The notes under the pieces: generated by a model | What the model was told of the DNA's origin: nothing | Databases searched by the model: none | The model's input: the letters and a program-made list of their open reading frames with translations, nothing else | Source: a virus | Taxonomy: Duplodnaviria; Caudoviricetes | IMG/VR virus record: IMGVR_UViG_3300033475_000115 | Location: 1-30,525 of that record | Strand: one strand, 5' to 3' | Length of the DNA: 30,525 bases | Shown here: positions 1 to 30,525 of the stretch, piece after piece | Layout: each line of letters begins with the position of its first letter | Position numbering within the stretch: position 1 is the first letter of the stretch | Position numbers and translations under genes: made by a program

Positions 1-2857
1 TGTCGGCGAACTCCTTTTCATTCACCATCTGGCTGATGGCATACTGATAAAAATTCGCCCCGTTGACTTTCATCGTCGTCGGAGGGGCCGACAATGGGGC
101 GCCTGTGAAAATCTGGTCTATCGTCGCACCGCCGTAAGCCCACGAAGAGAAGCACACATCATAGTCCGGGTTTGATTCGTAGAGCTGGCGTAAAAAGCCA
201 AAAATGGAACCCTCTGAAGCCGAACTCAGGTTTGGGATGGCAACCTCCTGCTGACCATAGGAGTTTAGAACATTCCGCATGCCCTCAACCGGAGCCACGG
301 GAGAATTAGTATTGCGGATGCCATACCAACCCACAGGTGCCCAATTTCCAGCAGTTGGGTTGTAGAAAACATTGTTGGTTCCAGCGGTTGTGCCACCACC
401 CCAACCTTCGGGTGTGGTCCAGCCGTCAACCACTGAGGTTGCAGGAGCGCCGTCTGCATTGCTTTGCCCAGCCAACATCACAGGCAGCAACTTCCGTTTG
501 GCTTGGATGCGCGGGAGTCCATAAATGCCCGCCAGGGCATCATGCACTCGACGAAACATCGGGTAGCTGAAATCCTTTACCCCGACCGTGGCTTTGTAAG
601 TTCCGAACCCCAGCTTCCCCATGAGCATGCCGGATAGATCATCGCCAGCCAGCAGGGTGGAATAGCTCGGCACATACGCGGAGGTGATTATCCGCCCGTC
701 GCAGTAAATGCGTATCCAAGAGCCGTCAAAAGTCATGGCGATCAGCCTAAAGCTGTCGGAGGACAAGAGATCGGGCCTGATGTTATTTTGGTAGCTCGTC
801 AGATAGGTTGTTGACCCCTCATATTGAAAGGTGAACAAGCTTCCTTGGTTGCCGTAAATCGTCGGTCCATTTGAGTCGGCGTTTCGGATATTTAAAAATC
901 GCGAAGGACTCACATAAGGCCCGTCGTAATTGGCTAGAAGGTATGGATCGACAGGAAACCAACCATCGGTGCCGATCGGATAAAGTTGATAATAGTATTT
1001 ATTGTCGTCGAGAGTGCGGGCGATGGTGAACGGCGGATAGGAGGTGTCCGCGTGCATCGCAGTGGCGTCGGCGAAAGTGACGTCAACCGACAGGTGATTA
1101 TTCACCACCCAAAAGAGAGAAAACTTCTTGGTGGAAGTATCATTCAAAGCGCCTCCGTAGGTGAAGTAAGCTTGTGCATTTGTGCTCACACCATCGGTCA
1201 CGAGTTGGGGTTGATAGCGTCCCCACGCATGAGAGAAAAATGCCGTTGTATCGGTGCGGGTCAGATCATTTCCAGCTGGGTCTGCAGAATACCATTTGTC
1301 CAAAAGATCGGGGGCGGTTTCCAATTTGAAGCAGCCACGATCGAGCGCGAGGACCGAGCAGGCGGGCATGCTGTCGCCGATGGCGTCGATCACGCGGGCG
1401 TGGGAATACACATCGAAACGGTCCCAATCCACATCGGAGCCGAGCGCGATCAGACGATCCACGAAGGCGCGCAGGTATTTGTTTCCAGCGATGGACTTGA
1501 TGGCGCTGTGCGAGAGCTTGGCGAACTCGATGGAGTTGTCGGGGATGGTGGTAGGCGCAGCAGGCTGACGAAGCCAAGTAGTGCCGTTGCTCACGATGTA
1601 ATCGCCGTAAAGGTAGGTGCCGTCCGCATTGGTTCCGGAGGCGGTTCCGGGGACATTTACAAAATAGGAGTATTTGTCATTTCCACCGGAGGCGGCGGGA
1701 ATGGTGGGGGTATCAGTCGTGGGGTCCCAAACGCCTTGATAGATCGTCCCGAGTGGATATGCAGCGAGTGCGGCTTGCGCCTCGACGTTGCTGAGATCCG
1801 CAGCAGCCGCACCCACATCGGAGGCGGTGAGTGTGATCGAGCTGCTAAGAGCCTTGGAATTGACGGTGGTTGTCTTGGGGACGAGGAGCGCTTCGGCAGC
1901 GGTGGCGCGGGAGGTCTCGGTGGAGATCGCGGTGGCGTTGGTCGAGCTGGCGCTGGCGTTGGCGGTGAGCTGGGTCTGGATCGCGCTGGTGACGTTGTGC
2001 ACATAGCCCAGCTCGGTGGCGGTGGTGGTGCCGATGCTCGTGGTGGAGGGCAGCACGGCAGTGCCGGTGACAGTGGGACTGGTGAGCGTGGGGCTGGTGA
2101 GGGTTTTGTTGGTCAGCGTCTGTGAATCGCTGCTGCCGACGACGGTGCCACTGGGGGCGGTTTTTGCGCCCCATGAATCGATGGTGCTTCCGTTGGTGAG
2201 ACCGAGACCAGCGGCGGTGAGCGTAGATGCCGTGAGAAGGCTGCGTCCGTTGCTGGTGGTGGTGAGCGCGGCGATGCTCGTGAGGTCGCTGTCGAGGGGC
2301 TGGTAGGCAGTCGCATCAGTGTAGGCGGCCGTGCCGAGCGTGCCGCCGGCGCCGATGGCGAGCGTGCTGCCATCGGTCGCGGTCAACGTGAGGGTATTGG
2401 ATGCGGTGAGGGTCTTGCCGCTGGCGATGACGAGCGTGCCGGCGTAGGGCGTCTTGCCGCTCCAGGTGTCGAGATTGGCGGACCAGGCTTCGACATTAGT
2501 GCCGATCACGAGGCCGAGGGTCGTGCGGGTGGCGGCGGCATCGGCCTGCGTGAGCAGCGAGCGGCCGAAGGTCGTGGTGGTGAGTGCGGCGATGCTGGTG
2601 AGGTCGCTATCGAGGGGTTGCGCATCGGTGATGCCGTAGCCGGTGAGGGTCGTGGGCGTGCCGGTGAGCTTTGACCAATCAATCGAACTGGAGCCAAAGA
2701 CGACGGTCGCAGCCGAGAGATCGACGGTGGATCCGCTCGCGGCGGTGAAGGTGGTGCCGGCGGCGAGCGTGGTGTTGCCGATCAGCGTGCTGGCTGCTTG
2801 GGCTCGACCGGAAAAGAGAACGAGAAAGAGAACGAAGAAAGAGAACGAGTTTTTCAT
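1..2857 (-). CDS. Tail fibre / receptor-binding protein (>952 aa, 3' end outside window) with fibre repeats, LamG-like domain and SGNH (SASA-type) esterase domain
   Basis: Manually translated from ATG 2857 with no stop to the window edge. Motifs: PTTLTGYGITDA, QTLTNKTLTSP, TELGYVHNVTSAIQTQL, TVNSKALSSSITLTASDVGA, YQGVWDPTTDTP, LIAMTFDGSWIRIYCDG (about 695-745), VMLAGQSNADG (about 449-481), AYGGATI. Confidence 0.85.
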   Translation of the reverse strand, partial: MKNSFSFFVLFLVLFSGRAQAASTLIGNTTLAAGTTFTAASGSTVDLSAATVVFGSSSIDWSKLTGTPTTLTGYGITDAQPLDSDLTSIAALTTTTFGRSLLTQADAAATRTTLGLVIGTNVEAWSANLDTWSGKTPYAGTLVIASGKTLTASNTLTLTATDGSTLAIGAGGTLGTAAYTDATAYQPLDSDLTSIAALTTTSNGRSLLTASTLTAAGLGLTNGSTIDSWGAKTAPSGTVVGSSDSQTLTNKTLTSPTLTSPTVTGTAVLPSTTSIGTTTATELGYVHNVTSAIQTQLTANASASSTNATAISTETSRATAAEALLVPKTTTVNSKALSSSITLTASDVGAAAADLSNVEAQAALAAYPLGTIYQGVWDPTTDTPTIPAASGGNDKYSYFVNVPGTASGTNADGTYLYGDYIVSNGTTWLRQPAAPTTIPDNSIEFAKLSHSAIKSIAGNKYLRAFVDRLIALGSDVDWDRFDVYSHARVIDAIGDSMPACSVLALDRGCFKLETAPDLLDKWYSADPAGNDLTRTDTTAFFSHAWGRYQPQLVTDGVSTNAQAYFTYGGALNDTSTKKFSLFWVVNNHLSVDVTFADATAMHADTSYPPFTIARTLDDNKYYYQLYPIGTDGWFPVDPYLLANYDGPYVSPSRFLNIRNADSNGPTIYGNQGSLFTFQYEGSTTYLTSYQNNIRPDLLSSDSFRLIAMTFDGSWIRIYCDGRIITSAYVPSYSTLLAGDDLSGMLMGKLGFGTYKATVGVKDFSYPMFRRVHDALAGIYGLPRIQAKRKLLPVMLAGQSNADGAPATSVVDGWTTPEGWGGGTTAGTNNVFYNPTAGNWAPVGWYGIRNTNSPVAPVEGMRNVLNSYGQQEVAIPNLSSASEGSIFGFLRQLYESNPDYDVCFSSWAYGGATIDQIFTGAPLSAPPTTMKVNGANFYQYAISQMVNEKEFAD
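2231..2620 (-). repeat. Internal 24-codon duplication in the tail fibre
   Basis: QPLDSDLTSIAALTTT(T/S)(F/N)GRSLLT is encoded at about 2549-2620 and 2231-2302. Confidence 0.85.
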
Positions 2858-2882
2858 GGCGGAAAAAAAGTGGGCGGAGTGA

Positions 2883-3581
2883 TCAGGTGCCGAAGGCGAT
2901 CCAGCTGAGGACGTAGCCGTCGACGGGAAGCGGCGCGGCGAAGTCGACGATGAAGCCGGTGTTGGTGGCTTGGCCGCGCAGCGCACGGCCGACGATGGGC
3001 TGGCCGGAAACAGGGATGAGCTCGACGTAAACCTGCGGGCTGCCCTCATACGGAGATGCGAAGGTGATGGCCGCGCTGGTGGCACCGGCCAAGAGGGTGA
3101 GATAGTTTTTTTTCACGGTGACTCCCAGTTCGGGATAGTAGGTTGATTCCGGGTCTGCGCCCGGAGAGATGGAGATGGTGGTCGGCAGAAAAACGCTCCC
3201 GACGAAGTGGTAGCTGACGAGGAGGCTCTGCCCTTTGAGCGAGCCGGCCGCGAAGCTGACGCCCTGGAAGGCGGGACCTGTGAGGCGGAGATTGAGAGAC
3301 GGGTCGTCATCGTCGGCGCACTGCACGATGAATAGGCCGGTGTCGGGCAGATCGTTTTGATGGGTGAGCTCGAAGTAGGCGGCATCGGCCGCCGTATCGA
3401 AGAAGCGCTCGACCGTGAAGGTGAAGTCGACCGAGCGGTTGCCACGCGAGAGGAACAACGTGTAGAGCGCGCGCGGGAGCTGCACGGTCTGCACGAGCTG
3501 CTGGCCGTTGAGCCCGAGATCTCGCGGCGGGGCGAGAAACCCATCCGCCGCGAGCGTGGTGCCTGAATATGCGATGCGCAC
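2883..3581 (-). CDS. Putative tail structural protein with a fibre-tip/lectin-like C-terminal domain
   Basis: Lies between tube and fibre genes. C-terminus ITFASPY..PQVYV...TNTGF...SWIAFG resembles phage fibre C-terminal beta domains. Confidence 0.55.
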   Translation of the reverse strand: MRIAYSGTTLAADGFLAPPRDLGLNGQQLVQTVQLPRALYTLFLSRGNRSVDFTFTVERFFDTAADAAYFELTHQNDLPDTGLFIVQCADDDDPSLNLRLTGPAFQGVSFAAGSLKGQSLLVSYHFVGSVFLPTTISISPGADPESTYYPELGVTVKKNYLTLLAGATSAAITFASPYEGSPQVYVELIPVSGQPIVGRALRGQATNTGFIVDFAAPLPVDGYVLSWIAFGT

Positions 3582-3593
3582 ACGTTTGTGTTT

Positions 3594-4784
3594 TTAAGCG
3601 TCGGGATCGGTGGCGCCCACGGCCCAGAGGGGATTGGCCGCTCCGGTCGTGTAGGTGCGCGAGGCCGTCCAGGTGAGCTCTCCGGCGCGGTCTTCCTTGG
3701 CATCGAAGTTGACCGGCGGATTCTTGAGGAAGGCACCGTAGAGCGACACGTAGAGGCCGGTGCCGGAGACCTTGAGCACATCGGTGCCGGAGAGGCTGCG
3801 ACCACGGCCGGCGCCGGAACCCTGGAGGCCGAGCTTGGCGAAGATGTCGTCGGCGCCGATGTTGAGCGGGCGCGCGGTGAGCGTGGCGGCGAGCTGGGTG
3901 ATGCGCCGCGAGCAGATGCCGCCGGTGTCATCCATCACCGGATCGGTAGTGAGCGGGAAGCTGCACTTGATGCCTGCCTTGGTGCTCATGGCCGCCCAAG
4001 GTGCGGTCGATCCCCAGGAGAAGTCGTAGGCCTGGGTGATGATGTCGGCGGGATTGAAGCTCGTGTCGGTCACGGCGCCGGTGGTCTTGGTGTAGAGCGC
4101 GGCGGCATCGGTGGGAGCAGTGGAGAACTTGCGGAAGCACTCGAAGGTGACATCGCCGATCACCGTCTGGATCGCGCTGGCCATGAGGTCGGGCATAGCG
4201 GGCAGAGTGGAGTTGTGGAAGGTGTAGATATCGCCATCGAAGGACTGCACGACGAGCGGCTCCTGCTCGATGATACGATGGGTGCCGGTGCCGGCATCGG
4301 TGATATCGACCGTGTTGGTGCCGGCGGCGGCATCGGCAGCGGTGGGATGCAGGGTGAACGTATCGGCCGAGAGCTTCTTGAGGTAGTAGAGCGTGGCGGC
4401 GGAAGTGCCGGCAGGCAGCACGCCGAAGGAGGCGAGACGCACCGGGGCACCATCGCGGAAGCCGTGGGCGGTGAGCGTCACGATATCGGTGGCGGTATCG
4501 ATGGAGCCGAGGGTCTTGGCGTGGTGGATCAACGAGCCGAGCGCGGCGAGCGCGTAGGGCCAGAGGATCGAGAGCGCGTCGAGACGGCCCACGGGGGTGA
4601 ACTTCACCTCCATGGAGAGGTTGCTCTCGCGCTCCTGGATCACGCCATCACGGGCGCTCTCGACGTTGAAGGTTTCGATCTTCTGGGTGACAGTGACATT
4701 CCCCTTGGAATAAAAGGTCTTGCCGCGCGTCATGATGAGGGCGGGACCGGCGATGGTGAGGGCGGGATTCAGTGGCGTAGGCAT
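3594..4784 (-). CDS. Probable major tail (tube) protein with inserted small beta domain
   Basis: Position after head-tail joining genes; Thr/Ala/Gly-rich. Insert HGFRDGAPV...LPAGTSAATLYYL...TFTLH resembles FCCH-like domains of phage structural proteins. Confidence 0.6.
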   Translation of the reverse strand: MPTPLNPALTIAGPALIMTRGKTFYSKGNVTVTQKIETFNVESARDGVIQERESNLSMEVKFTPVGRLDALSILWPYALAALGSLIHHAKTLGSIDTATDIVTLTAHGFRDGAPVRLASFGVLPAGTSAATLYYLKKLSADTFTLHPTAADAAAGTNTVDITDAGTGTHRIIEQEPLVVQSFDGDIYTFHNSTLPAMPDLMASAIQTVIGDVTFECFRKFSTAPTDAAALYTKTTGAVTDTSFNPADIITQAYDFSWGSTAPWAAMSTKAGIKCSFPLTTDPVMDDTGGICSRRITQLAATLTARPLNIGADDIFAKLGLQGSGAGRGRSLSGTDVLKVSGTGLYVSLYGAFLKNPPVNFDAKEDRAGELTWTASRTYTTGAANPLWAVGATDPDA

Positions 4785-4790
4785 GGGAGG

Positions 4791-4825
4791 AAGAGCTTAG
4801 AGCTAAGAGCCAGGAGCTGAGAGCC
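4791..4825. repeat. Degenerate heptamer tandem repeat (GAGAGCT family), intergenic
   Basis: aagagct tagagct aagagcc aggagct gagagcc. Confidence 0.75.
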
Positions 4826-4852
4826 CCGGCAGGTTGGATTTCAGATTTCGGA

Positions 4853-5566
4853 TCAGGTGATGGAGAGTTGGACTACGTCGCTGGGGAGCAGGCCGTCCTT
4901 CTGGGCGGCGGCGCGCACGGTGGCGGCGGCTTCGAGGGTGACGGCACCGGTGTAGAGCGTGGCGGTGGTGTTGCCGGAGCCGGGATAGGTGCCGTCGGTC
5001 GTGTAATAGATCGCGGCGCCGGCCGTGGCGCAGGAGAGCGTGAAGGCGAGCGAGCCGCCGGCAGTGATGGCCGGGCGGGCGACTTTGGGGACGGGTTGCA
5101 GGCCGCTCTTGACCGAGAAACTCACATCCACCGTCACACGTGGATCGAACGCATCGGTGGGCACCATCGAAGAAAAGAGCAGGATGTTTCCCCCGAAGGG
5201 CGTGAACTGGTGGCCGAGCTGGATACAGTGCTCGGCGATCTCCTCGGCGGTCTTGCCAGTGCCGACCGGCCCGAGATTGATCGGCACGATCTCCTGGATG
5301 CGCACGGTGAGCAGGACATCCAGCCTCGGGCCGGGCACGTTGGGATCGAGCTGGTCGCTGGCGGGCATGAGCACCTGCACCGAAGCGCCGGCCTTCCCTG
5401 CCTTCTTCTTGATGCCGCCCAGCACCTGCTCGATCTGCTCGTAGATCTGCGCGAAGCCGGCCTTGGCGCGCGGGCGGATGAGCGATACCTCGATATCCGC
5501 GAAGAACGAGTCGCTCAAATAGCGGGTGTAAAGATCGAGCTGTAGGCGTTCGTGCAGGCTGCTCAT
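4853..5566 (-). CDS. Putative tail terminator/neck protein with C-terminal chitobiase/Fn3-associated (CHB_HEX_C-like) domain
   Basis: Synteny. C-terminal LSCATAGAAIYYTTDGTYP...YTGAVTL...TVRAAA...SDV is the typical Fn3-associated motif. Confidence 0.65.
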   Translation of the reverse strand: MSSLHERLQLDLYTRYLSDSFFADIEVSLIRPRAKAGFAQIYEQIEQVLGGIKKKAGKAGASVQVLMPASDQLDPNVPGPRLDVLLTVRIQEIVPINLGPVGTGKTAEEIAEHCIQLGHQFTPFGGNILLFSSMVPTDAFDPRVTVDVSFSVKSGLQPVPKVARPAITAGGSLAFTLSCATAGAAIYYTTDGTYPGSGNTTATLYTGAVTLEAAATVRAAAQKDGLLPSDVVQLSIT

Positions 5567-6117
5567 GATGCGGCGCCGGCAGGCGGATTGAAGGCTTGGA
5601 CGACGGCCGTGGAGAGTGCCTGCCCGATGCGCGGCAGGCGGTCTTCGAGGCCACGGCGAAAAGGAGCACGCGCAGGGAAATTGATCGTATAGGACTTGAT
5701 GGCGCCACGGATGCCGCTCTGCGTCTTCACGAGCCCGCGCCCGCGGCGCTCGTAGCGGTCGAAGGCGATGATGCGGCGCTTGTGCGCCTTCACCTGAAAC
5801 GCGCCGCCGTATTCATGGATGGCGGCATACTTCACGTTGCTGCCGATGGAGGCAGTGATGACGTTGCCGGCGATCTGGGCTGGAGCCTGCCAGACGGATT
5901 GACGCAGACGATTGGTGCGCACGCCCAGGCGGCCATCGGCGGCGGGAAACGGCCCCTTTCCGGTGAGCCGATCCTTTTGAATATGACCCACTGCCAGCCC
6001 CAGCTCGTAGTTGAGCGTGGTGCGCACCGCTTTGAGCAGGTTCATGGGGAACTGCTGCGCATTGGCGAGGAGCGCCTGCGCTTTCGGGCTGAGAGTGATC
6101 TGGAGGTCAACGGCCAT
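5563..6117 (-). CDS. Virion morphogenesis / tail completion protein (Mu gpG, HK97 gp10-like)
   Basis: IGSNVKYAAIHEYGG ... PARAPF motif; basic protein in the neck region. Confidence 0.8.
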   Translation of the reverse strand: MAVDLQITLSPKAQALLANAQQFPMNLLKAVRTTLNYELGLAVGHIQKDRLTGKGPFPAADGRLGVRTNRLRQSVWQAPAQIAGNVITASIGSNVKYAAIHEYGGAFQVKAHKRRIIAFDRYERRGRGLVKTQSGIRGAIKSYTINFPARAPFRRGLEDRLPRIGQALSTAVVQAFNPPAGAAS

Positions 6118-6120
6118 GGC

Positions 6121-6756
6121 TCAGATGATCGCGAAGCGGATGTGGTCCTTGAGCATCTGCTGCACGAGGGGGATGAGATCGACGGTGCCGAGATCGTTGG
6201 TGAGGCGTTTTTCCTCGGGCTTGGCGCCCAAAGAGAGGCCGAGCTTGTCGCGCCGCGACCACACGTATTCGCATTGGATGATCCACGCGGAGCGGATCGC
6301 CTCGGGCAGCGCGGCGGAGCCATCGGGCTGCGTGGTGGGATAGCCGTCATCGGTCGGCTCCAAGGTTTCCCAGAAGTAGCCGCCCGTGTAGGTGACACGC
6401 GCCTGACCGTGTTTATCGGTGAGATAGTTGGAGAGATCGAGCAGGCCGGCATCGGCGCTCCAGTTGTAGAGGGCGCCGAGGCCATCGACCCAATCGGTAG
6501 CGAGGCGCACCTTGTAATCGAGGGCGGTGACCGCTTCGACGGGATAGCGCGGGAGACTGATGAGGCGGCTATTGCCCGGCACGGTGAGCGTATCGGCCTC
6601 AACGCGGGCAAACTTGCGGTTGCAGAAACCCTCGACCAACCCGGCCACGCCCAAGCCCACGGCGGCGACGAGGGCGTCGTAGGTGATATCGCTGCGCAGC
6701 GATTCGTTGAGCAGCTGGATCTTGAGGGCGGTGAGGTTGGAGAAGCCGGCGTTCAT
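6121..6756 (-). CDS. Head-tail connector (gp6-like) protein
   Basis: VEGFCNRKF, LPRYPV, VTYTGGY, LPEAIRSA motifs; position downstream of the capsid gene. Confidence 0.75.
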   Translation of the reverse strand: MNAGFSNLTALKIQLLNESLRSDITYDALVAAVGLGVAGLVEGFCNRKFARVEADTLTVPGNSRLISLPRYPVEAVTALDYKVRLATDWVDGLGALYNWSADAGLLDLSNYLTDKHGQARVTYTGGYFWETLEPTDDGYPTTQPDGSAALPEAIRSAWIIQCEYVWSRRDKLGLSLGAKPEEKRLTNDLGTVDLIPLVQQMLKDHIRFAII

Positions 6757-6837
6757 GGGATCAGCGGGTCTTGATGGGAAACGGGCGCGGGGCGGGCTTG
6801 GGCATCGGGCGGGTGACGGTGGGCGGAGGCATGGCGT

Positions 6838-7533
6838 TCAGATCACGGCCACGGTGAAGAAGCAGTCTTCGCTGCCGGCGGTCTTGGTCGCGTAGGTGGA
6901 GGAGTTGCACACGGTGACGCCGTTTTCACAGGCGAGGCCGGTGGCGGGGAGCGGGATCTGGAAGTTGCTCGATCCCGGCACGGTGATGACCGCGAGGGGA
7001 ATGGCGGCGGCGATCTCGGTGACGCCCTGAGTATCCACGGCGACGGCGAGGCCGGAATCGCCAGCGGCGATATCGGTGCGGGCGCCGGTGGCGGCATCGG
7101 TGATCGTGACGACGTTGACGAGCGCGGTGGCGCCGAAGTCGGCGATGGCATCGATGGCGGCGGCGATGGCGGTCGCGATGGTGGAGACGCTGTCGCCGGT
7201 GGTGAGGGCGACCTCGATGCCGGTCTTGCCGTCGAGGGCGGGATCGGTGCCGCCGGCGTCGAGATTAAACCACACGTAGAAATCGCCGGAGGCGCCGGAG
7301 AGCAGGAAGTATTTGTCGCCCAGGCCGGCGGCGGTGAGGCCGGTGGTGTCCACGGTGGAAATCTCAGCGACGCCGGCGACGGCATCGGGCGGGACGTCGG
7401 CGGCATCGTGGAGCTGGATGAATTGGGCAGTGGCCTTGGCGTTGTAGCCGGCAATGTGGGTGACGACGCCACGACGCAGAGAGGCGACGAGGGCGGCGGC
7501 GGCGGCGAGGGAGGATTTTTGCGAGGCGATCAT
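6838..7533 (-). CDS. Putative capsid decoration/structural protein with internal inserted domain
   Basis: Directly after the capsid gene. N-terminal FIQLHDA and C-terminal G..CENGVTV beta-sandwich-like halves flank an Ala/Thr-rich insert (FYVWFN...IATAIAAAID). Confidence 0.5.
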   Translation of the reverse strand: MIASQKSSLAAAAALVASLRRGVVTHIAGYNAKATAQFIQLHDAADVPPDAVAGVAEISTVDTTGLTAAGLGDKYFLLSGASGDFYVWFNLDAGGTDPALDGKTGIEVALTTGDSVSTIATAIAAAIDAIADFGATALVNVVTITDAATGARTDIAAGDSGLAVAVDTQGVTEIAAAIPLAVITVPGSSNFQIPLPATGLACENGVTVCNSSTYATKTAGSEDCFFTVAVI

Positions 7534-7545
7534 GGTGGTCTTAGT

Positions 7546-7573
7546 TGAGAACTGAGAGTTGAGAGCTGAGAGA
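7546..7573. repeat. Heptamer tandem repeat (TGAGAGC)x4, intergenic
   Basis: tgagaac tgagagt tgagagc tgagaga. Confidence 0.8.
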
Positions 7574-7591
7574 CGGGCTTAAGGAGTTTCT

Positions 7592-7620
7592 AAAAAGTCC
7601 CCGCGCCCATGCGGGGGACT
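7592..7620 (-). terminator. Intrinsic terminator after the capsid gene
   Basis: Minus strand agtcccccgc-atgggc-gcggggact followed by a T run, just downstream of the capsid stop. Confidence 0.7.
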
Positions 7621-7643
7621 CGAAGAAACGCCTGGGCGTTTGG

Positions 7644-9020
7644 TTAGCTGGCGGAGCAGCGCAGACCGGCGACGGCCTTGGAGGCCATGAGGCCGACGGT
7701 GAAGCGCTCCAGGCCACGGATCAGAATCTCGTCGGTCGCGAAGCCGGCTTCGCGAGAGGTGTCCATGCGGACGGTGCCGCGCGGCGTGAGATACTGATAC
7801 GAGGCATCGCCGAAGAGCGCGTGAACCACGCTGACCGTGGCGCTGGTGGTGTAGGCCGGCATGATGTCGGTCCACACGATTTCGAAACCATCGAGCGTGG
7901 CGGGCGAAGTGCCGTTGGCGCGCTGATACGGGACGACCGTGGCCGACGTGTTGAACGTGACCAGGAGCGCCTCGTAGGTGGAGTGCATGTAATACTTCGA
8001 GCTGTTCAGCACGACACCGCTGAGGGTGGACTCGTTGCGCATGGCGCGGAAGTCGGCGAGGGTCGCCTGGCTGGGCTTGGTCTTGCCGGAGTTGGACGCG
8101 CCGCCTTGGTAAACATAGCAGGAGTCCGTGACCACAGCCTTGGCCAGACCCTCGCCCGTTCCGTTGACGCCTGAACCGGCGCCGGTGGAGAGGAAGAACT
8201 GGTAGTCTTCGCACTTGGCGATCTTGCGGGCGGCGTAGCGGGCGATGAACTGGCCCATGGCGACGATGCTGTCTTCGTCGATTTCGGAGGGCAGGCGGAT
8301 GAGGCCGCCGAATTTCTCGGCGGCGAACGTGACCCACGCGAAGCCAGGGCTGACTTCGGTGACGGTGCCGCTCATGCCGATGAGGCCCCAGTCGGTATCG
8401 GTGCCGAGTTTGGGCAGCTTGATGGTGCCGGCTCCCATCGGAAACACGGTGCCAACCTTGCGAGCCTGGCCATATTGGAAGACGAGTTCGACGACCTCGG
8501 CACCGTAATTGACGGGCAGCGGGATGTCGCTGGTCGTGAGCGCCGACTTCAGCTCCATGCCAAGGATGCCCTTGACCTGGCGCTCGATCATATCGAGCTG
8601 GTGCTGCTTGAGGTCGGCACCGGGCGTCTTGGCAGCAGCGATGAGGCCGATGGCGCCGAGGAACTTGGCGCAGTCGTCGGAGACCTCGCCACCACGACGG
8701 GCGCGCTGGTTACGGACCTCCAGCATCTGCTTGCGGAAGGTGTCGTTGGCCTGCTTCACCTCGTTGAGGATCTTGGTGAAGTCGTCCATGGCCTTCTGCT
8801 GGGCCTCCTGGGTTTTCTTCAGGTCGCCGACTTCGGCCATGCGCTGGTTGAGCAGCGTGAGGGATTTGGCGAGCTGTTGGTCGAGGGTGTCCTTGGGAGC
8901 ATCATCGGTGAGGGATAGCGAGAGCGGAGCCAGCGCGAGGCCGCCCGCGTTGGCGATGTTATGAGCGACGAGCAGCGTTGCGGCCGCGAGCCACTGGAAG
9001 AACAGAAGGAACTTTTTCAT
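7644..9020 (-). CDS. HK97-fold major capsid protein (458 aa from ATG 9020)
   Basis: Coiled-coil delta-like domain, then IPLPVNYGAEVVELV, VTFAAEKFGGLIRLPSEIDEDS, LFGD, GFATDEILIRGLERF. Start chosen at MKKFLL, downstream of the protease stop. Confidence 0.92.
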   Translation of the reverse strand: MKKFLLFFQWLAAATLLVAHNIANAGGLALAPLSLSLTDDAPKDTLDQQLAKSLTLLNQRMAEVGDLKKTQEAQQKAMDDFTKILNEVKQANDTFRKQMLEVRNQRARRGGEVSDDCAKFLGAIGLIAAAKTPGADLKQHQLDMIERQVKGILGMELKSALTTSDIPLPVNYGAEVVELVFQYGQARKVGTVFPMGAGTIKLPKLGTDTDWGLIGMSGTVTEVSPGFAWVTFAAEKFGGLIRLPSEIDEDSIVAMGQFIARYAARKIAKCEDYQFFLSTGAGSGVNGTGEGLAKAVVTDSCYVYQGGASNSGKTKPSQATLADFRAMRNESTLSGVVLNSSKYYMHSTYEALLVTFNTSATVVPYQRANGTSPATLDGFEIVWTDIMPAYTTSATVSVVHALFGDASYQYLTPRGTVRMDTSREAGFATDEILIRGLERFTVGLMASKAVAGLRCSAS

Positions 9021-9051
9021 GGTGGGAACTTGATGAACTGACGTTTTGGTT

Positions 9052-9783
9052 TCAGAGATGGGCTGACACTCCGGCGATGAACGCTGCCTTCGCCCGCAGG
9101 GAAGCGGCGGCACCGTCTGCGGGACTGGTGGGTGCGGTCGCGGTTTTCGTGGCGGCATACAGGACGGAAAGTTTTTCGAGTTCGCCCTCGGCCAGGCAGC
9201 CGGCCTTGTAGGCCTTGGCGAGCGCGCTGGGGTTGGCCCCGATGATGCACTGGCTGAGCTCGATCTGCTCTTGAGCGAGATACACGGCGCGGAGCTGGGC
9301 GGCTTGCTGCGGGTCGAGTTTCAACTCGGCGATCTGCGCGAGGAAGGGGGCGCTGTTGCCATCCCACTTGCTGCACATCGACACGGGCACGAAGCCCACC
9401 GAGACCGCCTTGAGGAAGCCGTCGCGCACGAGCTTGAAGGCCATCGCACCCAGGCTCCCCTCGTCGCGGATGTATTTCACCGTTTCGACGAGTTCCGGCT
9501 TGTTGTCTGCGCTCATGCCGGTGCGCCAGTCGGTGACCTTTCCAAGCAGCTGCGTGATGCAGCTGTAGTCGTGGCTGTTTACGAAGGGGCTGTTCTTGGT
9601 AAAGTTGGTGAATCGCCAGCCGTTGACGCGCACGATCTCGCCATAGCAGTCGAGCGTCTCGTCGGAGGCGGTGAACTCGATGGTGCCATCGGCTTCGCTG
9701 AGGACGCGGGGGACGACGGCGAACTCGCGGCGGACGGTGCCGGCGGGACGGCCGAGCTGCTTGAGAATGTCAGGGATGTTCAT
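9052..9783 (-). CDS. HK97-family prohead protease
   Basis: ASDETLDCYGEIV, FVNSHDY, GFLKAVSVGF, ELSQCIIGANPSAL. Confidence 0.9.
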   Translation of the reverse strand: MNIPDILKQLGRPAGTVRREFAVVPRVLSEADGTIEFTASDETLDCYGEIVRVNGWRFTNFTKNSPFVNSHDYSCITQLLGKVTDWRTGMSADNKPELVETVKYIRDEGSLGAMAFKLVRDGFLKAVSVGFVPVSMCSKWDGNSAPFLAQIAELKLDPQQAAQLRAVYLAQEQIELSQCIIGANPSALAKAYKAGCLAEGELEKLSVLYAATKTATAPTSPADGAAASLRAKAAFIAGVSAHL

Positions 9784-9797
9784 GGTGGGAAAAGGAA

Positions 9798-12068
9798 TCA
9801 GCCTTCGGCGGTTTCGACGGGGATGGAGACGCAGTGGCAGTTGATGACGTTCTCGGGCGCGCCGGCGGGATCGCCGGGGAACTGGAGCTGCTCGCCGCCG
9901 ACTTCGAAGAACTCGTCGATGCGCACGATCTGCTCGTTGGCGGCGGCGTGGGCGGCGCGCACATTGGCGTTGCCGCTCGTGAGCCATTGCTTGTAGCCGA
10001 TGCCGGCCTGCTGCATGGCCTCGTCGCGGCCCGCACCGTAGGCGGCGGCGGTCTCGGTGGTGGCGATGACACGGGCCTTGCCCTGGTCGATGCCGTTGAA
10101 CTCGGCGCGCACACGGGTGGCGAGTTCCTCGGTGGTGTCGCCCTTGGTGATGCCCTCCTCCAGCGCCTCCTTGATGCGGTCAAAGGTTTCCTGCGGCACA
10201 CCCTTGAGCTTGTTCTCGCGGGCGCGGGCGTATTCCAGGACGGCCTCGGGCGGGAACTTGAAGGGGTCGTCGCGGCCGATCTCCTTGAAGAGCTGCGAGC
10301 CGGCGGTATCGAGAGCGGTTTCTCCGGCCTTGCGCATGGCGGCGAGCAGGCCGTCCGAAAACTTGGTGAGGTCGAAGAGGAAGTTGGCGGCGGCGGCGCG
10401 CTGCGCGAGCTGAGAGTTGAGAGCTGAGAGCTGAGAGCCGGACTTTTCGGCAGGGCGATAGTTCTTCTGAATCTTCGCGAGAACCTCGCCGCGCGCCTTC
10501 ATCAGCTCGCGGCCGATCTTCGACTGGTAGAGCTTCACGGTGCCGCGCCGCTTGGTCATGTGGTCGCGCCACTGGGCGAGCTGCTTGGGGTCGCGGGCTT
10601 TCTGCGCGACGACGGAGGCGTCGCCATGGCAGCCGCAGGTGAACATGGAGAAAGAGTCGGGAGCTGAGAGCTGAGAGCTGAGAGACCGGCACTCCGGCTT
10701 CGAATTGGCGGCGCGTTGGCGGGCGAGGAGCACGAGGCGCAGTTGCTCGACCTCGGGATCGGCGGGGGCGGCATCGGCGGGCTCGGCAAGCGCGGGATCG
10801 GCGGCGGGATCGGAGGAGCCGCCTTGGCTGGCGTTCGGATCAACGGGGCTCACCGAGAACGGGAGATAGCCGATCTGCCAGCCGGGGAACGCATCCATGC
10901 CGAGGCCGAGGTAGTCGTTGACGTTCTTCATCGGCATGCCGACACCGGTCAACTTGATCGCAGTATCCACGCGCGCCTGGCGGGCTTCGACCATGACGGG
11001 ATGATCATCCCAATCGGCAACAGCGGTGAGCGGGCGGCCGGCGAGCAGTGAAGCAGGGCGATCGAGCGCGCTATCGATGGCGCCAGCCTCGGCGATGCAC
11101 GTGCCGGTGATGAGCTGGTAGCGATCGCTGCTCGCGCCGGTGGAGTAACTGGCCTTGATATCGGCCATGCTCGCAGGCACGCCCAGGCCGATGTAGATCT
11201 CGTGACGTGAGGCGAGACGGGCGGCGGTGAGATCGGCACCGGGAGCCTGCGCCTTGGCATCCTGAATCTCGAATTTCGCCGGACCCCCGAGGAAGCCGAT
11301 GGAGAACTCGCCGCGGCGCGCCTTGCGCTGTTTCTCGCGGAGGCTGGCGATGATCTGCTGCTTCTGCGCCTCATCGAGATTGCCATCGGCGAGGACAAAG
11401 ACGCCCTGGTCGCCGTTGTTGCGCATGAGATTCTTGACGTAGACGCCGGCGAGGTAGTCACCGGCGGCAGCGTTGAAGATGGCATCGACCGGCGCGGAAC
11501 CACGGAACTCATCGCAGCCGGTGTTCATGATCGGCACATGGATCACATCCTCGGGGAGAAACGTCTCCTGCCGGCCGCCGGCATCGGTATGCGCCCAGCC
11601 GATGATCTGACCGCCCGATACGATGTGGCGCATGCAATCCGGCCGGGCGAGGAGCAGCGGCGGGAGACTGGCAGGATTGCGCGGGCGCAACGAAATATCC
11701 GTCCAACCCTCACGCAGGAGGATGAAGAACTCGCCCTTGAGGTCGAACCAGTTGGCCGCCCACACGCGATACTGGTCGAGCGTGAGACGACGGCCGGTGG
11801 AGAGGGCGAAGGGCTGGCCGGACCAGAAAGCCTTGAAGCGAGCCTCGTCGTATTCCTTGTCGCCATCGTAGAACTCGACCTCGGTGGCGGCGATCTCGCC
11901 GGCCTTCTTGTCGATCGCGGAGCGCACCCAGCCGGATTGCTCGCGGGGCAGGATAAACTCGGCGGTGCGGCCATAGCCGAGCCCGTCATCGGCATCGCGG
12001 CCGGCGATAAAATCGGCGGCGAAGGAGCGGGCGACCCATGAACGGACGGCGCGGGGGAGCAGTTTCAT
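9798..12068 (-). CDS. Portal protein (HK97-type) fused to a C-terminal Mu gpF / SPP1 gp7-like head morphogenesis domain
   Basis: Portal motifs (GEFFIL, PEDVIHV, RGSAP, EIYIGLGVP). C-terminal RARVIATTE-like helix, KQWLTSG..VRAAH, FPGDP, NVINCHC. Confidence 0.88.
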   Translation of the reverse strand: MKLLPRAVRSWVARSFAADFIAGRDADDGLGYGRTAEFILPREQSGWVRSAIDKKAGEIAATEVEFYDGDKEYDEARFKAFWSGQPFALSTGRRLTLDQYRVWAANWFDLKGEFFILLREGWTDISLRPRNPASLPPLLLARPDCMRHIVSGGQIIGWAHTDAGGRQETFLPEDVIHVPIMNTGCDEFRGSAPVDAIFNAAAGDYLAGVYVKNLMRNNGDQGVFVLADGNLDEAQKQQIIASLREKQRKARRGEFSIGFLGGPAKFEIQDAKAQAPGADLTAARLASRHEIYIGLGVPASMADIKASYSTGASSDRYQLITGTCIAEAGAIDSALDRPASLLAGRPLTAVADWDDHPVMVEARQARVDTAIKLTGVGMPMKNVNDYLGLGMDAFPGWQIGYLPFSVSPVDPNASQGGSSDPAADPALAEPADAAPADPEVEQLRLVLLARQRAANSKPECRSLSSQLSAPDSFSMFTCGCHGDASVVAQKARDPKQLAQWRDHMTKRRGTVKLYQSKIGRELMKARGEVLAKIQKNYRPAEKSGSQLSALNSQLAQRAAAANFLFDLTKFSDGLLAAMRKAGETALDTAGSQLFKEIGRDDPFKFPPEAVLEYARARENKLKGVPQETFDRIKEALEEGITKGDTTEELATRVRAEFNGIDQGKARVIATTETAAAYGAGRDEAMQQAGIGYKQWLTSGNANVRAAHAAANEQIVRIDEFFEVGGEQLQFPGDPAGAPENVINCHCVSIPVETAEG
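10411..10438. repeat. Heptamer tandem repeat within the portal-gpF gene
   Basis: tgagagt tgagagc tgagagc tgagagc; encodes GSQLSALNSQL. Confidence 0.85.
10661..10685. repeat. Heptamer tandem repeat within the portal-gpF linker
   Basis: gagc tgagagc tgagagc tgagaga; encodes SLSSQLSAP. Confidence 0.85.
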
Positions 12069-12193
12069 GCTGCGACCTCCGATTTGGCGGCGTTTAAGCC
12101 TGTCTTAAGGTCAACAGGAAGGCCGGTGCGCGGCATTGCGCGAGGGGTTGGACCCGTGAACTCGTTTAAAGCGAAAGAAAGGGGGGTGTGCAT
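12065..12193 (-). CDS. Possible 42-aa ORF between terminase and portal
   Basis: ATG with acgacc leader; open to a TGA that overlaps the portal ATG (ATGA). Confidence 0.35.
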   Translation of the reverse strand: MHTPLSFALNEFTGPTPRAMPRTGLPVDLKTGLNAAKSEVAA

Positions 12194-12199
12194 GGTCGT

Positions 12200-13708
12200 T
12201 TAAATAACCTCGGAGAAGAAGTTGCCGGTGAGCTGCTGGCTGGCGCGGATGGCGAGAGCGACGGACCAGAACTCGTCGGCATGGCCGGCCTCATCACGGG
12301 TGGCGGCGATGCTTACCCGGCCGCCAGGCGAGACGATGCGCTCGGGCTTGCGCAGGCTGTCACGCAGCTGGGCATCCATCGGGATCTCGATGCGGTGATC
12401 TTCGAAGACTTGGAGGAGCTCCGTCGCCATGAGCTCGGTGACGCGGGCGGTCTCGCCCTGGCGACCATCGGCGCGCAGGCGTTTGCTGAGTGGCTCGGTC
12501 GAGCCGAAGTTGACGCCCTTGATGTTGCGGCCCCACGGCTCGTCCTGCGAATACTCGACCAAGCCGAGGCCGATGCCTGTCATGTCGATGCAGCCGGCGC
12601 GGAACTTGGGCAGCGTGGCGATGAGTTTCAACTGGCTCTGCTGGTAGGGCAGGCGCTTGTTTTCCATGCGAAGCATGGCGACCACGCGGTAGGCCTGGCC
12701 GATCTTCTCGATGACGGTGATGACCGAGAGGTCGCGGTTGCGGCCCACGTCCTGCCCGAGATAAAGCTCGCCGTGCGTGAACTGCGCGAGGCGGGCGATG
12801 GTGGCGGGCGACCACTCGCCCTCCTCCACTTCCACGCCTTCGCGCTGGGCGGCGTTGATGAGCTCCTGGGTGAGGAGCGCGCTGGCCTCGTCGTTGAAGA
12901 CGCACTCGTAGTTCTGATCGTAGGCGCGTTTGTCGCTCGCCTCGGCGCGGGCCTCATCGGGCGTGATCTCTTTGCCGGTGACGGCGGAGTAGATCTTGAT
13001 CTCGCCGGCCTTCCACGCATCAGAACGGCGCACGCGGTAATACGGGATGCGCCCTTCGCTGATGAGCTGGTAAAACATGTTCCGCCGGCCGTTGCCGGTC
13101 GACGCGATGCGGCAGAGATAGTCGGGATTGCTGGAAATGATCGGCTCGGCGGCTTCCCAGATGGCGGCGCTGTCCTGGTGGAAGGCGAATTCATCGAGGA
13201 TGAGATCGCCCGAGAAGCCGCGGGCGGTGCGGGGATTGGCGGCGAGGACCAGGATGCGGCCCACCTGCCCGTCGACGGTGACGCGCACCTCGCCGCGCAT
13301 CATGTCATACTTCATGTCCTCCGAAATATCGGAGCGGCCGTCGAGCGCGGCGAAGTTGCTCTCCATCTCGATGGCCTTGCCGAGCTGGCGGCAAACTTCC
13401 TGGCATTTTAAAACGAACTCCAAGCCGTTGGCGCGGCTATTGGAGAGCACGGTGACGAGCCGGCCCGGATGATCGAGGAGGCGCTTCACCGCCCAGTTGG
13501 CGAGGGTGTAGCTCTTGCCCACCTGGCGCGACCAGTGGAGTATCTGTGTCTTGGTCTCGTGATCCCAGAAGACGCGCTCCTGGTATTTGCGGAAGGTGAT
13601 GAGCCCATGGGCGCTCTCGACCACATTGGCCACGGTGCCGGCGGTGATCGCGGCGACGGCTGCACCCACGGCGATGGCCTTGCGGACTTTGCGGGCGGCG
13701 GCGCTCAT
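12200..13708 (-). CDS. terL: Terminase large subunit (Mu gp28-like)
   Basis: Walker A WSRQVGKS, Walker B LILDEFA, ASTGNG, nuclease GQDVGR / IDMTGIG / HADEFWS. Confidence 0.93.
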   Translation of the reverse strand: MSAAARKVRKAIAVGAAVAAITAGTVANVVESAHGLITFRKYQERVFWDHETKTQILHWSRQVGKSYTLANWAVKRLLDHPGRLVTVLSNSRANGLEFVLKCQEVCRQLGKAIEMESNFAALDGRSDISEDMKYDMMRGEVRVTVDGQVGRILVLAANPRTARGFSGDLILDEFAFHQDSAAIWEAAEPIISSNPDYLCRIASTGNGRRNMFYQLISEGRIPYYRVRRSDAWKAGEIKIYSAVTGKEITPDEARAEASDKRAYDQNYECVFNDEASALLTQELINAAQREGVEVEEGEWSPATIARLAQFTHGELYLGQDVGRNRDLSVITVIEKIGQAYRVVAMLRMENKRLPYQQSQLKLIATLPKFRAGCIDMTGIGLGLVEYSQDEPWGRNIKGVNFGSTEPLSKRLRADGRQGETARVTELMATELLQVFEDHRIEIPMDAQLRDSLRKPERIVSPGGRVSIAATRDEAGHADEFWSVALAIRASQQLTGNFFSEVI

Positions 13709-14322
13709 GTGGATGCGCCCCCCTTGTCGCCCACGGCTTTGAAATCGGCGGGCTTCTGGCCCCAGAGGACTTTGGCGACGCGCTCGGTCTTGGCGGCGGC
13801 ATCGAGCTTGTTGTCGGCGATGATGAGCCGGATCTCCTTGGCGTGCTCCAGCACGGCCTTGGCGGCGTCGAACTGCTGCATCACGAGTTTCTGCTCCAGC
13901 GCGCGCAGATCGGCCTTGAGTTTCTTCCCGTCGCGGAAACTGGCGGTGAGGCGGGTGACGTTGAGCACCGTCTTCTCCAGCACATCGGCCTCGATGTCGC
14001 GGCCTTCCATGCGGGCGCGGAGGATCTGGTCGGTGATCTGCTCGCTGAGCATCACGGCGGCGGCCTCGGTGCGCGTCTCGGGGTCGGCGCCGGCCTCGGC
14101 CACGAGCTGGCCGATCTCGCGGGCGCGTTTCACCTCGGCCAAGTATTCAGCGAAGTTCTTTTTCTTCACCGAGCGCGCGCTCTCGTGCGACGCGGTGATG
14201 CCGCGCTTGGCCATGGCCGCCTGGATCTGCGCGAGCGTGGGATTGCCGCTGAGCTGGTAAAGCTCATCGAGCATGGCCCTAAGCTCGGGACCGGAGAGAT
14301 TGTTTTCGGCAAGATTACCCAC
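13705..14322 (-). CDS. Mu gp27-like putative terminase small subunit
   Basis: Helical protein directly upstream of terL with an N-terminal HTH-like segment (TLAQIQ..MAKRGITASHES). GTG start at 14322 preferred. Confidence 0.65.
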   Translation of the reverse strand: MGNLAENNLSGPELRAMLDELYQLSGNPTLAQIQAAMAKRGITASHESARSVKKKNFAEYLAEVKRAREIGQLVAEAGADPETRTEAAAVMLSEQITDQILRARMEGRDIEADVLEKTVLNVTRLTASFRDGKKLKADLRALEQKLVMQQFDAAKAVLEHAKEIRLIIADNKLDAAAKTERVAKVLWGQKPADFKAVGDKGGAST

Positions 14323-14436
14323 GAGAAAAAAGGGAGGAGACGTTCTCCTGCCGGGCGCCATCGCCCGGCAGGGTTGACACGATTTTGACCAAGCACCCCC
14401 GGCTACACGGGCCGGAGGAAGTGAAGAGGGAGCGGC

Positions 14437-14691
14437 TCATTGTTGGACGGCTCCCAGGCCCACGCGGGTGATGACCCAGCGGGCAGCATCGGGATCGAGG
14501 GCTTCGCCGACCTTGGCGACCATCTCTTGTTCAAGCAGCCAGTTGAGGTGCTCGCGCAGCTCGGGCATCTCGACCTTGCGGGGCATCTCGATGTTTACCC
14601 CGTCGCTGATGGAAGCGATAGGGGCGGAGTTGGGCGAAAATGCTTCGAGCGTGCGCAAAATGCGCAGGCGGATGGAGAGTGGATAGTTCAT
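14437..14691 (-). CDS. Mu gp26-like small winged-helix protein
   Basis: RLRILRTL...LREHLNWLLEQEMV...ITRVG pattern and Mu-like synteny. Confidence 0.7.
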   Translation of the reverse strand: MNYPLSIRLRILRTLEAFSPNSAPIASISDGVNIEMPRKVEMPELREHLNWLLEQEMVAKVGEALDPDAARWVITRVGLGAVQQ

Positions 14692-15014
14692 CGGCTGGAT
14701 TCGGCGCGCACGATTTCGATGATGCGCTCGGTCTGCTTATCGAGCTTGTCGTAGATGCGGATGACGCGCTGCTCGCCGGCCTCCTCGATCTTGTCGAGGC
14801 GTTTGGAAATATCCTCGGTGTGCTTCTCAAACTCCGCACGAGTGACGAACTGGTGATGCAGTGCGGGCGTGGCGCGAGGCTCAAACTGGCCCGAGGCCTC
14901 ACGCTGGTCGCGGCGGTAATTAAAAAGCCACGACGAGAGGAATACGATCACGAGCACAGCGCCGCCTAAAACGGGAGCATCGGACATGGAGAGGTCGGCG
15001 AGGAGCGGCGTCAT
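14688..15014 (-). CDS. Membrane-anchored coiled-coil protein (Mu gp25-like position)
   Basis: One TM segment (VLGGAVLVIVFLSSWLF), FVTRAEF, coiled coil; ATGA overlaps at both ends. Confidence 0.6.
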   Translation of the reverse strand: MTPLLADLSMSDAPVLGGAVLVIVFLSSWLFNYRRDQREASGQFEPRATPALHHQFVTRAEFEKHTEDISKRLDKIEEAGEQRVIRIYDKLDKQTERIIEIVRAESSR

Positions 15015-15295
15015 TTCTGGATGGCGTTGCGTTCTTGGGAGAGGGCGGCGGCGGTGTTGATGAGCTGGTTTTCGAGTTCCCCGTAGGCGGCGGCGCTGTG
15101 CCACACTTCATCCACCTGCGGGATGTAGATCCCCGCCTTGCTTTGGATCGGGACTCCCGCCGGCAGCTGGAGCACTCGGGGCTGGTAGATCTGCAAGGAC
15201 GCCTTGGGCGCGGACGATCCGGTCACGCAACCGGTCAGCAGCGAGCTGAGAAGCATCGTCGCCACGAGTGCGCAGGCTTTGGATTTGGTCTTCAT
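15011..15295 (-). CDS. Lipoprotein, putative o-spanin (Rz1-like)
   Basis: Signal with lipobox LTGC; starts inside the upstream ORF in another frame. Confidence 0.65.
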   Translation of the reverse strand: MKTKSKACALVATMLLSSLLTGCVTGSSAPKASLQIYQPRVLQLPAGVPIQSKAGIYIPQVDEVWHSAAAYGELENQLINTAAALSQERNAIQK

Positions 15296-15407
15296 CGGTT
15301 TCGATATCGGCTTCGATGCGGCGGCGGAGATCGTAGGCCGCGCTCACCTGTTTCAGGCGCAGCCACTCGGCGAGCGCGGTGAAGATGGCGGTGATCGCGG
15401 CCCACAT
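15108..15407 (-). CDS. Putative i-spanin (Rz-like)
   Basis: Hydrophobic N-terminus plus coiled coil; overlapped by the lipoprotein gene. Confidence 0.55.
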   Translation of the reverse strand: MWAAITAIFTALAEWLRLKQVSAAYDLRRRIEADIETDEDQIQSLRTRGDDASQLAADRLRDRIVRAQGVLADLPAPSAPAAGGSPDPKQGGDLHPAGG

Positions 15408-15411
15408 GGCT

Positions 15412-15807
15412 TCAGGTGATGTCCTGGACGATGCGATCGAGGAGCGGTTGCACGCCGTAGTCGGAAGCTACGGATTGGATCTTGGCCTTGATCTCGGCTT
15501 CGGCGGCGGCGACTTTCGGAAGCTTGGTCGCCTGCTCGATGCCCACGACAAGGGACTCGGTGATTTTCTGCGCGGTGGTTTTTTCCGTATGCGACCACAC
15601 GCCGAAGATCGCCATGACTGCAGCGATGATCGAAGAGATCACCGTGCCATCGGCATACCACGGCGTAGATACAACCACGGCGGCACCGGCGGGCGCGGCG
15701 GCTTGGGCGTAGGCGGTGACGGGGTGGAGAACGAGAACGAGTAAGAGAACGAGAACGATGGCGGAGAGCCACGGAAGGAGGGTGCGGGCTGATTTGGTTT
15801 TGTTCAT
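15412..15807 (-). CDS. Holin-like membrane protein
   Basis: ATG 15807; two hydrophobic segments and a charged C-terminal tail; upstream of the spanin pair. Confidence 0.55.
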   Translation of the reverse strand: MNKTKSARTLLPWLSAIVLVLLLVLVLHPVTAYAQAAAPAGAAVVVSTPWYADGTVISSIIAAVMAIFGVWSHTEKTTAQKITESLVVGIEQATKLPKVAAAEAEIKAKIQSVASDYGVQPLLDRIVQDIT

Positions 15808-15823
15808 GACGGGTTGGGAAATT

Positions 15824-16135
15824 TTAAAGGAGCTGGCCGCCGGGCTTGAGCACGGCGTGGCGGGCTTGATCGGCGGAGACGCAGTCGGGGCAGCCGTTAT
15901 TATCGCAGCCGGTGCAGCGCAGGCGCGGCGCACGCTCGGAGGCGAGGGCTTCGCGCAGGGCATCGCCGAGCGCGGGATCTTCGGCCGATAGCATCGAGAA
16001 GAGTTGCACCCAACGGGCGCGCGGGGCGCGCAGGCCGTGGCTTTTCGGTGTGTTGTCGGCATCGCCCACGATCACCGTGGCGACGACTTCGCGGCCGGCA
16101 CGCTCGGCCGAGAGCACGGAAAAAATCTCCGCCAC
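15824..16135 (-). CDS. Hypothetical protein with CxxC-x4-CxxC motif, first gene of the late operon
   Basis: RCTGCDNNGCPDC; GTG start uncertain. Confidence 0.45.
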   Translation of the reverse strand: MAEIFSVLSAERAGREVVATVIVGDADNTPKSHGLRAPRARWVQLFSMLSAEDPALGDALREALASERAPRLRCTGCDNNGCPDCVSADQARHAVLKPGGQLL

Positions 16136-16364
16136 GGGCAACACACGGGCGCGGGGCTCGCGGGTGCGGCTTGATCGCGAGCCGGTTTGTGGTAGTGCTG
16201 GAGGTGTGACGGGTGGCACGCCGCACACCTTAGCGAAAAAACAAAGCAGGTGTTACCCTACGAGTCCTTGGTGTCGTTGTAGTCGGGGAAAAAGTAGGTG
16301 AAGACCCACCAGCAGGGTAGGTCCAGACCCCAGCTGGCATTTACCATGCGCAGCAGCAGGCAAC

Positions 16365-16393
16365 AAAAAGCCCCGCTCGGCGAGGAGCGGGGC
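16365..16393 (-). terminator. Intrinsic terminator separating the repressor/moron transcript from the late operon
   Basis: Minus strand gccccgctc-ctcgcc-gagcggggc-ttttt. Confidence 0.85.
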
Positions 16394-16420
16394 GTGAGGG
16401 GAATGGGAACTGACGGGGGG

Positions 16421-17014
16421 TTATTTCCCGAAATCCCCAGCCTCAATCGATACTTCGGATTTTGGCGGATTAAGCGTGTATGCCGGCACGTGCTTGGCGC
16501 CTGCTCCCACCGAGGTGTAGCTGTAGCTGCCATCGGTCCAAAGGATGAGGTCAACATCATCATCATCGGCCACGGTCGTGAGACCACGCACGAAGGCGAC
16601 GGCATCTACCATGACCGGCGTTTCGGTAGGCACGTTGACCGTTTCATAAGTCGGACCATCCAAGCCGGTGGCGTATTTGATTTTCTTAGTGGGCACATTG
16701 ACGACCACGATTTTTGATACGGAACAAAGCGCACCATCATCAAGGGATTGGATGACATGCACGCTGAGACGATTGGCGGTGCGCCGGTGTTTTTCGCATT
16801 GGGCAAGAAAGTCTTTGTCGTCGTCGCTGAGCTTGAGCCGCGAGATCTGCAAGACGCGACCGCCCGCCAAACGGATTGATACGGTGCCTGCAGTGAAGCC
16901 GACGAGCGTGGCCTGCACCTCTCTGCCGGTGGTATCTGTCCAAGTGCGAGCATGAGCAGGTTGGACGGCGAACAGAAATGCCAGCAAGAGAATGAAGAGC
17001 AGGGTTGTTTTCAT
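16421..17014 (-). CDS. Exported SHD1-domain protein (moron)
   Basis: Signal peptide ending AHA, then RTWTDTTGREVQATLV...LSDDDKDFL (SLA1 homology domain 1 pattern). Confidence 0.75.
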   Translation of the reverse strand: MKTTLLFILLLAFLFAVQPAHARTWTDTTGREVQATLVGFTAGTVSIRLAGGRVLQISRLKLSDDDKDFLAQCEKHRRTANRLSVHVIQSLDDGALCSVSKIVVVNVPTKKIKYATGLDGPTYETVNVPTETPVMVDAVAFVRGLTTVADDDDVDLILWTDGSYSYTSVGAGAKHVPAYTLNPPKSEVSIEAGDFGK

Positions 17015-17021
17015 GGCGGAA

Positions 17022-17342
17022 TTATTCACTCAAACGAGCCTTCTCCCAAGCGGCGGCGCGGGCTTCTTGATCCAGACGCTCGACGCGCTCCCTCTCGGTT
17101 TCGTAGGCGGGCATCTTTTTGTTTAACCAGACACCGGGCAGAGGTCTTTTTGCGGCGGGCGCGGGTTTGGGAATTTCAGGCAGCAGCAAAACTAGAATCC
17201 AGCCGATAGGCCCGATAAAAAACCCGAGCATAAAACCGTGAATCTCTCGATTCTTGGATTTGCCCAGCCAGCGACCAAGGAGACCGCCGAATAGGGCAAA
17301 GAATAAAACTGCGACGATGTATTCAGGAGTGAAGATATCCAT
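17022..17342 (-). CDS. Small inner-membrane protein (moron)
   Basis: Two TM segments, GFMLGFFIGPIGWILVLLLP; lower GC than the backbone. Confidence 0.7.
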   Translation of the reverse strand: MDIFTPEYIVAVLFFALFGGLLGRWLGKSKNREIHGFMLGFFIGPIGWILVLLLPEIPKPAPAAKRPLPGVWLNKKMPAYETERERVERLDQEARAAAWEKARLSE

Positions 17343-17429
17343 ATTAGGTCCTTTCAGGCTTAGAGTTAGAGAGTGCGCCGATTATTAAACACAGGCGCAT
17401 CGTTGTGCTTGGATTTCGGATAAAAAAAA

Positions 17430-17657
17430 GTGTCTGTCTTTCACGTCGTGGCTAAACCTCCAGCCAGCAAACGGAAAAGACAGGATGCCGAGGGGCAATT
17501 TGTCTTCTGCTTCGCGGCCGATCTGCTCGCGGAAAATGCGGCGCTGCGGGCGGAGAATGCCATTTTGCGGGAGAAGCTCATAAAAAAAGGCGAGATGCTT
17601 ATGATGCTTGGGCAGCGGCTGCGCCACCTTGGGACTGCGGATTTTTTAGCGCCTTGA
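17430..17657 (+). CDS. Possible small coiled-coil protein convergent with the repressor gene
   Basis: LLAENAALRAENAILREKL heptads; fills an otherwise empty gap; overlaps the repressor 3' end. Confidence 0.35.
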   Translation: MSVFHVVAKPPASKRKRQDAEGQFVFCFAADLLAENAALRAENAILREKLIKKGEMLMMLGQRLRHLGTADFLAP

Positions 17658-18108
17658 TGTTGACCTCGGCCTGGCGACCCAGCTCATCGAGATCGGCCTC
17701 GATCTCGGTCATGTTCACATGCCAGCGAGCAGGCACGGAGACATGATTACGCAGCTGCTCCAGCACCCACGCTTGGCGGACAATATTAGAACCAGCAGCA
17801 ATCAAGAGAAGCCGCATGTGCTCATCGATATCACGCTTGATGTTTTTACCAAGTAAACCAGCGGGTTTAGGTGAACTTCCGTAAGGCGCCGAATCTTCGG
17901 CAACGAGGGGTATCCCTTTGAGTGACGTTTCTTTTGTGCGCTCGATCTCAATGAGACGTGCGTCTATTTCATCGGAAATCGGGTAGTGGCCATTCTCTAC
18001 GCGATTCACGTAAGGACGTGCATAGCCTAATAGTTTGGCAAATTCAGATTGATCGAGGCCGAGTCTGCGCCTGAGCAGCATCATGGATTCTGCGGTGTGC
18101 TTAGGCAT
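17599..18108 (-). CDS. XRE-family HTH prophage repressor
   Basis: LRRRLGLDQSEFAKLLGYARPYVNRVENG; VAED..PY linker; divergent from the early operon; no S24 peptidase domain visible. Confidence 0.85.
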   Translation of the reverse strand: MPKHTAESMMLLRRRLGLDQSEFAKLLGYARPYVNRVENGHYPISDEIDARLIEIERTKETSLKGIPLVAEDSAPYGSSPKPAGLLGKNIKRDIDEHMRLLLIAAGSNIVRQAWVLEQLRNHVSVPARWHVNMTEIEADLDELGRQAEVNIKALKNPQSQGGAAAAQAS

Positions 18109-18187
18109 ATAACTTTTTTTCTAAAAACATAACATTTGTGCTTGAACAAGTGTGACGTAACACATGTGATGCCGTCACAAAGCCACC
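18109..18187. promoter_or_regulatory. Divergent lysis/lysogeny control region with candidate early promoter and operators
   Basis: AT-rich. TTGAAC(18142)-17 bp-TGTGAT(18165). Palindromes TGTG-N6-CACA (18151-18164) and TGTGA-N5-TCACA (18165-18179). Confidence 0.65.
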
Positions 18188-18364
18188 ATGACCCCTCGAA
18201 AGCAAGCCCCGATTACCCTCAAGAAGAGGATGCTCGATAAAAAAGTAAACGTAACGGATCTAGCCCGCCGTGTAGGCCATGCGCGCACCACCGTCAGCCG
18301 AGCAATCAATCACGGCGCCAATGCCGGTGTCCTTAAAAAAGTGAAGGAGGTTCTCGATGTCTGA
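18188..18364 (+). CDS. Ner/Cro-like HTH protein (58 aa, absent from ORF track)
   Basis: MTPRKQAPITLKKRMLDKKVNVTDLARRVGHARTTVSRAINHG...; first gene of the early operon. Confidence 0.8.
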   Translation: MTPRKQAPITLKKRMLDKKVNVTDLARRVGHARTTVSRAINHGANAGVLKKVKEVLDV

Positions 18365-18575
18365 CCCCGCACTCATCGCTGCTCTGGAAGTAGCGTATCG
18401 GCACTACGGTGACACGACCACAACCGAAATCGAGCGCGATGCGATTTTGGCCGCCATGTCGGCCCACATGAATCCCCGTGAGGCTCAGATCGCCGCGGCC
18501 TCTCTTCACCACCGCTTGGAATCAAGAATTCACCAGCTCCAACTCACCGACCTACTCACTCGCGCCGCTTCATGA
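18357..18575 (+). CDS. Hypothetical early protein
   Basis: Overlaps both neighbours in operon fashion. Confidence 0.6.
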   Translation: MSDPALIAALEVAYRHYGDTTTTEIERDAILAAMSAHMNPREAQIAAASLHHRLESRIHQLQLTDLLTRAAS

Positions 18576-18979
18576 GCACGCCCAAGAAACATGTCTCCAA
18601 AGCCGAGATGGAAGCCTGGCAGGCCTCCTTGGGTTTCGTGTTTCCCCGCAAGCCGATGCTCCGGCCCGACGAGGTGGCGACCCCGTTTGGCGTGGATCTG
18701 CGCACGGTCGCCCGTTTCTTCGATGTCGAGCAGACCCGCGAGGGCGAGATACGCCCGTGGCTCATGGGGCTGGAGCTCAATGCCGGCCGCAAGGGCGAGC
18801 GCCTCTCGCGCCGCATCCCCCGCGACAACGCGATCCTGCTGTGGGCCCACTCCGCCAACTACACGCCGGCCGATGTGCTCAACCTGCTCTTCGACGTGCT
18901 CGACAAGCGCACCGACACCGAGCTGCTCGCGATCACCCAGCGCGCCAACGAGCTGATCCGCCGCCGCGCCACCGGCTGA
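18572..18979 (+). CDS. HTH (excisionase-like) DNA-binding protein
   Basis: MLRPDEVATPFGVDLRTVARF ... RRIPR pattern. Confidence 0.6.
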   Translation: MSTPKKHVSKAEMEAWQASLGFVFPRKPMLRPDEVATPFGVDLRTVARFFDVEQTREGEIRPWLMGLELNAGRKGERLSRRIPRDNAILLWAHSANYTPADVLNLLFDVLDKRTDTELLAITQRANELIRRRATG

Positions 18980-19009
18980 AATTTTCACGACCGACCAACA
19001 CACACGACC

Positions 19010-19426
19010 ATGAAAGACAAATCCTGCACCGTTCTCGACCGCGCCGAGTTCGCGCGGCGTATCCGCAAGCACAAGAACCTCTACATCGCGATCCGTGATT
19101 ATGACGGCCGCTCCATCACCGGGTTTTTCATCCCCGCCAATCTCGCCGTGACCCAACTGCTCGCCGGGAGCTTCGACGAGCTCACCTGGAGCGATGATGA
19201 AGCCGGCCCGGATGTGGCCGGCGATCGCGCCCCTGCCCACATCGTTCTCTCCCGCCAGATCGAGATGCTCACGGGAAAGCTCTCATCCTACGAACATAGC
19301 GCGGCGAACGCCTCCACGGAAGCGAACCGTGAATGGAGCCGCAGCCAGGCAGAGAAATACCGCCGCGAGATCAACCTCGCCCGCACCAAGCTCGCTGCCC
19401 ACCGCGCCCAACCCGTCGCCGCCTGA
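19010..19426 (+). CDS. Hypothetical early protein
   Basis: cacacacgaccATG leader; GC3-biased codons. Confidence 0.65.
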   Translation: MKDKSCTVLDRAEFARRIRKHKNLYIAIRDYDGRSITGFFIPANLAVTQLLAGSFDELTWSDDEAGPDVAGDRAPAHIVLSRQIEMLTGKLSSYEHSAANASTEANREWSRSQAEKYRREINLARTKLAAHRAQPVAA

Positions 19427-19429
19427 GCC

Positions 19430-19678
19430 ATGTTTCCCGACACTCCAACGCAAGAGTCCGGCTGCCTCGTGAGGCGGCTGCGCGATCCCCACGCGAAGCC
19501 GGGCGATCTGCCCGTGTGGTGGTGCTCGCTTTGGTATGGGCACGGGGTGCTCGCCATCTACTCCCGCGCTTTGGCCGCCGCCGAGGAGCCCACGATCAAC
19601 GACATCATGCGAGCCCACCAAGCGGCTCCCGACACCTTTGAAAAGCAATATCCCTACGTCTCCAGCACCAACCTTTAA
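19430..19678 (+). CDS. Hypothetical early protein
   Basis: Tightly packed in the operon. Confidence 0.55.
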   Translation: MFPDTPTQESGCLVRRLRDPHAKPGDLPVWWCSLWYGHGVLAIYSRALAAAEEPTINDIMRAHQAAPDTFEKQYPYVSSTNL

Positions 19679-19680
19679 CC

Positions 19681-20436
19681 ATGCCTAAAGCCTCTCTCCA
19701 AGTCATGCCCTCCAGCCCTTTTGCGGGGCTTCAAATCTCGGCCACCCCCTTCGGCGTGGGGGATAAAAAGGTGGGCGAAAAACTCACCGCGCTCTACCGC
19801 GATGCGCAGGACGCCGAGCTGGCGATCCTCCGCTTTGGCGCGGCCTTCTGGGCGGTCGAGCAGGTAGTTCTGGCCACATGTGGCCAGAACTCCGGTCCCG
19901 GTGCCTACGGCTTCGCTACATGGCTTGCCGACCACGCGCCCGAGATCAGCCGCACCACTGCCCGCCGCTACCGCGACATCGCGGAGGCGACGGCGGAGCG
20001 GTTCAAGATCGCCGACCCGGTGCGGGTGTTTTCCCTGCCGGTGGACCAGCTCGACAAGCAGGACCAGGCGAAGCGGGCCAAGGTGTGCGAGTTCATGGCC
20101 GAAAAATCCATGCGCGGCATCCAGCTGGAGCTGGGCCTCGTCTCCCGCATGGGTGCCGCCGCCAAGGGGGGCGACCTGGGCGGGCGCCGCAAGGCCGCCG
20201 CCGACATGAGCCCCGCCGAGATCGCCCAGGCGCAGGAGGCCACGCGCGCGGCCAACGAGAAGGAGTGGACCGGCTGGCTCGACATGCTCGAAGCCACCGG
20301 TCTGCGGATGCCGCAGTGGAGCTGCCTGCCGCTGCACAAGCTGGAGCGCATGTCGTCGCTCCTGCTCGACGTGCGCCGGCTCGTTGACCAGGCGGTCGCC
20401 ACGGAGCGCCGCGCAGTGAAGGGAGGCCGCGCATGA
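19681..20436 (+). CDS. DUF3102-like protein upstream of the transposase
   Basis: FATWLADHAPEISRTTARRY motif; ATGA overlap with the transposase. Confidence 0.55.
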   Translation: MPKASLQVMPSSPFAGLQISATPFGVGDKKVGEKLTALYRDAQDAELAILRFGAAFWAVEQVVLATCGQNSGPGAYGFATWLADHAPEISRTTARRYRDIAEATAERFKIADPVRVFSLPVDQLDKQDQAKRAKVCEFMAEKSMRGIQLELGLVSRMGAAAKGGDLGGRRKAAADMSPAEIAQAQEATRAANEKEWTGWLDMLEATGLRMPQWSCLPLHKLERMSSLLLDVRRLVDQAVATERRAVKGGRA

Positions 20437-22490
20437 GCCTGCTTCTCGAAAACAACCGCCGCCTGTTCTTCGTGCCCGCCGCCGATCGCGAGCTCTTCGA
20501 CACGCAGATCCCGAAGGCCGCCCGCGCCCGTTGCGAGCTGCTGCTGTGTTGCATGGAGCGCATCCATCTCGCCCGCAACCGCAAGGCCGAGTGCTCCGAA
20601 ATTGCGCGCCGTCTCACCCACCTGCGCGGCTGCTCGGCCCCGCACCTGAAACGGTTTTACCTGGCGTTCCGCGCCTCGGGCAACGACTGGCGCAAGCTCG
20701 TCGCCGCCTACCACCTGCCCGCCGAGGAGCACCAGCGCGGGAATCTCTCGCCGGAGTTCGTGCGCTACTGGCAGGCGCTCGCCGAGGAAAACCAGCGCGC
20801 GGCGCGGCCCGCGTATCGCGAGCTGCTGCGCCGCTGGCGCCGGGGCGACGAGATCGCCGGCGTGGGCACGTGGCAGCGGTGGTGGCAGGCCAAGTTCAAG
20901 GGCCGCCCGCTGCCCGCCGAGTGCCCCGAGGACCTGCCCACCGGGTGGTCGTATGAAAACCTGCTGGCCAACATGCCCGCGAAGGTGGAGACGACCATCG
21001 TGCGCGACGGCCTGTTTGCCGCGCATGCCGGGCTCTCGCAGATCCTGCGCGACCGCAACCAACTGCGCCCGCACGAGCTGCTCACGTTTGACGACGCGCA
21101 GCTCGACTTCCGCGTGATGGCCGATGGCGGGGTGCGCAAGCTGCGCGGCGTGTTCTGCCTCGACGTGGGCGACGCCTATCTGCTGAGCCACTACACCAAG
21201 CCCGCCCTGGCCAAGGAGGATGGCGGCGAGGAGGGCCTCATGCGCGCCGAGGTGCGGCAGATGCTTTTCTACATCCTGCGCGACTACGGCATCCCGCGCG
21301 ACTACCCGCTCAATCTCCTGGTCGAGAGCGGCGCGGCCTCCATTTCCAAGGAGGACGCCGCCTGGCTGCACGCGATGAGCGGCGGCCGGATCATCGTGCA
21401 CCGCACGAGCGTGACGGAGCGCACGGCGTTCCTCGGCGCGTATACCGAGCGTTACGGCCAGCCCTGGCACAAGGGCTGGATCGAGGCGTTCTTCAACCTG
21501 CTGCACAACGAGTGCGCGGGGATCGCAGGCCAGTTCGGCCGCAACCAGCTCGAAGGGAAGACGGGCGACTTCGAGAAGCGCAAGGAGGCCGCGCTCGCCC
21601 TCTACAAGGCCGCCGAGTGCCTGCCCGCCTTCTACCGCGACCAGCTCGCCACGCCGTTCCCCTCGCTGGGGCGGGCCAACGATTTTCTCATCGATGTGAT
21701 CAACCGCATCAACCATCGGCAGGACCACCGCCTGCAGGGCTTTGAGCGCGTGTCGCAGTGGCGGCTCACCGATGGCGACCGATGGCGCGACTGGGCCGAG
21801 CTGCGCGAACTGCCCGCCGCGGCGCATGACGCGGTGCAGACCCGCGAGGTAATGGAGTCGCCCGCTGCGCGTCACGCCCGCCGCTGGGCCGAGCTGGTGC
21901 GCGACCCGCTCTCCGAGCTGTCGCTCATCCCGCTGCTCAACGCCAAGCGCACCGTCACCCTGGCCAAGCCTTTCGAGGTGAAGCTCCAGATCGACGGCAA
22001 GGGCCACGTATTCAGAAAAATCGACAAGGCGCTGGCCAAGGAAGGGCTCACGTTCACCGCGCACTTCGACGAGGACCGCGCGGACTGCATCCATCTCTTC
22101 GACGAGGCGGGCCGCCATGTGGCGACGCTGCCCCGTGTGGACGGCTTCAATCCGCTCGACCGCGACGCCTACAAGACCGCGATCAAGGCCACCGCCGCCG
22201 GCAACCGCGTGCTGCTGGACAACATCCAGCAACGCACCGCCGGGCGCGCCGGCGAGCGCCTCGTCGCCGAGGAGCGCAACCGCGAGGTGCTGGAGACGGC
22301 CGCCGCCGACATCGAGGCGGGCCGGATGCAGCTCAACGCCGCCGAACGCGCCTCGCTCTCCATGCAGGCCGGCGCGGCCGAGGTGCGCACCACCCGCGCC
22401 GCGTCCAAGACCCGCTCCTCCAAGAAGCAGGCGGCGATGACCAGCAAGTTGGCCGCCCTCGCCCAAAGCGCCCGCGACAACGGCGCTTAA
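20433..22490 (+). CDS. Mu A-like DDE transposase
   Basis: 685 aa; LLTFDD (first acidic residue), LLVESG (second), KGWIEAFFN (third); followed by an ATPase gene. Confidence 0.82.
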   Translation: MSLLLENNRRLFFVPAADRELFDTQIPKAARARCELLLCCMERIHLARNRKAECSEIARRLTHLRGCSAPHLKRFYLAFRASGNDWRKLVAAYHLPAEEHQRGNLSPEFVRYWQALAEENQRAARPAYRELLRRWRRGDEIAGVGTWQRWWQAKFKGRPLPAECPEDLPTGWSYENLLANMPAKVETTIVRDGLFAAHAGLSQILRDRNQLRPHELLTFDDAQLDFRVMADGGVRKLRGVFCLDVGDAYLLSHYTKPALAKEDGGEEGLMRAEVRQMLFYILRDYGIPRDYPLNLLVESGAASISKEDAAWLHAMSGGRIIVHRTSVTERTAFLGAYTERYGQPWHKGWIEAFFNLLHNECAGIAGQFGRNQLEGKTGDFEKRKEAALALYKAAECLPAFYRDQLATPFPSLGRANDFLIDVINRINHRQDHRLQGFERVSQWRLTDGDRWRDWAELRELPAAAHDAVQTREVMESPAARHARRWAELVRDPLSELSLIPLLNAKRTVTLAKPFEVKLQIDGKGHVFRKIDKALAKEGLTFTAHFDEDRADCIHLFDEAGRHVATLPRVDGFNPLDRDAYKTAIKATAAGNRVLLDNIQQRTAGRAGERLVAEERNREVLETAAADIEAGRMQLNAAERASLSMQAGAAEVRTTRAASKTRSSKKQAAMTSKLAALAQSARDNGA

Positions 22491-22535
22491 GATCCTCTCC
22501 AGACCCTTTTCAGGAACCCAAACACACACACGACC

Positions 22536-23633
22536 ATGGCCACCATCATACCGACCGAATCCCAACTGCGCGACTGGATCACCAGCGGCTGCGAAAACCC
22601 GAAAAAGAACATCTACCCCATCGAGGCGATCGACGCCACGATGGCGATCCACAGCTATCTCTACCGCCGGTGCGAGGGAAACATCAACGTGCTCGTCGAG
22701 CACGCCCGCCTGAAGGGCTTCAACTACGACTACGGCTTTTTCTACCAGCTGCTCACGGCGCGGTATTTCCGGCCCGACTCGAAGACGGGCAAGCCGCAGG
22801 GCTCGTGGAAGAATGTGGTCGAGCTGTGGAAGCAGCTCCAGATCTTCGATATTTTCGCCAAGGCGCTCTCCAAAATCCGCTTCGTCGATACGAGCGTCTA
22901 CGAGCGCATAAACGACTATGTGCAGTTGAAAAGCACGCCGTTCAACGCCTGCCGCTTCGGCGCGGTCGTGGGCCACACCGGCATGATGAAGACGGAGAGT
23001 TTTCTTGAGATCGGCCGGCGCGGAAAGGCGGGGGCGATCTTCCGCATCGAGTCGCCCGCCCAGCCGAAGCTGAACCAGTTTATCCACAAGCTGGCCCACG
23101 CCCTCGGCGCGCAGAAGACGTGGACGATCGCGCGCAAGATGGCGCACATCGTGGAGAACGTCGCCGACCGCGTGCTCATCATCGATAACGTGCAGCGGTG
23201 TTTTAATCTCCGCAGCGGCTCCAACCAGCCGATCTTCGACTATCTCCAGGAGTTGCAGGAAGACACCGGCTGCACGATCATCATCTGCTGGACGCCGGTG
23301 GACAAGGAGTTCGAGGGAGAGTTTACCGGCGGCGCCTACTTTGAACAGTTCGTGGGCCGCATCGGCGGCGAACGTGAAATCCTCCGCCTCGAAGACTACC
23401 CTCTGGAGGAGGACATCGAGAAGATCGCCCTGAGCTTCCACCTGCCTGAGGGCGACGTGGAAAAACTCATGCCGCGCCTGCGCCTGCTCGTGCGGGAGAA
23501 GGGCCGCATACGCGCGCTCTTCAACGCGCTCCAGCAGGGCGCCCGCCTCGCCACGGCCGACGAGAAGCCCTTCCGCGCCCACCACGTCCTGAGCTACCTC
23601 GCGAGCTACGATGAAATGAAAGCCGCCATCTAA
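22536..23633 (+). CDS. Mu B-like AAA+ transposition ATPase
   Basis: Walker A-like GHTGMMKT, Walker B-like VLIIDN, EQFVGRIG, GRIRAL. Confidence 0.82.
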   Translation: MATIIPTESQLRDWITSGCENPKKNIYPIEAIDATMAIHSYLYRRCEGNINVLVEHARLKGFNYDYGFFYQLLTARYFRPDSKTGKPQGSWKNVVELWKQLQIFDIFAKALSKIRFVDTSVYERINDYVQLKSTPFNACRFGAVVGHTGMMKTESFLEIGRRGKAGAIFRIESPAQPKLNQFIHKLAHALGAQKTWTIARKMAHIVENVADRVLIIDNVQRCFNLRSGSNQPIFDYLQELQEDTGCTIIICWTPVDKEFEGEFTGGAYFEQFVGRIGGEREILRLEDYPLEEDIEKIALSFHLPEGDVEKLMPRLRLLVREKGRIRALFNALQQGARLATADEKPFRAHHVLSYLASYDEMKAAI

Positions 23634-23641
23634 TCACGACC

Positions 23642-23905
23642 ATGGCCACCAAAACCCAATACGACTGCCAGACGCGCCCCAATGGTCGGGGAGGGTGGGA
23701 GATCGCCGAGATCGACGCGCCCGCCGGCATGGGCATCGGCAACTACTCCACGGAGGCCGATGCGTTCGCAATGGCCGCCTACAACTTCGATCGCAAACGC
23801 ATCAAACGCGGCGACGAGCCGGCGGCCGCACCCAAGCCCGTGATCGCAAAACAACCCTCCCTTGGCAGCCGCCTGGTGCGCCGCGTCAAGGCCCTCACGA
23901 AATGA
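23642..23905 (+). CDS. Hypothetical early protein
   Basis: cacgaccATG leader; operon packing. Confidence 0.6.
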   Translation: MATKTQYDCQTRPNGRGGWEIAEIDAPAGMGIGNYSTEADAFAMAAYNFDRKRIKRGDEPAAAPKPVIAKQPSLGSRLVRRVKALTK

Positions 23906-24153
23906 ATACCAGCACGCTCACTGCGTTGATCACCCACCACGAGAAGCAGGCGCGCTATTACCGCAATCTCGCCGCCGCTGATCGCGAATGCCGCCGGCAC
24001 GATGCCGCCGAGGCACGCGACGAACTCGCAGTCACGCACGAGCACTGGGTTTCCTAGCTGCGCACCCTGGGCGCGGCCTTCGCCCAGCTTGTCGAGGTGC
24101 GCAAGCGCCCGCTCTTCGCACGCCCCCTCAACCTCGCCCACGCCAGCGGCTGA
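23902..24153 (+). pseudogene. Small ORF interrupted by an in-frame TAG at 24055-24057
   Basis: The frame continues with normal codon bias for 31 codons to TGA 24153. Confidence 0.5.
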
Positions 24154-24190
24154 TCCTGCGTCAGCCTACTCGCTACTCACACCTTCTCCC

Positions 24191-24469
24191 ATGAGATACA
24201 TCGTCGCCCGCAACCTGTCCGGCATTGAGCATCCGTTTCTCGCGGTGGCTCCGATCACACACAAGCAGCTCAAAGCCCAGGCCGAAACCGAAGGCTTTAA
24301 AGAGATCTTAAGCGCGGGCTTCGTCCACTTCGGCCCCGCGCTCGGCGTGACAACACATTATCGGAGCGAGGGATTGGGTCTCAAGCCCCGCGCCGAGGAT
24401 GCGCGCCTGATCGAAATTTTCTACAAGGCGACCCTCAACCTAATCCCTGAATTTCAACCGAAAGCATAA
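24191..24469 (+). CDS. Phage hypothetical protein
   Basis: MRYIV...ILSAGFV...SEGLGLKPRAED pattern. Confidence 0.65.
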   Translation: MRYIVARNLSGIEHPFLAVAPITHKQLKAQAETEGFKEILSAGFVHFGPALGVTTHYRSEGLGLKPRAEDARLIEIFYKATLNLIPEFQPKA

Positions 24470-24481
24470 CCACCCACGATC

Positions 24482-24748
24482 ATGCCACGCACTTACATCA
24501 CACCCGAGCAGATCGCCACCGCCCGTGCCCGCGTGCTCAAGGGTGATAGCCAGTCGGCCATCGCCCGCGATCTCGGTGTCTCGCGTGACGCGATGGGTTA
24601 CCACCTGCGCGGCGGCAAGGCTTACTACAGTGGGAAGCGGCCGTGGGGAACATCCCTCCGTGCCGCCAAGCTCGCTCTGGCCGCCGGCAATCATGCCGAG
24701 GCTGCATATCACTTCACGGCCACCGCCAAAATTCTGATCAATCTTTAA
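24482..24748 (+). CDS. HTH DNA-binding protein
   Basis: GDSQSAIARDLGVSRDAMGYHL. Confidence 0.75.
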   Translation: MPRTYITPEQIATARARVLKGDSQSAIARDLGVSRDAMGYHLRGGKAYYSGKRPWGTSLRAAKLALAAGNHAEAAYHFTATAKILINL

Positions 24749-24761
24749 CCCACCCACGACC

Positions 24762-25091
24762 ATGCCCGCGAAACCAAAAAACAACACCATGCAGCTGCGC
24801 TCGCAGCTCTCCCGCGTTCTGGAGGCCATCTCCAGAATCGAATACCCCAGCGATATCGAGCGCGATTTCCGTCTCGGGGTGCTTAAGCGTATTCCGCTGG
24901 CCGCCGATCTGCCCGTCGTCTCCGACGAGGATCAGCAGACGCGCGCCTATGACATCCGCGACCTCACCTCGGCCTGCGCCATCGCCCACCCGACGCCCGA
25001 GGAGCGTGCCGCGCGCGCCATGATCATCGGCAAGCTCTCGGCGAGTTTCAAGTTGGCCGAACTCCGCAAAACCACCCTCGCAGCCCGATGA
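24762..25091 (+). CDS. Hypothetical early protein
   Basis: cccacgaccATG leader; ATGA overlap downstream. Confidence 0.6.
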   Translation: MPAKPKNNTMQLRSQLSRVLEAISRIEYPSDIERDFRLGVLKRIPLAADLPVVSDEDQQTRAYDIRDLTSACAIAHPTPEERAARAMIIGKLSASFKLAELRKTTLAAR

Positions 25092-25360
25092 GCATCACCG
25101 GAGCCAGACTAGTCATTCACCTTGCCGCGCTCGATGCCGCCGGTCTCGTCGCCGAATTGGAGACCGTCGCGCGCCAAATGAAGGCGCATGAATTGGTGGT
25201 CGAGATCACGCACAAGGGTTGTTTCCGCATCGTTAAGGAAGGCAACACCGCCCAGGGCATCTTCGCCAACCGGCATGCGATGATCGGCCTCCTGGTCTGC
25301 CTCGCCGCCGTGGATCCCGCCGCCGGCCCCAACGCCTTCTGGAAGGAAGTGCTCTCCTGA
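25088..25360 (+). CDS. Hypothetical early protein
   Basis: Operon packing. Confidence 0.55.
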   Translation: MSITGARLVIHLAALDAAGLVAELETVARQMKAHELVVEITHKGCFRIVKEGNTAQGIFANRHAMIGLLVCLAAVDPAAGPNAFWKEVLS

Positions 25361-25362
25361 AA

Positions 25363-25653
25363 ATGAGCGCCGCCCGCCAAAAACACCTCGGCCCGCTGGA
25401 TTTCAGCGGAGGCCCCAACGCCCCGAAGCCCGGCTCCGGCATGAAGGCGCTGGAGGCGGCGGCGATCTCCAAGCCGGCCGGATCGTTTTACTATCCGCTG
25501 TTTGAACACATGAGCCGTGAACATGGCCTGATTTTAACCGACTCCGAACTCGCCGAAATCGTGCGCGTGTCGGAAGCGTTAAGCCGGAACGACGCAGGTG
25601 GGCCATGCGGCCCGCAGGCCGCGCCCGTTGGCACCCCTCGCGAACACCCCTGA
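25363..25653 (+). CDS. Hypothetical protein whose 3' end runs into the distal attC
   Basis: In-frame AAC at 25588; stop lies inside the attC loop. Confidence 0.6.
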   Translation: MSAARQKHLGPLDFSGGPNAPKPGSGMKALEAAAISKPAGSFYYPLFEHMSREHGLILTDSELAEIVRVSEALSRNDAGGPCGPQAAPVGTPREHP

Positions 25654-25688
25654 GCAGCATACGCATTGGCACTAGCGCATGGTTCTCC
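25584..25688 (-). repeat. attC site of cassette 5 (distal), 105 bp
   Basis: Minus strand: ggagAAC-catgc-gct(a)gtgc-ca(a)tgcg ... cgcatg-gcccacc-tgcgtc-GTTccgg. Confidence 0.7.
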
Positions 25689-25699
25689 TCCGTAAATTT

Positions 25700-25894
25700 A
25701 TGTCCTCGAAAACTATCAAACTCACCGAAGTCCGAAGAGAGAAAATCGACTTCCGCAAGATCGCCGAAGAATCCGGCGCACGTCTCGGGAACCTGTGCCA
25801 CTCGCCCGCTTTCGGCTGGGGCGTCCGCACGCAGGACGGATACCCGGCTGACTTCTGCTCGATCACGCCTCCGCCGTTCCAACAAATAAGATGA
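25700..25894 (+). CDS. Cassette 5 ORF, hypothetical (alternative start 25679)
   Basis: MSSKTIKLTEVRREKIDF...; stop overlaps the methylase ATG. Confidence 0.55.
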   Translation: MSSKTIKLTEVRREKIDFRKIAEESGARLGNLCHSPAFGWGVRTQDGYPADFCSITPPPFQQIR

Positions 25895-26000
25895 CCAACG
25901 ACCCTGAGATGACGGCCACGTCGGAGCCCGTCGCGCTCGAATGCCCTGCACCGATCGCGGCAGGACAGACAGGGTCGTTGGGTCTGGCGCCTGGTTCAGC
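25877..26000 (-). repeat. attC site of cassette 4, 124 bp
   Basis: Minus strand: gctgAAC-caggc-gcc(a)gacc-(c)aacgaccctg ... cagggtcgtt-ggtcatc-ttattt-GTTggaa; 10-bp perfect inner stem. Confidence 0.85.
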
Positions 26001-26469
26001 GTCCGTTCACTTTTCGAGCGCCTCTGACGACTGGCCAACCCCTCAAGACTTCTTCGACAAGTGCAATGCGGAGTTCGGGCCGTTCGACCTCGACGTGGCC
26101 GCCGCGCCGGACAACGCCAAGTGCGCGAAATACTTCACGTCGTGGGATGACGGCCTCGCCCGTGAATGGTGCGGGCGCGTGTGGATGAACCCGCCGTATG
26201 GTCGCACAATCGGCGACTGGATGCGGAAAGCCTACGAATCCGCGCAAGCCGGCGCGCTCGTGGTGTGCCTCGTGCCAGCGCGGACAGACACGGCGTGGTG
26301 GCACGACTACGCGATCAAAGGACATATCCGATTCATTCGCGGGCGGCTAAAATTTGGGGGGCACGAAAACTCAGCGCCGTTCCCCTCGGCCCTCGTGGTC
26401 TTCTCTCCGCTGAACGCGGAGATCAGACACGCGAACCCGAATACCAATTCCGCCCCGAGCGGACAATGA
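25891..26469 (+). CDS. Cassette 4 ORF: phage DNA N6-adenine methyltransferase (phage Dam-like family)
   Basis: DDWPTPQDFF, FDLDVAA, DGLAREW, VWMNPPYG, LVPARTDTAWW, IRGRLKF, SAPFPS. Confidence 0.92.
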   Translation: MTNDPEMTATSEPVALECPAPIAAGQTGSLGLAPGSASVHFSSASDDWPTPQDFFDKCNAEFGPFDLDVAAAPDNAKCAKYFTSWDDGLAREWCGRVWMNPPYGRTIGDWMRKAYESAQAGALVVCLVPARTDTAWWHDYAIKGHIRFIRGRLKFGGHENSAPFPSALVVFSPLNAEIRHANPNTNSAPSGQ

Positions 26470-26521
26470 CCATGAAAAAACCTGAACCTGTGAGCGTTGT
26501 TTCTGTGGCGACTGGTTCTCT
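26409..26521 (-). repeat. attC site of cassette 3, 113 bp (weaker inner stem)
   Basis: Minus strand: agagAAC-cagtc-gcc(a)caga-aacaacgc ... gcgtg-tctgatc-tccgc-GTTcagc. Confidence 0.75.
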
Positions 26522-26753
26522 GGCTCGTGAGCCGCTGACCGAAAAACAAGCCGACAACCTGCTGGCTCTGCTCGGAAACGCCAAGAGGCTGGAAAAGCTC
26601 AGCGCGGCGGAACTCGTGAGCGAATGTCTCGAGACTCCCGCCGCTGACTACCAAGTCGTGACAGAGCTCATGAACCGCGTCCTGCCGGGGTGGGCTGACA
26701 TACTCGGGGATGACGAGCCAGAGAACGCTTCGGATCAGAGACCCCGCCCATGA
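26466..26753 (+). CDS. Cassette 3 ORF, hypothetical (95 aa)
   Basis: ATGA overlaps at both ends; start lies in its own attC loop. Confidence 0.7.
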   Translation: MTMKKPEPVSVVSVATGSLAREPLTEKQADNLLALLGNAKRLEKLSAAELVSECLETPAADYQVVTELMNRVLPGWADILGDDEPENASDQRPRP

Positions 26754-26811
26754 AGACTCTCAATTGTAAGCAAGACGCGAAGGCGGGGTTCTCTGCATCC
26801 GATTGTTCGCC
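26720..26811 (-). repeat. attC site of cassette 2, 92 bp (clearest example)
   Basis: Minus strand: ggcgAAC-aatcg-gat(g)caga-ga(a)ccccgcc ... ggcggggtc-tctgatc-cgaagc-GTTctct; perfect stem apart from two unpaired bases. Confidence 0.92.
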
Positions 26812-27097
26812 CACGTTCGTCTGGACGCTCATCGCTGGCTACGAGCCGATGGAGGAATGCCATACCGATGGCGGCATGAAAGTCGGCTGGGTCAACCCGG
26901 ATGCGCTCACCAAGATGACGCCTCGGAACAAATGGGGAACGCGCGCGGACTGGCCCGGCGAGTGGGAGGGCGTGCCGCATGTCAACGACGCAGAAGGCCA
27001 GCCGCTCGATTGGGAATTGTCGCGCGTCTGTGAAAGCTACGAAGCCGCGAAGTCGCACGTTCAGCGCAGTTGGGCGAACAACTCGGGTCAGAAATGA
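26750..27097 (+). CDS. Cassette 2 ORF, hypothetical (115 aa, Trp-rich)
   Basis: Start in its own attC loop; stop in the next attC. Confidence 0.7.
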   Translation: MKTLNCKQDAKAGFSASDCSPTFVWTLIAGYEPMEECHTDGGMKVGWVNPDALTKMTPRNKWGTRADWPGEWEGVPHVNDAEGQPLDWELSRVCESYEAAKSHVQRSWANNSGQK

Positions 27098-27164
27098 CCC
27101 TCTACTAATCAACCGAATCACCAGCGGGCACAGCAGGGTCATTTTCTGTAGTCGCTGGTTAGCC
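27073..27164 (-). repeat. attC site of cassette 1, 92 bp
   Basis: Minus strand: ggctAAC-cagcg-act(a)caga-a(a)atgaccct ... agggtcatt-tctgacc-cgagtt-GTTcgcc. Confidence 0.9.
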
Positions 27165-27181
27165 TCCGTAAAACGAATACT

Positions 27182-27493
27182 ATGGACCTAGAAACACGAT
27201 ACATCGTAGTGAAAATCAAGGACGCGAACCGCTTCCTTTCGACTGCCGAGCGAGACATGCTAGAGCGGCTCCATGCCAAGGCCGCTCTGGGTAGAATAGA
27301 CGCAGGCCAAAAGATGCTAGACTGCATCGTGGTAGAGAAAGACTGGCCGGAATACGCGCCGACACTCGCCGCTATCTCAGCCCGCGTGGACGCCCTCGGG
27401 AATAAGCCACACCATGCATGTGACGAATCGTGCATCTATCACTGCACGGAAGCCGGACAGCATCCGCCTGATTGTTTGGCTAACAAGCAGTAG
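27182..27493 (+). CDS. Cassette 1 ORF, phage-type hypothetical (103 aa)
   Basis: RYIVVKIKD...CIVVEKDWPEY pattern; ends ANKQ* across the attI crossover. Confidence 0.75.
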   Translation: MDLETRYIVVKIKDANRFLSTAERDMLERLHAKAALGRIDAGQKMLDCIVVEKDWPEYAPTLAAISARVDALGNKPHHACDESCIYHCTEAGQHPPDCLANKQ

Positions 27494-27517
27494 GCCCACG
27501 GAGGTTCTCTATCACTT
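27478..27517 (-). other. Putative attI site
   Basis: Minus-strand GTTagcc core (27484-27478) with a 6-bp spacer and L-like box, no attC hairpin; 33 bp upstream of the intI ATG. Confidence 0.7.
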
Positions 27518-28456
27518 ATGCCCTGGCTCGCTGACAAAATCTCGGATGCTTGTGCGGTGAAGAACTTTTCACCGCGCACGGTGGAATGCTACACGTCGTG
27601 GGCTCGGGTATTTTTTCGGTTCTGCAAGCAGCGTGACCCCCGCTCCTGGACGGCTGATGACGTTAAGGGATTCCTCACTTGGATGGCTACGACGAGTCCT
27701 TCCTATTCGGCCAAATCCCAAAAGCAGGCTAAGAACGCCATCGTCTTCGTCACCCGTCACGCGCTGGGAGTGGACATTGGCGATTTCTCTTCGTTCCAGC
27801 GGGCGCCGGAGTTCCGCCGACCTCCCACGGTGTTATCTCGCACTGAGGTGCTCGCACTCCTCGAAAAAATCCCTAACAAATGGCGGCTTCCGATTGAGCT
27901 GCTTTATCGGTGCGGCCTTCGGCTGAATGAAATGTGCCGGCTGCGGGTGCAGGACTTGGATATCTCTTGCAGGCGGGTGATCGTCATTGATGGAAAGGGC
28001 AAAAAACACCGTGAGGTGCCGTTGCCAGAATGCCTGGTCGAAATGGCTGAGCGCCGTATCCGTTGGCGCAAGGGCCTGCACGAGGCCGATCTTGCCCAGG
28101 ACGCGGGGATCGCTCCGATGCCTGATCGCCTCGGGGTCAAGCTGCCCAGCGCCTGTCGTGAGATCGGCTGGCAGTTCGTTTTCCCCTCCACCTGCATCCG
28201 TGATGGGGCGCGGTGGTGGACGAGCGATACCCAGATTCAGGAGATGGTGAAGAAAGCAGCCAAGGAGGCCGGCATCCTCAAGCGCGTCACGCCCCACACT
28301 CTGCGCCACTGCTACGCCACCCACCTGCTGGAGGCTGGCGCCAATATCCGCGACGTCCAGGAGCTGCTCGGTCACGCCGACGTCTCGACGACGATGATCT
28401 ATACCCATGTGCGCGCCCAATCGACGCGGGGATTTGTTAATTTACTGGCCTCATGA
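27518..28456 (+). CDS. intI: Integron integrase (tyrosine recombinase)
   Basis: SPRTVECY..W N-terminal domain, PTVLSRTEV, GLRLNE, DGKGKK, IntI-specific insert LHEADL..DAG...MPDRLGVKLPSACREIGWQFVFPS, HTLRHCYATHLLE, LLGH, TTMIYTHV. Confidence 0.92.
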   Translation: MPWLADKISDACAVKNFSPRTVECYTSWARVFFRFCKQRDPRSWTADDVKGFLTWMATTSPSYSAKSQKQAKNAIVFVTRHALGVDIGDFSSFQRAPEFRRPPTVLSRTEVLALLEKIPNKWRLPIELLYRCGLRLNEMCRLRVQDLDISCRRVIVIDGKGKKHREVPLPECLVEMAERRIRWRKGLHEADLAQDAGIAPMPDRLGVKLPSACREIGWQFVFPSTCIRDGARWWTSDTQIQEMVKKAAKEAGILKRVTPHTLRHCYATHLLEAGANIRDVQELLGHADVSTTMIYTHVRAQSTRGFVNLLAS

Positions 28457-29046
28457 CGCCCGCCGCCCGCAGTCACTATTTCATCGAGCTCTGGCCAGCC
28501 GCCGCGCTCGCCAACGAGTGGAACGTCAAGGACGACGCCCGGCGGCGCGCCGTCACCCTCGCTTGCATGGCGGCCATCAAGGGCCCCGAGACCGATTCCG
28601 TCTCCAAGATGGGTGAGGACGAGATCACGGCGCTGTTTACCTACCTCCGCCACCTCGCAGATCCCGCGAGCCTGGACAAATCCGCCCGCTGGGTGAGCTG
28701 CCAAGAGGACTACAAGACCTTCGCGCGCGCGAAGCAGGCCGATTTCCACGAGCGCAGCCTCTACGGGAAGGGCAAAAACAAGCTCGATAAGAACCGTTTC
28801 AAGGGCGAGACGAGCGCCGCCGGCGGCCCGCTCGACACCCTCGACGCCGAGGAGGTGCGCAAACGCCACCTCACGATGGCCAGCCGCAACCAGGCGCGCC
28901 TGCGGAAAGAGAAAAAAGACCGGCGTGCGGCTACCAAGGAGCCGGCGATCGACTTCGACGCCGCGCCGGCCGGCACCGCGATGCCTGCACCGGCTGCTCC
29001 CATGCCCGCGCACCGCAAAACCGCCGATATCGAGGTGCCGTTCTGA
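28453..29046 (+). CDS. Hypothetical protein (possibly Mu gp16/GemA-like)
   Basis: ATGA overlap with intI; backbone-like codon usage; position late in the early operon. Family call is weak. Confidence 0.55.
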   Translation: MTPAARSHYFIELWPAAALANEWNVKDDARRRAVTLACMAAIKGPETDSVSKMGEDEITALFTYLRHLADPASLDKSARWVSCQEDYKTFARAKQADFHERSLYGKGKNKLDKNRFKGETSAAGGPLDTLDAEEVRKRHLTMASRNQARLRKEKKDRRAATKEPAIDFDAAPAGTAMPAPAAPMPAHRKTADIEVPF

Positions 29047-29327
29047 TGGAATCCGTGGGCAAACTTCTCTCCAGTGTCGGGATCGCCGCGACGGGCGGGC
29101 ACGGGGTGAGTTTGCCGCCGGAGGTGCAGCGTTTCAAAGTGACGCTCGCCCGCTTTGCCTTTTACGAAGTCGAGGTGCTTGCCGAGACCGCGACGGCCGC
29201 GATGGCGATGGCGGAGCAAAGCCCGCCGGTGAAGCCGAAGTTGAAATTCTACACCGGGCACTCGGCGACTTATGCGGAGGTGTTTCAACCGTGGGATGGG
29301 AAGTGGGCGAAGGTGCCGCGCGCATGA
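29046..29327 (+). CDS. Hypothetical protein
   Basis: TGATG and ATGA coupling to neighbours. Confidence 0.55.
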   Translation: MESVGKLLSSVGIAATGGHGVSLPPEVQRFKVTLARFAFYEVEVLAETATAAMAMAEQSPPVKPKLKFYTGHSATYAEVFQPWDGKWAKVPRA

Positions 29328-29656
29328 AATCCGACCCCTTCACTGACGAGTTGGGCTTGAAAATGGCCGCCCCAGAGGTGAGCGAGTCGGAGATTCAGTC
29401 GTTGGCGACGTGGTTGGAGGGTAAGGAATGGTGCACCGCCCGGCAGATCGAGGAGGCTCTGGGTCTCGATGAGCGAAAGGTGCGTGCGATCGCAGAGCAC
29501 AGTGACGGCCTCATCCTGAGCGGGCCCGGTTGCCCTGGCTATCGGCTCTTCGATGGGGCGACCCGGATCGGTGACGCCGATCGGGCGGCGCATCCATCGT
29601 TTCGCAAGGTGACCTATGGATGTACTTGGCTCTTTTCTCGATTCGCGTCGCGGTAG
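29324..29656 (+). CDS. Winged-helix DNA-binding protein
   Basis: WCTARQIEEALGLDERKVRAIA...LILSG...GYRL. Confidence 0.65.
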   Translation: MKSDPFTDELGLKMAAPEVSESEIQSLATWLEGKEWCTARQIEEALGLDERKVRAIAEHSDGLILSGPGCPGYRLFDGATRIGDADRAAHPSFRKVTYGCTWLFSRFASR

Positions 29657-30224
29657 CGACAAAGGCCGGCCGGCGTCCGAAGACTGGATGCTCACCGTGC
29701 TGGCCCCCGAGGAGCGGTTGATCAAGTTCGACGCCTGGACCAAGCACCAGCTGGCTACCCGTCTCAAATGGCCGGCCGATGAACGCCGGCGGGTGAAGCT
29801 GCAGGGCCAATGCCGCGCCCGGCTGGAGAGGATCACCCTCGATCTGTGGCGCCGTGGTTGGCTTTTGGACGGCAAACGACTCTCCGCTCATATCATTGCC
29901 GCGCTCGATGACATCGCGGCCGCACAAGGGCAGGGAAGGGTGAAGGAGTTCTGGCCGTTCTTCTGCCGCGTCGTGGACACCTACGTCGGCATCAACTCCG
30001 AGACGATCCAAGCAGAGGCGCGGTCGCTGGCCGGCGCCCAACCTGCCGGCGACGTGATGAAGCGGGCGCTCGGTTCAATCCTGAAGCCCGTCCCCACTAT
30101 TCCCGACCTAGTCGCCGAGCGCCGGTCCGAGATCAACCAAGAGCGCGAGGAAAAGCTGCGCTCCAGACTTTCTAAAGCCCGACTTAAGGAATCTTCAAAC
30201 GACGGTCAGAAAACCCTCTTTTAA
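29616..30224 (+). CDS. Hypothetical protein, last gene of the early arm
   Basis: 202-aa ORF with plausible composition; start uncertain. Confidence 0.6.
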   Translation: MDVLGSFLDSRRGSDKGRPASEDWMLTVLAPEERLIKFDAWTKHQLATRLKWPADERRRVKLQGQCRARLERITLDLWRRGWLLDGKRLSAHIIAALDDIAAAQGQGRVKEFWPFFCRVVDTYVGINSETIQAEARSLAGAQPAGDVMKRALGSILKPVPTIPDLVAERRSEINQEREEKLRSRLSKARLKESSNDGQKTLF

Positions 30225-30229
30225 AATCC

Positions 30230-30396
30230 GCGAGGCTTAATCCTCCGCCAATCTGCCGGCTTTTTCCGGCTTTCTTGTCCGAGGAGGAGCAAACCGAAAT
30301 CCAAGCCGTCCCGGCACCCGCGCGGCGGCTTTTCTCCTCTGTAGTTCAGGGTTTCTCAGGGTAGATAAGGCTTTTTCAGGCGAGGCTTAATCCTCC
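30230..30396 (+). repeat. 17-bp direct repeat pair, candidate transposase-binding sites
   Basis: gcgaggcttaatcctcc at 30230-30246 and 30380-30396; internal GAGG-N6-CCTC dyad. Confidence 0.75.
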
Positions 30397-30525
30397 CTCC
30401 CTCTCTCAATGAACGGATCGGTTTGGCATCAGCCAAATGTGAATAAGTTTTTGGCTGAAATCTGTTATTTGAGACGGAGTTGTCTTGACTGAAGTGGGTT
30501 AAAATGGGTTGAAATGGGGCGTTCT

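Follow-up and report, generated by a model that had tools for sequence, protein, structure and literature searches.

The closest described systems to the locus reported here are the class 1 mobile integrons and the chromosomal integron of Vibrio cholerae, with which it shares the IntI-specific insertion of the integrase, an attI-like site beside intI, the polarity of its attC sites, and predicted bottom-strand cuts at AA|C. The array in our window, a stretch of 30,525 bp of viral DNA that was analysed as a whole, nevertheless departs from canonical integrons in several respects. Its cargo sits on the bottom strand of attC and is directed toward intI, which puts it out of reach of a Pc-type promoter at intI; both ends of the genes overlap attC; no space is left for a promoter of intI itself; the extrahelical base is T or C and not G; and the array sits in the early operon of a transposable phage. 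In phages, mainly host-type integrons and integrase-less attC arrays have been described (Qi 2023, PMC9892861), and three complete integrons are given in the main text of that report: one made up of a subset of a Vibrio chromosomal array, one of class 1 fragments in phage P1, and one in a cryptic prophage with a 95% Shewanella-like IntI. Complete integrons or attC arrays in phage DNA and methyltransferase cargo are common to those cases and to ours, but the orientation given there is typical or mixed, and the same part of the report describes no uniform reversal, phage-specific IntI lineages or Mu-like host. A search of the INPHARED phage set returned the Qi 2023 records and two others, all <40% identical. 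Furthermore, attC hairpins impede translation, a block that short ORFs lift through stop-restart coupling, as reviewed for ORF-11 and attI1/attC (PMC8876359), whereas here the cargo genes themselves regularly have their start and stop codons within the hairpin of the bottom strand. At the level of titles and abstract openings, with subscription papers mostly outside the scope, no description of the reversed cassette layout was found.

In Mu-like phages, the transposase and MuB genes are followed by a variable set of small genes, the accessory (semi-essential) early region; the present locus differs from the usual form of this region in that recombination sites delimit the variable genes, which come with a dedicated recombinase. 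The locus is a complete integron with five reversed genes in a Mu-like early cluster and, judging from the sequence, likely functions as a phage-owned means to gain, lose and reorder accessory early genes. The earlier note had placed the integron in the early operon of a Mu-like phage, and this was borne out by a Mu-type transposase (20433-22490, + strand; a weak rve_3 match, called through a 29% homologue in L357 that matches the PHROG310 transposase), a MuB-type ATPase (22536-23633, +; PHROG296, E 5e-10), TG...CA ends with repeated sites, and Mu-type head genes. The element measures 36.4 kb, from a TG at G000 C7:217590, where a similar site is found, to a right end (30240..30408) that finishes in CA and carries repeated 15-bp sites; two assemblies diverge past this end, and the flank of the window there is a composite. 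A divergent repressor (17599-18108, -) and a cro-like gene (18188-18364, +), both with HTH matches, mark the region (17599..18364) where the rightward early operon presumably begins. A consensus promoter scan returned no + strand promoter, including at the repressor/cro region, and promoter and terminator hits were at chance (2 vs 1.8 and 16 vs 12.8); no site in the window fitted a Verrucomicrobia LexA-box pattern.

The array is flanked by two conserved phage genes. The 3' end of the upstream early gene (25363..25653, +) contains the far array crossover, 25589/90; its product is 80% identical over 74 residues in L386, and DNA similarity is lost slightly ahead of the AAC, by a few bases, with an attC beyond it that differs from phage to phage. 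The downstream gene (28453..29046, +), whose start overlaps the intI stop, follows intI immediately in L351 and L386 and one ORF further on in L394, and it occurs in L391 and L392 with no integron in front; a search for viral relatives of this gene found none.

The integrase gene intI (27518..28456, +) is intact and encodes 312 aa. Its product scored 295 bits against the TIGR02249 integron integrase model (cut-off 265) but only 148 and 144 bits against the XerC and XerD models, whose cut-offs of ~330 lie far above. Its alignment with the solved IntI structure 2A3V (E 6e-56) spanned the full length, the IntI-specific insertion included, and the match to a XerA-type protein was interrupted between residues 183 and 239; the structural assignment is based on this sequence alignment and on a predicted model (pLDDT 91). 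R135, K160, H260, R263, H286 and Y295 are all retained. The claim of an IntI-type enzyme with the IntI insertion and catalytic motifs therefore stood, and a grouping with XerC/D lacking the IntI helix, which had been named as a possible outcome, was not what emerged. Identity as XerC/XerD or as a phage lysogeny integrase was rejected on the sub-cut-off family scores and the presence of the insertion; because Mu-type phages integrate by transposition, a tyrosine recombinase is in any case dispensable for lysogeny.

Phylogenetic analysis, which the earlier note had proposed, placed the enzyme outside the clade of the host integrase, to which it is 43% identical, in a distinct lineage (support 0.996; 82, or 99.9 with P0070 included). 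This lineage comprises about 67 proteins, mostly full-length, with genomic context known for only 4 of them; among these, L099 was called Mu-like by eye only, and the window proteins gave no tblastn match there. Catalytic residues are invariant in the 60 members aligned. The phage enzyme carries Arg-Trp-Trp and a shorter loop at the place where cellular IntIs have Arg-His-His. Scanning with the lineage alignment, which captures generic motifs, identified L002 as the sole lineage member among viral contigs and no member in the 2 of 64 metagenome parts searched; for genomes, the scan extended to 3 of 64 parts. The genome that carries the prophage holds two more integrases above the integron-integrase cut-off, and the host's own intI is apparently broken in this assembly, with an open frame of 274 aa.

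A covariance model for attC, built on 32 sites of other loci with a hand-set structure and with the window sites and their close homologues excluded, matched the 30.5-kb window five times with scores of 33-46 bits, at 25583, 25877, 26409, 26720 and 27073; the next best match scored 12 bits, and the bottom strand is the + strand for all five. A strict hand-made scan passed three of the five, and on 500 shuffles the same scan found no site in 494 and one site in 6. Thus, the five hairpins claimed previously were recovered, neither more nor fewer, with site 5 imperfect. On the - strand, attC 1 occupies 27073..27164 (46 bits), attC 2 26720..26811 (36 bits; DNA folding z -4.3), attC 3 26409..26521 (33 bits), attC 4 25877..26000 (44 bits) and the partly decayed attC 5 25584..25688 (35 bits), and all have R''/L''/L'/R' boxes and extrahelical bases repeated in one polarity. 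Pairing between R'' and the site's own cassette end extends over 7-14 bp in four sites, reaching 14 bp in cassette 3, but over just 3 bp in site 5, which also has L box mismatches and is 84% identical to a cleaner attC of the C5 phage; cassette 5 looks decayed. Among phage cassettes, R'' pairs better with its own far cassette end than with the neighbour's in 33 of 37. The putative attI site (27477..27517, -) has its crossover at 27483/4, forms no hairpin, and ends its core 33 nt upstream of the intI start, as had been proposed; position, conserved core and cassette junction agree, L002/L199 carry a near-identical sequence after their last crossover, and short analogous sites occur in 10 other phage loci. 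An Rfam search returned no match, and a repeat search no useful direct repeats.

The cassette lengths of 405, 353, 311, 532 and 293 bp and the six AA|C crossovers (27483/4, 27078/9, 26725/6, 26414/5, 25882/3 and 25589/90) were reproduced exactly. Cassette 1 (27079..27483, +) carries a gene for a phage protein with no assigned function (27182-27493; PHROG7810, E 1.5e-15) whose stop codon lies within attI. The genes of cassette 2 (26726..27078, +; gene 26750-27097) and cassette 3 (26415..26725, +; gene 26466-26753) also have no assigned function and start within attC 2 and attC 3, respectively; by eye, the Asn at the crossover position is kept in 4 of 7 homologues of the cassette 2 gene, with divergence thereafter. 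Cassette 4 (25883..26414, +) encodes a phage N6-adenine methyltransferase (25891-26469; Pfam Dam, E 1.6e-29; PHROG111) that starts within attC 4. In cassette 5 (25590..25882, +), the likely gene (25700-25894, 64 aa) ends in a stop overlapping the Dam gene start; it had no family match, and 18 aa of it match the start of an ORF in L359.

All five cargo genes of the window lie on the attC bottom strand, in the same direction as intI and the phage early genes, a feature absent from the earlier note. The same reversal was found for 35 of 37 cassettes in 12 related phage loci, the other two being near-ties, and for 3/3 further cassettes in L386, whereas 20 of 21 valid cassettes in the host's own integron were conventional, with the gene on the top strand. 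Because the loci are related, these counts overstate independence; one host row was removed as a parsing artefact, another is probably two merged cassettes, and two gaps >1600 bp were skipped. Reversal places each attC before its gene, and the location of the genes on the bottom strand makes this a variant integron and not a canonical Pc expression platform. Reversed genes started within attC in 18 of 35 cases and after R'' in 17, and 6 of the 35 stopped at the crossover; the in-frame count was 22, plus one in another frame, and the cassette 5 ORF at 25605-25889 was judged not to be the gene. In the window, most genes start or stop within attC hairpins, with overlapping ATGA at 25891, 26466 and 26750.

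The reversal would be only apparent if the phage enzyme acted on the opposite strand and the genes had the ordinary orientation relative to the strand used. The extrahelical L'' base (T or C, not G, in 35 of 38 phage sites), the altered base-binding loop of the enzyme and the possibility of low-frequency top-strand recombination (Nivina 2016) are in line with such a reading, yet host sites have T at the same position in 25 of 25 cases and are conventional, inter-phage homology breaks at the + strand AA|C beside the 7-nt L' box, and R'' matches its own cassette end, all of which leave use of the other strand very improbable. As regards origin only, the reversed cassettes could be host cassettes in which the gene segment was flipped between complementary core sites. 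The segment ends are 7-bp inverted repeats, and a flip would therefore preserve the structure, while the genes that start after R'' and those that stop at the crossover are as expected from it; the flanks, however, are unflipped (TC follows R'' in 25/25 host and 17/38 phage sites, and none of 26 phage crossovers has its reverse complement in front), about half of the genes start within attC, and the cargo is of phage type. We regard such flipping as improbable.

Comparison among loci gave evidence that cassettes are exchanged between phages as whole units at AA|C. A copy of cassette 3 in the unrelated, non-Mu C4 phage is 311 bp long and 91% identical, and homology stops at both crossovers, the flanks being just 35% and 25% identical; similarly, L358, also a non-Mu phage, has a cassette 65% identical to the first one of L386. 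Arrays differ among the Mu-like relatives L002/L199, L351, L356, L357, L386 and L394, whose integrases in some cases are just 27–35% identical, and the attI-intI platform itself varies between close phage relatives; 2 of 14 further Mu-like loci, some on contigs that end early, have an integron. One attC recurs with different genes, as with attC 4 (79% identical to a C5 attC bearing a different gene) and attC 1 (near-identical to one before a different gene in L357), and one gene recurs with different attC-encoded leaders, similarity stopping just after R''. Contigs of run X1, which hold relatives of some window cassettes only, match as far as 25881 and 26415 with other DNA beyond; the two joints were rejected as evidence of excision, since both lie within the methyltransferase gene and rest on 29-30 letters on one side. 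Relatives with identical content and no variation at the AAC boundaries, an outcome that would have counted against the earlier note, were therefore not what we saw: they differ exactly there.

One genome contains a conventional host integron together with three phage arrays, all of a single attC family. That the host has a large integron of this family, and that two Vibrio phages provide a precedent (Qi 2023, PMC9892861), would suit passive capture of a piece of a host chromosomal integron by the prophage. Such capture is largely refuted and now hardly plausible: the integrase lies outside the host clade, the phage cassettes are reversed where the host's are conventional, no cargo protein is common to 37 phage and 21 host cassettes, and phage-family matches were obtained for 9 of 38 phage cargo proteins but 1 of 20 host proteins, in keeping with the phage-type cargo claimed earlier.

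A stronger competitor holds that the array is real and mobile while its integrase is a passenger or rarely active, an enzyme of the host or of another phage acting mainly in trans. The attC sites of the phages fall within the attC family of the host, the genome has the two other above-cut-off integrases, IntI1 can recombine phage attC sites (Qi 2023, PMC9892861), and intI is truncated or absent in L002, L348 and C4, so that arrays can persist without it. On the other hand, the invariance of the catalytic residues across the lineage, the constant adjacency of intI and attI in at least three lineages, and the apparent breakage of the host intI speak against this, and we judge mobilisation in trans unlikely, though less so than the other alternatives.

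The phage-owned system for capturing and shuffling accessory early genes that was proposed at the outset is thus supported as a predicted function. In such a system, a single early transcript from a cro-side promoter would run through the array and across attI into intI and, as there is no room for an intI promoter, the integrase would be made upon prophage induction and replication. Replication would supply the single-stranded DNA in which attC can fold; IntI would then cut out cassettes (attC x attC) and place them at attI through the bottom-strand reaction known for integrons; and the stop and start codons borne by the hairpins (ATGA) would couple translation across them in any cassette order. 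The cassette pool is shared with phages that are unrelated but have the same host group, and the orphan adenine methyltransferase, the one named cargo, likely protects phage DNA against restriction.

Integrons are usually viewed as bacterial devices whose occurrence in phages is accidental; in the present case, a phage lineage seems to have one of its own, apparently rebuilt so that the early transcript would read cassettes and integrase together. This would provide a site-specific, testable route to phage gene mosaicism, anti-restriction cargo included. The presence of the host integron and three phage arrays in one genome permits a side-by-side comparison of cassettes that bears on how cassettes form and how gene orientation is set. 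Tentatively, the phages of this bacterial group may even maintain a second integron economy alongside that of the host, in which several phage-specific integrase lineages are interchangeable at one slot, a reversed cassette pool circulates in Mu-like and non-Mu phages, and new cassettes arise as a phage gene set backwards between host-family attC and flanks; if this is true, the cassette-making step is exposed and could be tested in an inducible prophage.

Comparative sequence analysis indicated that the integron is real, belongs to the phage, carries its cassettes reversed and is probably working. The integrase gene (27518-28456, plus strand, 312 aa) encodes an IntI with intact catalytic motifs, as the earlier note had claimed: TIGR02249 scored 295 bits against a cut-off of 265, XerC and XerD models fell far under their own cut-offs, all six catalytic residues were present, and a full-length alignment with the solved IntI structure 2A3V spanned the IntI-specific insertion, which XerA lacks. 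The predicted model (pLDDT 91) placed short helices and a hairpin within that stretch. Among the best 120 of 1142 matches in a protein search, the integrase fell in a lineage of 67 proteins that are 52-100% identical and for the most part 310-312 aa long, below which identity dropped to 47% or less; its genomic context is based on four members. Other integrases in 401 genomes of the host's order reached no more than 47% identity and were mostly 400-500 aa long. In the host family, the lineage alignment matched two out of 400 further genomes, and trees separated the phage lineage from the host's own integrase (L366, in G000, a bacterial genome with the same prophage). That host gene (L366:1950-3500, contig C23) has a long N-terminal extension and is apparently broken in the assembly, where its open frame spans 274 aa. 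Unless that break is an assembly error, the cell may have no intact integrases besides those of its phages. The phage enzyme carries an Arg-Trp-Trp loop, unlike cellular IntIs (residues 232-234, 28211-28219), and Trp at 233 was present in all seven Verrucomicrobia-type phage integrases compared, from several lineages, while His occupies this position in the host enzyme. A 41-kb virus record (KX853513.1:4680-5588) contains an IntI-like gene, 36% identical and labelled xerD, that is possibly part of another phage integron.

The proposed array of five attC sites (cassettes 25590-27483) was recovered in full by a covariance model trained on 32 attC sites, all from outside the window (33-46 bits; next match 12 bits); sites 1, 2 and 4 also passed a strict scan for which 500 shuffles gave six single hits. 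The predicted attI-like core (site 27477-27517) lies 33 nt from the intI start. Because a 7-nt L' box follows AAC and an 8-nt L'' box precedes GTT on the plus strand in all five sites, this is the bottom strand; the sites point away from intI, the polarity of any integron. The R'' box of a true cassette is expected to pair with its own far end and not its neighbour's, and for cassettes 1-4 such pairing covered 7, 9, 14 and 8 bp, against 3-4 bp with the neighbour. Cassette 5 paired with its own far end over 3 bp only; site 5 is nevertheless a real attC, as evidenced by a cleaner 84% copy in the phage on C5 and by an upstream gene, common to the window and the phage locus L386, in which divergence begins just 5' of the same far crossover. 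In a second integrase lineage (L351:18103-18136, L356, L357, L358, L359 and L360), attI contains a conserved 10-bp motif just 5' of intI, duplicated in L358 and L359.

All five window cassette genes lie on the plus strand, codirectional with intI. Across 12 phage loci the better ORF was on the bottom strand in 35 of 37 cassettes, with two near-ties, whereas host arrays (C17, C23, C25, C27) had top-strand genes in 20 of 21 valid rows after one artefact row was dropped. These loci, which are related to one another, were chosen by integrase or phage-gene similarity, not orientation. All three further L386 cassettes were reversed, and a further 17 viral contigs whose integrases are more distant, counted irrespective of phage-module status, gave 31 bottom-strand genes, 9 ties and 1 top-strand gene (n = 41). 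Two related non-Mu phages in G000, L364 (C5) with its own intI and L365 (C4) without one, carry reversed arrays among replication genes.

Start codons lie within attC in 18 of the 35 reversed genes. At the other end, 22 genes keep AAC in frame and continue across the crossover (23 before correction of the cassette 5 ORF), six stop at TAA in the core and six stop earlier. ATGA stop/start overlaps occur within attC sites at 25891, 26466 and 26750, another joins intI to the next gene (28453-29046), and the cassette 1 stop codon lies inside attI. Hairpins of attC are translation barriers relieved by short ORFs (PMC8876359, section 3.2); whereas those ORFs lie in attC, here the layout of the cargo genes themselves would do the same, so that the overlaps would relieve the barrier whatever the cassette order.

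Several observations argue that the cassettes move as units. Cassette 3 recurs in the non-Mu phage on C4, both copies being 311 bp and 91% identical, while the flanks are 35% and 25% identical. In contigs from X1, a sequencing run of a related population, similarity to cassette 4 extended to 25881 and 26415, with other DNA beyond; Asn at the crossover position was kept in four of seven homologues of the cassette 2 protein, followed by divergence (by eye); and the first L386 cassette was 65% identical to one of the non-Mu phage L358. Three window attCs were found elsewhere with other genes, similarity stopping within a few bases past R'', which suggests that genes are joined to attC at the R'' side too as a step of cassette creation. 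L boxes and the T bulge are common to phage and host sites. A whole-segment flip of host cassettes is unlikely, as the short flank after R'' retains host polarity. PHROG matches were obtained for 9 of 38 phage cassette proteins scanned versus 1 of 20 from the host, the nine phage proteins being two methyltransferases, one Lar-like, one repressor-like and five of unknown function; the expected lack of resistance genes held among the cassette proteins scanned. Methyltransferase cargo was likewise noted by Qi et al. (2023; PMC9892861).

The window covers the greater part of a Mu-like prophage of 36.4 kb, in which the head and tail genes point leftward. A repressor/cro pair (17599-18364) is followed by a rightward gene run that includes a transposase, small ORFs and a MuB-type ATPase and extends to a terminal CA at 30408. 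The transposase was identified via a 29% homologue matching PHROG310, not by a strong match of its own. A consensus scan of the window located no promoter for this run. The prophage's left end maps to G000 C7:217590, where TG and a similar repeated site are present. Past the right end, 30409-30525 holds 14 bases that recur next to the left end and then C33 DNA, where G000 has C7:14741 DNA; the right-end flank differs between the two assemblies, but this is not proof of transposition because the window's flank is composite. The phage host is probably of the Verrucomicrobia, since among named relatives of the integrase the nearest (L099, 73% identical) is from a Verrucomicrobia bacterium. In L099 the array adjoins a reversed tail-like gene (6200-8230), which suggests that the middle of that prophage was deleted or misassembled. 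A virion-region protein (4853-5566) has a C-terminal chitobiase/Fn3-associated domain (Pfam E 4e-13). G000 contains another Mu-like prophage (L367, C14:38000-57999) that has tail and early genes in common with the window's; neither attC nor intI was found in that stretch.

Arrays with different cargo occurred in six other MuA- or MuB-bearing phages (L002/L199, L351, L356, L357, L386, L394), and the same layout in the non-Mu phages C5 and L358-L360. Among 14 further Mu-like loci, some on contigs that end early, attC and intI were found in two (L386, L394); the downstream gene occurs without an integron in L391 and L392. L356 has an 88% identical transposase but an only 34% identical integrase, and integrases of L351 and L386 (34% and 32%) lie directly 5' of the same downstream gene as in the window; these combinations of shared phage genes with divergent integrases indicate that the attI-intI platform itself was exchanged or gained more than once. 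Truncated copies of intI occur in L002 and L348, and the C4 array has none; in L002 the first 199 codons of intI are lost immediately after attI, and the attI-proximal cassette (7107-7990) holds two genes, one HTH, and a repeated promoter-like stretch.

Strand choice and orientation were set out by Nivina et al. (2016; PMC5027507). For 10,705 phage genomes, the main text of Qi et al. reports three integrons that are complete and host-type, plus 17 clusters without an integrase, whereas the window integron appears to be the phage's own, with reversed cassettes. Our literature search turned up no account of the reversed layout, nor of any transposable phage with an integron, though the Qi supplement may show gene orientations; PMC13492144 and PMC13366799, in the portions available, cite Qi only. 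Integrons in phages are thus already known, and what appears to be new here is a phage-owned integron with reversed cassettes, in a transposable phage.

Follow-up and report, generated by a model that had tools for sequence, protein, structure and literature searches.

A Mu-like prophage with early-operon integron cassettes whose genes are inverted relative to their attC sites

Integron polarity is generally taught as a fixed property, whereby the choice of attC strand places each gene downstream of the promoter Pc. In the inverted- or reverse-integrase integrons of Treponema, intI itself is flipped and co-directional with the cassette genes, and the cassettes are canonical; single cassettes of the toxin-antitoxin type can also run in the opposite direction, their gene being antisense to the top strand of attC and outside Pc control. 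The Treponema integrons resemble the locus described here in that intI is co-directional with the cassette genes, but our locus keeps the canonical arrangement of intI, attI and attC, and it is the genes that are flipped, with intI in last position. Canonical integrons, both the class 1 mobile and the sedentary chromosomal ones (Bouvier 2009, PMC2727003), share with our locus an integron-specific insertion in IntI, an attI site at the 5' end of intI, and attC hairpins with R and L boxes, unpaired bases on the R''-L'' arm, a polarity away from intI and a crossover at R', the last being tied to bottom-strand recombination. In contrast to canonical integrons, however, the genes here lie on the attC bottom strand with the attC ahead of the gene, intI is downstream of and co-directional with the cassette genes, ORFs start and stop within attC sites, and the platform sits within a phage early operon in which a low-power scan found no Pc.

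Among phages, the integrons and CALINs of Qi 2023 (PMC9892861), i.e., those of TJE1, Shewanella M16-3, Vibrio and P1 phages, are similar to our locus in having integron parts and DNA methyltransferase cargo. As presented there, the complete phage integrons were acquired by capture, either from the host or as class 1 integrons, and that work is not known to report a systematic inversion of genes; on re-analysis, TJE1 and M16-3 were canonical, unlike our locus. A preprint describes a gene oriented against its attC top strand, sRNA-Xcc1/symE in Xanthomonas (bioRxiv 10.1101/2025.06.18.660453), but that case is presented as isolated and outside Pc control, whereas in our locus inversion extends to the entire array, which is translationally packed in an operon. 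No paper describing an inverted-cassette layout was found in the literature that we searched.

The window, i.e., the whole 30,525-nt stretch of DNA analysed, is a Mu-like prophage, and an integron integrase, an attI half-site and five attC sites are housed in its early operon. Its Mu-like nature is indicated by a transposase-like protein and MuB-like ATPase, head genes, and a CA end joined to varying host DNA; matches included phrog_296 and head genes (PHROG), as well as TniB/AAA_22 and a weak rve_3 (Pfam). The early operon runs continuously on the plus strand (18188..30224), with gaps of -41 to 84 nt across 24 junctions, and encodes a Cro-like HTH protein, a transposase-like protein (20433-22490, labelled from the sub-cut-off rve_3 match and gene position), the MuB-like ATPase (22536-23633), small ORFs, the integron, and four further ORFs. 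An HTH repressor-like gene (17599..18108, minus; HTH_3 E 1.2e-7, phrog_8) is divergent from it. The left prophage end was looked for and not found. At the right end (30200..30408), the terminal CA is joined to two different host sites in the window and the assembly, and the prophage has thus transposed.

The integrase, IntI (312 aa, 27518..28456, plus), is co-directional with the cassette ORFs and scores 295.4 bits against TIGR02249 (cut-off 265); its best PDB match is the IntI4 of entry 2a3v (E 5.8e-56). The catalytic positions R135-K160-H260-R263-H286-Y295 are invariant in the alignment, and the integron-specific insertion aligns with those of IntI1 and IntI4. A later loop is shortened and altered, reading TCIRDGARWW here vs DPRT-G-RRHH in other integrases, and presumably it is in this loop that the base-contacting histidines are located. 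The branch leading to this IntI is long in our trees (0.95-1.08) and far from the host chromosomal IntI, and no close relative was retrieved at E 1e-70 when 400 further genomes from the same order were searched. We judge it slightly more probable than not that this IntI is still active. Immediately upstream lies attI (27478..27517, minus), with an R box GTTAGCC, a predicted crossover at 27483/27484 and 33 nt before the intI ATG, and without an attC hairpin. The half-site at this end (GGCTAAC, 27478-27484) is the exact complement of the R'' of attC A, and the attI flank CAGTAGGCCC is identical in the closest relative, L002, whose intI lacks its first 200 codons. Because the far end of the array is a full attC and the intI-proximal end a half-site, the array is oriented independently of any attC score.

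Candidate attC sites were scored with a canonical model (AAC, 5 nt and an 8-nt L'' with an extra base, followed by a 7-nt L', 5/6 nt and GTT), and the chance level was taken from ten simulated 30.5-kb sequences, in which no match exceeded 9 and 30 scored 7. Since no simulated match reached such values, attC A (27073..27164; 12 on minus vs 2 on plus), attC B (26720..26811; 15 vs 5) and attC D (25877..26000; 12 vs 1) are beyond chance; attC C (26409..26521; 5 vs 3) and the distal attC E (25584..25688; 7 vs 1) are weak and, on score alone, within the chance range. In favour of site C are its motif, R'/R'' matches that are exact on either side, and its AAC coinciding with the end point of a metagenome contig match. 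The genome has a second phage-type integron (G000:C5), and site E draws support from an attC there, to which it is 84% identical over 96 nt; site D has 79% identity over 118 nt to an attC on G000:C5. No close relative of the G000:C5 IntI was found among viral contigs. The R''/L''/L'/R' architecture, with unpaired bases on the R''-L'' arm and a single polarity away from intI, is strong in A, B and D. The first-pass annotation had drawn on unpaired bases and spacers to place every attC top strand on minus. All five sites do score better on minus, and we list them so, but the spacers of attC C are 5/5 and by themselves give that site no orientation. The best-folding site is attC B (folding z -3.7 on plus and -4.3 on minus), with an R+L pairing probability of 0.98 on plus; the predicted recombinogenic fold is partial in A and D (0.18-0.31) and reaches 0.00-0.03 in C and E. 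Folding energies showed no preference for the plus over the minus strand of the window's attC sites.

Read from intI outwards, cassette 1 (27079..27483, 405 bp) carries attC A followed by ORF 27182-27493, a 103-aa frame matching phrog_7810 (E 1.5e-15) and stopping inside attI. Cassettes 2 (26726..27078, 353 bp) and 3 (26415..26725, 311 bp) carry attC B and attC C, within which their ORFs start (26750-27097, 115 aa; 26466-26753, 95 aa). Cassette 4 (25883..26414, 532 bp) carries attC D and a Dam-type N6-adenine methyltransferase gene (25891-26469; PF05869 E 1.6e-29 in Pfam, phrog_111), the start codon of which overlaps the previous stop (ATGA) within the L' box of attC D; the ends of this unit are also visible in metagenome contigs. 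Cassette 5 (25590..25882, 293 bp) carries attC E and ORF 25679/25700-25894. R'/R'' complementarity is present in four of the five cassettes and fails in cassette 5. Most cassette ORFs begin or end inside attC sites, and those running into the next attC cross its AAC in frame in 5/6 cases here and 14/15 viral cases. As had been claimed at first pass, all five cassette ORFs are on plus: the coding model called 5/5, the Dam-type and 27182 ORFs have family matches on that strand, and five minus-strand ORFs of the window matched no Pfam family. The canonical order, gene and then attC on the top strand, is thus inverted in all five, and we regard the inversion of the genes relative to their attC sites as practically certain.

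Gene strand was called per interval with a local coding model and cross-checked against PHROG matches. Strand calls by longest ORF had been discarded as noisy in G+C-rich DNA, and a locus-wide coding model had been discarded as missing short cassettes; R'/R'' matching was rejected as sole orienting evidence, since only the half-site and the ends of shared cassettes orient an array. The detector called known controls canonical (TJE1 at 3/3 sites, aadA2, blaIMP-1, and Shewanella M16-3 at 4/4), and its TJE1 call agrees with the bottom strands whose experimental testing is described in Qi 2023 (PMC9892861). In the host's chromosomal arrays, which have the same attC type, 19 intervals gave 11 canonical, 0 inverted, 5 without call and 3 unclear. 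Viral loci, chosen by IntI similarity with near-duplicates included, gave 97 inverted, 0 canonical, 3 without call and 2 unclear out of 102 intervals (39 of 80 related loci had arrays). Strong attC sites within 4 kb upstream of a viral intI had their top strand on minus in 88/88 cases, the nearest flanking genes were on plus in 27/28 loci upstream and 28/33 downstream, and PHROG matches numbered 31/92 among plus-strand ORFs vs 0/92 among minus-strand ORFs. The R'/R'' rule was exact in 32/38 adjacent strong pairs, and an attI-like half-site lay close to intI in 29/43 viral loci. Across bacterial arrays, 133 intervals gave 98 canonical and 7 inverted (28 and 0 of 35 in one set, 70 and 7 of 98 in the other). 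The inverted layout was restricted to phage-type cassettes. Neither its wide occurrence among phages nor the value of the host array as a canonical control had been noted at first pass.

The unit of movement was read from cassettes shared between viral loci. In L058 vs L059, both arms of the attC upstream of the shared genes are 97-100% identical, the DNA preceding that attC is 23-30% identical, and the next site is 27-70% identical. Homology ends at the AAC in further viral pairs, and the neighbours of shared cassettes are reshuffled in near-identical phages. Two pairs count against this pattern, L009/L065 and L010/L060, which have in common just one arm of the upstream attC, that on the R'' side. 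Cassettes of these relatives, and the Dam cassette with its ends in metagenome contigs, are thus mobile as units with crossover at R'. Shared cassettes retain the attC that precedes them and extend as far as the AAC of the following one, which bears out the first-pass annotation both in placing each attC 5' of its gene and in equating plus, the mRNA-sense strand, with the attC bottom strand. Phage cassettes moving as attC-then-gene units with crossover at R' would recombine through the mRNA-sense strand, and from these comparisons it is very probably the folded mRNA-sense strand that the integrase recombines. A putative link between the inversion and the lagging-strand template is attractive (compare PMC5371416).

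How such an array would be expressed is less directly visible. A promoter scan of 17000-30525, which has little power, found no plus-strand promoter; it gave 3 sigma-70-like matches in 13.5 kb vs 2.6 expected, and neither strand had a match close to attI. LexA boxes numbered 0 in the window and 0/37 in inverted viral loci, yet only 3/19 canonical loci have one. We consider it fairly likely that the array is expressed from the phage early promoter, and the predicted replacement of Pc by that promoter is plausible. An early phage transcript would likely read the cassettes and then intI, with recombination following ordinary integron chemistry. As intI lies along the operon direction with attI at its 5' end, the array would grow toward the operon promoter, so that only inverted genes would be expressed, with Pc and Pint not needed. 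Given the attI position and insertion at attI as in known integrons, incoming cassettes would take the last place among the cassette genes, and the newest is predicted to be last in the transcript. Both intI and the cassettes would be kept silent by repression during lysogeny and become active upon induction, thereby allowing shuffling during phage growth.

We judge it likely that the locus is a complete integron within a Mu-like early operon, with attC-then-gene cassettes whose genes lie on the attC bottom strand and a sense strand predicted to be recombinogenic. It could instead be a relic, i.e., a once-active inverted integron now fixed, with a dead integrase and cassettes serving as ordinary early genes. 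The diverged loop and long branch of IntI, the poor predicted folding of attC C and E, the failed R'/R'' match, the truncated intI of L002, and the beginning or ending of most ORFs within attC sites would fit such a history. Nevertheless, the IntI ORF is full-length, exceeds the family cut-off and retains all six catalytic positions, four R'/R'' matches are exact, the Dam cassette occurs elsewhere with identical ends, and the prophage, with its two insertion joints, has transposed; we hold a relic to be unlikely. Mobilisation mainly by a host integrase, with the phage intI incidental, would draw on the attC type that phage and host have in common by alignment and on the recombination of phage attC sites by IntI1 described in Qi 2023 (PMC9892861). 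We consider this improbable in view of the attI sites adjoining intI in the viral loci and of the host chromosomal intI, which is split in the assembly by a stop and a frame change, whereas both phage-type intI frames are open.

Two further readings were considered. If phage integrases recombined the bacterial-type top strand, the cassettes would be of the ordinary gene-then-attC kind with only the unpaired bases mirrored, and the altered loop at the presumed base-contacting histidines, together with ORFs often stopping in the adjoining R box like canonical genes (15/51), could be read in this way. However, shared cassettes bring the upstream rather than the downstream attC, so that the L058 vs L059 ends already largely refute it; moreover, the array has its half-site next to intI and its full attC at the far end, the RRHH loop is kept by most viral IntIs with inverted arrays, and in the canonical chromosomal integron L148 of Halothiobacillus two inverted cassettes of phage-like type stand between canonical ones, in register and with one attC polarity. 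We find it barely credible. A captured piece of a host integron, with genes inverted singly and each under its own promoter as in some toxin-antitoxin cassettes, seems very improbable to us, even with the common attC type, the single opposite-direction cassette sRNA-Xcc1/symE, and the captured host arrays in phages that Qi 2023 (PMC9892861) reports among its cases. The ORFs overlap by ATGA, leaving no space for per-cassette promoters, the IntI is distant from that of the host chromosome, the array has 60% G+C vs 48% in host arrays, no similarity to host arrays was found outside the attC regions, and inverted intervals number 97/102 in phages vs 7/133 in bacteria.

Under the preferred reading of a complete inverted integron, host-type cassettes in a phage array, or phage-type ones in a host array, would be antisense to the driving promoter, which would keep the two pools functionally apart despite their common attC sites. 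A broader proposal, to which we give an even chance, is that temperate phages run mirror-image integrons in which an early-operon integrase shuffles attC-first DNA-modification and anti-restriction cassettes during growth, the sense strand recombines, and cassettes crossing between phage and host are silenced, such that the two pools have recombination sites but not expression in common. The inverted layout likely lets phages express and shuffle a separate accessory-gene pool from the early transcript. An integron class with every gene flipped would show that one chemistry can serve a different logic of expression, and that phages make use of integrons as well as carrying them. One genome with canonical and inverted arrays of one attC type makes cross-talk, strand choice and cassette origin directly testable, and surveys in which every attC is attributed to its upstream gene would mispair sites and genes in inverted arrays.

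The published phage CALIN TJE1 being canonical, inversion is not a rule across all phages. On the IntI tree, the inverted and canonical labels change 6 times, which suggests several origins of the inverted type; a single clade was not rejected (AU p 0.106), L148 being labelled inverted in the first tree and canonical in the AU-tested tree, which had 9 rows thinned. IntI1 had seemed to nest within the phage integrases, but this placement was gone once chromosomal betaproteobacterial IntIs were added. Bacterial integrons have been described as storing anti-phage systems. The PHROG-matched ORFs among the 92 viral cassette ORFs scanned include 7 DNA methyltransferases, 3 Mom-like, 2 PAPS reductase-like and 1 Lar-like, and these matches suggest that the phage cassettes may form a counter-defence pool.

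Canonical attC sites have spacers of 5 and 5/6 nt, and the detector that we wrote on the canonical model scored each site with its top strand on either strand. All five attC sites upstream of intI (A, 27073-27164; B, 26720-26811; C, 26409-26521; D, 25877-26000; E, 25584-25688) fit better with the top strand on minus, and all five cassette ORFs, one of them encoding a Dam-type methyltransferase, are on plus, which confirms the claim of the first-pass annotation that every cassette ORF in the window is inverted, i.e., lies on the bottom strand of its attC. Sites A, B, and D scored 12, 15, and 12, all above the maximum of 9 in ten simulated windows; E and C, with scores of 7 and 5, did not exceed that maximum and are supported by motif, position, and homology rather than by score. 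The unpaired bases of an attC are on its R''-L'' arm (Bouvier 2009, PMC2727003). Complementarity of the R boxes at cassette ends (the R'/R'' rule) is present in cassettes 1-4, numbered from intI outward, and absent in cassette 5. Five of the six crossovers in the window are in frame, and three junctions overlap as ATGA. A leader, TCCGTAAA, directly follows R'' at 25689-25699 and 27165-27181 and is common to both cassettes whose genes can start outside attC.

The detector agreed with annotated gene direction at three TJE1 sites, at aadA2 and blaIMP-1 of a class 1 plasmid, and at four sites of Shewanella phage M16-3, with one tied, spurious match in the same control set. The TJE1 polarity call matches the bottom strands listed and tested in Qi et al. 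2023 (PMC9892861), a survey of 10,705 phage genomes that describes 3 complete integrons, 17 CALINs, and typical cassette structure. On re-analysis, the TJE1 and M16-3 elements of that survey are canonical, unlike the window. One opposite-direction cassette type is described in bioRxiv 10.1101/2025.06.18.660453, and a literature search, in which subscription journals were thinly covered, found no publication that describes arrays in which the genes are systematically inverted.

The host genome carries its own integron, spread over four contigs (C17, C23, C25, and C27), with the same attC type as the window; 11 of its 19 intervals are canonical, none is inverted, 5 gave no call, and 3 are unclear. 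Its chromosomal intI (C23, 2000-3495) is split by a stop and a frame change in the assembly, which may leave no intact intI besides the two of phage type, unless this is an assembly error. The second phage-type integron, on contig C5 (3820-5615), has intI on plus and attC tops on minus; the first of its cassettes is inverted, and no call was obtained for the second. Its IntI is distant (31% identity to that of the window), and its attC sites are 79-84% like D and E but accompany different genes. The genes next to a lone E-like attC on contig C31 (794-897) lie on the bottom strand of that site, and the first 3 kb showed no intI.

The boundaries of the movable unit can be read from relatives. 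Between the near-identical phages L058/L062 and L059, common cassettes have different neighbors: in two cases the upstream attC is 97-100% identical in both arms, against 23-30% for the 30 bases before it and 27-70% for the next site; in a third, the upstream context is kept and the next site is different. In further viral pairs, homology runs up to the next site downstream and stops at its AAC, and in two pairs the R''-side arm alone of the upstream attC is common, so attC bodies can also be exchanged. For the window itself, such ends appear in two metagenome contigs from two studies, with small word shares and likely from phages of other organisms: in one (run X2), 959 unrelated letters precede a match that begins at the AAC of site D (25881) and continues to 26431, and in the other (run X1) the match breaks off at the AAC of site C (26415). 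Together, these homology ends indicate that the unit is an attC followed by its gene and that crossover occurs at R', bearing out the proposal that each attC sits at the 5' end of its gene. Since crossover falls at R' when the bottom strand recombines and at R'' when the top strand does (Bouvier 2009, PMC2727003), the recombining strand would be plus, the mRNA-sense strand, as had also been proposed.

The integrase gene intI (27518-28456, plus) matches TIGR02249 with 295.4 bits (cut-off 265); the best PDB match of its product is IntI4 (2a3v), and six catalytic positions are kept. An attI half-site 33 nt before the intI ATG is exactly complementary to R'' of site A. The window shares with canonical integrons all integron features testable here except gene polarity, no Pc having been located near attI in a scan of little power, and by these features it would work like an integron. 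The window array may nevertheless be a relic, even if the inverted class is active: the IntI loop is shortened and altered (RWW instead of RHH), its branch in the tree is long, predicted folding is poor for C and E and no better for plus than for minus, and the nearest relative, L002, which has its attI flank in common with the window, has lost 200 codons of intI. In the IntI tree, 24 inverted-type IntIs form one clade (99% SH-aLRT) with the window and C5 enzymes outside it; a constraint that groups the 27 inverted-type IntIs tested into one clade was not rejected (AU p 0.106), and the type may have a single origin. L002 (4823-8345) is a Mu-like phage with six inverted cassettes, the missing codons are the first 200, and its array is placed differently relative to an operon gene common to both phages. 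In the host's phylum, the open frames of many chromosomal IntIs (L092-L115, L132-L141) span 410-560 aa, and the IntI match is preceded by 100-250 residues, an extension absent from phage-type IntIs.

Inversion extends well beyond the window. Among 80 viral loci with IntI relatives (kept of 185, near-duplicates included), 39 have an attC chain with at least one strong site upstream of intI; 19 of the remaining 41 have fewer than 600 bases upstream. All 88 strong attC sites within 4 kb have the top strand on minus, and 97 of 102 intervals are inverted and none canonical (3 no call, 2 unclear; three weak plus-top matches skipped). As an independent check, the longest ORF per strand was compared to PHROG for 92 of these intervals, excluding nine near-duplicates and one interval that did not have an ORF on each strand; 31 plus ORFs had matches versus 0 minus ORFs: 7 DNA methyltransferases, 3 Mom-like, 2 PAPS reductase-like, 2 DHH, 1 Lar-like, 1 exonuclease, 1 radical SAM, 1 membrane protein, and 13 of unknown function. 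In genomes of the host's phylum, 28 of 35 intervals are canonical and 0 inverted (arrays in 5 of 50 loci examined); in a second set of bacterial loci, 70 of 98 are canonical and 7 inverted (arrays in 21 of 80 loci). Those seven comprise two likely inserted transposases (judged by eye), three short weak ORFs, and two phage-like cassettes that stand among canonical ones in a Halothiobacillus chromosomal array (L148, 2961-3778), one with a PHROG match, which indicates that phage and host cassette pools can cross. Virus Rctr41k (KX853513.1, 8415-8813) shows another arrangement, inverted attC sites about 2.7 kb downstream of its intI-like gene.

The window covers the right part of a Mu-like prophage, on host contig C7, whose head and tail genes are on minus. 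A repressor-like HTH gene (17599-18108, minus) diverges from a long early operon (18188-30224, plus) of 25 ORFs, with intergenic gaps of -41 to 84 nt, that includes a transposase-like ORF and a MuB-like ATPase. The right end is the CA at 30408, beyond which the window (30408-30525) runs into C33 62658-62559 and the assembly into another C7 site (14741-14767); the two different host flanks amount to at least two insertion joints for the phage, a sign of transposition. The window contributes a full-length integrase with an attI in a prophage that apparently transposes, in a host whose own array is canonical and has the same attC type.

Across the viral loci, the R'/R'' rule finds an attI-like half-site near intI in 29 of 43, in most cases 45-95 nt ahead of the first start codon. 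Plus is the strand of the nearest called gene on either side, in 27 of 28 loci for the gene upstream of the array and in 28 of 33 for the one downstream of intI. Where that downstream gene was scanned (27 loci, L001-L079), it is a phage integrase in 18. These neighbors place the integron inside a co-directional phage operon; often it closes the early operon, beside the phage's own recombinase. Cassette genes are fitted to the flipped sites: among 51 viral ORF ends, 21 fall short of the R box, another 15 overlap with it, and the other 15 run on into the next attC, where AAC is in frame in 14. A Shine-Dalgarno-like word stands ahead of 42 of 85 inverted starts and of 7 of 48 canonical ones, a hint of a contrast between sets whose hosts differ. 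As the simplest reading of the inverted layout, we infer that intI and attI were inserted into the early operon in sense orientation; the array would then grow toward the operon promoter, and inverted genes alone would be read. A scan of plus from 17000 to 30525, with little power, located no promoter. If this reading is true, shuffling would be coupled to induction, and cassettes crossing between phage and host would be silenced. Further upstream, an early ORF at 23902-24154 has an in-frame TAG after codon 51, followed by 32 open codons, and is either a broken gene or a case of read-through.

Follow-up and report, generated by a model that had tools for sequence, protein, structure and literature searches.

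An inverted-cassette integron in a predicted Mu-like prophage whose shared Asn frame likely lets neighbouring sites supply stop codons

Overview

The viral DNA analysed here, a stretch of 30,525 nt to which we refer as the window, holds an integron that consists of an integrase (IntI), an attI and five attC sites, as detected by a sequence scan. Our data suggest that it is an inverted-cassette integron residing in an early operon, and that an asparagine (Asn) reading frame shared by its junctions likely lets the downstream attC or attI supply the stop codon of a cargo gene. The mobile unit would be an attC followed by a gene body ending at the AA|C crossover, and, given the shared Asn frame, any downstream attC or attI would provide a nearby stop after reshuffling. 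By keeping to the Asn frame, ribosomes would traverse the attC hairpin and polarity would be reduced; at long attCs they may be passed on to a start codon in the loop of the site. The geometry of the array, the borders of the unit, the frame rule and natural swaps of C-terminal tails emerge from sequence comparison.

Architecture and phage context of the array

All five cargo genes are encoded on the attC bottom strand and point toward intI (Table 1), which places the AA|C crossover at the 3' end of each gene; none has the canonical top-strand arrangement. The sites were scored with a home-made geometry detector, not with IntegronFinder: four of the five attCs pass, with R''/R' cores, L boxes and extrahelical bases on one strand, and the + strand scores better as the bottom strand at 5/5 sites. 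Searches of the window with Rfam and for generic repeats gave no match at the attC and attI sites. Of the sites in front of 80 viral relatives of IntI, 109 share the polarity of the window and one has the opposite, and genes lie on the attC bottom strand at 53/59 confident viral sites versus 3/22 sites in bacterial genome loci.

IntI can be aligned with IntI4 of PDB 2A3V over residues 14-308 and possesses the catalytic motifs R-K-HxxR-H-Y (at 135, 159, 260, 284 and 293). A quick tree groups 28 of 39 inverted loci in one clade, with the IntI of the window outside it; several origins of the inversion are not claimed, because some orientation labels are surely wrong (the near-identical loci L033 and L063 differ). 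In a phage match, Rctr41k, the array is absent upstream of the integrase and five sites are found downstream. The putative attI that adjoins intI at the proximal end of the array was assigned by sequence only; it shows own-end pairing at 4/4 adjacent bases and offers an in-frame stop at 27491-27493, and a similar site also precedes the closest integrases (L239 and L002).

The window has a Mu-type context, with a transposition protein (phrog_296), domains of Mu gp27 and gpF, and a weak transposase match (rve_3, E 0.008), and from these domain matches the element hosting the array is predicted to be a Mu-like prophage. The stop of intI overlaps the next phage gene (ATGA 28453). A search for a Pc promoter gave no sigma-70-like match near intI and two in 13 kb, a number expected by chance, although host promoters may not fit the consensus; expression of the array would come from the phage early operon.

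Table 1. Coordinates of the array in the window
Feature	Position	Strand	Remarks
ORF, far end of array	25363..25653	+	crosses attC1 AAC in frame; 21 codons (from Asn) and stop from attC1
attC1	25588..25684	bottom strand on +	predicted crossover AA|C at 25589/25590; weak fold, z -0.67
Cassette 1 ORF	25700..25894 (alternative start 25679)	+	only out-of-frame junction
attC2	25881..25996	+	stops in frame 0 (25887-25889) and frame 1 (25892-25894), both abutting ATG 25891
Cassette 2 ORF, Dam-family N6-adenine methyltransferase	25891..26469	+	PF05869, residues 43-173; phrog_111, residues 37-180
attC3	26413..26517	+	atypical 5-nt left spacer; score 3.6, under detector threshold
Cassette 3 ORF	26466..26753	+	second copy in prophage contig C4
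attC4	26724..26807	+	best-formed site, z -3.7; two extrahelical bases on + strand 3' arm
Cassette 4 ORF	26750..27097	+	ATG 26750 the sole in-frame start ahead of conserved region
attC5	27077..27160	+	contains stop 27097 and 4-codon ORF 27094-27108; next start 84 nt off
Cassette 5 ORF, phrog_7810-like	27182..27493	+	stop taken from attI
attI-like simple site	27478..27496	+	R box 27478-27484, 5-bp spacer, L-like box 27490-27496
IntI, integron integrase	27518..28456	+ (cargo strand)	TIGR02249, 295 bits (cut-off 265)

Borders of the mobile unit

Several comparisons support a crossover at the AAC, corresponding to G|TT of R' on the top strand, and an attC that travels with the gene downstream of it. 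Pairing of the sites with their own end beats pairing with the end of the neighbour by 71 to 11 with 15 ties (97 pairs), and in ordinary arrays, used as a control, own-end pairing is better by 31 to 4 (42 pairs). Arrays that share the upstream gene diverge just past the AAC in 7/7 pairs, and those that share the downstream gene have an identical attC in 4/5 pairs, with the same-gene pair L009/L065, which has different attCs, as the exception. As the sequence-only reading had anticipated, similarity among homologues of the cargo proteins ends at the Asn; the two DNA sequencing runs examined contained relatives only.

Individual sites of the window agree with these borders. Two independent contigs match the window from exactly 25881, the attC2 core and start of the Dam cassette; AAC 25897 was rejected as this core, being part of an inner stem. 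Despite its low score, attC3 is the exact border of a mobile unit, since cassette 3 recurs from AAC to AAC in contig C4 (90% identical) with other neighbours and another tail. For attC4, GTT 26805-26807 was accepted as the end and GTT 26788 rejected. A site resembling attC1 (84% identical, same stop codon position) is followed by a different gene in prophage contig C5, and two prophages of the same cell have unrelated genes behind near-identical attCs with their start codon and leader. The homology of cassette 5 stops at an AAT Asn codon (27401), 81 nt ahead of attI; in a search covering 361 loci, 301 family genomes and viral contigs, this motif was found beside an integron only in the window and one relative (L239 = L119 = L365) of 126 loci examined. 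The ORF at 25363, for which Pfam and PHROG searches gave no match, is probably a resident phage gene and not a cassette, because no attC was detected in front of it.

The array might be a frozen relic, formed by the mechanism proposed above but with recombination since ceased, an idea that we consider quite unlikely. It would fit the truncation of cassette 1, the folding of attC1 and attC3, which is no better than that of shuffled sequences, and the divergence of the second copy of cassette 3. However, IntI is of full length, scores above the family cut-off and has its catalytic motifs, and the stems of attC2, attC4 and attC5 are kept.

The Asn frame at the junctions

The core AACs are situated at 25588, 25881, 26413, 26724 and 27077 (attC1-5) and at 27482 (attI), and all six ORFs upstream of them run past the AAC, five of them with AAC as an in-frame Asn codon, as first read from the sequence. 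The sole exception, AAC 25881, is read one base out of frame by the truncated gene of cassette 1: all 20 aligned homologues (of 37 matches) extend to a Trp that is missing here, which shortens the ORF by about 22 residues, and no pairing is seen between its end and the flank after its own GTT. The first stops in the AAC frame also stand as originally reported (ending at 25653, 25889, 26469, 26753, 27097 and 27493), with the qualification that the upstream ORF as it now stands does not use 25889 and terminates at 25894.

Taken alone, the window is weak evidence (5/6 in frame has p=0.018 if 1/3 is expected and p=0.15 if the codon-usage share of 0.54 is; 5/5 stops inside the attC, p=0.06 at the antisense control rate), and the strength of the frame rule comes from relatives. 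The expected frame bias was indeed found there: crossing genes are in the Asn frame in 38/39 cases in related arrays, corresponding to 34/35 protein families, and in 34/34 cases outside the window, as are 8/8 crossing genes confirmed by PHROG. Codon usage alone would put AAC in frame in 0.50-0.54 of cases, and the observed bias has a p of about 1e-8. Reading frames were called with our own hexamer model, of whose 80 calls PHROG confirmed 23; it replaced an earlier classification by ORF length that had confused genes stopping just before the core.

Crossing is not universal. The claim that no cassette ORF stops in its own cassette is true of the window, but in the family only 39/86 genes cross, and 47/86 stop inside their own cassette and need no donated stop. 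Junctions come in three modes: read-through in the Asn frame, a stop at the TAA of TAAC, and a TGA a few bases earlier that overlaps an Asn-frame start. Such an overlapping start, which would launch a mini-ORF, is where 22/25 frame-2 genes stop; it is ATG in just 5/25 and otherwise GTG or TTG, and the overlapping TGA is preceded by C in 1/23 cases compared with 166/544 elsewhere (p=0.003).

The frame bias could also be a by-product of the DNA motif, if two frames are closed by the consensus of the attC flanks and cassettes tend to be cut at an Asn codon when they form, with no translational selection involved. Ordinary cassettes that read into their own attC likewise favour the Asn frame (2/4; host integron 4/4; phage TJE1 2/2), and in phage genes an AAC falls in frame 50-54% of the time to begin with. 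An Asn-frame stop is likewise present on the antisense strand of ordinary attCs (36/63, compared with 109/139 in inverted arrays), as are a TGA at -8 (12/63) and an Asn-frame ATG (22/63), so that part of the pattern is built into the motif. Nevertheless, codon usage alone is rejected, and the antisense flanks leave frames 1 and 2 open at 43% and 77% of 87 sites, yet only 1/19 and 0/23 gene families cross in these frames. Moreover, read-through is commoner in inverted than in ordinary arrays (39/86 versus 8/48, p=0.001), and stop-to-stop changes together with an excess of coupling in long attCs (see below) point to translation. On balance we regard a pure by-product as unlikely.

Donated stops and translational coupling

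In homologous attC pairs the position of the stop is kept in 15/20 cases, three of them via a stop-to-stop change. In the window, attC2 encodes an N-terminal leader and attC3 an 18-codon tail of the methyltransferase ORF. The ATGA overlaps first noticed at 25891, 26466 and 26750 are present, but the second copy of cassette 3 retains the stop and lacks ATG 26466, for which reason the conserved start is probably 26472, 2 nt past the stop. Cassette 4 has no in-frame start other than ATG 26750 ahead of its conserved region, and the overlap within attC4 is therefore very likely the real start of this ORF. A fourth ATGA, at 27094 in attC5, opens merely a 4-codon ORF.

The sequence-only reading had further proposed that any cassette order keeps termination and coupling. 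Neither is supported as a rule. With three of the six possible neighbours, the truncated ORF of cassette 1 would extend 99-123 codons into the neighbour. Coupling is kept at attC2-4 but not at attC1, attC5 and attI (gaps of 25-46, 84 and 24 nt), and it fails as a family rule: only 17/66 family sites, mostly long attCs, have a downstream ATG close to the Asn-frame stop. Among long attCs, an ATG is found within -8..+15 of the Asn-frame stop in 14/29 cases, versus 2 and 5 in the other frames, and short attCs show no coupling (3/37); the split between long and short, 80 nt, was chosen after the data were seen. Direct ATG overlap occurs overall at 9/66 sites in the Asn frame versus 6 and 6 in the others. 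Only a minority of the class 1 cassettes in PMC11511950 responded to attC deletion with altered downstream expression, which counts against coupling.

Tail peptides

Shuffling might alternatively serve to diversify C-termini, with the tails acting as degrons or as localisation or binding tags. Natural swaps do give one gene different tails, as originally suggested: one gene in related phages (L058/L059) has tails of 2 or of 30 to 34 residues, and donated tails range from 2 to 39 residues. However, 12/38 are two residues long, homologous tails differ in 43 non-synonymous and 8 synonymous codons with changes spread evenly over codon positions (26/30/27), and Dam homologues end a few residues past the conserved core without a common tail. 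The tails look like passive filler with no protein-level conservation, and a function for them appears highly improbable.

Implications

In the usual view a cassette is a self-contained gene followed by its attC; here about half of the genes would be incomplete until inserted, and the frame rule would make their insertion safe. A temperate phage could thereby operate a device for gene capture within an operon whose genes are tightly coupled. We predict that annotation pipelines assign the attC to the wrong gene in inverted arrays. Near-identical attCs with leader ahead of unrelated genes provide a handle on how cassettes are made.

A wider proposition, which we advance tentatively, is that AAC read as Asn is a selected translation standard of chromosomal and phage arrays, which the flip in phages has turned into a plug and socket, with long attCs as portable stop-plus-start elements. 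If so, genes would need no stop, long attCs would be fitted to unrelated gene bodies, and cassette creation would become testable.

Comparison with known systems

With canonical integrons (class 1; Vibrio and other chromosomal ones) the array has in common a TIGR02249 IntI and an attI next to the 5' end of intI. Canonical attCs have R and L boxes, bottom-strand extrahelical bases and own-end pairing, as found here (PMC2727003), and position matrices of chromosomal and phage attCs almost coincide. In contrast to canonical integrons, the genes are on the bottom strand and face intI, and the attC stands before the gene that it belongs to, whose 3' end holds the crossover. Phage-borne integrons and CALINs with DNA methyltransferase cargo, as in the window, were described by Qi et al. 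2023 (PMC9892861), whose main text makes no mention of inverted genes or donated stops; the two from that study that were re-examined here, Shewanella M16-3 and TJE1, have ordinary polarity, unlike the window. Our search of the literature, largely of journals open without subscription, yielded no account of inverted cassettes with donated stops.

Translation across recombination sites as such has precedents. ORF-11 of attI1 spans the crossover and takes its stop from the incoming cassette, and short ORFs in attCs carry translation across the site and aid the next gene via re-initiation (both reviewed in PMC8876359). Those cases concern either a single site with a leader peptide or an attC owned by the upstream gene, whereas in the present arrays it is the cargo genes that cross, at roughly half of the junctions and in one fixed frame.

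A further comparison is the chromosomal integron of the host (contigs C3, C17, C23, C25 and C27 of the same genome), which has similar attC flanks. An Asn-frame mini-ORF opened by ATGA is present at 18/24 of its attCs, with one in each of the other frames, and the frame rule is thus not peculiar to inverted arrays. Nevertheless, its genes lie on the top strand, 15/19 with their own stops, and the mini-ORF ends ahead of the crossover. A convention for translating across attC would also make inverted cassettes interchangeable, and because the same Asn-frame habit occurs in the host integron on the other strand, where the attC is the gene's own, this interchangeability probably arose from an older convention and did not give rise to it.

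Prophage setting and polarity of the array

Most of an apparently Mu-like prophage makes up the window: the minus strand encodes head, portal and terminase proteins and Mu gp27, while the plus strand has an early operon that includes a transposition ATPase. The integron integrase (IntI) of this operon aligns along its length to IntI4 of PDB 2A3V and possesses the catalytic motifs; its nearest genome relative (locus L239) is 73% identical. Five small genes, one a Dam-family methyltransferase, precede intI on its strand, with attC sites between them. In a close relative (L002:5950-6340) intI lacks its first 200 codons, an attI-like site lies directly before the remnant and the array is intact.

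Coordinates of the integron features in the window
Feature	Position	Strand	Remark
attC1 core AAC	25588		cassette 1 to its right
attC2 core AAC	25881		cassette 2 to its right
attC3 core AAC	26413		cassette 3 to its right
attC4 core AAC	26724		cassette 4 to its right
attC5 core AAC	27077		cassette 5 to its right
attI core	27482
Integron integrase (IntI)	27518-28456	+	within early operon; exceeds TIGR02249 cut-off

The positions of cores, frames, stops and ATGA overlaps in the sequence-only reading, which proposed coding attCs that donate C-termini, stops and translational coupling, were all reproduced in the sequence. Recombination crosses over in the R' box of the attC bottom strand (PMC2727003), and all interpretation therefore hinges on identifying this strand correctly. 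In a geometry scan, using spacer lengths of a known attC that were then verified on ordinary arrays (genes on the attC top strand), the plus strand outscores the minus strand as bottom strand at all five window sites; the attC4 fold has two extrahelical bases in the 3' arm. The crossover is therefore predicted between AA and C (AA/C) at the left of each site, and the attC goes with the right-hand gene, so that genes are inverted relative to textbook cassettes. The regions preceding the first 80 viral integrases contain 109 sites with the polarity of the window and one with the opposite; a refined detector gave 234 viral sites versus one on the reverse strand, a partly circular count given its training on the same sites. 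A different arrangement occurs in the annotated phage Rctr41k (KX853513, locus L488), whose integrase is followed at 6645-10097 by five attC-like sites, their bottom strand on minus and the genes on plus.

Cassette borders

Four independent lines of sequence comparison agree, and we take the predicted AA/C borders to be correct. The flank after the GTT is the expected pairing partner of the end of the same cassette (PMC2727003). Own-end pairing was better than neighbour-end pairing in 71 versus 11 of 97 pairs, and in 31 versus 4 of 42 in ordinary arrays, the positive control; in the window it is found for cassettes 2-5 and not for cassette 1. Among 170 sites, all seven pairs with a common upstream gene (three from one gene family) diverge right after the AAC, and four of five pairs with a common downstream gene retain an identical attC, the fifth differing. 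A second copy of cassette 3 (90% identical), which spans AAC 26413 to AAC 26724, has other neighbours in a second prophage, on contig C4 of the host genome (G000), and in two contigs from unrelated runs the match begins at exactly 25881. Loci L009:2803 and L065:259 share a downstream gene (92% identical) preceded by different attCs; attC and gene can therefore be re-paired.

The reading frame across the junction

The loci obtained from IntI searches (134 from viruses, 80 from metagenomes, 80 from genomes and 19 usable ones from the family) had 292 non-redundant sites, of which 139 fell in loci classified as inverted. Confident upstream frames were assigned at 86 of these 139 by a hexamer model, with the host genome as its training set, the other 53 being left out; the window's five sites were added to the family set by hand. 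Thirty-nine of the 86 genes cross the junction, 38 of them in the frame reading the core AAC as Asn (34 of 35 by protein family, 34/34 without the window). AAC is in frame at 50-54% of positions in the phage-gene null (p ~1e-8), and the AAC frame is thus not random in the larger set, as the sequence-only reading had supposed from the window, where the bias alone is weak (p=0.018 to 0.15). A PHROG search of 80 of the 86 proteins matched 23: eight cross, each of them in the Asn frame, and the other 15 have an earlier stop.

The absence of stops within an ORF's own cassette holds for the window but not for the family, where less than half of the genes cross. For the remaining 47 the end lies within their own cassette: the TAA of TAAC serves as the stop in 17, and the stop is at -8..-6 in 16; in 22 of 25 frame-2 genes the stop TGA overlaps an Asn-frame ATG, GTG or TTG that is open to the core. 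Two other G000 prophages with seven junctions have the same three exits (three in-frame read-through, three start overlap, one TAA).

In nine loci (L009, L019, L044, L053, L058, L063, L076, L317, L327) the last gene before intI has a similar Asn-led tail, 90-150 nt upstream of the intI match, which suggests that a conserved attI may also donate an in-frame stop. The product of one gene that ends at an attC (L049:3630-4064) matches residues 84-223 of 1040 of the reverse-transcriptase phrog_1423, possibly an accessory domain only.

Ends of protein similarity and donated tails

Similarity stops at the Asn, as anticipated. Cassette 3 and its C4 copy are similar as far as the Asn, with unrelated tails; for cassette 4, four of seven homologues have Asn at the same position and differing tails. 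Dam homology (about residues 37-180) begins after the GTT and ends at the Asn, and the homologues have their own Met just before the core. Cassette 1 has the only out-of-frame junction and its gene is truncated: all 20 aligned homologues (of 37 hits) extend to a conserved Trp, 11 of the 20 showing Asn and then a variable tail as judged by eye, and in the two nearest (95%, 88%) the shared part ends at an Asn about 22 residues further on. This truncation makes the exception look like the outcome of an off-target crossover or a deletion. A peculiar case is cassette 5, whose homology stops at the AAT codon 27401, 81 nt short of attI. Between last cargo gene and attI, window 27401-27481 and L239:5881-5964 are similar in-frame stretches of 81 and 84 nt with AAT Asn first and a common 10-mer.

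The proposed swapping of short C-terminal tails has natural examples: two gene pairs in L058/L059 have tails of either 2 residues or 30 to 34, and tail swapping is therefore real. In the tail frame of 20 homologous attC pairs, codon changes are 43 non-synonymous versus 8 synonymous; the stop position is retained in 15 of the 20, against 7 and 10 in the other frames. Selection seems to act on the position of translation end, not on the tail peptide. A third prophage array (G000:C5:3500-5612), whose IntI is distant at 31% identity, has attCs 79-84% identical to window attC1 and attC2, encoded N-terminal leader included, before unrelated genes, which is relevant to how cassettes are made.

Termination and coupling

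That any order keeps termination and coupling was only partly upheld. When the window units are permuted, every gene that arrives in frame would meet a stop 2-21 codons on, whichever site follows, but this stop would abut a following start at attC2, 3 and 4 alone. The overlapping ATG of cassette 4 is the sole in-frame start ahead of the conserved region; cassette 3 in C4 retained its stop (TGA to TAA) and lost ATG 26466. Direct overlap between an ATG and the Asn-frame stop occurs at 9 of 66 family sites (other frames 6 and 6); at 17 of 66 (6 and 13) an ATG lies at -8..+15 of this stop. This excess is confined to attCs of at least 80 nt, a split picked post hoc (14 of 29, versus 2 and 5 in the other frames; 3 of 37 among the shorter sites). 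Further ATGA overlaps occur in the operon outside the array (25088, 28453), and coupling is therefore a general style of this phage. At G000:C4:8500-9220, a helicase gene is followed by an inverted array of two cassettes; its last element is a half site, where an ATGA overlap leads into the following phage gene. An integrase match was sought on this contig and none was found.

Comparison with ordinary arrays and known integrons

Genes reading into the attC are far rarer in ordinary arrays (4 of 29) and in the host (4 of 19) than in inverted arrays (p=0.001). Six of these eight are in the Asn frame, as are two genes of phage TJE1. In the host chromosomal integron (G000 C17, C23, C25, C27), where every gene carries an attC of its own and no swapping is involved, ATGA lies just upstream of 18 of 24 attCs (other frames 1 and 1) and opens an Asn-frame mini-ORF over the hairpin that ends before the crossover, 4-21 nt short of the GTT end. 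On the antisense strand of ordinary attCs an Asn-frame stop is present at 36 of 63 sites. Since ordinary and host arrays share the Asn frame, the frame rule was not invented by inverted arrays. Short ORFs in attC are described in a review as relieving a hairpin block on translation (PMC8876359). Downstream expression in class 1 arrays is reduced by an untranslated 3' stretch but in most cases changes little when the attC is deleted (PMC11511950).

Under the mechanism that we propose, IntI would excise units of attC plus gene body and insert them at attI, the early phage transcript would continue through the array into intI, and ribosomes would traverse each hairpin in the Asn frame; a reshuffled gene would find a stop because both sides hold this frame. 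We consider inverted polarity, AA/C borders, the frame rule, tail swaps and long-attC coupling to be demonstrated at the level of sequence comparison, and the array to be a real new variant of integron. A literature search, with subscription journals largely outside its scope, found no description of inverted cassettes with donated stops. This analysis contributes the three-exit rule, the limits of coupling, the apparent passivity of the tails, a likely explanation of the exception and, as a control, the host integron. Phage integrons as such have been published (PMC9892861), but two published examples that we re-examined have ordinary polarity, unlike the window. In an empty platform, the probable resident gene 25363 would run into attI and stop three codons on: the mirror image of ORF-11, which spans the attI1 crossover and has its stop supplied by the first cassette (PMC8876359).
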